Positions 1 to 64,000 of a stretch of DNA of 64,000 nucleotides are shown here, one piece after another. Within the stretch, counting starts at the first letter, position 1, and every line of letters starts with the position of its first letter. Location of the stretch: assembly GCA_011390345.1 (NCBI GenBank), contig JAABSP010000012.1, forward strand, positions 7,846 to 71,845. The letters are read 5' to 3'. The notes under the pieces were generated by a model that did not search any database, had not been told where the DNA came from, and saw nothing but the letters and a program-made list of their open reading frames with translations. The translations under genes and the position numbers were made by a program. Origin of the DNA: Desulfobacteraceae bacterium (GTDB lineage: Bacteria > Desulfobacterota > Desulfobacteria > Desulfobacterales > JAABSP01).

Positions 1-571
1 GGGGAATAATGAGTCCGGCCTGTTCGGCCAAATCCGCGGTGATCCTGCGATTTTGGAATTCGGTGATCAGATTCTCCCATCCCGGCGGGGCGAATCCGAT
101 CTTGAACAATTCCAGAACAGAAGGATCGATCCCGCGCCCTTTCAGGTATTCCCTTGCGGCCCTGCCCCGAGGGCCTTCCAGGGACTGCCGGAAGAAATCC
201 AATGCCGCACCATTGACGGAAAACAGCGCCTCCCGAAGGCGGAGCTTCTGCTTTTCTTCGTCGGACATCTCCTTTTTCGGCAGCTCAATGCCATACCGGT
301 CCGCGAGAATCTTCACGGATTCCGGAAAGGAGAGCCCTTCCTTTTTCATCAGAAAGTTGAAGACATCACCGCCGATTCCGCAGCCGAAACAGTAGTACAT
401 CTGCTTGAGCGGGATGACCGTAAAGGAGGGCGTTTTCTCGGAGTGGAAGGGGCAGAGGCCGACATAATCCTTTCCCGTCTTCTTCAGCACGACGGATTCC
501 GAGACGATCTCCACAATATCGGCAGCGCTTCTGATCTCTGAAATCTTCTCTTCGGGAATGAAACCAGACAC
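1..571 (-). CDS. dnaG: DNA primase DnaG, N-terminal part (gene runs off the window start)
   Basis: Manual minus-strand translation from GTG at 571 gives VSGFIPEEKISEIRSAADIVEIVSESVVLKKTGKDYVGLCPFHSEKTPSFTVIPLKQMYYCFGCGIGGDVFNFLMKKEGLSF... This contains the CHC2 primase zinc finger (CPFHxEKTPSF...CFGCG). A GGAGGG Shine-Dalgarno lies 7 nt upstream of the GTG. The gene is absent from the ORF track because it has a GTG start and no stop inside the window. Confidence 0.85.
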   Translation of the reverse strand, partial: MSGFIPEEKISEIRSAADIVEIVSESVVLKKTGKDYVGLCPFHSEKTPSFTVIPLKQMYYCFGCGIGGDVFNFLMKKEGLSFPESVKILADRYGIELPKKEMSDEEKQKLRLREALFSVNGAALDFFRQSLEGPRGRAAREYLKGRGIDPSVLELFKIGFAPPGWENLITEFQNRRITADLAEQAGLIIP

Positions 572-696
572 TGTCAGACCCTCCACCTGCCGACGCAGCA
601 ACGGAAAAGAGAATGCAATGGCAGAATCGAAAAAAAAGGAGCCGGTTCAAGAGACAAATCGGTTCACCCTATACCGCCAAATTTTCATAAACCTTC

Positions 697-725
697 AGTA
701 TAAGATCCACATACCGAAATGTCAA
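697..725 (-). promoter_or_regulatory. sigma70-like promoter upstream of dnaG (TTGACA-17 nt-TATACT on the minus strand)
   Basis: The minus strand reads TTGACAtttcggtatgtggatctTATACT. The -35 is at 725..720 and the -10 at 702..697. It sits just downstream of the hisA stop and about 120 nt upstream of the dnaG GTG. Confidence 0.45.
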
Positions 726-733
726 GAATATTT

Positions 734-1477
734 TTATGCTCTGTTGCTTCGAGTCTCCCGGCAGAGGCGGATCGCATCACCGAGATCAAGGGTTCCGCTG
801 TAGAGCGCGCGGCCTGTGATAATACCCACCACCCCGGAACTTTCCAGGGGCAGAAGATTTTCAATGTCCTGGAGGGTGGAAACCCCGCCCGAGGCCACCA
901 CCGGAATCGAGATCGCCTCGGCAAGCTTTCTGGTGGCTTCGATATTGGGGCCTGTCTCCATTCCGTCCCGATGGATATCGGTGAAGTTGATCGCTGTAAC
1001 CCCGGCATCTTCCAGTTCCCGTGCCAGGTCCGCGGCATCGGTGTCGGTGGTCTCGGTCCATCCCTCGATGGCAACTCTGCCGTCTCTGGCGTCGATGCCC
1101 ACAACGATCCGTCCCGGATAGGACTTGCAGACCCTGCGGACCATCTCCGGATTCCGGATGGCCTCGGTTCCGATCACGACCCGGGCCACACCGAGATCGA
1201 GATACATCCCCACGGTCTCCTCGTTCCGGATGCCGCCGCCCACCTGGATGTCGGCCTCGACCGTATCCAGGATCTTTTGGATCGCATCGAGGTTTTCGGG
1301 CCGCTTTCCGACCGCGCCGTTCAGATCGACCACATGGATCAGCTCGGCCCCGGCCTTCTCCCACCGAGCGGCCATTGCCGCAGGATCATCGGAGAAGACG
1401 GTCTCCGCATCCATGCGGCCCTGGAGCAGCCGCACACATCTGCCATCCTTGATATCAACTGCCGGAATTATAATCAT
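734..1477 (-). CDS. hisA: ProFAR isomerase HisA (1-(5-phosphoribosyl)-5-[(5-phosphoribosylamino)methylideneamino]imidazole-4-carboxamide isomerase)
   Basis: MIIIPAVDIKDGRCVRLLQGRMD...VGGGIRN...ASGGVS are classic HisA motifs. I chose the start at 1477, where its ATG overlaps the upstream stop as ATGA. The track ORF start at 1540 adds 21 unlikely residues. Confidence 0.93.
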   Translation of the reverse strand: MIIIPAVDIKDGRCVRLLQGRMDAETVFSDDPAAMAARWEKAGAELIHVVDLNGAVGKRPENLDAIQKILDTVEADIQVGGGIRNEETVGMYLDLGVARVVIGTEAIRNPEMVRRVCKSYPGRIVVGIDARDGRVAIEGWTETTDTDAADLARELEDAGVTAINFTDIHRDGMETGPNIEATRKLAEAISIPVVASGGVSTLQDIENLLPLESSGVVGIITGRALYSGTLDLGDAIRLCRETRSNRA

Positions 1478-2178
1478 CGCAAAAAAGGCTTGAGTACATG
1501 TTTCATTGCGCCGATGGCCATCTGCTCCGCAGTGACCCACTGCCCCTCCCGTTCCAGAAAGCTCTCGATCTGGAAGAGGTCTTCGCTCAGCGCATGCTGG
1601 GTCTCGTCGAAATAGCCGGTCCAGATCAGCCGGCCGCTGTCGGCCATGATAAAGTGGACATCAAATGCTACCGATGCCGGAACGGTCGCGGCAAAGGTCT
1701 TTCCCACCCGCTGGCGAAACCGGTAGAGGTGGCCCGCCACCACGATGTCTGCGTCCGCGCTTCTTCCCATTTCAGAGAGGCGGCGCAGGGCATCTGCCCC
1801 GATTTTTCCCTCGTCAAGGGCATCGGCCTTTGCTCCCCGGGCGCTGTCCTGGGGAATGACATCAAAGCGGGTCTCATTTTGAAGCAGGGTGTAGAGGTTC
1901 TGGGTCATCAGCCCCAAGGCTCCTTCGGGAACAGGGCCGGTCATGAAGATATTGCCGGAGAGGGGACAGCGGATATTCCGATGGCTCCCGTCCGGTTCCG
2001 CAAGGCTCTGGAAATCGACCACCAGAAGCTTCTCTTTGCCGGAAAGATCGGGTGTGGGATCGACAACAGCCCTGCTGGGCTGGCACGCCGAAATCGCAAA
2101 AATGAGCAGAACAGTCAAAAACAACAGGAATTTCCCGCGAAGCAACACATGGCCCGGCAAACAGGTCCGATGGATCAT
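1474..2178 (-). CDS. putative lipoprotein of unknown function embedded between hisB and hisA
   Basis: Signal peptide plus lipobox (LLIFAISAC). The RBS GAAGGGGGG lies 6 nt upstream of the ATG. The stop overlaps the hisA start. I recognise no family with confidence. Confidence 0.75.
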   Translation of the reverse strand: MIHRTCLPGHVLLRGKFLLFLTVLLIFAISACQPSRAVVDPTPDLSGKEKLLVVDFQSLAEPDGSHRNIRCPLSGNIFMTGPVPEGALGLMTQNLYTLLQNETRFDVIPQDSARGAKADALDEGKIGADALRRLSEMGRSADADIVVAGHLYRFRQRVGKTFAATVPASVAFDVHFIMADSGRLIWTGYFDETQHALSEDLFQIESFLEREGQWVTAEQMAIGAMKHVLKPFLR

Positions 2179-2200
2179 CGACTACCCCCCTTCAGTGGTT

Positions 2201-2800
2201 TTACAATACCCCCTTGGAAGAGCGGACCCCGCTGATCCGCCGATCAAAGGAGACGGCCTCATCCAGAGCCCGTCCCGTGGCCTTGAAGATGGCCTCTATC
2301 ATATGGTGCTGGTTCTCACCGTACAGGAGCCGGATATGAAGATTCATCCCTCCCCGTACCGAAAATGCCCGAAAGAACTCCTTGGCCAGATGGATATCAA
2401 AGGGCCCCCCGGGATCTTTCGGCTCGGGAACCCCATATACCAGATAGGGGCGGCGGGAGAGATCCAGGGCCACATCCGCGAGGGACTCATCCATGGGAAC
2501 GATGGAATGGCCGTATCGGCGGATCGATTTCCGATCCCCCAGAGCCGCGTCGAATGCATCGCCCAGGGCAAGTCCTACATCCTCTACCGTATGGTGTCCG
2601 TCCACATGCAGATCCCCATCGGCCCGGACAGCGAGATCGAAGAGGCCGTGAACCGCAAAGAGTGTGAGCATATGGTCGAAAAACCCGATGCCGGTCCGGA
2701 TCTCATGGGTTCCGGAACCGTCGAGGTTCAGGCGGATGGAGATGTCGGTCTCGGCGGTTTTACTATGAATGGACGCGGTTCGATCCGCAGATGATCCCAT
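2201..2800 (-). CDS. hisB: imidazoleglycerol-phosphate dehydratase HisB
   Basis: ETDISIRLNLDGSG...GIGFFDHML...DLHVDGHHTVEDVGLALG...MNLHI...GENQHHMIEAIFKA are canonical IGPD motifs. Confidence 0.93.
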   Translation of the reverse strand: MGSSADRTASIHSKTAETDISIRLNLDGSGTHEIRTGIGFFDHMLTLFAVHGLFDLAVRADGDLHVDGHHTVEDVGLALGDAFDAALGDRKSIRRYGHSIVPMDESLADVALDLSRRPYLVYGVPEPKDPGGPFDIHLAKEFFRAFSVRGGMNLHIRLLYGENQHHMIEAIFKATGRALDEAVSFDRRISGVRSSKGVL

Positions 2801-2925
2801 AGAGATTCAGGTCCGCAGTGATAGAGGATGGGTTGAAGGTTGGTTCAAGGCGCTGTATGAAGGACACCGGAAATCGATGCTGGATGGTGGCATCAAATCT
2901 ATTTCGGTCTTGTTTCAAAATAAAA

Positions 2926-3001
2926 TGGTGGAGATGAGGGGATTCGAACCCCTGGCCTCAGCATTGCGAACGCTGCGCTCTCCCAACTGAGCTACATCCC
3001 C
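2926..3001 (-). tRNA. tRNA-Ala (anticodon CGC), CCA encoded
   Basis: The minus strand reads GGGGATGTAGCTCAGTTGGGAGAGCGCAGCGTTCGCAATGCTGAGGCCAGGGGTTCGAATCCCCTCATCTCCACCA. It folds as a cloverleaf with the G3:U70 alanine identity pair. The anticodon loop is TTCGCAA, giving anticodon CGC. The T-loop is GGTTCGAATCC. Confidence 0.9.
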
Positions 3002-3067
3002 ACAGTCAATTCAACTTTTATACAGATGAATTTTCCATCCGTCAATAAAAAACTTGTCTTATGCGCT

Positions 3068-3125
3068 AAAAAATGTTCAACTCTATCTTTTTTCTCTACA
3101 GCCCGGGTCCGGTTGAACATTTTTT
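3068..3125. promoter_or_regulatory. 14-bp perfect inverted repeat (AAAAAATGTTCAAC ... GTTGAACATTTTTT) with a 30-nt spacer, between tRNA-Ala and the YcaO-TPR gene
   Basis: The arms at 3068..3081 and 3112..3125 are exact reverse complements. The element lies in the divergent promoter region. Confidence 0.3.
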
Positions 3126-3151
3126 CGGGACACGGGTTTTCGGGACACGGG
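3122..3151 (+). promoter_or_regulatory. tandem 15-bp direct repeat (TTTTCGGGACACGGG x2) abutting a TATAAAAT -10-like box
   Basis: Two perfect copies lie at 3122..3136 and 3137..3151. They are followed by ccTATAAAAT (3154..3161), then GGAG and the ATG at 3180. There is no -35 match, so this looks like an activator-dependent promoter. Confidence 0.35.
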
Positions 3152-3179
3152 CCTATAAAATAGCGAGACGGAGATTTCC

Positions 3180-4925
3180 ATGAAGATACCCGAAAGATGC
3201 ATCCTCAAACCCAGAGATGTCCGCAAGACCTATTCCCATGACCAGGACAAGATCATCCCGCCCCATGAGACCCTGACCCGGTTCCGGGAGCGTCTGGCAG
3301 GTCTCGAACTCGACATCCTGCAGGAGACAGAGCGGATCGACAACGGACGGCTGGACATCCCGGTCTATTTCAGCACATGCGGAAAAGACGCGGCAGCCGC
3401 CACCGGAACCCGGAAGCAGATGGGGAAAGGGGCCGCGCCCGGGCAGGCCGAGGCGAGCGCGGTCATGGAGCTGGCAGAGCGCTTCAGCTTCTTCACTTTT
3501 TTGGGGAATCCTGAGAACTTCATCACGGAGAAGCTGGTCAATATCAAAGAAGATGCACTCCCTTTTTCCGAGATCGCACAGTCGGTACATGACACCTCTC
3601 GGGATCTGGAGAAGGCGCAGCAGGTCTTTGAAAACCTCTCCCTCCGGTGGACCTGGGGGTATGATCTTGGGGCGGAAAAGCCGGTACTCATCCCATTTGA
3701 CTGGTTCTACGCCATCAATGAATTCAACGGCCCCTCTGCCGGAAACTGCATGGAGGAGGCGATGGTGCAGGGGATCTGCGAGGTGGTGGAGCGCCATGTC
3801 TGCGCGATCGCCAGCCGAAACCGGCTGACCCTGCCGGCCATCCGCCCCGAATCGGCCACTGACCCTGCGGTGATGGAGATGCTGGAGAAGTATAAAAGAG
3901 CGGGGATCGAGGTCTTTCTCTCCGATTTCACGATGGATATGGGCATCCCCACCGTCGGGGTGCTCGCGTATGATCCGGAGACCTTTCCGGAGAAGAGCGA
4001 GATGGTCTGGACCGCGGGAACCGCACCCGATCCCCAGAAGGCATTGAGCCGGGCCCTCACCGAGACCGCACAGCTCGCGGGGGACTTCAACTCCGGAACC
4101 AGCTATGTGGCCAGCGGCCTTCCCAAGCTGACCAGCCTCTCCGAGGCGCACTTTCTCACCCACCCTGAAACTCATGTGGCGATCACGGATCTGCCGGATA
4201 TTTCAGATCAGAATCTGAAGACGGAGATCGAACGGGCTGTCTCCTGCATCTGCCAAAGGGGAATGCGGGTCTACTGCGTCAATACGACCCATCCGGAGCT
4301 TCAGATCCCCGCGCTCTACACCATCATTCCGGGGGCACGATTCCGGGAGCGGACCCAGGGGACGGGCGTCGGCATGTTTATGGCAAAGCTGATCGCGGAA
4401 AACCATCCGCCCCAAGAGGCTCTGGAGAAGATCAAAGAGATGGAGGGGGTGATGGGGAGGAAATACTACACTCGATTTCAGGCCGGCCTATCGACTCTCA
4501 ACATGGGAAAGCCGAGAGAGGCGCTCTTCATCTTCGAGGAGGCCATCGCGCTCGATCCGACCCTCCAGGATCTGGTGAGCATCTACTCATATATGGGCGT
4601 CGGATTGAAAGAGATGGAAGCCTATAAAAAGGCTCTGATCGTTCTGAAGAAGGGGGCTGCCATCGACAGCGGCCGCACCGACATCCACAACCTCATAGGC
4701 TTCTGCAACTTCAAGCTGAAGAACCACAAGGCCGCGATCCAAGCCTTCGAGAAGGTGCTGGCCATCGATCCGGGATCGGCCATCGACTATGCCAACATCG
4801 CAACCAACTATCGGGAGCTGGGGGACAGAGACAGCGCCATCGAATACTACCTCAAAGCCTTGACAATCGACCCTTCCATCGAATTTGCAAGGGAAAATCT
4901 GGACAAACTCCGGACGGGGAAGTAG
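3180..4925 (+). CDS. YcaO-domain protein fused to C-terminal TPR repeats
   Basis: The YcaO core signature is present: GTRKQMGKGAAPGQAEASAVMELAERFSFF, then ...SAGNCMEEAMVQGICEVVERH...GIPTVGV. The C-terminal ~170 aa are TPR-like (ALFIFEEAIALDP..., AIQAFEKVLAIDP..., AIEYYLKALTIDP...). Confidence 0.9.
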   Translation: MKIPERCILKPRDVRKTYSHDQDKIIPPHETLTRFRERLAGLELDILQETERIDNGRLDIPVYFSTCGKDAAAATGTRKQMGKGAAPGQAEASAVMELAERFSFFTFLGNPENFITEKLVNIKEDALPFSEIAQSVHDTSRDLEKAQQVFENLSLRWTWGYDLGAEKPVLIPFDWFYAINEFNGPSAGNCMEEAMVQGICEVVERHVCAIASRNRLTLPAIRPESATDPAVMEMLEKYKRAGIEVFLSDFTMDMGIPTVGVLAYDPETFPEKSEMVWTAGTAPDPQKALSRALTETAQLAGDFNSGTSYVASGLPKLTSLSEAHFLTHPETHVAITDLPDISDQNLKTEIERAVSCICQRGMRVYCVNTTHPELQIPALYTIIPGARFRERTQGTGVGMFMAKLIAENHPPQEALEKIKEMEGVMGRKYYTRFQAGLSTLNMGKPREALFIFEEAIALDPTLQDLVSIYSYMGVGLKEMEAYKKALIVLKKGAAIDSGRTDIHNLIGFCNFKLKNHKAAIQAFEKVLAIDPGSAIDYANIATNYRELGDRDSAIEYYLKALTIDPSIEFARENLDKLRTGK

Positions 4926-4966
4926 AATGAAGAGAGTAACCCCCTAACCAAAAGGAGGCAGGCAAG

Positions 4967-5170
4967 ATGGCACAAAAGACCTATACAGTTCCCAACATCA
5001 GTTGTGGCCACTGCGTCATGAGCATCAAAAACGAGCTGAGCGAGATGGAGGGCGTCAAGTCCGTGGAGGGTGATCCCGATGCCAAGAAGATCACGGTTGA
5101 CTTTGACGCACCGGCCAGCGAGGAGAAGATCGTCGGCAAAATGAAGGAGATCAACTACCCGCCGTCCTGA
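4967..5170 (+). CDS. copZ: heavy-metal-associated (HMA) domain protein, CopZ-like metallochaperone
   Basis: The 67-aa product has the motif SCGHCVMSIKNEL...GV..V and a ferredoxin-like HMA pattern. A strong RBS, AAAGGAGG, lies upstream. The gene starts 41 nt after the YcaO-TPR stop. Confidence 0.8.
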   Translation: MAQKTYTVPNISCGHCVMSIKNELSEMEGVKSVEGDPDAKKITVDFDAPASEEKIVGKMKEINYPPS

Positions 5171-5194
5171 TGCCCCTTTTTCGCTGTAGACCTG

Positions 5195-7546
5195 TCATAC
5201 AGACGCCTCGGCCCGATTGCGGGCCGAGGCATCGCTCTTTTCGGCCTCTTCTGCCAGCGCCGCTTTCAGCTCTTCGATCTGCTTTTCAATGGCCGCGCCC
5301 CTCTCCCCGATCTCCTTCAACGCCTTCGGGTCAGCCCCTTTCTTTTTGGGCCCCTGGTTTCCCACCAGGTCGGCAATAGCGGCCAAATCGGCCTCATATC
5401 CGCCGAACCGTTCCACCAGCTCCCGGTTGAGGTGATCTGACGCGCCGTGGGCCAGCTTGAAGAGGTACTGATACTTGAGGTTCTCCCGGTAATCCTTGAA
5501 ATGAAACCTGATAGATCCCAGCGCCTCTGCCCGCAATCGGGTCACTCCGTCCTTCAATGCCCGGATCTGTGTTCCGCCGTCCCCTTCCCGCCCGAAGAGC
5601 TTTTTGATAAGCCTGCCCAGGGAATAGACCCCGAAACGGATCACGGCCTCGGTCTTGATCCGGGCGCTGTAGCGCATCGCGGCCCTTGCCGGGGGCAGCT
5701 TGATCTTTTTCGTCTGCCGGATCCTGTCCATGTCCGGATTTTCGATGCTTCTGCCGTTGCGGCCGATTCCGGAGATCCCGAAGCCTTCCAAAGAGCGGTT
5801 GTATTCGTCCAGCGCATCGGCCAGCATCACATCATAGGGGCCCGTCACCGATTCGAAAAAGGAGAGGATCTTCTGCTCTTCGGCCTTGATGAACCGGATG
5901 ATCTCCGGGTTGACGGTCTCGGCCATGTAGCCGTCCACCGATCGCTTGAACTCCTGAAAGATCCGGTACATCTCCCTGGAGATCCGTTTTTTCCTTCCGG
6001 CCTCATCCTTCTTCTCGCCCTTGGGAGCCGGTGCAGAAGCGGGATAGGTGACGGGGCAGTTTTCCACGAACCGAAACAGATCCGGGAGAATGCTTTTGCG
6101 TCCGACCGGGTCGAAAAACCGATCCGCATCGGTCTTCAACTCTCCCTTGAGGCGCTGGGCCGCGCCGTCCAGGGTAGAGCGGATCATGGAACGGATTCCG
6201 GCCATCTTCTCCTGGTGGAACCGGATTTTTTGGACGATCTTCTCCCCCCCCTCGGGCCGCTGCTCGGACAGCTCCCGGGCCACCCGGACCTGGTGACCCG
6301 CGGCCGCGGCAATTGCCGACAGCTTTTCGAGCCCGTTTTTGAAGATCAGATGGTTCCGCTTCTCCGTCAGATGGTACCGGAAATCGGCAAGGAAGTTGTT
6401 TCTCCCCGCTCTGGAATAATCGGTAAGATCCGGCTCCTTCTCCCAGGCTTCGACGCGGCCCTGCTCCTTTTCGGAAAGAGAGGAACCCTCAGCCATAAAG
6501 AGATGGTGGAGCGCGGAAAAGGCATGGAGGGCCGGATCGGGAATGATCCTTCCGATCTCCGATTCGATCCTTTCGATCAAAGGGGTCAGCTCCGAAAGTC
6601 CGGGATGCTCATCCAGGTCGATATTGACAACAAAGAGGATCTGCTCCCCCATCCCCATCCGGCGCAGCATGTTCAGAAACCGGATGTCGGCCTGGCGCAG
6701 TCCTGTGCGGCTGCTGACCACATAGACGATCAGATGAGCCCCGGCAAGATAGTCCTGGATCATGGCCATGTGCCACGGGTTGGGAGAGTCGCTCCCCTGG
6801 CAGTCCGCGACCTCGGTGTTTTCATCCAGCAGATCCGCGTCGATGGTCAGTGAGAGATCGGAAAGATAGACCGCCAGCCGGTCATCGCCGGAAAACCGCT
6901 GGTGCTGGGGAAAGTCCCCGGCCTTATAGGTCTTGACCAGACTCTCCTTTTCCGCCAGAATCCCCGAGACTTCCGGATATCCCAGCAGAAAGGTCTCCAG
7001 CAGAACCGTGTCCGGGTTCCGTGTATCCTCTTCGATCCACTGTTCCGGCTTCAATGAGTGCAGCGCCGATGCAACGGCCTCCCGGTGATCCTCCTTCCGG
7101 ATATCGAATTCCGTCTCCTCCCACTGCCGGTCCGGAAAGAGGGTGAGTGCCCGCTGCATCTCCCCATTGACCTCCTCCCAGGATTTGAAGGTGAGCTGCG
7201 CGGTGAGCTTTTCCCCCTTTCGGATCCGGGTGACTATGGAGGTGACCACCCCGGCCCCCCGCTTGAGATAGTCCCTGCCCATGAGAGCATTGACAAAGGT
7301 ACTCTTTCCCGATTTGATGGGACCCACCACAGCGGTATGAACCGTGGAGAATTCATCGGGCTTCCGAACCTGTCGGCAGATCCCCTTCCATCGCTCTATA
7401 GGTTCGCCGTCGATCTTCAGCGCACTCTCCATCCGATCCAGCAGGGAGAGAAGCTCCCCCCCCACATCAAAAAGATCCTCCCGTTCAAAGCGGTCTTTTT
7501 CCACTTTCCTTCCTTGTTCCCCGTCCGATTCTATGCTATAGTTCAT
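5195..7546 (-). CDS. bacterial dynamin-like GTPase (BDLP/DynA family)
   Basis: G1 P-loop VVGPIKSGKSTFVNALMG. The dynamin-type G domain continues with DCQG...D and ...VVNIDLD (the NKxD-equivalent region). A long helical stalk makes up the rest of the 783 aa. Confidence 0.85.
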   Translation of the reverse strand: MNYSIESDGEQGRKVEKDRFEREDLFDVGGELLSLLDRMESALKIDGEPIERWKGICRQVRKPDEFSTVHTAVVGPIKSGKSTFVNALMGRDYLKRGAGVVTSIVTRIRKGEKLTAQLTFKSWEEVNGEMQRALTLFPDRQWEETEFDIRKEDHREAVASALHSLKPEQWIEEDTRNPDTVLLETFLLGYPEVSGILAEKESLVKTYKAGDFPQHQRFSGDDRLAVYLSDLSLTIDADLLDENTEVADCQGSDSPNPWHMAMIQDYLAGAHLIVYVVSSRTGLRQADIRFLNMLRRMGMGEQILFVVNIDLDEHPGLSELTPLIERIESEIGRIIPDPALHAFSALHHLFMAEGSSLSEKEQGRVEAWEKEPDLTDYSRAGRNNFLADFRYHLTEKRNHLIFKNGLEKLSAIAAAAGHQVRVARELSEQRPEGGEKIVQKIRFHQEKMAGIRSMIRSTLDGAAQRLKGELKTDADRFFDPVGRKSILPDLFRFVENCPVTYPASAPAPKGEKKDEAGRKKRISREMYRIFQEFKRSVDGYMAETVNPEIIRFIKAEEQKILSFFESVTGPYDVMLADALDEYNRSLEGFGISGIGRNGRSIENPDMDRIRQTKKIKLPPARAAMRYSARIKTEAVIRFGVYSLGRLIKKLFGREGDGGTQIRALKDGVTRLRAEALGSIRFHFKDYRENLKYQYLFKLAHGASDHLNRELVERFGGYEADLAAIADLVGNQGPKKKGADPKALKEIGERGAAIEKQIEELKAALAEEAEKSDASARNRAEASV
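5205..5230. terminator. GC-rich hairpin between convergent copZ-like and dynamin-like genes (possible bidirectional terminator)
   Basis: GCCTCGGCCC-gattgc-GGGCCGAGGC forms a 10-bp perfect stem. On the plus strand it is followed by atcgctctttt. It overlaps the last codons of the dynamin-like ORF. Confidence 0.4.
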
Positions 7547-7607
7547 CTTGTATTCAAAATCACCTTTTTAACGAGGCGAGTAAAAAAACCCTTTCAACCA
7601 TCGATCC

Positions 7608-7754
7608 ATGTCGAAAAAAAAACCCGAGTGTCCGCTGTACAATCCGTTGAACTGCAAAGAATACAACAACCCTAAGCTTTGCGCGTTCTCGAGGAAAGAC
7701 AAGATCTGCCTCAAAAAGCAGAAGCCGCAGACCAAAAAAAGGGCTTATCGGTAG
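7608..7754 (+). CDS. possible small basic Cys-containing protein (48 aa), not in the ORF track
   Basis: Manual translation gives MSKKKPECPLYNPLNCKEYNNPKLCAFSRKDKICLKKQKPQTKKRAYR. It fills most of the 220-nt gap between algH and the dynamin-like gene but lies on the opposite strand. No clear Shine-Dalgarno is present. Confidence 0.3.
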   Translation: MSKKKPECPLYNPLNCKEYNNPKLCAFSRKDKICLKKQKPQTKKRAYR

Positions 7755-7766
7755 CGTGAAAGGGGA

Positions 7767-8339
7767 TCAGGCGTGACCCGCGGTATCGGAGAGCAGGGCC
7801 GGATCGATGCCGATGCCCCGCATGGCCGCCTCCCAGCGGGCGTCGATATCGGTTTCGAAGATGATCTCTTCGAGCAATGGCCCCGTGAGCCAGGCATTCT
7901 CCCGGATCTCAGCCTCCAGTTGAGACGGCCCCCAACCCGCGCACCCCAGCGCGATGACCGCCGCAACCGGCCCCTCATCCCGGGCCACGGCCCGCAGAAG
8001 ATCCATGGTATTGCTCATGGCCAGCGCCGGAGTGATGGGGAGGCATCCCTCCCAGTGAAAGGGAGGCCCATGCAGGATAAAGATCTCGTTCATATGCACG
8101 GGCCCGCCGATATGGATCGGCAGTTGAGCGGATCTTTTCGTATATTCCAGTTTCAATTCCTCAAAGATGTTCTTGGCCGTCAGAGTCTCATGCTGTCGGT
8201 TGATCACGATGCCCACAGCCCCCTCTGCAGTGTGTTCGCACATGCAGGTGACGGTCTGGGAGAAATTGGGATCGGCCAGTCCCGGCATGGACATGAGGAA
8301 CTGCCCCTTGAGGGACTCAGGATTCGTCGGGTTTTCCAT
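7767..8339 (-). CDS. YqgE/AlgH family protein (UPF0301)
   Basis: LKGQFLMSMPGLADPNFSQTVTCMCEHTAEGAVGIVINR is the family-defining N-terminal block. Confidence 0.9.
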   Translation of the reverse strand: MENPTNPESLKGQFLMSMPGLADPNFSQTVTCMCEHTAEGAVGIVINRQHETLTAKNIFEELKLEYTKRSAQLPIHIGGPVHMNEIFILHGPPFHWEGCLPITPALAMSNTMDLLRAVARDEGPVAAVIALGCAGWGPSQLEAEIRENAWLTGPLLEEIIFETDIDARWEAAMRGIGIDPALLSDTAGHA

Positions 8340-8434
8340 ATCACCTCCCGTAAGCTCGATGGTCTCCTATCTGGAATATCAACCTACGTATATCTTTTAT
8401 TTTTGTCAAGAAAACAAAGACCCGAGGGATTGAA

Positions 8435-9787
8435 ATGAAGCCCCTTCTTCAGATGCATGAGGATGCAGAGGAAATCTTTGCCGCTGCACTGGCTGGGATA
8501 AATCCCGAACATGCGGTGAGGCGCCGTTGCCAGCGGGAAAAGGATCAACTGATCCTCGGGGAGAGGACCTATGATCTCGCCCAATATGAGAACATCTATC
8601 TGCTGGCCGCGGGCAAGGCCGCGGTTCCAATGGCCGGGGCCGGAGCTTCGCTTCTGGATGACCGGTTGACAAAAGGAGTTGTTGTCACCAAATACGGCCA
8701 TACCGAAAAGAGCGATCTCCTCCCCGATTCCCTTGAACTGATCGAGGCCGGACACCCGGTTCCCGATGAAAAGAGCCGCGAAGGAGCGGAAACCCTGCTG
8801 AAACTCGCCTGTGAGGCAAAGGAGAAGGATCTGATTCTCTGCTTGATATCCGGGGGCGGATCTGCGCTCCTTTCCGCGCCCGCGCAGGGGCTGACGGTTC
8901 AAGAAAAGGGAAAGGCCGCAGATGCCCTTCTCTCCTCCGGGGCTTCCATCCATGAGATGAATGCGGTCAGGAAACATCTCTCCGCCATCAAAGGGGGGAG
9001 GCTGGCAAAGGCCGCACATCCCGCGACCCTGATCTGTCTGATCCTGTCGGATGTGGTAGGTGATGACCTCGATGTAATCGCATCGGGCCCCACGGTTCCG
9101 GATGGAAGCTGTTTTTCCGACGCGTTGGAGATCATCGAGCGGTACAATATTGAAGATCGGCTTCCGGCATCGGTGATGGATCATCTGAGATCCGGAGAGA
9201 AGGGAGATCCGGAGGAGACACCCAAAGCGGGAGATGGGCTCTTTTCCAAAACCCAGAACCAAATCATTGCAAATAATCTTTCTGCGGTAAAAGCCGCGCA
9301 GGAAAAGGCCCAAGCCTTGGGATATCGAACCCTTATCCTCACCTCCATGCTACAGGGGGAGACCCGGCAGGTGGCCCGGGTCCATGCCGCGATCGCCAAA
9401 GAGATATTGAAAACCGGCCATCCCATCGAGCCTCCGGCCTGCATCCTCTCCGGCGGCGAGACTACCGTAACCCTGACCGGAGAGGGCAAGGGGGGAAGAA
9501 ATCAGGAGTTTGCCCTTGCCGGGGCCATCGATCTCGCTGGACTGGATCATGTGGTATTATTGAGCGCAGGAACCGACGGAACCGACGGCCCTACCGATGC
9601 GGCCGGAGCCCGCGCGGACGGCCATACGATGGACCGAGCCCGAAAATTGAACCTCGATCCCAGAAGGGCATTGAAAAATAACGACGCGTATCCTTTTTTT
9701 AAAACACTCGATGATCTGCTGATCACCGGCCCCACGCATACCAATGTCATGGATCTGCAAATCCTACTCGTTCGAAAAGCGGATTAA
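8435..9787 (+). CDS. glycerate 2-kinase / hydroxypyruvate reductase family protein (DUF4147 + MOFRL domains)
   Basis: The pattern AAGKAA...SGGGSALL...LSDVVGDDLDVIASGPT...LSGGETTV...GGRNQE...GTDGTDGPTDAAGA matches the TtuD/GckA type. Confidence 0.85.
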   Translation: MKPLLQMHEDAEEIFAAALAGINPEHAVRRRCQREKDQLILGERTYDLAQYENIYLLAAGKAAVPMAGAGASLLDDRLTKGVVVTKYGHTEKSDLLPDSLELIEAGHPVPDEKSREGAETLLKLACEAKEKDLILCLISGGGSALLSAPAQGLTVQEKGKAADALLSSGASIHEMNAVRKHLSAIKGGRLAKAAHPATLICLILSDVVGDDLDVIASGPTVPDGSCFSDALEIIERYNIEDRLPASVMDHLRSGEKGDPEETPKAGDGLFSKTQNQIIANNLSAVKAAQEKAQALGYRTLILTSMLQGETRQVARVHAAIAKEILKTGHPIEPPACILSGGETTVTLTGEGKGGRNQEFALAGAIDLAGLDHVVLLSAGTDGTDGPTDAAGARADGHTMDRARKLNLDPRRALKNNDAYPFFKTLDDLLITGPTHTNVMDLQILLVRKAD

Positions 9788-9817
9788 AACGAAGAATTGG
9801 AAGGAAAGAACTGACAG

Positions 9818-10705
9818 ATGAATTTTTCACCAATAAAACTGGATCAGGAGGCTGAATACCGGAAGTTTCTCGACCGGTGTCCGGAGATCACCTCCGACTA
9901 CAGCTTTGTCAATCTCTGGGGATGGGCAAAGGAGTACGGCCTGGGTTGGGCATGGACCGACAACCTCATTTGGATAAGGCAGGAGGAGCCGGAGCCGCTT
10001 TTATGGGCGCCCGTCGGCTCATGGAACGAAGTGGAGTGGCCCCGGGAACTTGAAGATCTGGAAGTATCTCTCTCCTTCACCCGCATCCCGGAAACCCTTC
10101 TGGCGGTCTGGGAGAAGAATTTCCCGGGAAAACTTCGGGTCTCGGATGCCCGGGATCAGTGGGATTATCTCTATGAGACCAAGGACTTGATCAATCTCAG
10201 CGGCAACCGGTTTCACAAGAAGAAGAACCTGTTGAACCAGTTTCTGAAAAAGTACGAGTTCGAGTATATCCCCCTGAGCGGGGAGGCGGTCTATCAGGCC
10301 CTGAACCTGCAGCAGGAGTGGTGCGAATGGCGGGACTGTGAGGAAACCGACACGCTGGCTGCGGAGAACCGCGTCATCGAGCGCATTCTCACCTCATGGA
10401 AAGATTTTTCCGGACTCAACGGCGGCGCGATCCTGGCCGACGGCCGGATGGTGGCCTACACAGTGGGGGAGATGGTCACGCCGGAGATGCTGCTGATCCA
10501 CTTCGAGAAAGGCTGTCCCGGCTACAAGGGAATCTATCAGGCCGTCAACCAGATGTATGTGGAGAGGACTTTGCAGGAGAATCCGCACCCCTTCTCCCAG
10601 GTCAACCGGGAGCCTGACTTAGGGGACGAGGGGCTGAGAAAGGCGAAGCTCTCCTACAATCCGGTTGAATTTATGAAGAAATACCGGGTACGGATCGAGC
10701 GGTAA
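9818..10705 (+). CDS. DUF2156 domain protein (lysyl-phosphatidylglycerol synthase C-terminal-like acyltransferase fold)
   Basis: SDYSFVNLWGWAKEY...FHKKKNLLNQFLKKY...REPDLGDEGLRKAKLSYNP is a pattern I recognise from DUF2156 proteins. This is family-level only. Confidence 0.7.
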   Translation: MNFSPIKLDQEAEYRKFLDRCPEITSDYSFVNLWGWAKEYGLGWAWTDNLIWIRQEEPEPLLWAPVGSWNEVEWPRELEDLEVSLSFTRIPETLLAVWEKNFPGKLRVSDARDQWDYLYETKDLINLSGNRFHKKKNLLNQFLKKYEFEYIPLSGEAVYQALNLQQEWCEWRDCEETDTLAAENRVIERILTSWKDFSGLNGGAILADGRMVAYTVGEMVTPEMLLIHFEKGCPGYKGIYQAVNQMYVERTLQENPHPFSQVNREPDLGDEGLRKAKLSYNPVEFMKKYRVRIER

Positions 10706-10726
10706 GAATCATTGCTCCGAATCCCC

Positions 10727-11110
10727 TCAAACCAGATGAACGTCATACTGCCTGATCAATTCATCATTCGTGATGATGATCATATTTTCAGCAACTGCCT
10801 GGGCGATCAGTATCCGATCAAAGGGGTCTTTATGATGCATGGGTAGTTTGAACACCGTCAGCGCATGTTCGGTTGTAATATCCAGAGACTGGATATCGTT
10901 CAAGACAAGTTGTTTCCGAACGAAGTCAACAACCGACTCCGGAAGGATCAATTTTCCGATCTGAGCTTTTATGGCCATTTCCCATGCGCTGGCGGCGCTC
11001 AAAAACAGGTTTTCGTCTGTTTCGCCCAGCAGCAGCCGGGTTTCTTTATCCAATTTCGGATTGTCCAGAACCCACCACAGGAAGATATGAGTATCCAAGA
11101 GATAGCTCAT
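10727..11110 (-). CDS. vapC: type II toxin VapC (PIN domain ribonuclease)
   Basis: YLLDTHIFLWW...SAASAWEMAIK...DPFDRILIAQA...IITND contains the PIN acidic residues. It overlaps the upstream antitoxin gene by 4 nt. Confidence 0.9.
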   Translation of the reverse strand: MSYLLDTHIFLWWVLDNPKLDKETRLLLGETDENLFLSAASAWEMAIKAQIGKLILPESVVDFVRKQLVLNDIQSLDITTEHALTVFKLPMHHKDPFDRILIAQAVAENMIIITNDELIRQYDVHLV

Positions 11111-11355
11111 TTATAGAATTCCGCCAGCATCTCATCATCCAGGGGCTCTTCAAAATCATCCGCCATCCAGATCATTCCCTTTGCTGAACCGGGCTTCCGC
11201 TTTTTCTTAACGCTTTTTTTCCTGTCTTCATCCGATTCGACCAAAACAATGATTTCAACGTCTTTTCCGATCATCGTTTTCGGTATCGGCAAATTCAGGA
11301 CTTCCGAATCAATATGTGCTTTGATTTTTAGCGCTTCCATATTAAAATTCTCCAA
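11107..11355 (-). CDS. type II antitoxin (DUF2281-like) paired with VapC
   Basis: 82 aa with the C-terminal motif WMADDFEEPLDDEMLAEFY typical of DUF2281 antitoxins. It is translationally coupled to vapC. GC content is locally lower. Confidence 0.7.
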   Translation of the reverse strand: MENFNMEALKIKAHIDSEVLNLPIPKTMIGKDVEIIVLVESDEDRKKSVKKKRKPGSAKGMIWMADDFEEPLDDEMLAEFYK

Positions 11356-11415
11356 TCGACATCGAAGTTTATCTCTGAAAGCGGCTCACGCTGACCCCGC
11401 CATATCCGATGACAA

Positions 11416-12939
11416 TCAGAGGCCGATAAAAGAGCGCACCGTGATGATCGGCTTCCGCAGGATCTGCATTCCCAGGATGGTGGAATCGCCGTAGATCTTG
11501 GCAGATCCCTTCTGCCCCGGCTGCACTTCGGGCGGATCTCCCACCCAGACTGCCTCGGCCATCACCGACGGGATCTGATCTTCGGAAACCATAACATCGA
11601 AACCGAGACGGGTGATCACCGCGGGAATGGTCCGGAGCGGATCGCTGTCGAGCCGTACCCCCACCCGGGCCCCCTCCTTTAAAAAGCCGACATCACTGGC
11701 CGGGACCATGATCCGTACCTTGGTCTTATCCGGTTCCGCAACGCTCATAACAGCCTGTCCGGTCTGCAGGGCCGCGCCGATGATGGCATCGGGATCATCC
11801 AGTACGATGACCCCGGGATTTACGGTCTTTACCTCGGCCCGGGCCCGCTGACGGGCAAAAAACTCCACATCGGCCTCGGCCCGTTCCACTTCGAGCCGCT
11901 GGACCGGCAACTCTGCCCGGGCCTCCCGATCCCGATGCGCCGCACCCTCCAGTTTGGCCAGCTTTGCACGGGCAACCGCCACATTTCGATACGCCTCGTC
12001 CAGGCGCTTGTCCAACACCCGGGCATCATACCGGAAGAGCACGGTATCCTTTGCCACCCGCTGCCCCGGCTGCACCAGAAGCTCCTTCAGGATGCCGTCC
12101 ATGGGCGCGAAGATGTAATGGGGCCGATCCGGAACCGCGCGCAGAGGCGCGGTGACGCTGGAGGTGACCGGAAGCGCCAGCACCAGCAGCAGAACAAGGC
12201 CGGCCACAGATCGAATGATCCGCTTCCGGGAGCGGAGAGCCGCGCTTCTGGGCCGTGCCAATCCATGCCCCATGAAGAGCGCGGCATGGCGCAGCAGCTC
12301 CACATCGAGGCTGTCATCCCAGCGAAGCCCTCGCCATCGCTCCAGCCAGAGCGCATAAGCGGGCGGAATCTTTCCGTCCCTGTCGAGCCAGAGGGGAAGC
12401 CAGAGGATACCGGTCCCGCCCATGGCCGACTGAACTTTCTGGATCGGACCCTCCTGAGCCGGAGGGAGAATCATCGGCTCCTGCCGGTCTCCGTAGGCAT
12501 CCCGGGCCGCATCGATGGCATCGGCAAAACCACTGTCCTGAGCGGCCTGTCCCCCGCCTGTGACGGCCGCGATGGGCGACTTTCCGGAAAGGCGGACCAG
12601 CACGGCTCGATCGACCCGGGTGATCTCGGCCACCCGGTTGACCACAAGGGCCGCAGCCTCCTGAGGCATCGGCGCGGAGAGGATCGAGGTGCAGACCCTG
12701 AGAAAGCGCGCCAGCACCATATCACTGCCGGCGGGCCGGGCCCTGGGCGGCTGTTGCTGTTCCCCGCTGTTTCCGGCCCCGGGCGGCAGCGGCTGTTCTC
12801 CTCTGTTCCAGGCTCCCGTCGGCTGGGGCTTCGAAATCCCCTTTCCCGGGTCCTGCGGCTGTTCCGCGCCGTTCAGAGATCCATTCAGGTTCCGTGCCGC
12901 GCTCGAATCGAATCCGATTTTAGCCCCGGGTTTAGCCAT
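11416..12939 (-). CDS. HlyD-family membrane-fusion protein with ~230-aa cytoplasmic GAF-like N-terminal domain
   Basis: A Pro/Gln-rich disordered start is followed by a GAF-like block (LARFLRVCTSILSAPMPQEAAALVVNRVAEITRVDRAVLVRL...). A single TM follows (IIRSVAGLVLLLVLALPV). Next come lipoyl, coiled-coil and beta-barrel HlyD features (PMDGILKELLVQPGQRVAKDTVLFRYD...). The ATG overlaps the stop of the upstream HlyD gene. Confidence 0.8.
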   Translation of the reverse strand: MAKPGAKIGFDSSAARNLNGSLNGAEQPQDPGKGISKPQPTGAWNRGEQPLPPGAGNSGEQQQPPRARPAGSDMVLARFLRVCTSILSAPMPQEAAALVVNRVAEITRVDRAVLVRLSGKSPIAAVTGGGQAAQDSGFADAIDAARDAYGDRQEPMILPPAQEGPIQKVQSAMGGTGILWLPLWLDRDGKIPPAYALWLERWRGLRWDDSLDVELLRHAALFMGHGLARPRSAALRSRKRIIRSVAGLVLLLVLALPVTSSVTAPLRAVPDRPHYIFAPMDGILKELLVQPGQRVAKDTVLFRYDARVLDKRLDEAYRNVAVARAKLAKLEGAAHRDREARAELPVQRLEVERAEADVEFFARQRARAEVKTVNPGVIVLDDPDAIIGAALQTGQAVMSVAEPDKTKVRIMVPASDVGFLKEGARVGVRLDSDPLRTIPAVITRLGFDVMVSEDQIPSVMAEAVWVGDPPEVQPGQKGSAKIYGDSTILGMQILRKPIITVRSFIGL

Positions 12940-13726
12940 TGATCCGCACCTCCCCCTTCATCCCCGGCAGGAGTTCATTCCCCGGAGATTCCAGGGTCCA
13001 GATCACCTGAGCCGTATTGCTCAATTCATCCACTTCAGGGACCACCGCATCCACAATTCCGGCGATCGTCGCATCCAGATCATTGACATAGAAGCTGTGG
13101 CGATCCCCCTTTTTCAACTGCACCGCCAGCCAGGAGGGGATATTGCCCACTGCCCGAATCCGGGTCGGCGAGATGAGATCGACCACGGGCTGGCCAATGG
13201 TCACCCACTCATGGGGTTGAACATGACGCCGGACCACAACCCCGTCAAAGGGGGCATAGATCAACGAGTTCCCGATCTGGCGCTTTAAAATCTCGATATC
13301 GGTCCGCACCACATCCCGCTGCATCCGAACCTCAGCCAGATCCTCGTTGGTGGCAAGCCCCTTCTGATTTAGCCGCTCCAGATTGCTCACCTTCACATTG
13401 AGATGCCGCAGGGAGAGTTCGCTCCGCTTCTTCTGCAGCGCCAGCTCCCCGGTATCCACCTGCGCGATGAGGTTTCCCTTTTTAATCGGGCTTCCGGCCT
13501 CGTATTTCAGGCTGGTCAGCACCCCGGCCCGCTCCGCGGAGAGAACGGCCCGATCCAAGGCCTCGAAGATGACCGGAAAGGCATCCCCGCCAGAGGATGC
13601 CGAATAGCCCTCCTGAAAGACCCCTTCCGGAATATTCCCGGACTGTGCCAAGACCCTTTCCGGCATCATGCCGGCGCAAAGAGAAGCCGCCAGTCCCACC
13701 GCAACAACCGCGAGACAGAAGCGCAT
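12932..13726 (-). CDS. HlyD / RND-adaptor-type periplasmic membrane-fusion protein
   Basis: MRFCLAVVAVGLAASLCAGMM is a signal or anchor. Further features are ...GSPIKKGNLIAQVD..coiled coil..IYAPFDGVVVRRHVQPHEWVTIGQPVVDLI. I chose the start at 13726. The track start at 13867 overlaps the upstream gene by 115 nt. Confidence 0.8.
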   Translation of the reverse strand: MRFCLAVVAVGLAASLCAGMMPERVLAQSGNIPEGVFQEGYSASSGGDAFPVIFEALDRAVLSAERAGVLTSLKYEAGSPIKKGNLIAQVDTGELALQKKRSELSLRHLNVKVSNLERLNQKGLATNEDLAEVRMQRDVVRTDIEILKRQIGNSLIYAPFDGVVVRRHVQPHEWVTIGQPVVDLISPTRIRAVGNIPSWLAVQLKKGDRHSFYVNDLDATIAGIVDAVVPEVDELSNTAQVIWTLESPGNELLPGMKGEVRING

Positions 13727-13752
13727 CCATCCATATCCAACAATCCTGTCGA

Positions 13753-15960
13753 TCAAAACAGTCCTCTTTCCGTCAGATGTTTCCAAATAGTTTCGATGGC
13801 CCCTGTCAGAATGGGGCGGCTCTCCCGGGGGAGCCAGATCCAGCCGGGCATGCCGTGGGGCAGCCATTTGGGGCTCCGGTCCACCTCGAAAAGAAATGTG
13901 AAGTAGGCATCCTTGGGCCGAAGGCCCCGGGTGTCTGAAACGGAGATCATAGACCCGCCGGCCGCGTCGAGGAGGCTCTCATTGGGCAGATAATAGACCG
14001 GAAAGAGGCTTTTCTCCCGGAGCCGGCCGGTGATGGCCGGCGCCTTGGACGCGCCAAAGCGGATCTTTGCCGACTCCCCCACTGCCGCAGATACGCCCTG
14101 AACCAGCCGCTCGTGCACATAGGCCCGCACCTCCCGAACCTCCGGATCGGCAACGGTGAAAAGATAGGTTTCCCTGTTGACATAGGCGTTCTTGTAGAGA
14201 TCCGGGTTGACATCGGTGATGCGGCCATCTGCAGGCGAACGGATCTCCAGAAGGCTCTGGGCCTGGGTCAGCTTCTCCAGCACGGCCATCAGACGATTCT
14301 CCTCCTCCAGCAGCCAGTTCCGGTAGGCTCCCTGCTCTCCCCCGCCGCCAAGACTCTGGAGTGTGGCCCGCACCGAAGCCAGATCGAATCTCGCCCCCTC
14401 CACCTCATGGCGCAGGGTTCCGCTCTGAATCCGGATGATGAGGTCGCCTTTTCGCACCGACTTTCCCGGTTCCGGCAGCGACATAACGATCCTTCCGGCC
14501 GAGGGCGCATCGAGTCGGTTGGCGCCCTCGTAGAGGAGCAGGCTTGGCAGGTGAGTGTATCGGGGCAGCGGAATCAGAAGCAACAGGATCAGGGTCAGCA
14601 GAACTCCGCCTGTGATTGCTGCTCTTTTCCGGGAACCGATCTTTTTCCGCTCCCGCACCACCGATTTGATCTCGAAATAGAGTGGCCGGATAAAAAAGAT
14701 CCAGATCTCCACCCCCAGGATGAGAAGCCCCAGCGCGGGAAAGAAGAGATAATAGACCGCAATGGCGATGGCAAGGCCGATGAAGAGCCGATAGAGCAGC
14801 GCCAAAAACCCATAGAAGATCATCCAGTTCCGATTCGGATGGATCTCCGGGGCAGGTTCTTTCCATCCCAGCAGGCGCTGCCGGGTCCAGTGGCGCAGCA
14901 TGGCAAATGCCCGGGGTCTGAGATTGTCGATCCCCCATGCGTCCATGAGCAGATAATAGCCGTCGTAGCGCATGAACGGGTTGAGATTGATGAATACCGA
15001 TGAGACCAGGGAAGTGCCGGAGAGAAAGAACATGAGGCTTTTCAGGATGCCGTCCGGCAGCAGTGCCCAGTAGAGAAGCGCGAGCCCCGCGACCACCAGT
15101 TCGAAGAGTACCCCGGCAGCGCTGATCCACATCCGGCGTCTCCGGTCCGGGATCTTCCACGCATCGGTGGTGTCGGTGTAGAGCAGGGGCCAGAGTACGA
15201 TAAAGAAGATCCCCATGCTCGGCACATGGAGGCCCATTGCTTTTGCCGTATAGGCGTGCGCGAACTCGTGTCCGATCTTCAGGGTCACAAGGCAGAGAAT
15301 AAAGGCAAATGCGCCCTGTGGAGTGAAGAGGTAGTTGATGGTCCCCAGATAGAGTTCGATCTCCGGCAGGGTCAGGGCAAGGCCCAGTATTCCGCAGATC
15401 AGGTAGAACCATCGGGCCGCGGGGGACCAAAGGGGCTTCACCCAGGGAAGGGTCTTTGCGAGAAAGCGGTCTGGCCGGATAAGCGGAACCTGAAAGAAGA
15501 TGGTCCCCTGGAGGATCTTCCGCAGAAAAGGGGGCGCTGTCCCCTCCCCTGCCGACTCCCGCCTGACCGCCTCGTCCGGCGGTATCCGGGCAAGAGACTC
15601 CCGCTGCAGCATCCCGATGAAGGAGAGGATCTCCTGTGGAGTGGGCCGAAGACCCGTGGTGGTGTAGAGGTTGGCCGCGGCCTTGTCCAGATCCGGCTCC
15701 ACCGAGAGGCGGTAGATCAGCTCCCCCTCCACGAATCCCAGCCGGAAATTGTTCCCTCTCACCGGGTCTTCCAGCACCCAGGAGCGCTGGCCGTCATGTT
15801 CGATTGGGCCCGGGTGGAGGATCAGATCGGGCCGAAGCCCATACCACGGGGTTTTTAAAAAATCCTTTAAGCTGTTGCCGCCATTCTGATCCGGTTTCAG
15901 GTTCTGCTGCGAATCCGGGGCTGTATTGGCCGCATTCGGCTGTCGGTTCTGCTCTTCCAT
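13753..15960 (-). CDS. peptidase M50 (site-2-protease-like) membrane domain fused to a C-terminal HlyD-type membrane-fusion domain
   Basis: The HExxH motif sits in a TM helix (LKIGHEFAHAYTAKAMG) and multiple TM helices follow. The motif NLNPFMRYDGYYLLMD is also present. The C-terminal ~270 aa are HlyD-like (GDLIIRIQS..., coiled coil, ...IRSPADGRITDVN...). The N-terminal ~190 aa are soluble. Confidence 0.85.
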   Translation of the reverse strand: MEEQNRQPNAANTAPDSQQNLKPDQNGGNSLKDFLKTPWYGLRPDLILHPGPIEHDGQRSWVLEDPVRGNNFRLGFVEGELIYRLSVEPDLDKAAANLYTTTGLRPTPQEILSFIGMLQRESLARIPPDEAVRRESAGEGTAPPFLRKILQGTIFFQVPLIRPDRFLAKTLPWVKPLWSPAARWFYLICGILGLALTLPEIELYLGTINYLFTPQGAFAFILCLVTLKIGHEFAHAYTAKAMGLHVPSMGIFFIVLWPLLYTDTTDAWKIPDRRRRMWISAAGVLFELVVAGLALLYWALLPDGILKSLMFFLSGTSLVSSVFINLNPFMRYDGYYLLMDAWGIDNLRPRAFAMLRHWTRQRLLGWKEPAPEIHPNRNWMIFYGFLALLYRLFIGLAIAIAVYYLFFPALGLLILGVEIWIFFIRPLYFEIKSVVRERKKIGSRKRAAITGGVLLTLILLLLIPLPRYTHLPSLLLYEGANRLDAPSAGRIVMSLPEPGKSVRKGDLIIRIQSGTLRHEVEGARFDLASVRATLQSLGGGGEQGAYRNWLLEEENRLMAVLEKLTQAQSLLEIRSPADGRITDVNPDLYKNAYVNRETYLFTVADPEVREVRAYVHERLVQGVSAAVGESAKIRFGASKAPAITGRLREKSLFPVYYLPNESLLDAAGGSMISVSDTRGLRPKDAYFTFLFEVDRSPKWLPHGMPGWIWLPRESRPILTGAIETIWKHLTERGLF

Positions 15961-15964
15961 ATCT

Positions 15965-16000
15965 TTAAAAAAGGCTGAACCGCTGAGTTCAGCGGTTCAG
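15965..16000 (-). terminator. intrinsic-terminator-like hairpin between giant cargo gene and M50-HlyD gene
   Basis: Perfect 12-bp inverted repeat CTGAACCGCTGA/TCAGCGGTTCAG (15975..16000) with 2 central nt. On the minus strand it is followed by CCTTTTTTAAAGAT and then the ATG at 15960. Confidence 0.55.
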
Positions 16001-16077
16001 TCATATCATCATTTTTCAGGGTAAAGGGTACTGGGAGATCAGGAGTCGATTCCAACTGCCCGTTCGATCATTGGGCA

Positions 16078-19000
16078 TCAGCAATCAGAGGGATCTCCGC
16101 CGTCCGGTCTCCAGCGGCCCGGGCGCTTATCGGCCTGGTCCGGGCTCAGAAAGACCTCCGCAAAACCGCCGGGGCCCACATCATTGAAGCCCTGGGCTCC
16201 CTGCATGGAGAGCTGGGAATAGACATCATGCTCCTCATCCCGGTTATGCTTGGCAAACGCCTCTTCCTCGGCAGCGCCGAAGGCTTCGGCAAATTCACCG
16301 GGCCGGTGACAGAAGCCCGGGTCTCCCTCCTCCCGCATAAAGAGCTGGTGGAAGAGATCGAACTCAGTGAAGCAGAAGGGCTCGATTTTGGAGACAAAAG
16401 GATCATCCCATCCAAGAGTTCCCTCGAGGTAATCCCAGGTGATGTTGCAGAGCCTTGCCTCGGGATCATAGGCCGGAGCAAGGCGGCATCCGATCTTCAG
16501 GGCCTCTTCCAGGGTGCAGCACTCGTAGAGCTGCTCGTTGCCGCAGGGACCTGCCATCAGAGCGCGGAAGACCTCCATCGGGCCGCCGGTATCGAGTACA
16601 TCGCCGGGGAAGGGGATTGCGCCGAGTTCCAGCCCCTGGAGGCCGCTGTAGCCGGGGCGGGCGATGGGCTCCAGCATCAGTTCCTGAGCCGGAGGTCCTT
16701 CATAGGGAGGTCTTGCCGGAGGACGATTGCCCACAAACAACGTAATAGTATCGGTGTCGGTCATGGGGCCGCCCTCGCCGGTATGGCCCAAATCATTGGT
16801 CGTCATCGTCAAATGGGCTTCTCCGCGGAAGGCCTCACCAGGATTGTACCGCACCTGGGCAAGGGCTTCGTTGATCTCCGGAACCGTTCCCTCGATCACT
16901 ACCTGTGCGGTCCCGTTCCCGGTCACCGTGACCGCCTCTGTATCATTCACCGTGACGCTGCTGTTATCTGCGGTCAGCGTAACCCGAATGTCATCATAGA
17001 CCACATTTCCGGCATCATTATAATGGTAGGCGTCCACATCCTTAACAGATATCCGGTTCCCATTGGCATCGCTAAAGACGACTGTCGCATCCTGCGGGGT
17101 GATGAGGGTATCCGGAAAATCAGCGGTACCGGAATAGAGGTTGATGGGCGCGTCATTGACCGGCGTCACCCGGATGATCCCGTCGCCGGTTTCGCTTGTG
17201 GAGCCGCGGTCATCGGTAATCTGTATCGTGTAGTTCCGATTTGCGGGATTGGGGTTCTCAGACGGATTGAAGAAGCGGACGCTTTCCACTGCAGATTCGT
17301 AATTGGCCACCGAATCCACCCCTGTAAAGTTGAGGATTCCGGCGCTCTCATCATAGGATACGGTGATCCCCGTACCGGCAATGGTCATTCCGTCCGTTAT
17401 GGGGCTGTCTCCGATCCGCAAATCGTCGTTCGGCTTGAGGTCCGTGAAATGGATGGAGAGAGAGGAAAGATTCTCGCTGTCCGGATCATTGATGGAAAAG
17501 TCGTCCTCCACAATGGAAATCGGTGCATCGCCCTCCCGGAATTCCACTTCGGCCGGGCCCGGCCGTTCCGGAGGCTGGTTGCGGTCAATATCAATGGTCA
17601 TCTGATAGTCCGACTCGCTCAGCTTCGGCTCAACGGCCTGCGGCGCATGGGCGGCGTCGTCCTGAACCTTGAATCGGAAGGTATCATAGTTATCCGCAAA
17701 GAAGATATCCTCACTCATGGTATAGACCAACTGGCCGTTCCGGATGGCATCGGTGGAAATCAGGGTATCTGCCGTCACCGTTTCACCGTTGAGGGTAAGC
17801 GTACCCTGATCCGGAAGATCGGTGATCTGAACAGCCTTGAAGTTGTCCCCTTCCATGTCATCGAATTCGAAATCGCCCATATTGAAGGTATAGGTCATAT
17901 CCTCAGTCACGCTCACCTCTCCGTCCGCACTGGTGGGAGGGTCGTTGACCGGCGTTACGATGATCGGCATCAGATAGGCGTCTGCGCTGTATTTGACTCC
18001 GTTATTGACCCGGAACTGAAAATCGGCATATTCGAACTCGTTTATAGGATGGTTTCCATCGCCGTAAGCATCCGCATTCGGTTTAAACTTCAGTTGACCA
18101 TTTTCAATCTGCTCCCGGGAGATTTTGTCAAAGAGATTGACATCCTCGCCGTTGAGCAGCAGGGTTCCGGCCGAAGCGGTCTTAGTGATCCAGAGTTCCT
18201 GGAGATCATTGCCATCGAAATCCTTATATTTGAAATCATCCAGCTTGAAGGTGTATTCGGTATCCTCCTCGATTGAGACCGGGTCCGCAGGCCCCTGAGG
18301 CCGCTGGTTCACCGGGGCCACATCGATGGTCATGGTGTAGTCCGAATGGCTGTATTCAGTGCCGTCATGGACTTCAAACCGAAAGCTCGAATAATCATCT
18401 CCATGCTCATATTCAACCGGAATAAAGACCAGATCACCGTCCATGATATCCTCTGCCGAGATCTCGGTTCCTTCGGTGACCGCGACGCCGTTCAGCAGCA
18501 GAGAAGCACCATCTTTAATGGACAGATCGGTGATCTGCACCTTGGCCATGCTGTCTGTGAGATCCACATCGTTGAAGATGAAATCCTGCAGTTGGAAACG
18601 ATATCCAGGATCGAAGGTCTCCGGATCGACCTCCAGTGCGGTGACGGTGTTGTCGATGGAGGTCGGGGCATCCTGCACCGGAGTCACATCCATGGTCATG
18701 GTGTTGCCGTTGAGGCTGTATGCGGTCCCGTCATGGACTTTAAAGCGGAAGGTCGCGTAATCATCGCCGTAGGCATCCTTGTTCGGAACAAAAACCAGAT
18801 CCCCCTCGTCGATGGCCGCGATGTCAATCTCCTGATTGAGGGCCACCTCCTGGCCATCGAGCAGCAGCTCCCCTGCGGTCTCGAGCTGTGTGATCCTGAT
18901 CTGGGTGAAGGTTCCACCGTCCGGATCACTGAAGCCGAAATCCTCCCGGGTAAAGATATGCTGTGTATCCTCAGCAATGACCACGGTCTCGTTAGTTCCC

Positions 19001-20673
19001 GAAGGGGGGATGTTGCCCACGGTCACATTGATATTCATATTGTATGCGGACTGGCTGTAGGCCGTGCCGTCGGAAACCTGGAATCCAAAATTGGCATATC
19101 CATTGCCGCTGGCATCGGAGGCCGGGGCAAAGAGCAGATTTCCGGCTTCGATCTGATCGACATCGATCTCCTGGTTGAGGGAAACGGCCTGGCCGTTGAG
19201 CAACAGATCTCCCGCTGCCTCCAGCCGGGTGATCTTCACGGTCTGAAAGGAATCCCCCTCATCCACATCGTTGAAGGAGAAGTCGGAGATCTTGAAAGTA
19301 TAATCGGTGTTCTGGCCTGTGGTTACGGTGTTGTCCGCAGAGGTGGGCGGATCATTGACCGGTGTGACATTCATCACCAGGGTATAAGCCGACTGGCTGA
19401 AGGACGTTCCGTCGCTGACCTTGAACCGGAAATTGGAATATGCCGCGCCGTTGGCGTCCGCATCCGGAACAAAGATGAATTCTCCGGCCTCGATCTGAGC
19501 CCGGGTGATCTGCTCGTTGACATTCACCTCACGGCCATTGAGCATCAGGGTACCGGCCGTCTCCAACTGGTTGATCTGAACAGACTGCAGGCTGTCTCCG
19601 GTATCCGGGTCGGTGAACCCGAAGTCGTCCACCTTGAAGGTGTAGGGGGTATCCTCCTGCAGGGTGACGGCCTGATCCGATGCCTTGGGCAGATCGTTGA
19701 CCGGATTGACATCCACCGTCATACGATAGGCATCGGCACTGAATTCCTTACCATCGGAAACCTTGAAGCCGAAGCCGGAATACCCCGCGCCGTTTGCATC
19801 CGTTGCCGGAACAAAGATCAGCCGCCGGGCCACGATATCCTCCACCGCAATCACATCGCCGGCCCCGACGGCCTCTCCGTTGAACTGCAGCGTACCCGCA
19901 GGATCGATATCGGTAATTTGGACCGCCTGCAGCGTATCGCCGCTGTTTACATCCACATCATTGAAGAGAAAATCGTTCCGCTCAAAGACGTAGCTGGTAT
20001 CCTCGTCAGTCACTACGGTATTGTCCAGCGCTGTGGGGGCATCCTGGACCGGCGTCACATCGATGACCATGTTTGCAGCCGTAACGCTGTATGCCGTGCC
20101 ATCATGCACCTTGAACCGAAAGTCGGAATAAGGGCTTCCATTTGCATTTTGATTGGGCACGAAGGTGAGATTCCCGGCCTGGATATCCGTGGCCGAAATC
20201 TCATCATAGAGCCCTACCTCCTGCCCGTTGAGCAGAAGGGAACCGGCCGACTCCAGCTTGGTGATCTGGATCTTGAGGAGAGGGTCGCCTTCCGGATCGG
20301 TGTAGGCACTCTCGAAATCGGCAAGGCTGAATGTATGAGTCCCATCCTCGCTCATTGTAACCGTTCCATCCCCAGTACTCGGAGCCGCTCTCATCACCGG
20401 GCCGTCCGCAGCCTCGGGCCCATCCGCAGGGAGGTCGCCATCTGCCGAAACCCCGTCAGAGATCTGGGTGTCCGGATCGCTCAGCAGTGCGGCCGCACCG
20501 GCCGCGGCATCTGCGGAAAATGAAATGTGCTCCGCGCCTGCCATGTTATCCGGGACCGCAGACCCGTCCGGAACCTGTGCGTCATCATGATCATCGACCG
20601 CATGATCGATCACATGTGCCACAGCAGCTCCGTCGAGGACGATCCTGCGTTCCAGTTTCATCAGGTTCAACAT
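16078..20673 (-). CDS. 1531-aa acidic secreted repeat protein (cadherin-like/Ig-like tandem repeats; N-terminal LEPR-XLL-like motif; Cys-rich C-terminal domain)
   Basis: A strong RBS, AAGGGAGGTGA, precedes the ATG. The N-terminus is MLNLMKLERRIVLDGAAV. Eight repeats of about 113-122 aa are each closed by a V(T/N)PV(N/Q)DxP junction. Each carries the pattern xEDTxYTFxxxDFxFxDxDxGDxLxxVQITxLxxxGxLxLNG...F.P..N..G...F.FKV.DG. Two divergent modules and a 155-aa tail with 8 Cys follow. Confidence 0.9.
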   Translation of the reverse strand: MLNLMKLERRIVLDGAAVAHVIDHAVDDHDDAQVPDGSAVPDNMAGAEHISFSADAAAGAAALLSDPDTQISDGVSADGDLPADGPEAADGPVMRAAPSTGDGTVTMSEDGTHTFSLADFESAYTDPEGDPLLKIQITKLESAGSLLLNGQEVGLYDEISATDIQAGNLTFVPNQNANGSPYSDFRFKVHDGTAYSVTAANMVIDVTPVQDAPTALDNTVVTDEDTSYVFERNDFLFNDVDVNSGDTLQAVQITDIDPAGTLQFNGEAVGAGDVIAVEDIVARRLIFVPATDANGAGYSGFGFKVSDGKEFSADAYRMTVDVNPVNDLPKASDQAVTLQEDTPYTFKVDDFGFTDPDTGDSLQSVQINQLETAGTLMLNGREVNVNEQITRAQIEAGEFIFVPDADANGAAYSNFRFKVSDGTSFSQSAYTLVMNVTPVNDPPTSADNTVTTGQNTDYTFKISDFSFNDVDEGDSFQTVKITRLEAAGDLLLNGQAVSLNQEIDVDQIEAGNLLFAPASDASGNGYANFGFQVSDGTAYSQSAYNMNINVTVGNIPPSGTNETVVIAEDTQHIFTREDFGFSDPDGGTFTQIRITQLETAGELLLDGQEVALNQEIDIAAIDEGDLVFVPNKDAYGDDYATFRFKVHDGTAYSLNGNTMTMDVTPVQDAPTSIDNTVTALEVDPETFDPGYRFQLQDFIFNDVDLTDSMAKVQITDLSIKDGASLLLNGVAVTEGTEISAEDIMDGDLVFIPVEYEHGDDYSSFRFEVHDGTEYSHSDYTMTIDVAPVNQRPQGPADPVSIEEDTEYTFKLDDFKYKDFDGNDLQELWITKTASAGTLLLNGEDVNLFDKISREQIENGQLKFKPNADAYGDGNHPINEFEYADFQFRVNNGVKYSADAYLMPIIVTPVNDPPTSADGEVSVTEDMTYTFNMGDFEFDDMEGDNFKAVQITDLPDQGTLTLNGETVTADTLISTDAIRNGQLVYTMSEDIFFADNYDTFRFKVQDDAAHAPQAVEPKLSESDYQMTIDIDRNQPPERPGPAEVEFREGDAPISIVEDDFSINDPDSENLSSLSIHFTDLKPNDDLRIGDSPITDGMTIAGTGITVSYDESAGILNFTGVDSVANYESAVESVRFFNPSENPNPANRNYTIQITDDRGSTSETGDGIIRVTPVNDAPINLYSGTADFPDTLITPQDATVVFSDANGNRISVKDVDAYHYNDAGNVVYDDIRVTLTADNSSVTVNDTEAVTVTGNGTAQVVIEGTVPEINEALAQVRYNPGEAFRGEAHLTMTTNDLGHTGEGGPMTDTDTITLFVGNRPPARPPYEGPPAQELMLEPIARPGYSGLQGLELGAIPFPGDVLDTGGPMEVFRALMAGPCGNEQLYECCTLEEALKIGCRLAPAYDPEARLCNITWDYLEGTLGWDDPFVSKIEPFCFTEFDLFHQLFMREEGDPGFCHRPGEFAEAFGAAEEEAFAKHNRDEEHDVYSQLSMQGAQGFNDVGPGGFAEVFLSPDQADKRPGRWRPDGGDPSDC
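17575..20373 (-). repeat. eight in-frame tandem coding repeats (~340-366 nt each) inside the giant gene
   Basis: The protein junction motifs fall at about aa 211, 327, 441, 556, 669, 791, 911 and 1033, counted by hand from the track translation. Confidence 0.8.
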
Positions 20674-20755
20674 ATGTCACCTCCCTTTATCGGTGTTTCG
20701 ATAATATGGATGTTCTTTGTTTCGTTCAAACAGATACTGTTTTTTTGTGCAACGA

Positions 20756-22831
20756 TTACCAGTGATTACTCGTCGGCGGGATCACCCAGTACTCCATCCC
20801 GTTTTGTTTCAGATTCTGGGCAAGCTGCTTGGCTTCGGGCTCAGTCAATCCCATCAACCGCACCCGGTTGTAGAGCTTTCCGTTGAGGTTTTTGGTGCTG
20901 ACCCGGGCATCCCGGTTATCTGCCAGCCGCAGTTCCAGATCCTTGATCTGGTCGATCCGCTTGGCCGGCCCTCCGGCCTTGGTGAAAGAGCCCATCTGCA
21001 CCTTCCAGAGAAAACGGTCAGATGCTGCGTTGGACCAACCCCTGGAGGCCGAATAGTCATCTTCGTAGGTTGAAGTATCTGACCAGGGATCGACCGCTCC
21101 GCCGGTTCCGCCCGCTACTCCCCCTGTTCCACCCACCCCTCCGCCGGCAGGGGGTACTGTCCCGGCTCCGGCATCGGTGAAGCCCGCATCTTCGGCCGGA
21201 TATCCGCTTCCGCTGCCATAGGGAGAAGCGCCGCCCAGATCCATGGTGTCGATCTCCGAACCCGAACCGGCTGCGTAATTATCCGCGGCCATATTTGCCA
21301 GCTCTCCGGAGGCGAGGTCATACCCGACGCCTGAAACATCGCCGCTGCCCAGCAGAATGCTCGTGTCGCAGTCCTGGGGAAACATGCCGATGCTGACACA
21401 GAGACGTTTGTGCGCCACCATCATATCGACAACAGCCTCGTCCCTTCTCAGCTTTGCCGCCATCTCCTCCAGATAGCGCTGGGTGACGGCCAGCTCCGGC
21501 AGGCGGCCGGCACTGTTTTTGGCCTTGGCCATATCCAGAAGATTCTCGGCAAGCTGAAAGGTCTCTTCCAGCAGCCGGAACCGGTCCACCTTGATGGCAT
21601 AATCGAGAAGCGAGATATGCACCTGGGTGATGACGCCGACGGTCATCATCAGCCGCTCCACCTCTGCCATATTGACAGTCTTTTTCGTTCCCTGCAGCCT
21701 GGCAATGTTCGAGGGAAGGTCGAGAAGATTCCAGCTCACCCCCGCACCGACGCTGTTCCAGGTGTTGGCATAGAGGAGCCGGTTGTCATCATAATGGGAG
21801 GCCGCAAAGAAGTTGAGTCCCGGAAAGAGGTTCAAAATGGCCGCCTTGGTCTCCTCTTTCTGGATCAGGACCTGGATGTCACGCTGATAGAGTTCGGGGC
21901 GATGCACCAGGGCATACTCCTCCAGAGAGTCGATATCCAGTTCCTTGGTATGGGGAAGCGCCGCGACAATGGGCTTGATGGGCGGTCTGGCCAGGGTGTA
22001 CTGGACGTTCTGATTGAAGCCCATGAGCTGGGAGAGTTCCAGACGGGCCGAGGAGAGATTGGCCTGGAGTTGCCGGACCGTCAGTTCCAGCTCCTTGAGC
22101 CGGAGTTCGGCCTCGGCCGCATCCATCCGGTCCAGATCTCCAGAGGCCACCGCGCTGTCGATCCGACCTTTGACGATCTTCAGCCGTTTCTCCACCGAAT
22201 GGACATAGTCGAGGGCATCTTCCAGAGCTGCGGCCTGCCAGTAGGCCCCCACGATATCCAGAGCCAACTGCTGGGCCTGCCGGACCCGCTTCTGCTCCAG
22301 AAACTGCTCCCGCATCTCCGAGGCGCCGGAGCGGACATACGCGAGCGCTGTGTCCAGCACGTTCCAAGTGAGGGTCAGGTTGGCCCGGAAGGAATCCTTC
22401 AGCTCCGAAACCGTATAATCCTTCTGATCCTGGTCCAGCCGCCAGTTGTAGACATCGCTCTTCCGGAGCTTGTCCCGATACTCGAACCTGGCATCCGCGA
22501 CCAGACCGGGCAGCATCTGAAGCCGTTTGGCCAGGGTCTCCTTGTCCGCGATCTCCTCATCGAGCTTGGCAATGCGGACTTCCAGGTTATTGCGCAGTCC
22601 GATGCTGATGACATCCTCCAAGGTCAGGGGCTGCTCGAAATTGATATCCATCGGGGGCTTGAGCAGCTCCAGATCGGTCTTAGCCTGCTGCTCCCGTTGA
22701 TCCGCCATTTCGGCATCATTGAGAATCTTGGTGCATCCACCGATAAAAAGGAATATGAATGCGACCCAGAAAAACTTCGTCAATGCTGACCATGACGTGC
22801 TCCTGCCGGAACCCTTTCTCATCTCTAACAT
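20756..22831 (-). CDS. TolC/NodT-type outer-membrane factor lipoprotein fused to a C-terminal SPOR domain
   Basis: The lipobox is FLFIGGC. A two-repeat OEP/TolC-like coiled-coil body occupies about aa 60-500. A Gly-rich linker follows (GGGVGGTGGVAGGTGG). The SPOR-like end is FLWKVQMGSFTKAGGPAKRIDQIKDL...YNRVRLMGLTEPEAKQLAQNLKQNGMEYWV. Confidence 0.85.
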   Translation of the reverse strand: MLEMRKGSGRSTSWSALTKFFWVAFIFLFIGGCTKILNDAEMADQREQQAKTDLELLKPPMDINFEQPLTLEDVISIGLRNNLEVRIAKLDEEIADKETLAKRLQMLPGLVADARFEYRDKLRKSDVYNWRLDQDQKDYTVSELKDSFRANLTLTWNVLDTALAYVRSGASEMREQFLEQKRVRQAQQLALDIVGAYWQAAALEDALDYVHSVEKRLKIVKGRIDSAVASGDLDRMDAAEAELRLKELELTVRQLQANLSSARLELSQLMGFNQNVQYTLARPPIKPIVAALPHTKELDIDSLEEYALVHRPELYQRDIQVLIQKEETKAAILNLFPGLNFFAASHYDDNRLLYANTWNSVGAGVSWNLLDLPSNIARLQGTKKTVNMAEVERLMMTVGVITQVHISLLDYAIKVDRFRLLEETFQLAENLLDMAKAKNSAGRLPELAVTQRYLEEMAAKLRRDEAVVDMMVAHKRLCVSIGMFPQDCDTSILLGSGDVSGVGYDLASGELANMAADNYAAGSGSEIDTMDLGGASPYGSGSGYPAEDAGFTDAGAGTVPPAGGGVGGTGGVAGGTGGAVDPWSDTSTYEDDYSASRGWSNAASDRFLWKVQMGSFTKAGGPAKRIDQIKDLELRLADNRDARVSTKNLNGKLYNRVRLMGLTEPEAKQLAQNLKQNGMEYWVIPPTSNHW

Positions 22832-22953
22832 AAGTTCACTCCGTTTTTTACTGGCTTGCTGCCACTAAGGTTTGGGAACCGAAGACCGACGACACTTGAC
22901 CTTATATTATTTTCTTAATTCAAAAGTCTTTGGCTTGTCAAGATATTTCAGCA

Positions 22954-24534
22954 CTAATAAATTCCCCAAGAACCCTTCAAATAGTATCTGTACAACACCG
23001 GACGGCTTCTGGAATTGGTCTCAATCCCTGCCATCCTCTCCTCTTCGAGTACGCCCCTTCCAAAATGGAGCATGGAGACAACCGCATCGGTGTTGAGAAA
23101 ACGAGTATCAATGCCATCAAAATCGATGGCCAGCATCAATGATTTCAATCGAGCTTCATCCATTTCCGTCTCAGGAACCCCCAATGCCCACCCCCATTCT
23201 CCAAGGGTGGGAATGGAATTGTGATAGGGGAGGACAGAAAAACCAGCGGCCCGCACCGTTTTGACGATGCACTGAAAGGCCATCCGGGCAAAATAGGGGC
23301 TTGCGGCCTGGGTGACGAAGACCCCGCCGCGGATAAGACGGCTCTTTGCATTGCCGTAGAAATCAACCGAATAGACATGCATCAGATCCACACTGTCCGG
23401 GTCCGGCAGATCCGCAATGATGACGCCGTAGTGGGAATCATCCTTCTGCAAAAATCCGGCCGCATCCATATTGATTATGGTTACCCGGTCGTCGAGCATG
23501 GAATATCGGTTGACCGAAAGCAGCATGGGATGGGTCTGCCCCAACTGGGTCATCTCCGGGTCGAGATCCACCAGCGTCACGGATTGCACATCCTTATACT
23601 TGAGGACCTCCCGAAGCGCGAGACCGTCTCCGCCGCCCAGGATCAGCACCCGGCTCCGGTCTGGCGTGAGCATCATGGCCGGATGAACCAGGGGCTCGTG
23701 ATACCGCTCCTCGTCAACGGTGGAGAACTGCTCCTGACCGTTGAGATAGAGCCAGTAGTCGTTCTTCCAACGGGTCATGACAATCTTCTGGTAGGGCGTC
23801 TGCGCGGAGAAGATCACTTTGTCCGCATACCGGCGCTGCTCCGCGTAGGTGATCACCGGATTGGCAAAGAAACCGAGCATCAGCAGAAGACAGAAGACCC
23901 CGGCAAATGCGCTCACCAGAAGCCGTTTCCGCTCTAAAAGATCATAGAATCGCCAGAGGATCAGCCCGGCCACCAGAAAGTTGATGCTCCCCAGAACGAT
24001 AGGCGTATAGGTCAGGCCGAGATAGGGCAGCGCAAAAAAGGCGAAGATAATCCCGCCAAAGAGCGCGCCGTAATAATCCTTCTCCATCACCCCCGAGATG
24101 TTGATCCGAAGCTCCTCATATGCGTCGTTCATCCGGGTGACCAGAGGGATCTCCAGGCCGATGAGGCTTCCGATGACCATTGCCTGCACATAGATGATCC
24201 ACTGGAAGCATTCGAAAAATCCAGCCAGGCTGTAGGCGAGGATTGCACTGAGCGCACAGAGCACCGACAGGGTGAACTCGGTCATCACGAATGCATCCAG
24301 CAGGTTTTTGCGGAAAAAGCGGCTCAACCGGCTGCCGACGCCCATTGCAAACAGCATCAGCGACATCATCACGGTCCACTGAAAGATGGCGTTCCCCAAC
24401 AGATATGTGGCCAGGGTAGAGAGAACGAACTCGGCCACGATTCCGGCACAGCCGGTGGCAAAGAGCGCGGCCTTTAAAATCAGGCCGAAAGAGCGGTCTT
24501 CAGACACACCAGTAGACGACAAATCCGGCCGCAA
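22954..24534 (-). CDS. speE: polyamine aminopropyltransferase (spermidine synthase-like) with N-terminal multi-TM domain
   Basis: About 200 aa of TM helices are followed by the PABS/SAM fold (RVLILGGGDGLALREVLKY...VTLVDLDPEM...DLPDP). The start may instead be the GTG at 24507. Confidence 0.85.
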   Translation of the reverse strand: MRPDLSSTGVSEDRSFGLILKAALFATGCAGIVAEFVLSTLATYLLGNAIFQWTVMMSLMLFAMGVGSRLSRFFRKNLLDAFVMTEFTLSVLCALSAILAYSLAGFFECFQWIIYVQAMVIGSLIGLEIPLVTRMNDAYEELRINISGVMEKDYYGALFGGIIFAFFALPYLGLTYTPIVLGSINFLVAGLILWRFYDLLERKRLLVSAFAGVFCLLLMLGFFANPVITYAEQRRYADKVIFSAQTPYQKIVMTRWKNDYWLYLNGQEQFSTVDEERYHEPLVHPAMMLTPDRSRVLILGGGDGLALREVLKYKDVQSVTLVDLDPEMTQLGQTHPMLLSVNRYSMLDDRVTIINMDAAGFLQKDDSHYGVIIADLPDPDSVDLMHVYSVDFYGNAKSRLIRGGVFVTQAASPYFARMAFQCIVKTVRAAGFSVLPYHNSIPTLGEWGWALGVPETEMDEARLKSLMLAIDFDGIDTRFLNTDAVVSMLHFGRGVLEEERMAGIETNSRSRPVLYRYYLKGSWGIY

Positions 24535-25354
24535 TGTAGGAAAAGGCTTCGATAAAGGCCGCGCCGATGTTGGGCTTCTCCTGGCCGTGTGCGATGATCT
24601 CGTGGGTCAGCTTCACCGAGGGCAGAAGGATCTTGTCGGTGAGAAACCGGATGGCCGGCAGCAGCAGGATGCCCAGCACCGCCACAAAGGCATAATTGGG
24701 CAGATCCGTATCCCAGGCATGAAAGTCCCGCTCGGCCGCAAGCCCCACCACGATACCGATGCCGATGAGCGCGCCGCCGAAGCTCACCCCGGCCGCGACA
24801 TTGTCCTTTTCGATCTCGTCATGGACATCAAAGGGGAGCACTTTGGCATAGACCGCACCGGCGATCATCAGGATCAACTGGCCCAGCCCCCAGAAGGCGA
24901 TCGCGGTCCAGATGCTCCCCCCCTCGCCCGATACCGAGCCGAAGATGATCAGCCCTGTGGCCACGCTCATTCCCAACGAAACCGCGCCGGTACCGCAGTT
25001 CTGATCCCGGATCAGTTCATCGCTGATCTTGAATCGGGGCAGCATCACCTTGTCGCAGAGGATCCAGGAGACATTGAGAAGAAGGATGCCCAGTAGACCG
25101 TAGATTCCGATATCGATGAGATCGATGATGATCCCGTGGCTCGGCCCTACGATCGCGCCGCCGATAGAGAATACCAAGCCGAAATAGTAGCCCATCAGCG
25201 CCACCGCGACGGCCGGGTTGTCCTTCTCTACCAGTTCATGGGTCAGGTTGTAATCCCGATGGATCAGGCCGTAGATCAGCTTCCCCAGAAAGAAGAGAAC
25301 ATAAAAAATGACGATATAGATGAGCGCAGTGACGAGTCTGTCGAGAATCTCCAT
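24500..25354 (-). CDS. DUF350 repeat integral membrane protein (YjfL-like)
   Basis: Several repeats of the DUF350 pattern are present (N.A.A....G...G....I). The protein is all-helical and membrane-embedded. The gene abuts its neighbours on both sides. Confidence 0.7.
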   Translation of the reverse strand: MEILDRLVTALIYIVIFYVLFFLGKLIYGLIHRDYNLTHELVEKDNPAVAVALMGYYFGLVFSIGGAIVGPSHGIIIDLIDIGIYGLLGILLLNVSWILCDKVMLPRFKISDELIRDQNCGTGAVSLGMSVATGLIIFGSVSGEGGSIWTAIAFWGLGQLILMIAGAVYAKVLPFDVHDEIEKDNVAAGVSFGGALIGIGIVVGLAAERDFHAWDTDLPNYAFVAVLGILLLPAIRFLTDKILLPSVKLTHEIIAHGQEKPNIGAAFIEAFSYIAAGFVVYWCV

Positions 25355-25355
25355 T

Positions 25356-26099
25356 TTATTTCCCCCTGCCCCCGGCCCGGCTTCTAAAGTTCGACCGGGT
25401 CCGTCCGATGGTTGCCTGCTTCACCTTATCCCCAAACGATGCTTTGCTGACCTTTTGCCTGGCCATGCGCCGCTCGTAGAAATCGGGCTTTCTCTTCTTC
25501 GTGTAAGTCCCCTGTGTGCCGAACTGGTTCTTGCTGCCGAAATAGGGGATGCCTTTGGAATGAGTTTTCCGATAGCTCCGGTAGTCATGCCGGTAGATGT
25601 GAGGGAGGTCGATGTCGATCTCCAGTTCGTCGAACAGAGGCCCGTCTCCCTCGAACTCCCAGTACTCCCCTCCCCGGCCGGAACGCCATCGGCCATACCG
25701 CGGGTCCCCGACAAACTGGTATCCGGGGGGCGCGGCCGCCATGAGCGGTTCTCCGCCCTTCATCCCGGCAAGGGCCATGCCCAACAGCATCTCCGTGGAG
25801 TTGTAGAAATTTTTGGGAACCTTCACCCAGTTCGTTACATCCTGCTTCTTCGGCGTCAGTATCCGATACCGGTGATAATAATCCTTGAAAAAGTTCCCAT
25901 CCTCCTTCATGTTCTCGAGGATGACGGAATAGGTATCGGTCGACTGCCGGAGAGGTTGGGTTATCCGCTGCAGGGGCGGCTCCCCGTCTCCGCCGCACCC
26001 GGCAAGAAAAAGAATGCCCGCAAGCAGGGCTGCCGGGAAAATATGACAGATGCGGCGGGGAATCGACTCGAATTCTTTGGTGCGGCCAAGTGTCGTCAT
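25356..26099 (-). CDS. lipoprotein of unknown function (basic C-terminus)
   Basis: The lipobox is ILFLAGC and the RBS is GAGGAAGGA. It is the first gene of the lipoprotein/DUF350/speE-like run. Confidence 0.65.
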   Translation of the reverse strand: MTTLGRTKEFESIPRRICHIFPAALLAGILFLAGCGGDGEPPLQRITQPLRQSTDTYSVILENMKEDGNFFKDYYHRYRILTPKKQDVTNWVKVPKNFYNSTEMLLGMALAGMKGGEPLMAAAPPGYQFVGDPRYGRWRSGRGGEYWEFEGDGPLFDELEIDIDLPHIYRHDYRSYRKTHSKGIPYFGSKNQFGTQGTYTKKRKPDFYERRMARQKVSKASFGDKVKQATIGRTRSNFRSRAGGRGK

Positions 26100-26218
26100 G
26101 ATCCTTCCTCATTCGCTGAACCCAATTTCAAAATCCATTTAAAGAGATATCAGACCTGCTGGTACAGGTCAAGGAAGAATGCGAACAAATCCTCTCTAAT
26201 TTTGATCCCTGAACCGAT

Positions 26219-27358
26219 TTATCTGATCGCCGCACCGAGCACTTCGAAGAGCCGGTCGATATCCGCATCGACCGTATACAGATGGGGCGATATCCGGATA
26301 GCGGTTCCCCGGACGCTGACATAGACCTTCTTTTCGGCAAGCTGTCGGGGAAGATCTTTTCCGAAGCCGCCCGGAACCGAAATTCCGATCATGTGCGGGG
26401 ATCTTGCATCCTCGGGGGCACAAAGAAGCCGCAGCTCCCGGGCTCTTGCCGCGATAGCCGATGTCTTTGCCTTCAGGGTTCGGGCAATATTCTCGACTCC
26501 CCATTCATGGATCTGCTGCAGGGTTCGGGCCGCGACCGGAGAGAGGAAAAAATTGCTCACCTCCCCGACATCGAACCGGCGGGCTCCGGGCTGATAATCG
26601 TCCTTGTAATCGACCAGCCCGGCAAAATTTTCCGAGTCGGCCCGGTTGAGCCAGTTCTCCTCCAGCGCGGTGCCGTTCTGCCACTTGGGCGCGACATAGC
26701 AGTATCCGAAGCTGTAGGGGCCCAGCATCCATTTGTGCGCGGTGGTCACGAGAAAATCGGGCTGGACCTCCGGAACCGAAAAGGGCATGGCCCCCAGAGA
26801 TTGCGTGCCGTCCACCACCAGCGCCGCGCCGACCTGGCGGCATCTTTTCCCGATCTCGACGAGATCGATGAATGTGCCGTCGGTCCAATGGCAGTTGCCC
26901 AGAGCGACCACTGCTGTATCCTCGCCGATGGCATCGAGCACGGCCGGTGTCCATCGGCTCTCCTCGGGTCGGGGCACGGTGCGGATCACAGCCCCCCTCT
27001 CCTCAGCCACCCGCCGCCAGACATAGACATTGGAAGGGAACTGATCCTGGAGCAGGACGATGGCCTGGTTGGCCTTTACCGGAATATTTCTGGCCGCAAC
27101 GGCAATGCCGTAGGAGACCGCGGGGATGATGGCCACATCATTTGGATTGCAGCTTACCAGACGGGCAAATCCCTCCCGCACCGTCTCGGCCAGCGAGAAG
27201 AAATGGGGCGGCGTGAGAGTCCAGGGATTGGATTTCATCTTTACGGCTCCGGCTGCGGCCTCTGCTGCCGATTTGAGCAGCGGCGCTGTAAAGGCACAGT
27301 TCAGGTAGGCGACATCCTCCGGGATATCGAAGAGGTGGCGCTGTGATGGAATCAACAT
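26219..27358 (-). CDS. aminotransferase class V-fold PLP-dependent enzyme
   Basis: The pattern YLNCAF...LVVDGTQSLGAMP...TAHKWMLGPYSFGYCYV contains the PLP-lysine motif HKW of the class V fold. Confidence 0.85.
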   Translation of the reverse strand: MLIPSQRHLFDIPEDVAYLNCAFTAPLLKSAAEAAAGAVKMKSNPWTLTPPHFFSLAETVREGFARLVSCNPNDVAIIPAVSYGIAVAARNIPVKANQAIVLLQDQFPSNVYVWRRVAEERGAVIRTVPRPEESRWTPAVLDAIGEDTAVVALGNCHWTDGTFIDLVEIGKRCRQVGAALVVDGTQSLGAMPFSVPEVQPDFLVTTAHKWMLGPYSFGYCYVAPKWQNGTALEENWLNRADSENFAGLVDYKDDYQPGARRFDVGEVSNFFLSPVAARTLQQIHEWGVENIARTLKAKTSAIAARARELRLLCAPEDARSPHMIGISVPGGFGKDLPRQLAEKKVYVSVRGTAIRISPHLYTVDADIDRLFEVLGAAIR

Positions 27359-27543
27359 GAAAAAGTCTCCTTATTCATTGGCGTGAGCATATTTGTCATG
27401 GAGTTTTACTTTTAACACTCCTTTCGAGCATGTTTAATAATAGGTGAATCGAAAGAAATATTCAACATGAGAGATGAAGCTGCTCCAATCTCTTGTGGAA
27501 AATTTTTTGGGCTTTCCCCGCAGATGATGTTATACTGCTTTTT

Positions 27544-28584
27544 ATGGAACGAATGGACTACTTCATCAGGCGCATCCTGCTTATCCTCCCCACCTTCATC
27601 GGGATTACCCTGGTCTGTTTCGCGCTGATCCAGTTCGTGCCCGGAGGCCCTGTGGAGCAGGCGATCATGCAGATGCGGGGCATCGGCGAGGGCGAGGCCA
27701 GGCCCGGGGCCGAGGCGGCCTCCATCTCCGAATCCCAGCGCAAGGCTCTGGAGGCTCACTTCGGCTTTGACAAGCCCTTCCACGTCCGGTACTGGAACTG
27801 GCTGGTGGAGGAGCGGCTGGGAACGCAGATGCACTCCTACAAATATCCTGACAAGACCGCTTGGCAGATCATCGGGGGGCGGTTCGAGGTCTCTCTCATC
27901 TTCGGCCTCACCGGGTTTTTCCTCTCCTATCTCGTCTGCATTCCATTGGGGATCGCAAAGGCCCTGCGCCATGACTCCACCTTCGATTTCCTCTCGAGCG
28001 TCATCGTCTTTGTGGGGTATGCCATCCCGCCCTTTGCCTTTGGCATGGTTTTGAAGATGCTCCTCTCCGGAACCGTGGAGGGCCTGTGGGACATCTTTCC
28101 GGTGGCCGGATTCCAATCGGAGAACTACGCGCAGCTAAGCTTCTACGGCAAGGTGCAGGATATCTTCATGCACATGTTTCTGCCGGTGCTCTGCTATGTG
28201 ATCGGAAACTTTGCCATTTTAACCCTTCTGATGAAAAACTCCCTTCTGGAGCAGATCAGCCGGGATTACGTCCGCACGGTACTGGCCAAGGGGGGAACCT
28301 TCCGCAGGGCAGTCTGGGGCCACGCGTTCCGGAATGCACTGATCCCGATCGCCACCGGATTCGGCGCGATCCTTACCGTGATGTTTGCCGGCTCCGTGGT
28401 CATCGAGCAGGTCTTCGAGATCCCGGGCATGGGCAGGCTGAGTCTGGAGGCGATCGTGGGCCGGGACTATCCGATCTTCATGGGGATTCTGGCCATCACC
28501 TCGGTGCTGGGGCTGATCGGAAACGTGCTTTCGGATTTCGCGTATGTGGTGATCGATCCGAGAATCAACTTCCAGGGGAATTGA
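27544..28584 (+). CDS. yejB: ABC transporter permease, YejB/microcin C-type (peptide/opine family)
   Basis: The N-terminus MDYFIRRILLILPTFIGITLVCFALIQFVPGGPVEQ is characteristic of the family. The start is taken at ATG 27544 rather than the track start at 27493. Confidence 0.85.
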   Translation: MERMDYFIRRILLILPTFIGITLVCFALIQFVPGGPVEQAIMQMRGIGEGEARPGAEAASISESQRKALEAHFGFDKPFHVRYWNWLVEERLGTQMHSYKYPDKTAWQIIGGRFEVSLIFGLTGFFLSYLVCIPLGIAKALRHDSTFDFLSSVIVFVGYAIPPFAFGMVLKMLLSGTVEGLWDIFPVAGFQSENYAQLSFYGKVQDIFMHMFLPVLCYVIGNFAILTLLMKNSLLEQISRDYVRTVLAKGGTFRRAVWGHAFRNALIPIATGFGAILTVMFAGSVVIEQVFEIPGMGRLSLEAIVGRDYPIFMGILAITSVLGLIGNVLSDFAYVVIDPRINFQGN

Positions 28585-28593
28585 TCCGCACCC

Positions 28594-30188
28594 ATGCCGC
28601 TCCTCTCCCGATTCATCCGAAACCCCATGACATTAAAGCGCATCCGGCGCTTCAAGGAGGTGAAGCGGGCATACTTCTCCCTCTGGCTGCTTTCCGGGCT
28701 TTTCCTCATCAGCCTCTTTTCCGAGCTGATCTGCAACAACGTCCCCTTATATGTCCGGTTCAACGACAGCTCCTATTTTCCGATCTTCAGCTTCTATACC
28801 GAAGACGAGTTCACCGGCACCGGACTGCTCACCCGGCCCGACTATAAAAAAATCGCAGATATCCCGGCTTTTGCCGAAAATCCGGACAATTACATGATCT
28901 TTCCGCCGGTTCCCTTTGGGCCGTATGAATCGATAGAGCCGGCCTCCATCGAGGTATCCAAAAAGATTACCGCATCCTTTACACCGGTTCCCATAATCGG
29001 CAGGGTCGATATCCTGCCAAATGGTGAGATCGAGCGATCCCTTGCCTTTGCGCCGTTTGTGGAGAAGACCGAAGAGGAGGTTCAGGGAACCGAGCTTTCC
29101 GGATACATCGAGCTTCCCGAAGAAGTTAAGGCAGCGGTTCAGCGCCGATTTGCCAATCAACCGGCCTCCCGCTTCACCCATGCCACCGACGCATTCGGCG
29201 AGGATCGGGTACAGATATCCCTCTCCACCTTCACCCCCAGAGATGCGCCGCCCGATACGGTACGCCTCACCTTTCGGGAGACCGGGGAACGGGCTGAACC
29301 GGTGAAGATGCGCTTCGACAAAGAGGGGGCGCTCTACAGTGATCCGTCAAACCTCTGGCCCCATATCCCCAAGGCCGACAAGGCCGTTGTGCGGGAGTTT
29401 GCCGTCCGCCGGACCCAAGCACCTGTTGACCCGATCCGGCTGCAGATCAAGGGCCGGAACTACATCGTCCACTTCATCGGCATGGAAGTGCGGTTTCCGT
29501 ATCAGCCGGCAGAAGGCCACATCATGGGGATCGACGGCGCGGGGAGGGATGTCCTTGCCCGGATTCTCTACGGCCTGCGCACCTCGCTCACCTTCGGATT
29601 TCTGCTGGTGGCCGGCTCCATGCTGATCGGGATCATCGCGGGCGCGCTCCAGGGCTATTACGGGGGGCTGATCGACATCACGGCTCAGAGACTCACCGAG
29701 ATCTGGAGCGCTCTGCCCTTTTTATATGTGATGATCCTGATGGGCTCGGTCTACGGCAGAAGCTTCATGCTGCTGCTCTTCTGCTACGGCCTCTTCAACT
29801 GGATCGGGATCTCCTATTATATCCGCGCGGAATTCCTGCGGCTCCGGCGGCTCCCATTTGTGGAGGCGGCCAAGTGCATGGGGATTCCGACCTGGAAGGT
29901 CATCTTCAAACACATTCTCCCCAACGGGATGATCCCGGTGATCACCTTTTTTCCCTTCTCGCTGGTGGGGGCCATCGGCGCGCTGGCCGCGCTCGACTAC
30001 CTCGGCTTCGGCCTGCCGCCCCCCACTCCGAGCTGGGGAGAGCTGCTCTTTCAGGCCCAGCAGTACCGGTGGGCCTGGTGGCTGATCCTCTACCCTTCCC
30101 TTGCCCTCTTTACGGTGATGCTGCTGGGGGTCTTCGTGGGGGAAGGGGTCCGAAACGCTTATGATCCGAAACGGTACATCCGGCTGGA

Positions 30189-30192
<4 letters not shown>
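28594..30192 (+). CDS. yejE: ABC transporter permease, YejE-type with large periplasmic insertion
   Basis: The C-terminal BPD permease core is present (HIMGIDGAGRDVLARILYGLRTSL...EAAKCMGIPTWKVIFKHILPN). Confidence 0.85.
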
Positions 30193-31205
<1,013 letters not shown>

Positions 31206-31208
31206 GAA

Positions 31209-32213
31209 ATGGCGCAAATCATTCAGGCAGATTCCATCTCAGCTCCGCCCTCCCCGCTTCTCGATGTAAAGGATCTGAAGACCTGGTTTCCGATCCAGCG
31301 GGGGATCTTCTCAAAGATCGTGGGGCATGTCCGCGCGGTGGACCGCGTCACCTTTTCGATACAGAAGGGGGAAACCCTGGGCCTTGTCGGGGAATCGGGC
31401 TGCGGCAAGACCACATTGGGCCGCACCCTCATCGGGCTGGAGACCGCAATGGAGGGGCAGGCGCTCTTCAACGGCAGGGATCTCGTGACCCTCTCCTCCC
31501 GGGAGCGGCGGCACTTGAGAAGACAGATGCAGATCATCTTTCAGGACCCGCTCTCCTCCCTCAACCCGAGGATGAACATTTTAGACATCGTCACCGAGGG
31601 GATCGCGCAGTTCAAGATGGTGGAGGGAGGCCGGGAGGATCACGCAAAGCGGCTCATGGCCGAGGTAGGGCTGGACAAAGAGGCCATCTACCGGTATCCC
31701 CACGAGTTCTCCGGGGGGCAGCGGCAGCGGATCAACATTGCCAGGGCCATCTCCCTGCGGCCCGACTTCATTGTCTGTGACGAGCCGGTGAGCGCACTTG
31801 ATGTATCGGTGCAGGCCCAGGTGATCAACCTGCTCATGGATCTGCGGAAGAGCCACGGTCTCTCCTACCTCTTCATCTCCCATGATCTGAGCGTGGTGAG
31901 CAACATCGCGGGCCGGACCGCGGTGATGTATCTCGGAACCATCGTGGAGCAGGGGCCGACATCAGACATCATCGAAGATCCGCTTCATCCCTATACAAAG
32001 GCGCTGATTGCCGCGGTTCCCGATCCGGGAAAGGCCAAAATCGGCGAGCGGGAGGAGAGGCTGGTAAAGGGAGAGACCCCCTCCCCTGCCGCGCCGCCCT
32101 CCGGCTGCCGGTTTCATACCCGGTGTCCCGATATCATGGATATCTGCCCCAGGGTCGATCCACCGGACTTCTCCCATGAGACCCGGCTGGTGCGGTGTCA
32201 TCTGTACAAATAG
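31209..32213 (+). CDS. ABC transporter ATP-binding protein (DppF/OppF-like; second half of YejF equivalent)
   Basis: Walker A GESGCGKT, signature FSGGQRQR, Walker B FIVCDEPVSALD, and GCRFHTRCP. Confidence 0.9.
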   Translation: MAQIIQADSISAPPSPLLDVKDLKTWFPIQRGIFSKIVGHVRAVDRVTFSIQKGETLGLVGESGCGKTTLGRTLIGLETAMEGQALFNGRDLVTLSSRERRHLRRQMQIIFQDPLSSLNPRMNILDIVTEGIAQFKMVEGGREDHAKRLMAEVGLDKEAIYRYPHEFSGGQRQRINIARAISLRPDFIVCDEPVSALDVSVQAQVINLLMDLRKSHGLSYLFISHDLSVVSNIAGRTAVMYLGTIVEQGPTSDIIEDPLHPYTKALIAAVPDPGKAKIGEREERLVKGETPSPAAPPSGCRFHTRCPDIMDICPRVDPPDFSHETRLVRCHLYK

Positions 32214-32357
32214 GCATCCGACTTTCACCGCATATCTTTTCCACCATACTTGACAGACAAACAAAAAGCGCTCCCGACATTCGAAAGCGCTCCTTGAAAT
32301 ATATTCCGTTTCAGGGGGGCAATGGCCACCCCTTCAGCTCATTTTGCCAGCCAGCAG

Positions 32358-33374
32358 CTACAAAAACCGCTCGATCTTTGCATCCTTCTTGATCTCTTCA
32401 ATCTGCCCGGCCAGCTTCTCCTGCACCTTCTGCTGCTTCAGAAGATCCTGGAGCCGATCTTTGACCTTCTCATACTCCAGTGTCGAGGCCGGCTTTCCCT
32501 CTTCTTTTTTGATCAGATGATAGCCGAACTGGGTCTCGACCACATCGCTCACCTCACCGGCCTCGAGTGCGAAGGCCGCATCCTCAAAGGCTTTGACCAT
32601 CTGGCCCCGGCCGAAAAATCCGAGATCGCCGCCCCGGTCGCTGCTGGGGCCTTCGGAGTGCTCCTTGGCCAGCTCTGCAAAGTCGCCGCCCTTTTCCACC
32701 TTCTCCTGGACGTCCCCGATCTTCTTCCTGGCCTCGGCCTTATCAGCCTCGGTCGCGTCCGGCTCGGACTTGATCAGGATATGGCGGGCATGGATCTGCT
32801 CAGGCTGCTGGAACATCTCCTGATTGGACCCGTAGAATTCCTTCACTTCCTTGTCGGTGATCTCGATATCCTTTGAGATCCGCTCCTCGATGAATTTTTG
32901 GACCACCAGCCGCTGCCGGATCTGACCTTTAAGCTGCTCCTCGGTGGTCTTCATCCGCTCGATCACCTGCTTGAACTGCTCCTCATCCGGAAACTGACCC
33001 TTCAGCTCCGCGAACTGGGCCTCGATCTCTTCGGGATCGGCCTTGAAGCCCTCCTTCAGGGCATACTGATAGAGCAGCTCCCGGTTGATCATGTTCTCCA
33101 GGATGTCCTTCCGGATCTCCATCAGCTTCTGGGGGTCGGGCTGCTGCCCTTGCATGGCCATCCGCTGGATGGCTGCCTCGGTCTCCTGCTGAAACACTTT
33201 CTGAGTGATAACGGTTCCGTTGACCACGGCAACTTTTTCTGTGGACTGCGCCTGCACGGCCTCTTTTGTCTCCTGTTCTTTCTCCTGCGCATCCTGTGCA
33301 ACGGCTGCAGATGTAATAAAGATCATTGCAGTTCCCAAGAGCAGAACAAGCCCTTTTTTGGATCGCTGAAACAT
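32358..33374 (-). CDS. periplasmic peptidyl-prolyl cis-trans isomerase, SurA-N + parvulin (PpiC) type
   Basis: Signal peptide, then the parvulin block ARHILIK...GGDLGFFGRGQMVKAFEDAAF...VVETQFGYHLIK. Confidence 0.85.
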   Translation of the reverse strand: MFQRSKKGLVLLLGTAMIFITSAAVAQDAQEKEQETKEAVQAQSTEKVAVVNGTVITQKVFQQETEAAIQRMAMQGQQPDPQKLMEIRKDILENMINRELLYQYALKEGFKADPEEIEAQFAELKGQFPDEEQFKQVIERMKTTEEQLKGQIRQRLVVQKFIEERISKDIEITDKEVKEFYGSNQEMFQQPEQIHARHILIKSEPDATEADKAEARKKIGDVQEKVEKGGDFAELAKEHSEGPSSDRGGDLGFFGRGQMVKAFEDAAFALEAGEVSDVVETQFGYHLIKKEEGKPASTLEYEKVKDRLQDLLKQQKVQEKLAGQIEEIKKDAKIERFL

Positions 33375-33508
33375 AGAATAACTCTCCTCCGTCTGGAAAT
33401 AATAGATGCCCTTATCGGCATGTTCTTCTTACAATAACATCCTTGTGTTTAAAATCAAACGATTTTGTCCTTCTTGGTTTGTCCTCCTTGGAGCATCGGA
33501 CATAAATC

Positions 33509-34162
33509 TCAATACCCCAAGGCTTTGTTGATCAGGATCACCGAGACCTTTTCAGCTTTCATGGGCTTTCGGTGAAGTATGGTGGTGACGCGGCAGATCC
33601 GCTGGGGAGAATTGCAGTCCGCACAGAGGCCGGTCTCCGCACAGGGAGTCTTCATCCCCAGGCTTTTTGCTCTCATGGGGCCCGCTACGGTTCGAATGCG
33701 CTCCAGGGCATCTTGAAGAGTATCCGTGATTTTATTTACACCGGCGACGATCATCACCGCCTTGGGGCCAAAACTCATGGCCGCGGTCCGGTTGCCGATG
33801 CCGTCCACATTGACGATCTCTCCGGTTGCGGAGATGGCGTTTGCACTCGTGAAGAAACAGTCGCACCGGCCCTGGTTCAAGCGCAATTCCATATCCTGCT
33901 CCGGAGTATCGGTCTCCCAATGGTCATACAGGGTCTTGCCGGCCGATTTCAATTCTTCGAGAATGCCGATCTTCCGCACCGTGTCGGAGCCGCCGACGCC
34001 GAAGGTCTCATACCCCTCGATACGCTCCCGAAGAGCCGTACATGCGCTCACCCCATCCGGAACGAGAACGGCATCGAAGCCGTGTGTTTTCAGGTTTTCC
34101 GCACACCGCTCTCCCCGCATCCTCCCGAGCCATTTTCCGTAATCCTGATCCGCTGGATTCAC
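33509..34162 (-). CDS. LUD-domain (DUF162, lactate-utilisation LutC/YkgG-like) protein
   Basis: The pattern ...GVGGSDT...FFTSANAISATGEIVNVDGIGNRTAAMSFGPKAVMIVAGVNK matches LUD-domain proteins. Confidence 0.7.
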   Translation of the reverse strand: MNPADQDYGKWLGRMRGERCAENLKTHGFDAVLVPDGVSACTALRERIEGYETFGVGGSDTVRKIGILEELKSAGKTLYDHWETDTPEQDMELRLNQGRCDCFFTSANAISATGEIVNVDGIGNRTAAMSFGPKAVMIVAGVNKITDTLQDALERIRTVAGPMRAKSLGMKTPCAETGLCADCNSPQRICRVTTILHRKPMKAEKVSVILINKALGY

Positions 34163-34201
34163 TTTTTTGATCTCTCCTTTCGATTCCGGTGCGCCTCCGA
34201 T

Positions 34202-35998
34202 CTATTCGGAACTGCTCTTGATCTCGTTGATTTTCTGGTTGTAAAAGGAGATCACCTCTCTCCGGTTGAGCATTCCGATGAGGATGCAGTGATCCTCGTC
34301 CCTGACTACCGGCAGGCTGTCGATGTTCTTCTGGGTGAACTTCTGCAGCACTGTGTTGAGGTCATCAGAGGGAAAGGTGACGATGATGTCTGAGGTGCAG
34401 ATGTCCTTCATCCGCACCAGGTGCTCGATGCCGTCGGCAAAGAGGACACCGCGGATATCGGTGCTGGAGAAGATCCCGTTGAGCCGATAGTGCTCGTCCA
34501 TCACCGGGAAGTAGTGCTGCTTGGTCTCCGCGAAGAACTCCTTGAACTCCTTGAAGCTCATCTCCTGGGGGATCAGCTCCACCTTTCGCACCACAGGCAT
34601 GAGATCCTGCACCCGGAACTTCTGGAGCACATCCACGAAAAACTCACCCGCGTGGGCCGCAGAGGCCAGCTTGTTCTTCACCTGCTTTTCATAGATGGTC
34701 CACCGCTGGGATATGAGATAGGCCACGGAGCAGACCAGCAGCGACGGAAGTAGCAGATGGTAGGAGTTGGTCATCTCCGAGACAAAGATGATGGTTGAGA
34801 TAGGGGTGTTGGAGACCGCGGTGAAAAATCCGGCCATTCCGACGATGACGAAGGTTCCCGGCTCAGTCACCACCCCGGGCATCATCTCGTTGAAGAAGCG
34901 GCCCACCACGCCGCCCATCGCGCCGCCGATCACCACCGAAGGGCCGAAGACGCCGCCCGAGCCGCCCGAGCCGATGGAAAAGGAGGTGGTCAATATCTTT
35001 CCGATGGCCAGGGTCAGCAGAAAGGGAATGGTCAACTGGTTGAGAATGGCCAACTGCGCGAAGCCGTAGCCAAAGGCCAGGGTATGGGGAAGATAGAAGC
35101 CGATGATGCCGGTGCAGAGGCCCCCGAGCGCGGGCTTGATGTGGTTGGGGATCTTCATCCGCCGGAAGATTACGGTGATGCCGTAGAATGCCTTGATATA
35201 GAAGATGCCGGCCCCGACCAGCACAAAGGCCAGCACCAGATAGGGGCCCAGCTCCAAAGGATTTCGGAACCGGAAAGGCGGGGCTTCGAAGAGGGACCCC
35301 CAGCCGAATACGAGGCAGAATACGCAGTAGGCCACCACCGAGGAGATTCCGGCCGGGATGATCACCTCGGATTCGAACTCCGGGTCCCGGTAGAGGACCT
35401 CGGCCGCGAAGAGCGCGCCGGCCAGCGGGGCCCGGAAGATACTGCCGACGCCGGCGCCGATCCCGGCCGCCATCATGATCCGCCGTTCACGGTCCGACAG
35501 CTTCAGCCGTGTGGCCAGAAAAGAGCCGAAGCCCGCGCCTATCTGCGCGATGGGCCCCTCCCGGCCCCCGGAGCCGCCCGTGGTAAGGGTGATGGCCGAA
35601 GCAATGGTCTTGATTACCGGAACCTGGGGCCGGATAAAGCCGCCCTTGTTATGGTAGGCATCGATGGCCGCGTCCGTGCCGTGCCCCTCGGCCTCGGGCG
35701 CGAAGGTGTAGACGAGCCAGCCGCTCAGTATGCCGCCGAAGGCCGGCAGAAAAAGGAGGAGCCATCGGTTGAAGGGTCTCTCCGTGGGCGGCAGGAGATG
35801 GTGCTCCCCGGCCGGGGCCGGGGGGCGGTATCCCGCGATCATGTCCATGAAATAGTGGACCCCGAGCCCGCAGAGATAGTGAAAGATGATGGAGCCGGCG
35901 CCGGCAATGAGGCCGATGAGGATGAAGAGGATGAACCACTTGCCGGCCCGGGTATAGGATTGAAGCTTCTTTGCCTGTTTCTGGAGAAGAATTCCCAT
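34202..35998 (-). CDS. ClC-family voltage-gated chloride channel / H+-Cl- antiporter with C-terminal CBS pair
   Basis: The selectivity motifs are present: GSGGREGP, GIGAGVGSIFRAPL and GGVFGPS. Two CBS domains follow. The start is taken at ATG 35998 (MGILLQK), 4 nt after the upstream stop. The track start at 36079 would overlap the upstream gene. Confidence 0.88.
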   Translation of the reverse strand: MGILLQKQAKKLQSYTRAGKWFILFILIGLIAGAGSIIFHYLCGLGVHYFMDMIAGYRPPAPAGEHHLLPPTERPFNRWLLLFLPAFGGILSGWLVYTFAPEAEGHGTDAAIDAYHNKGGFIRPQVPVIKTIASAITLTTGGSGGREGPIAQIGAGFGSFLATRLKLSDRERRIMMAAGIGAGVGSIFRAPLAGALFAAEVLYRDPEFESEVIIPAGISSVVAYCVFCLVFGWGSLFEAPPFRFRNPLELGPYLVLAFVLVGAGIFYIKAFYGITVIFRRMKIPNHIKPALGGLCTGIIGFYLPHTLAFGYGFAQLAILNQLTIPFLLTLAIGKILTTSFSIGSGGSGGVFGPSVVIGGAMGGVVGRFFNEMMPGVVTEPGTFVIVGMAGFFTAVSNTPISTIIFVSEMTNSYHLLLPSLLVCSVAYLISQRWTIYEKQVKNKLASAAHAGEFFVDVLQKFRVQDLMPVVRKVELIPQEMSFKEFKEFFAETKQHYFPVMDEHYRLNGIFSSTDIRGVLFADGIEHLVRMKDICTSDIIVTFPSDDLNTVLQKFTQKNIDSLPVVRDEDHCILIGMLNRREVISFYNQKINEIKSSSE

Positions 35999-36002
35999 CG
36001 GC

Positions 36003-37340
36003 TCAGGCGCCGGCCCCGCCTTCGAGATCTTTGATCCCCTTGTAGATGAACTCGAAGAAGTCGTCCAGGTTCTTTTCATCCACTGAGGAGAAGGCGATCC
36101 GAATATCGGCCTGGCCCGTGGCGATCAACCCCACCTTGTACTTCTCCAGCAGATGGACCCTAAGCTTCTCCGCATCCACGGTCAGAAGCTTCAGGCACAT
36201 GAAATAGCCGGAGTTGAAGGGATACATATTCCAGGCATCTGCATATTTCGGATCGGCCAGAATCTCCTTGATCCGGTTGGCCCGGCGCTTTAAAATCGCC
36301 ACCTTCTCCTCCCGCTCCTTTGCATAATCCGGGGAGAGCAGGGTCTTCAAAACAATGGACTGGCTCAGGTGGCTCGCATTGGAGACGGTTCCCCGGATAT
36401 TGCCGGCGGTCTTCCGTTCCAGAGCCTCGTAGAAGGCCGGCACATTTCCATTCACAACGGTTCCAAAGGTGATGAAACCGACCCGAAGGCCCCAGACGAA
36501 CATCTCCTTGGTGGCTCCGTCCAGCTTGACCGCCAAAAGCCTCGGCTCCCGGCCGCAGAGGCGGGCGAAGATCGACTCCTTGATAGGCCCTTCCTCATAG
36601 TTCAGACCGAAATAGGCATCATCTGTCACCGCGATGACGTTGGTCCCCTCGGCCGCGACTTTGACCAGAATCTCGGTGATCCGGTCCGCCTCGGCCTCGT
36701 TGATGGTGTATCCGGTGGGGTTGTTGGGGAAGTTTAAGAAGACCACTACCTTATAGTTGTTGTCCGCCTGTTCCCGAACCGTACTTTCAAAGGCATCGGT
36801 GTTGAAGCCCCCGGATTGGGTGAACATGGGATAGTTGATGATCTGCGCATCCCCCCGCACCGACATGACCAGGTTGTTGTTGCCCCACATCTTGTCGGGG
36901 AAGATGACCACGTCATCCGGGTCCAGAAACATATCGGCAAATACGCTGATGCCGTGGGTGATGCCGTTGGTCACCACCGGCAGGCTGAGTACATTGTCCT
37001 TCAAAGATCGGTTCTTCTCGTATAACGTCTCCCGCCAGTGACTCCTCAGCCCCGGAACCCCGAAGGAGGAGGCATAGGTGAGGGCATCGCTGGGCCTGAG
37101 CTTCTCCTCGTTCATAAAGGACATCACCGTGGGCAGGCACATGGTGCTCAGGTTTTCGGTGGCGATGCCGATGGTCCCGTTGAACTTGTCATAGGCCATC
37201 TGCCGGGCCTCCGCGCTCTGGCTCAGAATACCCTTGGGGAAAAAGAGCCTGCGGCCGATCTTGGAAAACATCTCCATCAGATAGGGGTTGCCCCGTTTGA
37301 TGATGGCATTCAGCTCCTGTGCGATTGGGGAAATCTTCAT
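36003..37340 (-). CDS. aminotransferase class I/II-fold PLP-dependent enzyme
   Basis: The pattern ...NFPNNPTGYT...DDAYFGL...KLDGATKEMFVWGLRVGF carries the fold-type I PLP-Lys region. Substrate is not assignable by eye. Confidence 0.8.
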   Translation of the reverse strand: MKISPIAQELNAIIKRGNPYLMEMFSKIGRRLFFPKGILSQSAEARQMAYDKFNGTIGIATENLSTMCLPTVMSFMNEEKLRPSDALTYASSFGVPGLRSHWRETLYEKNRSLKDNVLSLPVVTNGITHGISVFADMFLDPDDVVIFPDKMWGNNNLVMSVRGDAQIINYPMFTQSGGFNTDAFESTVREQADNNYKVVVFLNFPNNPTGYTINEAEADRITEILVKVAAEGTNVIAVTDDAYFGLNYEEGPIKESIFARLCGREPRLLAVKLDGATKEMFVWGLRVGFITFGTVVNGNVPAFYEALERKTAGNIRGTVSNASHLSQSIVLKTLLSPDYAKEREEKVAILKRRANRIKEILADPKYADAWNMYPFNSGYFMCLKLLTVDAEKLRVHLLEKYKVGLIATGQADIRIAFSSVDEKNLDDFFEFIYKGIKDLEGGAGA

Positions 37341-37405
37341 CGACTCTGCTTCCTCGTCCTCGAATATAGGGGTTTACGATATCTTCGCTATTCAACCTCT
37401 TGGGA

Positions 37406-38623
37406 TCATTCCCGATCCAGCCCGAATGCGGTATGGAGAACCCGGACCGCGAGTTCGGCTTGGCGCTGCTCCACCACGCAGGAGATCCGGATCTCGGAGG
37501 TGCTGATCATGATGATGTTGATGTTCTCCTTGGCCAGTGCCGAGAACATCCGGGCCGCGACGCCGGAATGGCTCTTCATGCCCACGCCGATCACCGAGAC
37601 CTTGGCGATGTTGTCGTCGCCGAAGACATCCTCCGCGCCAATCTGCTGCGCCACTTCCCGCTCCAGATCCAGGGCCTTCTGGTATTCGTTCTTGGGCACG
37701 GTGAAGGTGAGATCTGTCTGGCCCCCGGCGCGGGTGTTCTGGATGATCATATCGACATTGATATTGGCATCCGAGATGGGGCCGAAGATCTTTGCCGCGA
37801 TTCCGGGCTGATCCGGGACCTTCTTCAGGGTGATCCGGGCCTCGTTCTTGCTGTAGGTGATCCCGGAAACCACCGGTCTTTCCATATCCTGCTCGCCGTT
37901 GATGAGCATGGTTCCTTCCTCCTCGTTGAATGATGATCGGACGTAAACGGGGACATGGTGCTTGAGTGCGAACTCCACGGACCGCAGGTGAAGCACCTTG
38001 GCCCCGAGACTGGCCATCTCCAGCATCTCTTCGCAGGAGATCTTCGAAAGCTTTTTCGCCTTGTTGCAGACATTGGGATCGGCCGTGTAGATCCCGTCCA
38101 CATCGGTAAAGATCTCGCACTTGTCAGCCTTCAGGGCCGCGGCGATGGCCACGGCAGAGGTGTCGGAGCCGCCCCGGCCCAGGGTGGTGATGTTCCCCTC
38201 CGTGTCGCACCCCTGGAACCCGGCCACCACAACGATGTTGTGGTCCGTCAGAAGATTTTTGATCTGGCCGGCTCCCACCTCCACGATCCGGGCGTTGCCG
38301 AACGCGCAGTCGGTTTTCACCTCGGCCTGAAATCCCAAAAGGGAGCGGGCCGGGTAGTTCATGGACTTCAATGTCATGGAGAGCAGCGCAGCCGTGGTCT
38401 GCTCCCCGGTGGCCAGCAGCACGTCCAGCTCCCGCCGGTCCGGGGTCTCGGTCATCTTGTTGGCCAGATGGATGAGTCCATCGGTCACGCCGGCCATGGC
38501 CGAAAGAATCACCACCACATCGTTTCCGGCATCATAGGTCCTGGCCACACGCTTTGCCACATTGCGAATCCGATCCGGATTTGCAACCGATGTGCCGCCA
38601 AATTTCTGTACGATCAGCCCCAT
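37406..38623 (-). CDS. lysC: aspartate kinase with two C-terminal ACT domains
   Basis: MGLIVQKFGGTSV...VVILSAMAGVTD...GRGGSDTSAVAIAA...DVDGIYTADP is the canonical AK signature. Confidence 0.93.
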   Translation of the reverse strand: MGLIVQKFGGTSVANPDRIRNVAKRVARTYDAGNDVVVILSAMAGVTDGLIHLANKMTETPDRRELDVLLATGEQTTAALLSMTLKSMNYPARSLLGFQAEVKTDCAFGNARIVEVGAGQIKNLLTDHNIVVVAGFQGCDTEGNITTLGRGGSDTSAVAIAAALKADKCEIFTDVDGIYTADPNVCNKAKKLSKISCEEMLEMASLGAKVLHLRSVEFALKHHVPVYVRSSFNEEEGTMLINGEQDMERPVVSGITYSKNEARITLKKVPDQPGIAAKIFGPISDANINVDMIIQNTRAGGQTDLTFTVPKNEYQKALDLEREVAQQIGAEDVFGDDNIAKVSVIGVGMKSHSGVAARMFSALAKENINIIMISTSEIRISCVVEQRQAELAVRVLHTAFGLDRE

Positions 38624-38860
38624 GCTCTCTCCTTCATCTGTATCTGCAAAAATCCAAATCCTTAATCATAACAAAAAAAGAATGAAAAATCACTTTTGTA
38701 ATCGCTCGTGAAAAAAAAAGCAAGGAAAAAAAGGGAGTAAAATTCGGACAGGCACTTCCATATGCCTTGACACTCCCGGTTGATAAAGCTACGCTTATCC
38801 ATGATGGATTCAGAGTTGAGATAACCGGACCCGCTACAATAGCAGAAAAGGGCCAAATCG

Positions 38861-41800
38861 ATGAAGTACCGTGATCTTATCCGTTTTCAACCCATCGAAA
38901 ACCTCCTTCGGATCGATGACACCGCAGATCCGCAGACCGCAGCAGCGCTTGCCGATACATTCGCCGTCTCTTTGGAGACCCGGGCCGCAATCGCAGAAAG
39001 AATCCTGCCGCAGCTTCACCTGGAACCGCCGGGCCGGGGAATCCTTTTGATGGGAAGCTACGGAACCGGCAAGACCCATCTGATGTCGCTGATCGCAGGC
39101 GTTGCAGAGGGAACCCTTCCCCCTGAGGCATTGAGGGATCAGCAGTGCGCAAGGGCAGCCGCTGCCATCGAGGGACGATACAAGGTGGTACGGGCCGCGG
39201 TGGAGCCATCGATCCAGCCGCTTCGAGAACTTCTGCTGGCAGAAATCCAGGGCTATCTGCTCCAGGAGGATGCCATCGATGATGAGCATCCCGAATTGCC
39301 CGTCTCCCCGGATTCCTTTGATCGGATCATGGAAAAATTCAACAGCCGGTTTCCGGATCATGCGCTTCTGCTGCTGGTGGACGGTCTGACCGATTATCTC
39401 AAGGCCCGAAGCGAATCGGCTCTGGCTTCAGACATTGAATTTCTGTCGGAACTGAGCCGGATGGGAGAGAAGAATGCTTTCCGGATCATGGCGGGATTGC
39501 GGGAGATCGGCCATGACAGGGGCGGCAGAGAAGGCCGGGGAGAAGATACGGTCTCTGCTGAATGGCCCCAGTTTCAGGAGCAGGTCTTCGGGCTCCAGGA
39601 TCATTTCGAAACTCTCCGCCTCACGGAGCGGGACCTCGATGGAATCGTGGCAAACCGGCTTCTGGGCATTACCGCGGAAAACCTCGAGCGCATCAGAGCG
39701 CACCTGGAACCCTTCATCCCCTGCTACAGCAACCTGGAAAATGATCCGGATACCTTTGCCCATCTTTTCCCGTTTCATCCGGAAACGGTTGAGATGCTGG
39801 CCCAGATCTCGATGCTGGGAAGAGAGCCGGTGCTCCGGATGCTGTCGGACATCCTCTCTCCCTATCTGGACCGGGATCTGCCAGAAGATGAGCCGGGAAT
39901 AATCACCTGCGATGCGTGCTGGCTCTTCATCAAGGCCAATCCCGCCTTCAGCGCAATTCCGGATGTGAAATCGGTGATCGACTGCAATCAGCTCATCGAG
40001 TCGCGCATCCAGCGCAGCTTCACGCCGGTCGAGCACCGGGAGCTGGCCGTCAGAATCATCCGGGCTCTGTCCATGCACCGGCTCACAACCGGCGGAATTC
40101 ATATCCGAAAGGGGATCTCTCCCAAAGCGCTTCGGGATCTCATCCTTCCATCGCCCGCTTTGATCAGGAACCGGCAGGGAGATCCCGCAGAACAACTGCT
40201 CCAGCGGGTCGATTCCGTGCTGGGAGAATTGATGAAGACCCTTGACGGGCAGTTTCTCTCCCGCCACTCTCTGAGCAATCAGTATTTCATCGATCTGAAA
40301 AAGACCGAGAACTTTGACGCCAACATCGAAAAGCGGACAAAGGATCTCACCCCTCCTCTGCTGGACCGGTACTACTACGAGGTGCTAAAGCGCACCATGG
40401 AATGCACCTATGACACCTATGTCTCGGGATACCGGATCTGGTATCACGATCTGCAATGGTATGAACGAAACGCCTCCAGAAAAGGATACCTCATCTTTGG
40501 CTCCCCTGACGAAGGAACCTCCCGGATTCCCCGGCTCGACTTCAAGATCTACTTTATCCAGCCCTTTGTCCCGCCCGAATTCGACGACAGTCCGGGGGCA
40601 GGGGAGGTCTTTCTCCGGATCTCCCGGGGCAGCGCCTATTTCTGGAATCTGCTCAAAAGTTATGCCGCGGCTATGGAGTTGGCGTCGGAAACAGGGGATC
40701 ATGCGGAGTTCATCTATGAGATCAAGGCATCGGGATTTTTGAAAAAGCTGCTCCGGTGGCTGGATGACAACCTGAGCCCGGCCTTTGAACTGATCTACCG
40801 GGGCCGCTCCGCCTCTCTGCTCCGGTGGGCCGAGGGGCACAACATCCGGGAACTCTCCCGGATATCTCCCAATGAGCGGATCAACTTCAAGAATTTCGTC
40901 AATACGGTCTGCGGCATTGTCCTCTCCCGCCATTTTTCGGACCAGGCCCCGGCCTACCCTTTCTTTCCGATTCCCATTCCGGCTGCGGACCGGGGTCGGG
41001 TGGCGCAGGAGGCGCTATGGGGAATTGCCGGCGGAAGGTTCTCCCCCGAGTCCCGAACGGTGATGGAGGGGCTGGAGCTGATGAACGACCGGGGGCAGGT
41101 GGAGCCCATGCGCTCACGGTATGGCCGCTTTATGCTCCGAACGGTGGATGAACAGGGAGATGAGGGGCGGCTCTATCGATCAAAGCTCATCATCGATATC
41201 GGCGGGGCCGTCTATATGGCCCCGGAGGATGTCCGTCTGGAAGCTGAATGGGCCATAGTCCTGCTGGCCGCCTTTATCTACTCCGGAGATCTCGTGCTGG
41301 TACTCTCCAGAGGCCGGTTCGACGCGGGCCGGCTCTCGGATCTTGCGGCCCGCCCCCTTCCGGAGCTGATGAATTTCGAATTCGTCGAACACTCCCGGGA
41401 ATGGAACCCCGCGCTGGTCCGGGATATCTTCGATCTTCTGAAACTGCCGGCCCATCTTTCCCAGTTGGTTTTTCAGGGAAAGAGGGAGCCGATTGAAAAG
41501 CTTCGGATCCGTCTGGAAAAGCTCTTTGAGGAGATCGAAGGGGCTCAGGAAATCCTCTCCTCGCAGATTTCCTTCTGGGGGGCTGTCCTCATCCATGAGA
41601 ATCAGATTGGGATATTCAGGGGCCAGCTTGATGATCTGACAGACTTTGCAAGGCGGCTGATGGGATATGTCCTGGCCGAAAACCTGAAGGACTTCTCCTG
41701 CAAGGCGTCGGAATTCGAAGAGTGCAAAAAGGGAATGGAGGTACTCATCGAGCTGCTCTCCCTTCAGGAATTCGTGCGGGACATGGGAGAGCTGACCAGC

Positions 41801-42616
41801 TTTCTCACCGCGGCAGGGGCCGCGTTTTTGGAAAAGGATGAGTGGGTTCGGCAGATGCGGGGAGTGAAAAGCGAACTTCTAACCCGAATCTCCCGGTTCG
41901 GTGAGCACCGGACCCCCCAGTTCCGAAACGGAACATTTCAGCGGCTCCGGCAGCTCAAGGGCTCTTATATCGATGCGTATCTCTATCTCCATGGTATGGC
42001 CCGACTCAGTGGCGACGAAGAGAAGCAGCGCCAGGAGTTGCTCCGATCCGATCCCCGGCTCCAAAAGCTGAGGCAACTGGCCAAGATACCGCTGATGCCG
42101 GCAAATGGGCTTTCCGAGCTGATCGCAAGGCTGGAGGAATTGATCACCTGCACCCAGTTGACCGAAGGGGATCTGCGCCACTATCCCCTTTGCCCCCACT
42201 GCTTTTTCAAACCAGCAGCAGAGCCGCTTTCGATCACTGCAGGCAAGAAGCTGGAGCGTCTGAATGCAGAAATCGACCGATTAACCCAGACCTGGACCAA
42301 GACCTTGCAAACCCATTTCTCTGCCTTTTCCGACGGAGAGGTCTCCCTGATGCTCCCCCGGTCCGTGACCCGGTTTGCCGAGGACATGCAGGAGAAGGGA
42401 GAGCTTCCGGATGATATCTCCGATGACTTCATCCGGGAGATGATAGATCTTTTCGCAGCCTATCCAAAACAGGAACTTCCCATGGAACGGATCAAAGCCG
42501 CGCTGGAGGCCGAGGGAAATCCGGCCTCTCCGGCCGACCTGAAGCGCCTCTTTTCCGCATTGCTGGATGAGATGAGCGGTGAGGACGGGGATCGGGTGCG
42601 GATCGAGATCGCCTGA
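38861..42616 (+). CDS. 1251-aa P-loop NTPase resembling the BrxC/PglY-DUF6079 class of large defence-associated ATPases
   Basis: The N-terminal block is YRDLIRFQPIENLLRIDD...ADTFAVS. Walker A is GSYGTGKTH (aa 65-72). The Walker B-like motif is ALLLLVDGLTDYL. A very long helical remainder ends with a CPHC motif near the C-terminus. The family call is from memory of this architecture, not from a search. Confidence 0.6.
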   Translation: MKYRDLIRFQPIENLLRIDDTADPQTAAALADTFAVSLETRAAIAERILPQLHLEPPGRGILLMGSYGTGKTHLMSLIAGVAEGTLPPEALRDQQCARAAAAIEGRYKVVRAAVEPSIQPLRELLLAEIQGYLLQEDAIDDEHPELPVSPDSFDRIMEKFNSRFPDHALLLLVDGLTDYLKARSESALASDIEFLSELSRMGEKNAFRIMAGLREIGHDRGGREGRGEDTVSAEWPQFQEQVFGLQDHFETLRLTERDLDGIVANRLLGITAENLERIRAHLEPFIPCYSNLENDPDTFAHLFPFHPETVEMLAQISMLGREPVLRMLSDILSPYLDRDLPEDEPGIITCDACWLFIKANPAFSAIPDVKSVIDCNQLIESRIQRSFTPVEHRELAVRIIRALSMHRLTTGGIHIRKGISPKALRDLILPSPALIRNRQGDPAEQLLQRVDSVLGELMKTLDGQFLSRHSLSNQYFIDLKKTENFDANIEKRTKDLTPPLLDRYYYEVLKRTMECTYDTYVSGYRIWYHDLQWYERNASRKGYLIFGSPDEGTSRIPRLDFKIYFIQPFVPPEFDDSPGAGEVFLRISRGSAYFWNLLKSYAAAMELASETGDHAEFIYEIKASGFLKKLLRWLDDNLSPAFELIYRGRSASLLRWAEGHNIRELSRISPNERINFKNFVNTVCGIVLSRHFSDQAPAYPFFPIPIPAADRGRVAQEALWGIAGGRFSPESRTVMEGLELMNDRGQVEPMRSRYGRFMLRTVDEQGDEGRLYRSKLIIDIGGAVYMAPEDVRLEAEWAIVLLAAFIYSGDLVLVLSRGRFDAGRLSDLAARPLPELMNFEFVEHSREWNPALVRDIFDLLKLPAHLSQLVFQGKREPIEKLRIRLEKLFEEIEGAQEILSSQISFWGAVLIHENQIGIFRGQLDDLTDFARRLMGYVLAENLKDFSCKASEFEECKKGMEVLIELLSLQEFVRDMGELTSFLTAAGAAFLEKDEWVRQMRGVKSELLTRISRFGEHRTPQFRNGTFQRLRQLKGSYIDAYLYLHGMARLSGDEEKQRQELLRSDPRLQKLRQLAKIPLMPANGLSELIARLEELITCTQLTEGDLRHYPLCPHCFFKPAAEPLSITAGKKLERLNAEIDRLTQTWTKTLQTHFSAFSDGEVSLMLPRSVTRFAEDMQEKGELPDDISDDFIREMIDLFAAYPKQELPMERIKAALEAEGNPASPADLKRLFSALLDEMSGEDGDRVRIEIA

Positions 42617-42721
42617 AGATGAAGTTCAAAAATCGATGAAGGATTATCACCCCCATTCTACCTGAAAAAAGAGCTGTTCACACGGAGATATCCACAGCCG
42701 GAAATACTCACAGGAGGAACC

Positions 42722-43264
42722 ATGTTCTACGAGATATTGAAGAGACGAAGAAGCATCCGCAAGTTTCAGGATAGGGAGATCGAGGATAATCAGATCGAGC
42801 TGCTGCTCAAGGCCGCGCTCCTCTCCCCCTCCTCCCGGGGGATCCGGCCCTGGGAATTCATCATGATCGAAGATGCAAAGACCCTGGAGACCCTTGCCGG
42901 GTCCAAGCCCCACGGCGCAGGGTTTTTGAAGGGCGCGGCCGTCGGCATCGCGATCATCGCAGAGACCTCCAAATCGGACGTCTGGGTGGAGGACACATCC
43001 ATTGCCGCTGCCATTCTGCTGCTCATGGCCGAAGAGCTGGGGATGGGCGCGTGCTGGTGTCAGATCCGGAACCGGAAGTACGACGAGAAGTCCTCGGCCT
43101 CGGATTTCGTCCGAAAGACCCTTCAGATCCCGGACAAGTACGAAGTGGAGGCGATCATCGGTATAGGATATCCGGACGAGCAGAAGCGGCCTTATGTGGA
43201 CCAGGATCTGCTCTATGACAAGGTGCATCAGGGGATCTTCGGCCGGAAGCGGTATGAGGCATGA
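42722..43264 (+). CDS. nitroreductase-family FMN oxidoreductase
   Basis: The pattern RRSIRKFQDREIEDNQIELLLKAALLSPSSRGIRPWEF...GMGACW...IGIGYP matches the family. The stop overlaps the next ATG as ATGA. Confidence 0.88.
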   Translation: MFYEILKRRRSIRKFQDREIEDNQIELLLKAALLSPSSRGIRPWEFIMIEDAKTLETLAGSKPHGAGFLKGAAVGIAIIAETSKSDVWVEDTSIAAAILLLMAEELGMGACWCQIRNRKYDEKSSASDFVRKTLQIPDKYEVEAIIGIGYPDEQKRPYVDQDLLYDKVHQGIFGRKRYEA

Positions 43265-46200
43265 CCGAACCGAAAAATTACCCCAGGCTGGACCCGAAAC
43301 TGGAGAAGCTGCTGGAAAAGGCCGATGTAAAGCCCCTGGACATCAGCGAGGCCATCTGGCAGCCACTTGCCCAGAACATCCCCGCACAGCAGAACCTGGT
43401 CGTCACGACGCCCGGAAGAGCTGAAAAGACGGTCATCGCAGTGACCATTGCCGCCATCCTGTCCAGGTATGTGGAACGGATCTGGTATGTGGAGCCCCGG
43501 AGGGAAACGGATGACTACCGAACCTTCCGGATCTCCGCGGCCCTCTCCCATATCGGAACATCGACCTTCACCCGAGGGGAAGGGGGTGATTTCAATGCCC
43601 CGGTGCTGATCTGGCCCCTCGACATGGTGCTGGATCATTTGGCCGATCTCGAGGACATCCCCTGGCCCGGGGCTTTGATCTTAAACGGGCTGGAGCGGAT
43701 GGATCACCCACAGGACGGGGCGTTGATGGAGGCCCTGCTCCTTGCCCTGCCGGCCGACATTCCCGTTGCTGGGGTCGGAAGCGGGATTGCAAACATCGAT
43801 GCCGTGGCCAGTTGGCTGGAGACCCTCAAGGGACGGCCCTGCCGCAGCTATCACGCAGATATCGAGCCGATGCCCCGGATTCCGGCCTTTCTGACCTCGG
43901 AATGGGAACTGCTGCCTCTGCTGGACAGAAAAAAGCTCTCGGGAAGGGTAAAGCGGAGCCTGAAAGAACTGTCGCCCTTTGATGCCGACTCCCCCAAGTT
44001 CATGCGCGAGCTGCTGGAATTTTTAGGGGCCGGCTTCGGCCCTGCCCTGGCGGTTGCGGCCGCGCCCGGTGAGTGTGACAGTGCGGTTTTCAGAGGCCCA
44101 AAGGCCGCGAAAAAGGCCGGGGACCCCCTGACCGAACCTCTGGTGAGCCGCATTCTGGACCAGAACCCGGACATCAAGGAGGCCCCCCTGCTCAAGGAGG
44201 TGCTGGCCCGGCGGATCGGTACGGTCCACGAGAACCACCATCCCCTCTGGAACCGGCTCATGGAGCACCTCATGGCTATGGATGGACTGGATCTGATCGT
44301 CGGAACCCCGGGAACCCTTTCGGAGATGGATGTCCGTACAAAGAGTGTACTCTTTCTTGCATCGGAAACTCCGGAGCCCCACAAGGAGGCAGAGGAGATA
44401 TCCCACTGGGACGGGAACCGGATCATTCGGCTTGCGGGGCGCCGCGGGGTCGATGATGCCGGGTGGGTCATCGCGGTCCACGAGTCAGACACGGACCCGG
44501 TTCGGATCAAGGATCTCTTTCTGGCCGACGAGCATTCCCTCTCGGGCGCGTTCCGGTGCGATTTCCGGACGGTGCTGGCGCTCTGCAGCCAGGCACGCTT
44601 CGGCGTTCCAAAAGATATGCTGGAGAGATCCTTCACCGGAGACGCGGAAGAGCCGTTTACCGGCTTCGACCTCTCTGAGTTCCGGCAGGGTCTTGCAGAA
44701 GAGATCCCCAATGCCCGGTGCAGCGGCCACATCCAGTCGGTATCCGCGCTGAAGGATCTGCGGATTCGGCTGACTTTGGAGATGACGCGGATCGAAGATA
44801 CCCATCCCCGGGAGGCAAAGGGGAAAGAGGCTGCGCTGAAGCGGCGCCTCCAAGAGCTGGAGACCTTTCTGCCGGAGCTTCCCTGCGAGGGCTGCGACCA
44901 TTTCTCCCTCTGCCACGGCCGGGGCACCAAGACCTTCCGGGCACTGATGGAACAGTACTATGAAAACCTGGAGCCGTTGAAGGAGAGCCGCGCCGGGCTG
45001 CTACTCGACCTGGACCACCGGATCGAGTCTCTGCGGGCCTTCGGTTTGATCGATGATGAGGACAGGCTCACGGAAATGGGAAAGAGTGCCCTCAGAACCG
45101 GCCTGGAGACGCCCCAGCCCCTGGTGGAATGCCTGCGGCAGGGGGTTTTCGAGGATCTGGAGCCGCAGATCGCGATCGCCCTGGCCGGCGGGTTCATCGA
45201 AATGGGGGAATGGCGGCCCAAACCCCATATGGAAGAGAATCTGAGAAGCTTTTTTTCCGATCTGGAACCGGTCTATGCGAAGATGGAACCGGCCATCGAC
45301 AGTGCCCGAAGGGAGATGCTCCGCTTCGGCTTTGCCGTCAAAGCGCCGTCGCCCCAGCAGTCGGCCATCATCCTGGCCTGGACCGGGGAAACCGATGAAC
45401 GGACTCTGAAGCAGTACACGGGGATTCCCATGGGGCCCCTCGCGGAACTGATCCGGAGGACCCGGTATCTCTGCCGGCAGTTGAACATCGGACCGCTCTC
45501 AGGGGTCTGCCATACGGATGATCGAATCGACGACCGCTCAACCGGGGAAGAGGATATCAAAGAGGGAGAAAACGCTCCGATCAGGGAAAAGGAAAGGGAT
45601 GAAAATATGATGCAGCCGCTCGTCTATCGGATTCATCTGGAGCCGGATCCGGACCGGTTCCGGTTCTCAGGAAATGTAAAGATCCGTTTTCAGGTCCGAA
45701 AGCCTTCGGATACCATTGTACTGAACATTCTGGATCTTGCGGTCTGGCGCTGCGAGATCCTCCGGGACGGGGAAAAGATCCCCTGCGCCTTCTCTGCGGA
45801 GCCCCGGAAGGAGGAACTGATCATTACCCTTCCGGAGCCGGCCGAGGGCGAGATCGAAATCTTCATCGAATATGAAGGGAACATCAACGACCAGATGGCC
45901 GGGTTCTATCGGAGCGGCTACAAGGTCGGGGAGGAGACCCGGTACATCGCAGTGACCCAGTTCCAGGAGAGCGATGCCCGAAGGGTCTTTCCCTGCATGG
46001 ACCACCCGCAGCAGAAGGCCGTCTTCGAGATCGAGATGGTCTGTGACCGGCGACTCACCCCGATCGCGAACACCCTGCCGGTCGAAGAGCGGAAGATCGA
46101 TGAGAACCGGCGGCTGACCCGTTTCGCGCCGACGCCCAAGATGTCAACCTATCTCCTCTTCATGGGGATCGGCGAGTTCGACATCGTCGGGGATTCGGAG

Positions 46201-48078
46201 GACCCGAGGATTCGGGTGATCACGACCCCGGGTCTCACCAGGTACGGAAAGCTTGGGCTCGATTTCGGGAAAAAGGCGCTGCAGTACTGCGAGGAATATT
46301 ACGACATCCCCTTCCCCCTGCCCAAGCTGGATCAGATCGCAGTCCCCGACTTCGCGTTCGGCGCGATGGAGAACTGGGGCGCGATCACCTACCGGGAGAA
46401 CCTGCTCCTCGATTTTCCCGAGATCACCTCCAAGGCGGGCCGTGAGCGGATCTGCGAGGTGATCGCGCACGAGACCGCGCACCAGTGGTTCGGCAACCTG
46501 GTCACGCCGTCGGACTGGAAATACCTCTGGCTCAACGAGAGCTTTGCCACCTATTTCGGCTTCGGGGTGGTGGATCACTACTATCCGGAATGGGAGATCT
46601 GGGATCAGTTCATCCATACCGAGACCCATGTGGCCCTGGTGCGGGATGCTCTGCATGAGACCTTTCCCATCGAGATTCCGGGCGGCGAGCATGTGGTCAT
46701 AAACGCGAGCACAGCGCCCATCATCTACAACAAAGGGGGCAGCATTCTCCGGCAGGTCGAGGGGTATATCGGAACCGAGAGCTTTCAGGGTGGGCTGAGA
46801 AGCTATCTGAAGAAGTTCGAATACGGATGCGCTTCCAGCCATGATCTCTGGGACGCGCTGGCCGCGGCATCGGATGCCCCCATCACCCGGATGATGAAGG
46901 GATGGGTGGAGCAGCCGGGATTTCCGGTCATCGAGGCCCGGCGGGACAGCGATGAGCTGACCCTGACCCAGCGCAGATTTACCTATCTGCCCAATGATTC
47001 GGAGCAGGTCTGGCCCGTGCCGGTGATCCTGCGCCTCTTCGATGAAAAAGGGGAATCGAGGGCCGAGACGATCCTTCTGGAAAAAGTTTCTGAGACGATA
47101 CCGATAGATCCGGGCACCACAGCCTTCAAGATCAACGACGGCCAGACCGGCTTCTATCGGGTCCGGTATGAGGAGAAGGATCTGGAAAACCTGGCCCCGC
47201 TGGTGAAGGAGAAAGTACTCTCTCCCCAGGACCGGTGGGGGCTGGAGAGCGATCTATACGAGCAGGTCAAGGCCGCAAACCTGACGCCGGATAAGTACCT
47301 CGATTTCCTGGATCACTACAGGGATGAGGATGCCTTCCTCCCCCTGGTGAGCATCGCGGGCAACCTCTTCGGCTCCTATCTGATCCTTTCGGAGAAGTGG
47401 AAAGAGCGGATTGCGTCAACCGCAAAGGGGATTTTCGAGCCGCTGCTCGCCAGGATCGGATATGAGCCCGCGGAAGATGAGCCCCACACCACTTCCCTGC
47501 TCCGGGACCGGATCATCTGGCCTCTGGCTCTTTACGGATCGGATGAGACGCGGGAATTCTGCCGGAAGAGGTTTTCGGTTCTACAGTCCGGCGGAAGAGT
47601 CCATCCGGATATTGCAAAGAGTGTGATGCAGGTGGCCGCGCTATCGGGCGGAGAGGAGGTCTGGGAATGGCTGATCAACCGGCTGAAGAGTACCGAGAGC
47701 GAGCATGAGCGGATGAACATCCTGATCGCGATGGGCTGTTTTTCTGATAAGTCGCTGATCGACCGGGCAAAGGAGTATATTCTGGAAAAAGTCCCCAGCC
47801 GCAACCGGTTCGTGCCCATCTCCGCGCTGACCATGAATCCCCATGCCATTCCCGATATGTGGAACTGGTATCAGGAGAACCTGCGCGCGCTGGAGGCATT
47901 TCACCCGATCCATTACGAGCGGGTGATCGAATCGATCATGCCGGTCTGCGGGCTGGTCAGTCCCGATGCGGTGAAGGCGTTCTTCAAGGAGTATGGGAGC
48001 AAGAAGCCGGCGTTCAAGGATATAATCAACCTCTCTCTGGAGAAGCTGGAGATCAACCTGCGGATGGCGGAGATGTAA
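43261..48078 (+). CDS. single 1605-aa ORF: degenerate Ski2/HelY-like helicase (aa 1-~770) fused in frame to an M1-family aminopeptidase (aa ~783-1605)
   Basis: The N-terminal half keeps Ski2-like landmarks (IGTVHENHHP...GLDLIVGTPGTLSEMDV; LAGRRGVDDAGWVIAV) and a DSHCT-like end. Its Walker A reads TTPGRAEKT and the DEVH position reads NGLE. The C-terminal half has intact M1 motifs GAMENWG, HETAHQWFGNLV and WLNESFA plus an ERAP1-like C-domain. No stop codon separates the halves. Confidence 0.85.
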   Translation: MTEPKNYPRLDPKLEKLLEKADVKPLDISEAIWQPLAQNIPAQQNLVVTTPGRAEKTVIAVTIAAILSRYVERIWYVEPRRETDDYRTFRISAALSHIGTSTFTRGEGGDFNAPVLIWPLDMVLDHLADLEDIPWPGALILNGLERMDHPQDGALMEALLLALPADIPVAGVGSGIANIDAVASWLETLKGRPCRSYHADIEPMPRIPAFLTSEWELLPLLDRKKLSGRVKRSLKELSPFDADSPKFMRELLEFLGAGFGPALAVAAAPGECDSAVFRGPKAAKKAGDPLTEPLVSRILDQNPDIKEAPLLKEVLARRIGTVHENHHPLWNRLMEHLMAMDGLDLIVGTPGTLSEMDVRTKSVLFLASETPEPHKEAEEISHWDGNRIIRLAGRRGVDDAGWVIAVHESDTDPVRIKDLFLADEHSLSGAFRCDFRTVLALCSQARFGVPKDMLERSFTGDAEEPFTGFDLSEFRQGLAEEIPNARCSGHIQSVSALKDLRIRLTLEMTRIEDTHPREAKGKEAALKRRLQELETFLPELPCEGCDHFSLCHGRGTKTFRALMEQYYENLEPLKESRAGLLLDLDHRIESLRAFGLIDDEDRLTEMGKSALRTGLETPQPLVECLRQGVFEDLEPQIAIALAGGFIEMGEWRPKPHMEENLRSFFSDLEPVYAKMEPAIDSARREMLRFGFAVKAPSPQQSAIILAWTGETDERTLKQYTGIPMGPLAELIRRTRYLCRQLNIGPLSGVCHTDDRIDDRSTGEEDIKEGENAPIREKERDENMMQPLVYRIHLEPDPDRFRFSGNVKIRFQVRKPSDTIVLNILDLAVWRCEILRDGEKIPCAFSAEPRKEELIITLPEPAEGEIEIFIEYEGNINDQMAGFYRSGYKVGEETRYIAVTQFQESDARRVFPCMDHPQQKAVFEIEMVCDRRLTPIANTLPVEERKIDENRRLTRFAPTPKMSTYLLFMGIGEFDIVGDSEDPRIRVITTPGLTRYGKLGLDFGKKALQYCEEYYDIPFPLPKLDQIAVPDFAFGAMENWGAITYRENLLLDFPEITSKAGRERICEVIAHETAHQWFGNLVTPSDWKYLWLNESFATYFGFGVVDHYYPEWEIWDQFIHTETHVALVRDALHETFPIEIPGGEHVVINASTAPIIYNKGGSILRQVEGYIGTESFQGGLRSYLKKFEYGCASSHDLWDALAAASDAPITRMMKGWVEQPGFPVIEARRDSDELTLTQRRFTYLPNDSEQVWPVPVILRLFDEKGESRAETILLEKVSETIPIDPGTTAFKINDGQTGFYRVRYEEKDLENLAPLVKEKVLSPQDRWGLESDLYEQVKAANLTPDKYLDFLDHYRDEDAFLPLVSIAGNLFGSYLILSEKWKERIASTAKGIFEPLLARIGYEPAEDEPHTTSLLRDRIIWPLALYGSDETREFCRKRFSVLQSGGRVHPDIAKSVMQVAALSGGEEVWEWLINRLKSTESEHERMNILIAMGCFSDKSLIDRAKEYILEKVPSRNRFVPISALTMNPHAIPDMWNWYQENLRALEAFHPIHYERVIESIMPVCGLVSPDAVKAFFKEYGSKKPAFKDIINLSLEKLEINLRMAEM

Positions 48079-48093
48079 GCACCCGAAACCATA

Positions 48094-48675
48094 TTATACG
48101 CCGAAGACCGCGTCCAGATCGATGACAAGCCCCTCGATGGATGCGGTCTTTTTGCTTCCGCCCTCCAGAATTTCCGTTGCGCCATATCGGCCGTCAGGCC
48201 CCAGGATACGAACGTAGAGAATATTATCCGCCGGATGAATGATCCAGTACTCTTTTACACCATGTTTTTCGTATAAGGAGAGCTTCCGGATCTGATCCTT
48301 GGCCGCAGTGGAAGGCGACAGGATTTCGATGATGAAATCCGGCGCGCCCCGACACCCCCGGTCATCGACCTTTGAAGAATCACAGACCACGGAAAAATCC
48401 GGCTGCACAACGGTGATGATCTCGTCATCCGCCTCATTCTTCTCCGGTAGCCGGACATCGAAGGGCGCAATATAGGGAATACACTCGCTGTCCTGTAAAT
48501 GATTGCTGATCTGACGGCCCAGTTCCAACAGGATTCGCTGATGACGTGGATGGGGTGCAGGACTCATATCATAAGGAACCCCTTGGATCAGCTCACATCG
48601 TTCCTCATCGGGCCAGTTTCGGTAATCTCTATAGGTTAGGATCTCTTTTTCGTTTTTCAAGCTCGGCATCGACAT
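48094..48675 (-). CDS. Uma2-family (DUF820) restriction-endonuclease-fold protein, copy 1
   Basis: ...WPDEERCELIQGVPYDMSPAPHPRHQ...VVQPDFSVVCD...GAPDFIIEILSPSTAAKDQIRKLSLYEKHGVKEYWII contains the PD-(D/E)xK core. Confidence 0.85.
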   Translation of the reverse strand: MSMPSLKNEKEILTYRDYRNWPDEERCELIQGVPYDMSPAPHPRHQRILLELGRQISNHLQDSECIPYIAPFDVRLPEKNEADDEIITVVQPDFSVVCDSSKVDDRGCRGAPDFIIEILSPSTAAKDQIRKLSLYEKHGVKEYWIIHPADNILYVRILGPDGRYGATEILEGGSKKTASIEGLVIDLDAVFGV

Positions 48676-48734
48676 GGCATTTGCTCACCCTTTGAAATTG
48701 TTGAATGGCCGGGATGTAAGCGCCCCAAACCGTT

Positions 48735-49316
48735 TCATACGCTGAAGACCGCGTCCAGATCGATGATAAGTTCCGGAACGGCTGCGATCTTTTTGCTTCC
48801 GCCCACCACGATTTCCGACACACCGTATCGACCGTCGGGGCCGAGGGTCCGGACATAGAGGATGTTGTCCGTGGGATGGATGATCCAATACTCTTTCACC
48901 CCATGCTTTTCGTAGAGCGAGAGCTTCCGGGTCTGATCCTTGGCTGCGGTCGACGGCGACAGGATTTCGATGATGAAATCCGGCGCGCCCCGACACCCCC
49001 GGTCATCGACCTTTGAAGAATCACAGACGACCGCAAGATCCGGCTGGACAACGGTGATGATCTCGTCATCGGCCTCATCCTTCTCAGGAAGCCGGAAATC
49101 GTAGGGCGCCACAAAGAGCCTGCAGTCTCTGTTCATTAAACATCGGAAAATCTGGTAGTTCAGCGCCACAAGGATCTCCTGATGGCGGGTATTGGGTGCA
49201 GGACTCATATCATAAGGAACCCCTTGGATCAGCTCCCATCGTTCCTCTCCGGGCCAGTTCCGGTAATCCCCATAGGTGAGGATCTCTTTTTCGTTTTTCA
49301 GATTCGGCATCGACAT
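48735..49316 (-). CDS. Uma2-family (DUF820) restriction-endonuclease-fold protein, copy 2
   Basis: This is a paralog of copy 1. The start is set at ATG 49316 (MSMPNLKNEK), preceded by AAAGGAGAG at 8 nt, matching the copy 1 start context. The track start at 49343 is an upstream extension. Confidence 0.85.
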   Translation of the reverse strand: MSMPNLKNEKEILTYGDYRNWPGEERWELIQGVPYDMSPAPNTRHQEILVALNYQIFRCLMNRDCRLFVAPYDFRLPEKDEADDEIITVVQPDLAVVCDSSKVDDRGCRGAPDFIIEILSPSTAAKDQTRKLSLYEKHGVKEYWIIHPTDNILYVRTLGPDGRYGVSEIVVGGSKKIAAVPELIIDLDAVFSV

Positions 49317-49346
49317 GGCATTTGCTCTCCTTTTCATGCTCATCTA

Positions 49347-49404
49347 TTTTTTAAGAACAGAATCTTTTCCAAGACTTTTTTAAGAATAGAATCTTTTCCA
49401 AGAC
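49347..49404. repeat. tandem 29-bp direct repeat (TTTTTTAAGAAYAGAATCTTTTCCAAGAC x2)
   Basis: Copies at 49347..49375 and 49376..49404 differ at one position (C/T). The repeat lies in the divergent Uma2/moaC intergenic region. Confidence 0.75.
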
Positions 49405-49437
49405 TTTGCAACCCCGATCCTTCACCGGACATTTCCC

Positions 49438-49467
49438 TTGACAGAGAGGGTCAAGGTAAACCATACT
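49438..49467 (+). promoter_or_regulatory. possible sigma70-like promoter for moaC (TTGACA-18 nt-CATACT) with overlapping 7-bp inverted repeat CCTTGAC/GTCAAGG
   Basis: The sequence is ccTTGACAgagagggtcaaggtaaacCATACT, about 35 nt upstream of the moaC ATG. Confidence 0.3.
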
Positions 49468-49500
49468 CTTCCTTTGATATTGCAGAAGGGAGGGCTGCAG

Positions 49501-50010
49501 ATGACCGACTTCACCCACATCGACGAAAAAGGGCAGGTTCGGATGGTGGATGTCTCGGAAAAGGCCGAAACCGTTCGAACCGCGACCGCAGAAGCCCGCA
49601 TCGAGATGAAACCGGAGACCTTTCGCCGGATCTATGACAAGGAGATCAAAAAGGGGAATGTGCTGGAGACGGCCCGGATCGCGGGCGTCATGGCCGCAAA
49701 AAGAACCGGGGAGCTGATCCCCATGTGCCATCCCATCCCCATCACCCACGCGCAGGTCGATTTTCTGCCGGAGCCGGATACCCATACCATCCGGATCAGC
49801 GCAACGGCCCGCACAGTGGGCCAGACCGGGGTGGAGATGGAGGCGCTGACCGCGGCCTCTGTGGCGGCCCTGACCATCTATGACATGTGCAAGGCCATCG
49901 ACCGGGAGATGACCGTGAAAGAGATCCGGCTGATGGAAAAATCAGGGGGAAAGAGCGGAGATTTTCTTAGGACCCAAGCGGATGCATCTAAAGGAGAGGC
50001 GGGGCCATGA
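49501..50010 (+). CDS. moaC: cyclic pyranopterin monophosphate synthase MoaC
   Basis: [21 protein letters not shown]...[21 protein letters not shown]...[23 protein letters not shown]. The start at 49501 is preceded by GAAGGGAGGG. Confidence 0.92.
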
Positions 50011-51296
50011 GAAAAAAAACATATGCAGCATTTGGCGTTCTGATCAGTCTTCTGTTTGCACTCTGGGGATGCCCTCAAAAACCGCTGCCGCCGCCGGAAC
50101 CGGAAAAGCCCGACCTGGTCCGGCTGGCACTGGAAGATTATCCCCGGTTTGCCGATGATATGAACTACGACGGGCTGGACCAAGCCATCCAGAAGAGCCT
50201 GCTCTACCTGAACCGGATTCCGCCGAACCGCACCTTTTCCCTCGGTGAGGAGACTGTATCCGCAGCCCATGTAAAGCGTTCCCTGGAGCGGTTTCAGGAT
50301 ATCCTCTTCCTGAAACCGACGCCCGATGATCTGAACCGGTTCATCCGGGAGAACTTCCGGGTTTACGGATCTTTGGCGCCGGCACCAGAACCCCCGACAG
50401 CAGAGGAATCAGAGGAGGAATCAGAGCCCGAATTAGAACCGGATGCCCCCCCTTTAAAAACCGCAGAGAATGCGGTTCTCTTCACCGGATATTTCGAGCC
50501 CCTGCTGCAGGGAAGCCTCTCCCGGGGCGGCCCCTATCAGTATCCGGTCTACGGGATGCCCCAAAATATTGCGGTGGTGGATCTCTCCCTCTTTTCAGAT
50601 AAATATGCCGGAGAGAAGATCATCGGCCGGGTCTCGGGAAAGAGCTTTGTTCCCTATTATGAGCGCAAGGAGATCGAAGAGAAGGGGGTATTGCGGAATA
50701 ATGCCCCGGTGCGGGCCTGGGTCGATGACCCGATCGATCTCTTCTTTCTGCAGATCCAGGGGTCCGGAAAGATCGAACTGACGGATAAAGAGATCATCGA
50801 TGTCCATTACAGCGGAAAGAATGGCCGCCCCTATCGGGCCATCGGCCGGCTGCTCATCGACGAGGGAAAGGTCTCCAAAGAAGAGATGTCGATGCAGCGG
50901 ATCCGCCAATATCTGGAGGAGAACCCTGATGACGCGGATCGGGTGATGAACTACAACCCGAGCTATGTCTTTTTCAGTATCGAAGATGACGGGCCCAAAG
51001 GCGCATTGAACGTGGTGCTGACCCCGGGCCGCTCTCTTGCGGTGGACCGGGGGATCTTCCCCATGGCCGCGCTCGCGTTTGTCCGAACAGAAAAGCCGCT
51101 GCTGGACCATGAGGGCCGGATTCGAGAATGGACCCATTTTTCCCGATTCATGCTCCATCAGGATACCGGAGGCGCGATCAAAGGCGCGGACAGGGCAGAC
51201 ATCTTCTGGGGAAGCGGCCATTATGCCGAGATCGCGGCGGGACATCTGCGCCACCGGGGAGAGCATTATCTACTGCTGCTGAACCCGGATAAATAG
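50007..51296 (+). CDS. mltA: murein transglycosylase A (MltA) lipoprotein
   Basis: The lipobox is LFALWGC. The MltA and 3D domain blocks are present (TGYFEPLLQGS..., FLQIQGSGKI, GRPYRAIGRLL, LHQDTGGAIKGADRADIFWG). Confidence 0.88.
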   Translation: MRKKTYAAFGVLISLLFALWGCPQKPLPPPEPEKPDLVRLALEDYPRFADDMNYDGLDQAIQKSLLYLNRIPPNRTFSLGEETVSAAHVKRSLERFQDILFLKPTPDDLNRFIRENFRVYGSLAPAPEPPTAEESEEESEPELEPDAPPLKTAENAVLFTGYFEPLLQGSLSRGGPYQYPVYGMPQNIAVVDLSLFSDKYAGEKIIGRVSGKSFVPYYERKEIEEKGVLRNNAPVRAWVDDPIDLFFLQIQGSGKIELTDKEIIDVHYSGKNGRPYRAIGRLLIDEGKVSKEEMSMQRIRQYLEENPDDADRVMNYNPSYVFFSIEDDGPKGALNVVLTPGRSLAVDRGIFPMAALAFVRTEKPLLDHEGRIREWTHFSRFMLHQDTGGAIKGADRADIFWGSGHYAEIAAGHLRHRGEHYLLLLNPDK

Positions 51297-51343
51297 AACA
51301 ACTTCATGGATCAACTCATTTGAAATAGGACAGGAGATATATC

Positions 51344-51805
51344 ATGTTCGGCATGGGAATGCCTGAAATCATTCTTATACTGGCCATCGCACTGATTGTG
51401 ATCGGCCCAAAAAAGCTTCCGGAAATGGCCAAATCCCTGGGCCGGGCCATGGGGGAGTTCAAAAGAGCCACCAGCGATTTCCGGGAGACCCTGGAGATCG
51501 ACAATGAACTCTCCCAGGTGAAGAAAGCCTTTGACGACATGAACGTCGAAGATCAGGAGGAGAAAAGACCGCCGGCCCCCCTGAAGGAGAAAAAGGCATC
51601 GCCGCCCAAGGAGAGCATCGAGGTTTCCGATGATCCGGCTGCGGCCCCGGATATAGTGGCCATGACCGAGGGAGAGGCGACAAAAGCAGAGAAGCCCCTG
51701 GCGGAAAAGGAAGCTGGAGAGAGAGCCCCGGAATCGGAAAAGCCCTTGTCTCAAAAGGGTTCAGAACCGGAAACCGCTTCGGAAAAAGGAACCGCCAATG
51801 CTTAG
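51344..51805 (+). CDS. tatB: twin-arginine translocase TatA/TatB-family protein with long acidic tail
   Basis: MFGMGMPEIILILAIALIVIGPKKLPEMAKSLGRAMGEFKRA is the TatA/E/B N-terminal signature. The 153-aa length suggests a TatB-like role. Confidence 0.85.
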   Translation: MFGMGMPEIILILAIALIVIGPKKLPEMAKSLGRAMGEFKRATSDFRETLEIDNELSQVKKAFDDMNVEDQEEKRPPAPLKEKKASPPKESIEVSDDPAAAPDIVAMTEGEATKAEKPLAEKEAGERAPESEKPLSQKGSEPETASEKGTANA

Positions 51806-52583
51806 GGAAGAGGACAAGATTCCCTTTACCGAGCATCTGGAGGAGCTTAGAACCCGGCTGATCAACTCCTTTATCGCTGTCTTCATCGGCTTTTTCATCT
51901 GCTACTTCTTCAAGGAAACTCTTTTCCAGATTCTCACCGCGCCGCTGATTGCGGTCATGGGCGAGGGGGACAAGCTGATCTTCACCAATCTGCCCGAGGC
52001 CTTCTTCACCTACCTGAAGGTGGCCTTGCTGGCCGGGATCATGCTGGCCGCGCCCTTCCTTTTCTACCAGTTCTGGATGTTCGTCGCGCCGGGCCTCTAT
52101 CAGAAGGAGCGCCGGATTCTGATCCCCATCGTTCTTCTCTCTTCGATCTTCTTTGTGGGGGGCGCGCTCTTCGGCTATTTCATCGTCTTCCCCTGGGGTT
52201 TCAAATTCTTTTTAGGGTTTGCAAGCGAGACTATCCGGCCCCTTCCCTCCATGAAGGAGTATCTGAGTTTTTCCAGCAAGCTGCTGATCGCGTTCGGCGT
52301 AGTCTTCGAGCTTCCCCTGGTGCTCACCTTCATGGCCCGGCTGGGGATGGTTTCGGTCGATTTTCTGAAGAAGAACCGAAAATATGCGCTGCTGCTCTTT
52401 TTTATCGGTTCGGCCATTCTCACCCCGCCCGATGTGGTGACGCAGGTGATGATGGCGCTTCCCCTGATGCTGCTCTACGAGGTCAGCATCATCGGCGCGC
52501 GGATCTTTGGCCGGAAGCCTTTGGATGCGGATTTGCCGGACATGGATGAGGATGAATTGAAACAGAAGAAAGATAAAGCATGA
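51798..52583 (+). CDS. tatC: twin-arginine translocase subunit TatC
   Basis: FTEHLEELRTRLI..., six TM helices, ...LTPPDVVTQ... It overlaps tatA/B by 8 nt. Confidence 0.93.
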   Translation: MLREEDKIPFTEHLEELRTRLINSFIAVFIGFFICYFFKETLFQILTAPLIAVMGEGDKLIFTNLPEAFFTYLKVALLAGIMLAAPFLFYQFWMFVAPGLYQKERRILIPIVLLSSIFFVGGALFGYFIVFPWGFKFFLGFASETIRPLPSMKEYLSFSSKLLIAFGVVFELPLVLTFMARLGMVSVDFLKKNRKYALLLFFIGSAILTPPDVVTQVMMALPLMLLYEVSIIGARIFGRKPLDADLPDMDEDELKQKKDKA

Positions 52584-54337
52584 CAGACAACGATAAACCG
52601 ATCCAGCGGGAAACCTTCGACGATTTCAACTACCCTCTTCCCATGGAATATCTTCTGGAGCTGGAGGATACTTCGGCAAGCTCCGGATATTTCGGCTGCG
52701 TCCCAAAGGAAGAGCGGGTTTTCAGCGCGGGGCTGGCCTATTTAAGAGAACGGCCCTATGATGAGTTTCTCCATAAAAGGCTCCTCAATGCAATGCAGGT
52801 GCTGCCCCAGAGCCGGATCGTGGAGTGGATCAAGGAGACCGGGCCGGGCGCGGAAAAGGAGGCGGACAAGGTCTTCCGGGCCATGCTCTATGAAGCCTGT
52901 ATCCTCTACGAGCGATTCAATCCCCTGCTGTGGCGCTTCAAGGCCGAAGAGATCGAAGAACTTGCGGCCCATACGCCGCTGGTCTATATCAAATCGGTCA
53001 ATATGCCGGATCATGAGCTGCACCTGCAGTGGATGGGGGCGTTTGCAGGAAACATCGGAAAGCACCAGCTCCTGCCGAAATCTGCCGATGCCGGGGTCTC
53101 CTTTCCGGTATCGGATGAGGCCATCAAAGCCGCAGAGGGTATCGTTCCGGTGCAAAAGATCCGGCTTCAATTCAAAAGCGATGAGAAGATCATGGCCTGT
53201 GCGCCCCAGCCCCCGGAAACCGTGGCGCAGGAGGCGATCACCCGGCTGGAGCGGATGGGTGTTCTGGAAGGACCCGAGATGCGCCACATGACCTCCCTTT
53301 CTCCGATGGGGCTTCTCCGGAAATGGCATATGGGGCTTCGGGTGGTCAACGGCCGCCTCGACTATCTTCTCTCGGGAATCCAGACCTCCTATGGCCGGGG
53401 GATCGACGAGAATTCGGCCCGGGCCTCCTGCGCGATGGAGGTGGCCGAGCGGGTCTCCTCTTTTGCCGGCATCGGGGATCAGGGGGTGCTGGATCGGACC
53501 TATACCTATCCCCTCACCCATGCCCGGTACAGCAGACTGAAAAATGACGGGATCGAGGCCCTGGACCCGAACCGGCTCCATCTGGAGGCCCCATACCATG
53601 ACGAGCCCCTCTACTGGATCTCCGGAGAGCGGGCACACGGGACCGCGGTTCTGGTGCCGGCCCAGTGCGTCTTTCTCTTTGCCAACCTGGATGAAATCTC
53701 CCTCTTCTCCGGGCTCGGCTCAACAGGGCTGGCCTCGGGAACCACGTTGACAGGGGCCAAGGTGAGCGCGCTGCTGGAGTGCATCGAGCGGGATGCCGAG
53801 GGAACCACGCCCTTTCATCTGGAGGGTTGCTTTATCCTGGAAACCGATGATCCCGAGATCTCAAAACTTCTTGGGGAATACCGGGAAAAGGGGGTGCAGG
53901 TCTGGTTTCAGGAAATCACCTCGGCCTTTGGGGTTCCCTGCTTTAAATCCTTTGTGATCGGCCCAGACGGCGAGATTGCAAAGGGTGTGGGCGCGCATCT
54001 CAACGGCCGGCGGGCGCTTCTCTCCGCGATGACCGAAACGCCCTACCCTTTTCCGTCGGGGCCCCCCTCACTGCCGGGGCCGCCCGATCTTCCGGCTCGA
54101 AAACTGGAGGATCTGCCGGACTTCTCCACGGGCCGTGCCGAGACCGATCTTCAGCTTCTGGAGGCGCTGCTGACGGAAAACCGCGCCGCGCCCATATATG
54201 TGGAGATCACCCGGACAGACCTCTCCATTCCCGTTGTCCGAGCCATTGTTCCGGGGCTTGCCCTGTCTGCCGATTTTGACCGCTTCTCCAGGGTTCACCC
54301 CCGGCTCTTTGCCAACTATCTCAGGATGTACGGGTAA
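52580..54337 (+). CDS. YcaO-domain protein with ~210-aa unassigned N-terminal domain
   Basis: The YcaO core is SYGRGIDENSARASCAMEVAERVSSFAG...GLASGTTLTGAKVSALLECIERDA...FGVPCF... The ATG overlaps the tatC stop (ATGA at 52580..52583). Confidence 0.88.
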   Translation: MTDNDKPIQRETFDDFNYPLPMEYLLELEDTSASSGYFGCVPKEERVFSAGLAYLRERPYDEFLHKRLLNAMQVLPQSRIVEWIKETGPGAEKEADKVFRAMLYEACILYERFNPLLWRFKAEEIEELAAHTPLVYIKSVNMPDHELHLQWMGAFAGNIGKHQLLPKSADAGVSFPVSDEAIKAAEGIVPVQKIRLQFKSDEKIMACAPQPPETVAQEAITRLERMGVLEGPEMRHMTSLSPMGLLRKWHMGLRVVNGRLDYLLSGIQTSYGRGIDENSARASCAMEVAERVSSFAGIGDQGVLDRTYTYPLTHARYSRLKNDGIEALDPNRLHLEAPYHDEPLYWISGERAHGTAVLVPAQCVFLFANLDEISLFSGLGSTGLASGTTLTGAKVSALLECIERDAEGTTPFHLEGCFILETDDPEISKLLGEYREKGVQVWFQEITSAFGVPCFKSFVIGPDGEIAKGVGAHLNGRRALLSAMTETPYPFPSGPPSLPGPPDLPARKLEDLPDFSTGRAETDLQLLEALLTENRAAPIYVEITRTDLSIPVVRAIVPGLALSADFDRFSRVHPRLFANYLRMYG

Positions 54338-54352
54338 AAACAGGTTCTGAAG

Positions 54353-54907
54353 ATGGACCTGCCTCTCCCCCCTCCCCTGCGGACCCGCTGGTGCGTGATC
54401 ACGGGCGCGCCCTGTTCCGGAAAGACCACGGTGATCGACATCCTCGCTCGCCAGGGTTTTCACACGGCTCTGGAGGAGGCCCGGGCATATATCGACGAGG
54501 AGTTGGACAAGGGCAGAACCATCGAGGAGATCCGATCGGACCTGCTCTCCTTCGAGCGAAACATTCTCCACCGGAAGATCCGATCCGAAGAGGGGCTTCC
54601 CCGGGAGGAGCGGGTCTTTCTGGACCGGGCCCTGCCGGACAGCGTCGCCTATTATCGAATGGACGGCCTGAACCCGGAAGAGCCGTTGGCTTTTGCCCGG
54701 AAATACCGGTATGAAAGGGTATTCTTCTTCGAACCGCTCAAATTCCAAAAGGATCGGGTCCGGGCAGAGGACGAGGAGCGGGCGCAAAAGCTGGACTGGC
54801 TCCTCAGTTCAGCCTATCACAGCCTCGGATACGATCTCATCCGGGTTCCGGTTGTGTCGATCCCGGACCGGGTGCGGCTCGTTCTGACGGCTCTAAACGA
54901 CGGATGA
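54353..54907 (+). CDS. AAA_28 / NadR-type small P-loop ATPase
   Basis: Walker A is ITGAPCSGKTT. The pattern ...FLDRALPDSVAYY..., ...RVFFFEPL... is typical of the AAA_28 family. Confidence 0.7.
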   Translation: MDLPLPPPLRTRWCVITGAPCSGKTTVIDILARQGFHTALEEARAYIDEELDKGRTIEEIRSDLLSFERNILHRKIRSEEGLPREERVFLDRALPDSVAYYRMDGLNPEEPLAFARKYRYERVFFFEPLKFQKDRVRAEDEERAQKLDWLLSSAYHSLGYDLIRVPVVSIPDRVRLVLTALNDG

Positions 54908-55067
54908 TGAAAAATAGACCCATTTTTAGAGATGGTGACAAATCTCGCTGCCAACAAGAGGAGTGGCAATCTGCGGAAAAGGGGGCCACGGAGGATTATC
55001 TGGCCGGAAAAACCGAATCTTCACCAAGTATCGAGGAGATGTTTCGGCGAATTGAGAGGTGTACCGA

Positions 55068-55096
55068 TTGACAAAACTCTCCCTGTTCATTAGGAT
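55068..55096 (+). promoter_or_regulatory. sigma70-like promoter for ilvA (TTGACA-17 nt-TAGGAT)
   Basis: The sequence is gaTTGACAaaactctccctgttcatTAGGATc, 46 nt upstream of the ilvA ATG. The RBS AAAGGAGG lies at 55127. Confidence 0.4.
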
Positions 55097-55141
55097 CATT
55101 AAGATTATGAGAGATTTGCGAAAAAAGGAGGTTTTCTGCGG

Positions 55142-56347
55142 ATGGTAAATCTTGAAGCCATCCAAGAGGCTGCATCGCTTCTAAAGGGCCGGATCTTTCG
55201 GACCCCCGTGGTCCACTCCCCCACTCTGAGCCGAACCTTTGGCGGCAGCATCTTTCTAAAGCTCGAAAATCTCCAGCGAACCGGCTCTTTCAAGATTCGC
55301 GGCGCAACCTGCAAGATGGCAATGGCCGCGGAAAAAATCGGCTCTGCAGGCGTGGTCGCGGCCTCTGCGGGCAATCATGCCCAGGGGGTGGCTCTGGCAG
55401 CAAAGGAGGCAGGATTTCCTGCAACCATCGTCATGCCTGAATGGGCCTCCATCTCCAAGCAGGAGGCCACCCGGGGCTATGGGGGCGAGGTGATCCTTTA
55501 CGGCCAGAGCATCGAAGAGAGCCTTGAAAAGGCGCACTCTCTTTCCCAAGAGGGCGGGGTATTTATCCATCCCTTTGATGATCCGGAGATCGTCGCCGGC
55601 CAGGGGACCATCGGGCTGGAGATTTTAGAGGAGGTGAAGGATGCGGATCTGCTGATCGTTCCGATCGGCGGGGGCGGCCTCATCTCCGGCATCGCGGCTG
55701 CTGCAAAGGCCATCCGACCCAAGATCCGCGTGATCGGCGTACAGACCGGCATCTGCCCCTCGGCCTATGAATCCCGGCGTCTGGGGCGGCGGATCGAGGT
55801 GTCGTCAGGGGCTTCCATTGCAGACGGCATCTCTGTCAAGCAGATCGGCGAGTGCAACTATTCCCTCATTGAAAAGCATGTGGACGAGATCGTCCTTGTC
55901 GGTGAGGAAGGGATCGCAGCGGCCCTGCTGATGCTGCTGGAGCGGAAAAAAGTCCTCTCAGAAGGGGCCGGCGCGGTCCCCCTGGCCGCGCTCATCGAGG
56001 GAAAAATCTCCATCTCTGCGGCGGAGAAGGCGGTTCTGGTCATCAGCGGCGGCAATGTTGACAGCCCCCTGCTGGGAAGGATCATCAACCGGGGGCTGCT
56101 TCGAAACGGCCGGATCATGCGGGTCTGCGTGACCCTGAGCGACACCCCCGGCTCTCTGGCAAAGCTGCTGGGACGGGTGGCGCAGCTTAAGGCCAATGTT
56201 CTCCACATCTATCACGACCGGAACCGGGAGAACCTGCCCATCAACAGCACCTGCGTGGAGCTGGAACTGGAGACCCGGAGCAGCAATCATATCGACGCGC
56301 TTCGGCGGGAACTGCAGCTCTCGGGCTATGCCATTCAAACCCTGTAA
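55142..56347 (+). CDS. ilvA: threonine ammonia-lyase (short form with single C-terminal ACT-like domain)
   Basis: LENLQRTGSFKIRGA contains the PLP-Lys. Also present are SAGNHAQGVA and GGGGLISG, plus a C-terminal regulatory domain. Confidence 0.92.
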   Translation: MVNLEAIQEAASLLKGRIFRTPVVHSPTLSRTFGGSIFLKLENLQRTGSFKIRGATCKMAMAAEKIGSAGVVAASAGNHAQGVALAAKEAGFPATIVMPEWASISKQEATRGYGGEVILYGQSIEESLEKAHSLSQEGGVFIHPFDDPEIVAGQGTIGLEILEEVKDADLLIVPIGGGGLISGIAAAAKAIRPKIRVIGVQTGICPSAYESRRLGRRIEVSSGASIADGISVKQIGECNYSLIEKHVDEIVLVGEEGIAAALLMLLERKKVLSEGAGAVPLAALIEGKISISAAEKAVLVISGGNVDSPLLGRIINRGLLRNGRIMRVCVTLSDTPGSLAKLLGRVAQLKANVLHIYHDRNRENLPINSTCVELELETRSSNHIDALRRELQLSGYAIQTL

Positions 56348-56352
56348 AACTT

Positions 56353-57030
56353 ATGGAACAAATGGAGGATGTTTTGAAATCCATCGCCAAACCCATCATT
56401 TCCCTTCTCACCCTGCTCGTCCTTCTGCTGCTCTTTACGGGATGCCAGAAGACCTATTACGCGTTCTGGGAGAAGCTCGGCAAGGAGAAGCGCCACCTGC
56501 TAAAAGACAATGTGGAGGATGCCAAGGACGCGCAGGAGGAGGCATCCGAGGAGTTCAAGGAGGTGCTGACCCGGATCAAGGAGATCTACGGATTCGAAGG
56601 CGGAGAGCTGGAGGAATTCTACGTTCAGTTGAAGAGCGATTACGAGGGCGCCCAGAATCGGGCACAGGCCGTCAGAGCCCGGATCAAGGAGGCTGAGGCG
56701 ATCGCGGGAGACCTCTTTGCGGAGTGGGAGGCCGAGATCGAGCGGATGGACAACGCCAAATTCCGGGCCAACAGCCGGGAATCCCTGCGCGAGACCCGCA
56801 GACGCTTTCAAAACCTCCACAAGACCATGACCAAAGCCCAGGCCAAAATGACTCCGGTGCTGGACGAGCTGGAGGATTATGTACTCTATCTGAAGCACAA
56901 CCTGAACGCCAGGGCCATCGGAGTACTTCGGCAGGAGGCCGCTGGCATCGAGATCGAAGTCCAGTCCCTGATCGACGATATCCGCAGCTCGGTTCAGGAG
57001 GCCGATGAATTCCTGAAGTCGATGGAATAG
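56353..57030 (+). CDS. DUF2959-family lipoprotein
   Basis: The lipobox is LLFTGC. It is followed by YYAFWEKLGKEKRHLL.DNVEDA and a helical body typical of DUF2959. Confidence 0.7.
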   Translation: MEQMEDVLKSIAKPIISLLTLLVLLLLFTGCQKTYYAFWEKLGKEKRHLLKDNVEDAKDAQEEASEEFKEVLTRIKEIYGFEGGELEEFYVQLKSDYEGAQNRAQAVRARIKEAEAIAGDLFAEWEAEIERMDNAKFRANSRESLRETRRRFQNLHKTMTKAQAKMTPVLDELEDYVLYLKHNLNARAIGVLRQEAAGIEIEVQSLIDDIRSSVQEADEFLKSME

Positions 57031-57696
57031 ATGGCAATAGACGATCCCAAAGATCCGATCCTGATCCTGGCGTCCCAGTCCCCCCGGCGACGCTATCTGC
57101 TGGAACAGGCTGGGCTTTCCTTTTCGGTAATTCCCAGCCGTTTCGACGAGGAGGCCGTTCCCTTCAAACCCGGGGATGCGCCCGAAGACTATGTCCGGAA
57201 GCTGGCCCAGGGAAAGGCCCTCGAGGTATCTGCCCGATACCCCCGCAGTTGGATCATCGGCGCGGACACAACAGTCATGATCCAAGGCAAAAACCTGGGG
57301 AAGCCTTCTTCGAATGCAGAAGCCTTTGAAATGCTCAAACAGCTCAGCGGCGAGACCCATGAAGTTCATACCGGATTCTGCATCTGTTCGGAGAGCGCGG
57401 AAAAGCGGTTTTCCCAATCCGTTCGAACCGAAGTGCTTTTCAAAGAGCTGACCCATGCCGAGATCGACTGGTACATCAAGACCGGCGAGCCCTTTGACAA
57501 AGCCGGTGGATACGGCATACAGGGAGTCGGGATTATTCTGGTGAGAAGCATCAACGGCTCCTACACCAACGTGGTGGGGCTGCCGGTCTGCGAGGTGATC
57601 GAGACCCTGATCCGGGAGGGGATTGCGGGATTCTGCAGCGGGAACGGCTTTGATCTGAACCGGCCCGAAAATGTCTCTTCCGGAGCGTTCGGATAA
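57031..57696 (+). CDS. maf: Maf-family nucleoside triphosphate pyrophosphatase
   Basis: ILASQSPRRRYLLEQAG...IGADT...KAGGYGIQG. Confidence 0.92.
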   Translation: MAIDDPKDPILILASQSPRRRYLLEQAGLSFSVIPSRFDEEAVPFKPGDAPEDYVRKLAQGKALEVSARYPRSWIIGADTTVMIQGKNLGKPSSNAEAFEMLKQLSGETHEVHTGFCICSESAEKRFSQSVRTEVLFKELTHAEIDWYIKTGEPFDKAGGYGIQGVGIILVRSINGSYTNVVGLPVCEVIETLIREGIAGFCSGNGFDLNRPENVSSGAFG

Positions 57697-57905
57697 TCGT
57701 AAATTTAAGTAAAAATCGTAAATATCAAAAATTTAAAAATGTTACAAAACATGAAGTTTGGAAAGCTTGAAAAAGCATGGCGAACCTATACCTCCGTCAA
57801 TATACGAAAAAAATCGATTATCAAACGAAATCTTGCGTGGATGGTGATTTGTGGCTGGTGGTTAAGCGTTTTATTACAGGCAAAAAAACAGTTATAAAAA
57901 GTTAA

Positions 57906-58220
57906 ATGTTTAAAACAATTAAGTATATAAGGAATGAAGTAAAAAACGAAACATATGAGATATCAATTCACGCAGATGATGAAAGGCTGAATGATGAACT
58001 TACAATCGAAGATATTGAGTATGTTTTGAATAATTGTGAAATTATCGAAAAATATCCGTCTGATAAAAGAGGAGAAAGCTGTCTGATTTACGGTGATACC
58101 CCGGGAAGTTTGCCAGTTCATATTGTATGTGGCAAAAACTCGCTGAATCATCTGTTTATTATTACAGTTTATATTCCTAAGATGCCAAAATGGAAGAATC
58201 CTCGTGTCAGAAACCGATAG
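57906..58220 (+). CDS. DUF4258-domain toxin-like protein
   Basis: 104 aa. The pattern ISIHADDERL...ITIEDIEYVLNNCEIIEKYP.D.RGESCLIYG...LHIVC......IITVY.P matches DUF4258. The gene lies in an AT-rich islet. Confidence 0.75.
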   Translation: MFKTIKYIRNEVKNETYEISIHADDERLNDELTIEDIEYVLNNCEIIEKYPSDKRGESCLIYGDTPGSLPVHIVCGKNSLNHLFIITVYIPKMPKWKNPRVRNR

Positions 58221-58229
58221 ATAAGAGAG

Positions 58230-58484
58230 GTGGCAATGAGTGAATACAGTGACTGCTATTATTGCAGAGGGGTGGTTAAAGAACAGAATATTTCTCGTGA
58301 GATCTGGTGGAAAGGTAATCTCTATATTTTTGAGAATGTCCCTGTCGGAGTATGTATTCAATGTGGTGAAAAAGTAATAAAACCTAAAACAGCAAAGCAG
58401 ATTGATAACATGCTTAAAATGGAAACGGAACCTCATAAAATGATAAAGGTTCCGGTATTTGAATATGGCTTAAAACCCGTATAA
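58230..58484 (+). CDS. YgiT-type (MqsA N-terminal-like) zinc-finger antitoxin-like protein
   Basis: CYYC...16 aa...ENVPVGVCIQCGEKV is a four-Cys zinc ribbon. The gene starts 9 nt after the DUF4258 gene. Confidence 0.75.
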   Translation: MAMSEYSDCYYCRGVVKEQNISREIWWKGNLYIFENVPVGVCIQCGEKVIKPKTAKQIDNMLKMETEPHKMIKVPVFEYGLKPV

Positions 58485-58525
58485 AGGGCATGTAGAGCTA
58501 CATCTCAAAATTGAACCATAGGAAA

Positions 58526-59212
58526 ATGATTGAACATAATCTCGCAGCCATTGAAGAACGCATCAGGGCCGCGGCCATCGAATCCGGAAGAGATCCGGAC
58601 GAGATCCGGCTGATCGCGGTTTCAAAGACCGTGCCTGCGGAAAGGGTGAGGGAGGCGGTCCAGGCCGGGGCGCATACACTGGGGGAAAACTACATCCAGG
58701 AGACCAGGGAAAAGGTCGAAGCGCTCAAAGAGACCCCGGCATCCTGGCACTTCATCGGCCATTTACAGACCAACAAGGCCAAGTATGTGGTGAGATTCGC
58801 GGATCTGATCCATTCCGTTGATCGGATCAAGCTGGCGGCCGAATTGGACAAACAGGCCAATAAGCTCGGAAAAATCCAGCCGATCCTGATCCAGGTAAAT
58901 GTGAGCGGCGAAGCCACCAAATCGGGAACTGCCCCCGAAGACCTGAGAGAACTGCTTCAGGAAGCCTCTCAGCTCCCCAATATTTCGATCCAGGGGTTTA
59001 TGACCCTGCCCCCTTTCTTCGACGACCCAAAACGGGCTCGCCCCTATTTCCGAAGACTTGCCGAATTGAGAGATGAGATGGCCGCATTGAATATTGAAAA
59101 CATATCCGTCAAAGAGCTTTCCATGGGCATGACCGGCGACTTCGAAGCAGCCATCGCAGAGGGTGCTACAATGGTGCGCATCGGCACCGCGATCTTCGGG
59201 GCCCGGGCATGA
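58526..59212 (+). CDS. yggS: YggS-family pyridoxal-phosphate homeostasis protein
   Basis: LIAVSKT contains the PLP-Lys. Also present are ...GENYIQE..., WHFIGHLQTNK and LSMGMTGDFEAAI..G.T.VRIGTAIFG. ATG 58526 is preferred over the TTG at 58511. Confidence 0.9.
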   Translation: MIEHNLAAIEERIRAAAIESGRDPDEIRLIAVSKTVPAERVREAVQAGAHTLGENYIQETREKVEALKETPASWHFIGHLQTNKAKYVVRFADLIHSVDRIKLAAELDKQANKLGKIQPILIQVNVSGEATKSGTAPEDLRELLQEASQLPNISIQGFMTLPPFFDDPKRARPYFRRLAELRDEMAALNIENISVKELSMGMTGDFEAAIAEGATMVRIGTAIFGARA

Positions 59213-59742
59213 AGCTCCTACTTCACACCTGTTGCGGCCCCTGCACCATCTACCCGCTCGATGTCCTGCGAAAGGAGGGGATGGAGGTGATGGGCTTCTT
59301 CTACCGCCACAATATCCACCCCTACACCGAATGCCAAAGGAGAGAGGAGACCCTCCTCGATTATGCCGCGTCCGTAGATTTCAAGGTGATCGTCCATAAG
59401 GGGTACGAGCTGGAGGAATTCCTCCGGCGGGTTGTCTTCCGGGAGTCCCACCGCTGCCGGATCTGCTACCACGAACGGCTGACGGCAACAGCGCTGACGG
59501 CCAAGCGGGGAAAGTTCGACGCCTTCTCCACTACGCTCCTCTACAGCAAATTCCAGCAGCACGACCTCATCCGGGAGATCGGCGAGGCGGCCGGAAAATC
59601 AGCCGGAGTTCCCTTTCACTATCAGGACTTCCGGGAGGGCTGGAAAACGGGAATCGAGGCATCCAAACGGCTGGGGCTCTACAGGCAACAGTACTGCGGC
59701 TGCATCTACAGCGAAAAAGAACGCTACTTCAACCGCGAATAG
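59209..59742 (+). CDS. queH: epoxyqueuosine reductase QueH (DUF208)
   Basis: LLLHTCCGPC...CRICYHERL...YCGCIYS are the conserved Cys clusters of QueH. The gene overlaps yggS by 4 nt. Confidence 0.9.
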   Translation: MKLLLHTCCGPCTIYPLDVLRKEGMEVMGFFYRHNIHPYTECQRREETLLDYAASVDFKVIVHKGYELEEFLRRVVFRESHRCRICYHERLTATALTAKRGKFDAFSTTLLYSKFQQHDLIREIGEAAGKSAGVPFHYQDFREGWKTGIEASKRLGLYRQQYCGCIYSEKERYFNRE

Positions 59743-59759
59743 ATCCTGCTTATATTTTT

Positions 59760-61652
59760 ATGTTCGGTAACTTCATATACTTCATCATCGTCCTGCTGAT
59801 CTACACCACCTATCAGCCGACCCAGAAGACCAACTTCTCCCTTCCGGAGACCCTTGCCCTCTTCATATCGCTGACCGGGATCTTTACCCTGATCACCTGG
59901 GCACAGTTCCGGAGGCTGGAGTCACGCCTCTTTGACGAGAGCTTCTTTCGAATGGATCACCGGCTGGACCAGCGCTTCAACGGGATCATCACCCGGCAGT
60001 CGATCATGGCCATCGTTCTCTTTGCCATCAATATCTATCTGCTGGATCTCTCCTCCTTTCTCACCGGATATGCACTTCTGGCGGCCTTCCCGACCCTCAA
60101 GGCCCTGATCTTTCTGGGGCTTTTCATCGGATATCTGGCCATCGTCTGGTATTTCGCGCACCGGGTCTATCAGAAGCTCTATTCATCGGAACTCTCGGCC
60201 CGGGCCTATGTGATCTCCAACATCTCCTTTTCCATCCCGATCCTGCTGCCCTGGCTGCTCCTTTCGGGAGTCTCCGACATCATCTACTTTCTTCCCTTTG
60301 ACCTCCCCAAGCAGTTTCTCTCCACCACCGAAGGGGAAGTGATCTACTTCTTCGTCTTTCTGATCCTGGTCGCGGTTGCAGGCCCCCTGCTGATCCAGAA
60401 GTTCTGGCGGTGCCGGCCCGTGGAGCCGGGGATTGTCCGCCGGCGGATCGAATTAATCTGCGAAAAGGCAGATCTCGAGTATAAGGATATCCTCTACTGG
60501 CCCATCTTCGAGGGCCGGATGATCACGGCAGGCGTCATGGGGCTGGTGAAGCGGTTCCGCTACATCCTCGTGACCGATGCCCTGATCAGCCTTTTAAGAC
60601 CCGAAGAGGTGGATACGGTGATCGCGCACGAGATCGGCCACATCAAACGGAAGCATCTCCTCTTCTACCTCTTCTTCTTTGTGGGCTACATGCTGCTCAC
60701 CTACGCGACCTTCGACCTGATCATCTACGCGATCCTCTATGCCGAGCCCTTCTACCGCTTTATCAACGTCACCGGCTTCAATCAGACGGCCGTCACCTCA
60801 GCCCTCTTCACCATCATCACCATCACCATCTTTCTCATCTACTTCCGCTACATCTTCGGCTTTTTCATGCGAAACTTCGAGCGCCAGGCCGACACCTACG
60901 TCTATACGCTCTTCAACAGCGCAGTCCCGCTGATCACCACCTTCGAGAAGATCGCCTTCTCCAGCGGCCAGTCCCCGGACAAGCCGAACTGGCACCACTT
61001 CAGCATCACCCAGCGGATCGCTTTTTTAAAGAAATGCGAGATGGACCGCTCCTGGATCGACCGGCACGAGCGGAAGGTGAAAAGGGGGATCGGCGTCTAT
61101 GTTGCGGCCATGCTGATACTGGCCGGGATCGGATACCACCTCAACTACGGGGAGACCGGAGAGCGGCTCAATGCCCGATTTCTCGAGACCATCCTTTTGA
61201 GGGAGATCGAAAGAACCGGGGGCAATGCCAATCTCTACAGCATGCTGGGGGATCACTATTACCGCGGAAATGAGTACGGTGAAACAATCCGGGCCTATGA
61301 ACAGGCCATCCAGAAGAACCCCAAAAGCGCCCATGCTCTGAACAACCTGGCATGGCTCTACGCGACCTGCGAAGAGGAATCCTACAGAGATCCCCAACGG
61401 TCTCTTACCCTGGCCCAGGCGGCACTGGAAGTCCTCCACGCACCGTATATCCTCGATACCCTCGCACAGAGCTACTATGTCAACGGCCGGTACGACGATG
61501 CCATTATTGCCGGAAAAGCGGCCCTGGATGCAGCCGAGTCCAGGAAAGCCTACGATGAATATAAAAAACATCTCGAAATATTCTTGGACGCGGCAAAAAA
61601 AAAGAGACCCTACAAGCGGGCCTCTGATATGGATAAATCCGGCATAGAATAA
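59760..61652 (+). CDS. M48-family (HtpX/Ste24-like) membrane metalloprotease with C-terminal TPR domain
   Basis: Multiple TM helices. The HExxH motif is VIAHEIGHIKRKH and the downstream Glu region is NFERQAD. The TPR region is (YGETIRAYEQAIQKNPKSAHALNNLAWLYA...). Confidence 0.85.
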   Translation: MFGNFIYFIIVLLIYTTYQPTQKTNFSLPETLALFISLTGIFTLITWAQFRRLESRLFDESFFRMDHRLDQRFNGIITRQSIMAIVLFAINIYLLDLSSFLTGYALLAAFPTLKALIFLGLFIGYLAIVWYFAHRVYQKLYSSELSARAYVISNISFSIPILLPWLLLSGVSDIIYFLPFDLPKQFLSTTEGEVIYFFVFLILVAVAGPLLIQKFWRCRPVEPGIVRRRIELICEKADLEYKDILYWPIFEGRMITAGVMGLVKRFRYILVTDALISLLRPEEVDTVIAHEIGHIKRKHLLFYLFFFVGYMLLTYATFDLIIYAILYAEPFYRFINVTGFNQTAVTSALFTIITITIFLIYFRYIFGFFMRNFERQADTYVYTLFNSAVPLITTFEKIAFSSGQSPDKPNWHHFSITQRIAFLKKCEMDRSWIDRHERKVKRGIGVYVAAMLILAGIGYHLNYGETGERLNARFLETILLREIERTGGNANLYSMLGDHYYRGNEYGETIRAYEQAIQKNPKSAHALNNLAWLYATCEEESYRDPQRSLTLAQAALEVLHAPYILDTLAQSYYVNGRYDDAIIAGKAALDAAESRKAYDEYKKHLEIFLDAAKKKRPYKRASDMDKSGIE

Positions 61653-61709
61653 TCTGATGGAATAATCCGGGGAAAACCGAAAGAGAAATCCTTTTCCCGG
61701 TCCCGCGCT

Positions 61710-63980
61710 TTAGCTGATGCAGACCTTCTTCACCTGCAACAGATCGGTTGCACCGCCGAAGATCTTTTCAACGCCGTCCTGCTTCAGTGTCCGCATCCCC
61801 TCCTCGATGGCCTGCGTCTGAATGTCCTTGACCCGGGCCTGGGTCTGGATCAGCTTCTTGATCTCGTCGGTGCCGACCAGCAGCTCATGGATGCCCATCC
61901 GGCCCCGGTATCCGGTGTTGTTGCACTTGTCGCACCCTTCAGGCTTGTACAGAGTGACATCGCTGAGCGGAATCTTCAGGTTCTTGTGGAAATCCTTCTC
62001 CCCATACTCCCGGATCAGGTTCTCATACTCCTGCTTATTGGGCGTGTACGGCTTCTTGCAGTCCTTGCAGAGGGTCCGGAGCAGCCGCTGGGCCATAATC
62101 CCGAGCATTGCGTCGGCAAAGTTGAAGGGGTCCATGCCCATGTCCAAAAGACGGGTGATACTCTCGGGCGCGGAGTTGGTATGGAGAGTCGAGAAGACAA
62201 GGTGGCCCGTGAGGGAGGCCTCGATGCCGATGGCAGTCGTCTCCTTGTCCCGCATTTCACCGACCATGATCACGTCCGGGTCAGCACGGAGAAAGGCGCG
62301 CATGGCAGACGCGAAGTTGAGGCCGATCTTGGGCTGCATCTGCACCTGGCGCAGACCCTTCTGGGTGATTTCAACCGGGTCCTCCGCGGTCCAGATCTTC
62401 CTGTCAACGGTGTTGATGACCTTCAAGGCCGAGTGAAGCGTGGTGGTCTTACCGGAACCGGTGGGGCCGCAGACGAAGATGATCCCGTAGGGCTGCTTGA
62501 TGATTTCCAGAAACCGGTTCCGGTTGATGTCGGCAAAGCCGAGCTTGTCAAATGGGATGGGCTCGCCGGCCGCGAGGATACGCATGACGATATCCTCCAG
62601 GCCCCCCTGGGTCGGGATGGTGGCAACACGAAGCTCGATATCGAGTCCGCCGTACTTCTTGAAGGGGATCTTACCGTCCTGGGGCTTGCGCCGTTCCGCG
62701 ATGTCGAGCCCCGACATGATCTTGATCCGGGAGGCGATGGCATTCCGATGGGTATACGGGATCTTCATGGGATACCACTGGCACGCGCCGTCGATCCGGG
62801 TCCGGATCCTGACATCCTCTTTTCCGGGCTGGGGCTCGATATGGATATCCGAGACATTGCTGTGGAAAGAGTCGATGATGATCTTGTTGACGAGCTTCAC
62901 CACCGCACTGCTCTCCTCGCTGACCAGCGAATCCTCCTCCGAGCTTTCATCATCCCCCTCAACCCCCTTCAACAGCTCATCTGAAAGCGCCTCGATATCG
63001 ATGTCGGCCGGCTCGGGCGCGGATTTCTTCTTCCCCTCGGTGAAGAGCCGGATATATTCGAGGATATCTTCTTTGGTAGCAACAATGAACTCGAGGGGAT
63101 TGTTGGGAAAGACCGATTTGATCGCACCAATCTTCTGGAAGTTCTGCGGATCATCGATGACGATGATGATCTTGTCCTTCTCGATGCGCAGGGGAACCCA
63201 TAGATTGTTGCGCATAAAGGGAACTTTGACCCCCCGGAGAAGATCCTTGGGAATCGGGGTCTCCTCATTGTATTCAATGGCCGGGGCTCCGTGATATTTG
63301 CCCAGGGATTCGACAATATCCTTCTTGGCAACGCTGTAGCGGTTCATCAGGACGTTTTCGATGTTGTCCCGGTTCCGGGCCGCATCATCCTGAGCCGCTT
63401 TCAGATCTTTGGGGGAGACGATATGGTTCTGGAGAAGGTGCGTGTATTTATGATTGGACTGGCGCTGGGTTCTCTTGAGATTGTGCAGACCGATGCCGAT
63501 GATCTTGGCCAGTTCCATCAGGGCCTTCTCATCCAGCTTCGTAAACGGGGTGCCGTCCTTGTGATTGATGAGCTGGATCGCCCCCATCAGATACCGCTGG
63601 AAAAAGATGGGCGCCGCCAGCACCTGTTTTGTGACAAAGCCGCTCTTTTCGTCCCAGTTCTTGTTGAACTTGAGTTCAGGATCGATGGAGGCCAGTTCCT
63701 TGTCGTCATATGCATTTTTGATATTGACGAGCTTCTGCCTGTGCGCGGCATAGCCGGAGATGCTCTCCGAGGAGACCTTGGTGCGGATCTCTTTGGTATC
63801 ATTTCCGGTCTTGTACTGGGAGACGAGTTCCCGCTTCTCACCGTCGAGCACATAGATGGTGATCCGCTCCGCCTTGAAAAGATCCGCGATCTCTCCGACA
63901 AGACTGACAAGGATTTCATGCAGGTTTTTGGCCCCATAGATCTTGCTCGCGATCTTCTGGAACTGGATTTTGAACTGCAT
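61710..63980 (-). CDS. GspE/PilB-family secretion ATPase with N-terminal GAF domain
   Basis: The GAF-like N-terminus is LHEILVSLVGEIADLFKAERITIYVLDGEKRELVS. Walker A is VCGPTGSGKTTTL. The Asp and His boxes are present (IMVGEMRD, GHLVFSTLHTN). The tetracysteine is CKDC...CDKC. Confidence 0.88.
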   Translation of the reverse strand: MQFKIQFQKIASKIYGAKNLHEILVSLVGEIADLFKAERITIYVLDGEKRELVSQYKTGNDTKEIRTKVSSESISGYAAHRQKLVNIKNAYDDKELASIDPELKFNKNWDEKSGFVTKQVLAAPIFFQRYLMGAIQLINHKDGTPFTKLDEKALMELAKIIGIGLHNLKRTQRQSNHKYTHLLQNHIVSPKDLKAAQDDAARNRDNIENVLMNRYSVAKKDIVESLGKYHGAPAIEYNEETPIPKDLLRGVKVPFMRNNLWVPLRIEKDKIIIVIDDPQNFQKIGAIKSVFPNNPLEFIVATKEDILEYIRLFTEGKKKSAPEPADIDIEALSDELLKGVEGDDESSEEDSLVSEESSAVVKLVNKIIIDSFHSNVSDIHIEPQPGKEDVRIRTRIDGACQWYPMKIPYTHRNAIASRIKIMSGLDIAERRKPQDGKIPFKKYGGLDIELRVATIPTQGGLEDIVMRILAAGEPIPFDKLGFADINRNRFLEIIKQPYGIIFVCGPTGSGKTTTLHSALKVINTVDRKIWTAEDPVEITQKGLRQVQMQPKIGLNFASAMRAFLRADPDVIMVGEMRDKETTAIGIEASLTGHLVFSTLHTNSAPESITRLLDMGMDPFNFADAMLGIMAQRLLRTLCKDCKKPYTPNKQEYENLIREYGEKDFHKNLKIPLSDVTLYKPEGCDKCNNTGYRGRMGIHELLVGTDEIKKLIQTQARVKDIQTQAIEEGMRTLKQDGVEKIFGGATDLLQVKKVCIS

Positions 63981-64000
63981 GTCGGTCCGGGGCGTCTGTG

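What the first reader, a model, noticed from the sequence alone, without database searches (positions are those of the whole stretch)
51344..54907. YcaO-domain gene translationally coupled to tatC (tatA/B-tatC-ycaO-AAA_28 ATPase)
The YcaO start codon overlaps the tatC stop (ATGA at 52580-52583), and tatC itself overlaps tatA/B by 8 nt. A small AAA_28/NadR-type ATPase follows 15 nt after ycaO.

The YcaO protein has a ~210-aa N-terminal domain that I cannot assign, followed by a canonical ATP-utilising YcaO core. The locus has no TfuA, no E1-like or Ocin-ThiF partner, no SagB-type dehydrogenase and no short Cys/Ser/Thr-rich precursor ORF. A classical azoline or thioamide RiPP cluster is therefore unlikely.

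Tight coupling to the Tat translocase suggests two possibilities. One is backbone modification of a Tat component or a Tat substrate. The other is a protein-modifying YcaO analogous to the E. coli YcaO/RimO-S12 or McrA-thioamidation precedents.
Basis: partly seen in the sequence, partly recalled or inferred. Interest (0 to 1): 0.65.

Follow-up and report, generated by a model that had tools for sequence, protein, structure and literature searches.

The report
Orphan YcaO enzyme coupled to tatC
A real, conserved but uncharacterised ATP-dependent enzyme of the YcaO type, which modifies peptide backbones and is seen here only in sulfate-reducing Desulfobacterota, sits at the tail of the Tat protein-export operon. 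The pairing holds in one bacterial order but not across the family, so the enzyme probably modifies an unknown cellular protein rather than serving Tat.

Summary
tatA/B, tatC, ycaO and an AAA_28 gene lie exactly as described, and the ycaO ATG overlaps the tatC stop (ATGA).

- **Family.** The YcaO belongs to a distinct, unpublished family: more than 600 homologues, 369 GTDB species, and every named member is from Desulfobacterota.
- **Architecture.** A roughly 200-aa N-terminal domain occurs nowhere else and matches nothing in Pfam or PDB. It is followed by a YcaO core whose ATP/Mg residues are 99–100% conserved. The closest solved relative is the TfuA-independent McrA-thioamidating YcaO of M. 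jannaschii.
- **tatC linkage.** tatC lies immediately upstream in 32 of 80 species loci, all from Desulfobacterales-type lineages. In 25 of these a start codon overlapping the tatC stop is available.
- **Other contexts.** Desulfovibrionaceae carry rplM-rpsI-ycaO-ilvA or -liv. Other clades place ycaO beside sugar, peptidoglycan-hydrolase or ccm genes. The AAA_28 gene is not conserved.
- **No partners.** I found no TfuA, E1-like partner, dehydrogenase or conserved small ORF.

My best reading is a housekeeping, partner-less enzyme that modifies a protein backbone. Thioamidation with ambient sulfide is the most plausible chemistry. The gene rides at the end of constitutive operons. A Tat-specific role is possible but weakly supported. 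I rate it a new variant of a known kind, of moderate interest.

The parts
49438..50010 (+). moaC, first gene of the conserved block moaC-mltA-tatB-tatC-ycaO
   Evidence: Pfam MoaC E 9e-60. moaC lies upstream of mltA in 17 related loci, about 2.5 kb before ycaO in most.
50007..51296 (+). mltA (lytic murein transglycosylase A); overlaps moaC by 4 nt
   Evidence: Pfam MltA and 3D domains. Present 1.3-2.8 kb upstream of ycaO in 18 loci.
51344..51805 (+). tatA/B-family gene (153 aa, TatB-like in length)
   Evidence: Pfam TatA_B_E E 7e-18. NCBIfam hits to both TatA/E and TatB models, none above an equivalog cut-off.
51798..52583 (+). tatC; overlaps tatA/B by 8 nt
   Evidence: Pfam TatC E 1e-74; TIGR00945 232.9 bits against a cut-off of 132.7.
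52580..52583 (+). ATGA: the ycaO start overlapping the tatC stop
   Evidence: Sequence read directly. A start codon overlapping the tatC stop by 1-11 nt is available in 25 of 32 tatC-linked loci.
52580..54337 (+). ycaO, 585 aa, member of a Desulfobacterota-restricted family with an N-terminal domain plus a YcaO core
   Evidence: The AF2 model has pLDDT 85.7 and pTM 0.89.
52640..53197 (+). Family-exclusive N-terminal domain: a beta-hairpin (aa 22-42) plus a helical bundle (aa 48-196). Residues Y24, G36, P59 and D61 are near-invariant.
   Evidence: No Pfam, PDB-sequence or Foldseek match. The domain profile finds only 258 clusters among 1.84e9 representatives, nearly all 545-615 aa YcaO proteins. 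Conservation.
53198..54334 (+). YcaO catalytic core (aa ~207-585), homologous end to end with M. jannaschii YcaO
   Evidence: Profile against PDB: MJ1094 E 1.8e-28. Foldseek: 6pe3 E 2e-19, TM 0.74.
53438..53452 (+). First ATP/Mg motif, E287-x2-E290-R291 (EVAER)
   Evidence: Translation; 100% conserved in 431 homologues.
53720..53791 (+). Second ATP/Mg motif, S381...E400-x2-E403-R404
   Evidence: Translation; 99-100% conserved. It aligns to the corresponding motif of MJ1094 and TruD.
54353..54907 (+). AAA_28 P-loop NTPase, 15 nt after ycaO; not a conserved partner
   Evidence: Pfam AAA_28 E 3e-33. tblastn finds it only in L001, the same-species MAG. Only a weak PDB hit, to dephospho-CoA kinase (E 0.098).
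55142..56347 (+). ilvA-type threonine dehydratase (PALP domain). Listed because ycaO-ilvA adjacency recurs in Desulfovibrionaceae.
   Evidence: Pfam PALP E 1.5e-80. About 40-42% identical to the ilvA directly downstream of ycaO in L085-L089 and L092.

Best explanation
The gene encodes a catalytically competent, partner-less YcaO of a distinct family restricted to Desulfobacterota.

Like other YcaOs, it should use ATP to activate a backbone amide carbonyl of a peptide or protein. This is established YcaO chemistry. For this family it is inferred from conserved ATP/Mg residues.

No cyclodehydratase partner, dehydrogenase, TfuA or precursor is linked anywhere in the family. The closest characterised relatives are the TfuA-independent archaeal enzymes that thioamidate McrA using sulfide, and the hosts are sulfidogenic. 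I therefore infer that the most likely reaction is thioamidation of a chromosomally encoded protein that is not adjacent to the gene. I infer that the family-exclusive N-terminal domain provides substrate docking or oligomerisation.

The overlap with tatC means the enzyme is co-transcribed and translationally coupled with a constitutive housekeeping operon in Desulfobacterales. In Desulfovibrionaceae the same role is played by rplM-rpsI. The linkage therefore reflects expression hitch-hiking, not a dedicated Tat function.
For: **Shown**
- Gene layout and ATGA overlap.
- Family size and full-length conservation.
- E287, E290, R291, S381, E400, E403 and R404 are 99-100% conserved in 431 members.
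- The closest solved relative is M. jannaschii YcaO, by sequence (E 4.9e-12), by profile (E 1.8e-28) and by fold (E 2e-19, TM 0.74).
- The N-terminal domain is exclusive to this architecture.
- No conserved partner or small ORF appears across about 90 loci.
- Operon hosts differ by clade: tatBC in 32 of 80 loci and rplM-rpsI in 7 Desulfovibrionaceae loci.
- The YcaO tree broadly follows taxonomy, which suggests vertical inheritance.

**Literature**
- E. coli YcaO thioamidates uL16 without TfuA. The authors predict further protein substrates and note that sulfide-rich organisms can dispense with TfuA (PMC13063428).
Against: - No substrate is identified, and no chemistry was tested.
- The YcaO evolves faster than its neighbours. 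Median identity to the window protein is 46.6%, against 74.4% for TatC. In Desulfovibrionaceae YcaO is 37% identical where IlvA is 77% and L13 is 79%. This runs against the argument in PMC13063428 that a static substrate gives a slowly evolving YcaO.
- The tatC coupling persists across deep divergence, and tatBC is still 3.3 kb upstream in one Desulfovibrio-like lineage. Pure hitch-hiking does not require that.
- Peptidoglycan-hydrolase genes and ilvA/liv recur near ycaO, which remains unexplained.
- The median family pI is 5.7, so there is no electrostatic clue like the pI of 4.4 reported for E. coli YcaO.
Confidence: 0.45

Rival explanations
1. Tat-dedicated function. The YcaO modifies TatA/B, TatC, a Tat signal peptide or a Tat cargo, and that is why it is translationally coupled to tatC.
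For: - tatC lies immediately upstream in 32 of 80 species loci spread over several Desulfobacterales clades.
- An overlapping start codon is available in 25 of these, and it is the only available start in at least 8.
- tatBC is still 3.3 kb upstream on the same strand in a Desulfovibrio-like lineage (L094).
- The coupling persists while YcaO itself has diverged to about 45% identity.
Against: - 48 of 80 loci lack tatC nearby, as do all but one of the Desulfovibrionaceae contigs examined. Those sit in unrelated operons such as rplM-rpsI, sugar genes, M23 peptidase and ccm.
- Tat is near-universal, but every named member of this family is from Desulfobacterota.
- The N-terminal domain shows no similarity to the Tat chaperones TorD and DmsD.
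- From my own knowledge: E. coli tatD is co-operonic with tatABC yet is not required for Tat export, so membership of a tat operon is a weak functional predictor.
Confidence: 0.12
2. Ribosomal-protein modifier. The family is the Desulfobacterota functional analogue of E. coli YcaO (uL16 thioamidation), acting on a ribosomal or translation protein.
For: - rplM-rpsI-ycaO is conserved in 7 Desulfovibrionaceae contigs.
- A PrmA-like methyltransferase lies directly downstream in 5 loci.
- An EF-P-family gene lies divergently upstream in 3 loci and is nearby in a fourth.
- The precedent is PMC13063428.
Against: - The family is not homologous to E. coli YcaO beyond the superfamily level: BLASTP E 0.08, and the family profile gives no hit.
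- It has no C-terminal TPR domain.
- It is not strongly acidic.
- Most loci have no translation gene nearby.
Confidence: 0.12
3. RiPP maturase whose precursor peptide is encoded elsewhere. This would be a stand-alone cyclodehydratase or thioamidase making a secreted natural product.
For: - NCBIfam TOMM_cyclo_SagD is the top hit, though at 99 bits it is below its cut-off.
- The fold is close to LynD and MusD.
- There is an internal PxPxP-like motif, PYPFP.
- Sequence divergence is relatively fast.
- One database record calls a homologue 'bacteriocin'.
Against: - There is no conserved small ORF, E1-like or Ocin-ThiF partner, dehydrogenase, protease or exporter in about 90 loci (and the contig look-ups).
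- The gene is embedded in housekeeping operons with stable synteny, and its tree is congruent with taxonomy. That is unlike patchy, mobile biosynthetic gene clusters.
Confidence: 0.1
4. Non-protein or envelope-linked substrate. The enzyme activates an amide or oxyanion in a metabolite or a cell-wall precursor peptide, linked to peptidoglycan remodelling or to Thr/Ile metabolism. A molybdate-type futile cycle, as proposed for DVU2210, is another version.
For: - Peptidoglycan-hydrolase genes (MltA, M23, MltD-like, MltC-like) recur within about 1.5 kb in 5 apparently independent contexts.
- ilvA or livKHMGF lies downstream in two clades, including the window.
- moaC heads the operon.
- DVU2210, a different YcaO, affects molybdate sensitivity (PMC7774982).
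Against: - The enrichment statistics are post hoc.
- All characterised YcaOs act on ribosomal peptide or protein backbones.
- DVU2210 has the opposite architecture (YcaO at the N-terminus, TPR at the C-terminus).
- No Moco riboswitch or other Rfam element lies in the operon.
Confidence: 0.08

Closest known systems
TfuA-independent archaeal YcaO that thioamidates McrA-Gly (M. jannaschii MJ1094, PDB 6PE3/6PEU; M. kandleri, 6CI7/6CIB)
   Same: - It is the best sequence, profile and fold match, and the catalytic core aligns end to end.
- The ATP/Mg motifs are shared.
- There is no TfuA and no E1-like partner.
- The host lives in high sulfide.
   Different: - Identity is only about 22%.
- TIGR03266 scores 91 bits against a cut-off of 365.
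- This family is bacterial, and its hosts have no McrA.
- It carries an extra family-exclusive N-terminal domain of about 200 aa.
E. coli YcaO (thioamidates ribosomal protein uL16 Met82; PMC13063428)
   Same: - It is a housekeeping, partner-less, TfuA-less YcaO acting on a protein that is not encoded next to it.
- The overall length is similar (586 aa).
   Different: - There is no detectable pairwise homology (E 0.08), and the family profile does not hit it.
- The E. coli protein has an N-terminal YcaO domain and a C-terminal TPR domain. Here the accessory domain is N-terminal and unrelated.
- This family is not strongly acidic.
Azoline-forming cyclodehydratases (LynD, TruD, MusD; SagD/TOMM family)
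   Same: They share the YcaO fold and ATP motif. TIGR03604 is the top NCBIfam hit.
   Different: - The TIGR03604 score of 99 bits is below its cut-off of 219.
- There is no E1-like or RRE domain, fused or adjacent.
- There is no dehydrogenase and no precursor.
- The N-terminal domain does not match the N-terminal domains of LynD or TruD.
DVU2210, the YcaO-TPR protein of Desulfovibrio vulgaris implicated in molybdate sensitivity (PMC7774982)
   Same: It is a YcaO-superfamily protein of unknown function in a sulfate reducer, and it too has no RiPP context.
   Different: As described in the paper, DVU2210 has an E. coli-like architecture, with the ATP motif near aa 220 and a C-terminal TPR domain. 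Here the ATP motif lies at aa 381-404, behind a novel N-terminal domain.
tatD in the E. coli tatABCD operon (my own knowledge, not tested here)
   Same: It is a cytoplasmic enzyme gene fixed at the 3' end of a tat operon.
   Different: TatD is a nuclease unrelated to YcaO. I cite it only as a precedent that operon membership need not mean a Tat function.

Membership tests
YcaO superfamily (PF02624 / TIGR00702) | YcaO domain above the curated cut-off | tested here: met
   PF02624 scores 138.3 bits against a cut-off of 25.7. TIGR00702 scores 75.7 against 75.65, which is borderline.
YcaO superfamily (PF02624 / TIGR00702) | Conserved ATP/Mg-binding Glu/Arg motifs | tested here: met
   EVAER and S...ExxER are present and 99-100% conserved in 431 homologues.
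YcaO superfamily (PF02624 / TIGR00702) | ATP-dependent backbone amide activation (enzymatic activity) | not testable with these tools
   This needs a biochemical assay.
TOMM / azoline cyclodehydratase (SagD family, TIGR03604) | Score above the family cut-off | tested here: not met
   99.4 bits against a cut-off of 219.25.
TOMM / azoline cyclodehydratase (SagD family, TIGR03604) | E1-like, Ocin-ThiF or RRE partner (fused or adjacent), and a Cys/Ser/Thr-rich precursor nearby | tested here: not met
   The N-terminal domain has no match to such domains. No conserved partner or small ORF appears in about 90 loci.
McrA-glycine thioamidation YcaO (TIGR03266, methanogenesis marker 1) | Score above the equivalog cut-off; archaeal host with McrA | tested here: not met
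   91.3 bits against a cut-off of 365. All named hosts are Desulfobacterota.
YcaO-TfuA thioamidation pair | tfuA adjacent to ycaO | tested here: not met
   No TfuA appears among the Pfam-annotated neighbours of 12 distinct contigs (13 loci, L083-L094 and L097). No conserved neighbour family is shared across the 80 GTDB loci.
E. coli YcaO / uL16-thioamidating group | Sequence grouping with E. coli YcaO, a C-terminal TPR domain, and a strongly acidic pI | tested here: not met
   BLASTP E 0.08. The family profile does not hit 4Q84-86. hhalign of the N-terminal domain against E. coli YcaO gives probability 0.3. The pI is 5.19 for the window protein and 5.7 for the family median.
Tat system component or accessory factor | Co-occurrence and linkage with tatC throughout the family | tested here: not met
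   Linked in 32 of 80 GTDB loci, all Desulfobacterales-type. Unlinked in the other 48 and in all but one (L094, 3.3 kb away) of the Desulfovibrionaceae contigs.
Tat system component or accessory factor | Effect on Tat export, or modification of Tat proteins or cargo | not testable with these tools
   This needs genetics and mass spectrometry.
YcaO + AAA_28 two-gene module | Conserved adjacency of the AAA_28 gene | tested here: not met
   The AAA_28 homologue is found only in L001, the same-species MAG (YcaO 96% identical). It is absent from the other 79 GTDB loci and from the 13 additional family loci.

The most novel reading that the evidence does not exclude
The enzyme installs a backbone modification (thioamide, amidine or azoline) on a component or client of cell-envelope biogenesis. 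Candidates are TatA/B/C, a Tat- or Sec-exported redox protein such as the tetrahaem cytochrome c3 encoded just downstream in many relatives, or even a peptidoglycan precursor peptide. That would make it the third class of protein-modifying YcaO and the first backbone modification tied to protein export or cell-wall remodelling.
Probability: 0.12. Interest if true: 0.85.

Novelty: new variant of a known kind. Interest (0 to 1): 0.5.

Why it matters
So far only two protein substrates of YcaO enzymes are known: McrA in methanogens and uL16 in Pseudomonadota. The 2026 paper that assigned uL16 explicitly predicts that more exist.

This family is a well-defined candidate for a third. It is large, apparently vertically inherited, catalytically intact and partner-less. 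It carries its own recognition-type domain and is seen only in sulfidogenic Desulfobacterota, where free sulfide would make TfuA unnecessary.

Identifying its substrate would reveal a hidden backbone modification in a key group of sulfur-cycle bacteria. The conserved tatC coupling, the rplM-rpsI linkage and the downstream cytochrome c3 give a short, testable list of candidates.

Tried and rejected
- **AAA_28 as partner: rejected.** It is found only in the same-species MAG.
- **Orthology with E. coli YcaO, and the 'S12 methylthiotransferase accessory factor' label some sources give: rejected**.
- **N-terminal domain identity.**
  - It gave no match to Pfam at E<=10.
  - The domain profile gave no match to PDB sequences.
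  - Foldseek against PDB gave a best E of 0.2.
  - hhalign to the Tat chaperones TorD and DmsD, and to the E. coli YcaO TPR region, gave probability at most 0.3.
- **Conserved precursor ORF: none found.** Every conserved cluster of 20-90-aa ORFs within 2.5 kb is a shadow ORF inside tatC, tatB, mltA or dsrN.
- **Rosetta-stone fusions: none.** Members of 660-780 aa carry no extra Pfam domain.
- **Riboswitch or other RNA regulating the operon: none.** The window contains one tRNA only.
- **Promoter and terminator scan of 49.3-55.3 kb:** no more sites than in shuffled sequence.
- **Electrostatic clue to the substrate: uninformative**.
- **Literature: nothing on this family.** Searches for YcaO with TatC, sulfate-reducing, Desulfovibrio or Desulfobacterota returned only DVU2210 (a different architecture) and a methanogen ycaO that is an insertion site for a tat-bearing island, which is coincidental.
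- **SLT-motif regex scan for lytic transglycosylases: too strict.** It was replaced by phmmer searches.
- **Syntrophobacteraceae neighbours: heterogeneous.** They look like a histidine kinase, Tex, LexA, MsrB and an acetyl-CoA transferase, read by eye from the sequences and not run through Pfam.

Full report
**Observation**

The genes run moaC (49438-50010), mltA (50007-51296), tatA/B (51344-51805), tatC (51798-52583), ycaO (52580-54337, 585 aa), an AAA_28 P-loop gene (54353-54907) and then ilvA (55142-56347), all on the + strand.

tatA/B and tatC overlap by 8 nt. The ycaO ATG is the ATGA at 52580-52583, and 15 nt separate ycaO from AAA_28. An internal Met (M22, 52643) matches the start of many homologues. 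It has no purine-rich upstream sequence, whereas 52580 does.

Pfam places the YcaO domain from about aa 272. NCBIfam gives only sub-threshold hits to the SagD/TOMM model (99 bits against 219) and the McrA-type model (91 against 365), and a borderline hit to the generic YcaO kinase domain.

**The protein family**

A search of 5.8 billion proteins returned 606 hits at E<=1e-5. The best 120 are nearly all full length (521-632 aa, 89-100% coverage, 45-96% identity).

A scan of one genome per GTDB species found 369 relatives, and I fetched 80 loci. Two further searches seeded with divergent members found hundreds more. Every named source is a member of Desulfobacterota: Desulfobacterales (Desulfosarcina, Desulfonema, Desulfococcus, Desulfatibacillum), Syntrophobacterales and Desulfovibrionales. 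The nearest match (YcaO 96% identical, same gene order) is a Desulfobacteraceae MAG, S20.Bin068.

In an alignment of 431 members the ATP/Mg-binding residues E287, E290, R291, S381, E400, E403 and R404 are 99-100% conserved. So are the N-terminal residues Y24, G36, P59 and D61 (motifs verified). The family therefore consists of active enzymes, and the window copy deviates from the 90% consensus at only two positions.

**Structure and relatives**

AlphaFold2 on an 18-sequence alignment gave a confident single-body model (pLDDT 85.7, pTM 0.89). It has a beta-hairpin at aa 22-42, a helical bundle at aa 48-196 and the YcaO fold from about aa 207.

- Foldseek against PDB ranks M. jannaschii YcaO first (6PE3/6PEU, E 2e-19, target TM 0.74, 22% identity). 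LynD, MusD, M. kandleri YcaO and TruD follow, with E. coli YcaO last (E about 1e-12).
- The family profile gives MJ1094 at E 1.8e-28 and does not reach E. coli YcaO.
- BLASTP against E. coli YcaO gives E 0.08.

The 'S12 methylthiotransferase accessory factor' label that some sources give is therefore an over-transfer.

The N-terminal domain has no Pfam hit at E<=10 and no PDB sequence hit. It has no Foldseek PDB hit either (best E 0.2). hhalign shows no similarity to the Tat chaperones TorD and DmsD or to the E. coli YcaO TPR region. A profile of this domain searched against 1.84 billion representative proteins found only 258 clusters. Nearly all are 545-615 aa, which is the same architecture, and the short ones look like contig-end fragments. 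The domain is thus exclusive to this family. Longer members carry no additional domain.

**Is the tatC linkage real?**

tblastn of the window's neighbours against the 80 loci finds tatC immediately upstream of ycaO in 32. tatA/B usually precedes it, and in 17 the whole moaC-mltA-tatB-tatC-ycaO block is present.

In 25 of the 32, a start codon that overlaps the tatC stop by 1-11 nt is available. In at least 8 it is the only start upstream of the conserved N-terminus. The other 7 have gaps of 3-32 nt. On a neighbour-joining tree the linked loci fall in several Desulfobacterales clades interleaved with unlinked ones.

The coupling is ancient and retained while YcaO itself has diverged. Median identity to the window is 46.6%, against 74.4% for TatC, 63.8% for MoaC and 50% for MltA.

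**The linkage is not family-wide**

| Clade or locus | Context around ycaO |
|---|---|
| Ethane-oxidiser-like clade (9 loci) | UDP-glucuronate-decarboxylase-type gene upstream; ispD convergent downstream in six |
| Desulfatibacillum-type clade | M23 peptidase upstream |
| Another Desulfobacterales clade | EF-P-family gene divergent upstream |
| Desulfococcaceae (still tat-linked) | PrmA-like methyltransferase follows within -7 to +13 nt |
| Syntrophobacteraceae | Heterogeneous |
| Desulfovibrionaceae (seven contigs, L085-L087 and L089-L092) | rplM-rpsI-ycaO, followed by ilvA (also in L088, whose upstream flank is cut off) or livKHMGF |
| L083 | GT2-ycaO-ccmEFABC |
| L097 | Stealth and deacetylase genes, then ycaO-mltC-skp |
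| L094 | tatB-tatC-hisB-x-hisA-(1.3 kb)-ycaO-ggt, so tatBC is still 3.3 kb upstream |

The AAA_28 gene occurs only in the window and its same-species MAG, so it is not a partner. No TfuA, E1-like or Ocin-ThiF partner, or dehydrogenase appears in any annotated neighbourhood. A dedicated search for conserved 20-90-aa ORFs within 2.5 kb found only shadow ORFs of tatC, tatB, mltA and dsrN.

**Interpretation**

Shown:
- The enzyme is intact, the family is distinct and the N-terminal domain is exclusive to it.
- There is no conserved partner or precursor.
- The gene sits at the 3' end of different constitutive operons in different orders.
- Inheritance looks vertical.

Inferred:
- The enzyme activates a backbone amide of a gene-encoded substrate that is not adjacent. 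This is also the case for the two known protein-modifying YcaOs (my own knowledge for McrA; PMC13063428 for uL16).
- Thioamidation is the most plausible outcome. The nearest characterised relatives are TfuA-independent thioamidases, the hosts generate millimolar sulfide, and PMC13063428 notes that high-sulfide organisms can dispense with TfuA.
- I assign the N-terminal domain the substrate-docking or oligomerisation role that the RRE, E1-like or TPR domains play elsewhere.
- The tatC overlap then ensures co-expression with a housekeeping operon. From my own knowledge, E. coli tatD is a precedent for an enzyme fixed in a tat operon without a role in Tat export.

I put this reading at 0.45.

**What argues otherwise**

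- The tat coupling is unusually persistent, and tat proximity reappears in one Desulfovibrio-like lineage. A Tat-related substrate cannot be excluded (0.12).
- The rplM-rpsI linkage, PrmA-like neighbours and EF-P-like neighbours keep a ribosomal substrate alive (0.12).
- The relatively fast divergence of YcaO compared with its neighbours is closer to RiPP-type behaviour as described in PMC13063428. However, nothing else in the loci looks like a RiPP cluster (0.10).
- Two patterns remain unexplained.
  - Peptidoglycan-hydrolase genes of four different families lie within about 1.5 kb of ycaO in five apparently independent contexts. A rough post-hoc estimate expects about 0.5-0.7.
  - ilvA or liv genes follow ycaO both in Desulfovibrionaceae and, with AAA_28 in between, in the window.
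- A tetrahaem class III cytochrome c lies 58-194 nt downstream on the same strand in 13 loci, and about 2 kb downstream in 2 more. Only 1 such ORF appears in 558 kb of distal flanks. A cytochrome c3 also follows ilvA in L085. These 15 loci are largely one syntenic block, next to convergent dsrN and dsrB/A-type genes.

**Literature**

I found no paper that treats this family or a YcaO-Tat link.
- DVU2210 of D. vulgaris (PMC7774982) is a YcaO-TPR protein with the opposite domain order.
- The methanogen ycaO mentioned alongside tatC in PMC12667266 is merely the insertion site of a mobile hydrogenase/Tat island.

**Verdict**

This is a new variant within the YcaO superfamily, with its own architecture, taxon range and unknown substrate. 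It is not a new kind of system. Interest is 0.5: it is a clean, testable candidate for a third class of protein-modifying YcaO, but the Tat-specific idea that motivated the finding is weakly supported.

Noticed in passing
window 43261-48078 (+): A single 1605-aa ORF joins a Ski2-type helicase C-terminal region (DSHCT, aa 601-742) in frame to a complete M1 aminopeptidase (aa 785-1597). It is either a real fusion or a lost stop codon.
   Followed up: partly
window 38861-42616 (+): A 1251-aa DUF6079 protein (E 2.7e-291) with a weak AAA_16 match lies directly upstream of the helicase/M1 ORF. Its function is unknown.
   Followed up: no
window 48094-48675 and 48735-49343 (-): Two tandem paralogues sit between the M1 ORF and moaC. 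The first is a Uma2-family putative restriction endonuclease by Pfam. The second was judged by eye from the translations and not run through Pfam.
   Followed up: partly
window 57906-58484 (+): A DUF4258 gene is followed by an 84-aa Cys-rich (zinc-ribbon-like) ORF with no Pfam hit. The pair looks like a toxin-antitoxin module and lies in the lowest-GC stretch of the window, 0.51-0.53.
   Followed up: no
window 54353-56347; loci L085-L089, L092 (ycaO-ilvA); L090, L091 (ycaO-livKHMGF): A threonine dehydratase gene follows ycaO in the window (with AAA_28 between) and directly in Desulfovibrionaceae. In two contigs a branched-chain amino-acid ABC transporter takes its place. The reason is unknown.
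   Followed up: partly
L026, L033, L036, L040-L042, L047, L054, L056, L059, L063, L065, L068 (58-194 nt after ycaO); L070, L076 (~2 kb); L085: A tetrahaem class III cytochrome c gene lies just downstream of ycaO on the same strand in many Desulfobacterales. It is followed by convergent dsrN (CobB/CbiA-type) and dsrB/A-type genes. The window itself lacks it.
   Followed up: partly
window 50007-51296 (mltA); L060, L067, L080, L064, L072 (M23); L071, L043 (MltD-like); L097 9991-11253 (MltC-like): Peptidoglycan hydrolase genes of four different families recur within about 1.5 kb of ycaO in five apparently independent genomic contexts. The enrichment was estimated post hoc.
   Followed up: partly
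L094 1-6776: In a Desulfovibrio-like contig, tatB-tatC (TatC 463 aa) lies 3.3 kb upstream of ycaO with his genes between them. The 1.3-kb gap before ycaO is full of repeated sequence, with no called gene and no Rfam hit.
   Followed up: partly
window 54041-54055 (aa 488-492): An internal PxPxP-like motif (PYPFP, with P490 and P492 nearly invariant) follows the TET motif of the YcaO core. From my own recollection, not checked here, azoline-forming YcaOs carry a PxPxP motif at the extreme C-terminus. Its significance here is unknown.
   Followed up: no
window 16078-20673 (-) and 61710-63980 (-): A 1531-aa cadherin/Big_9-repeat protein, and a GAF-MshEN-T2SSE secretion ATPase.
   Followed up: no
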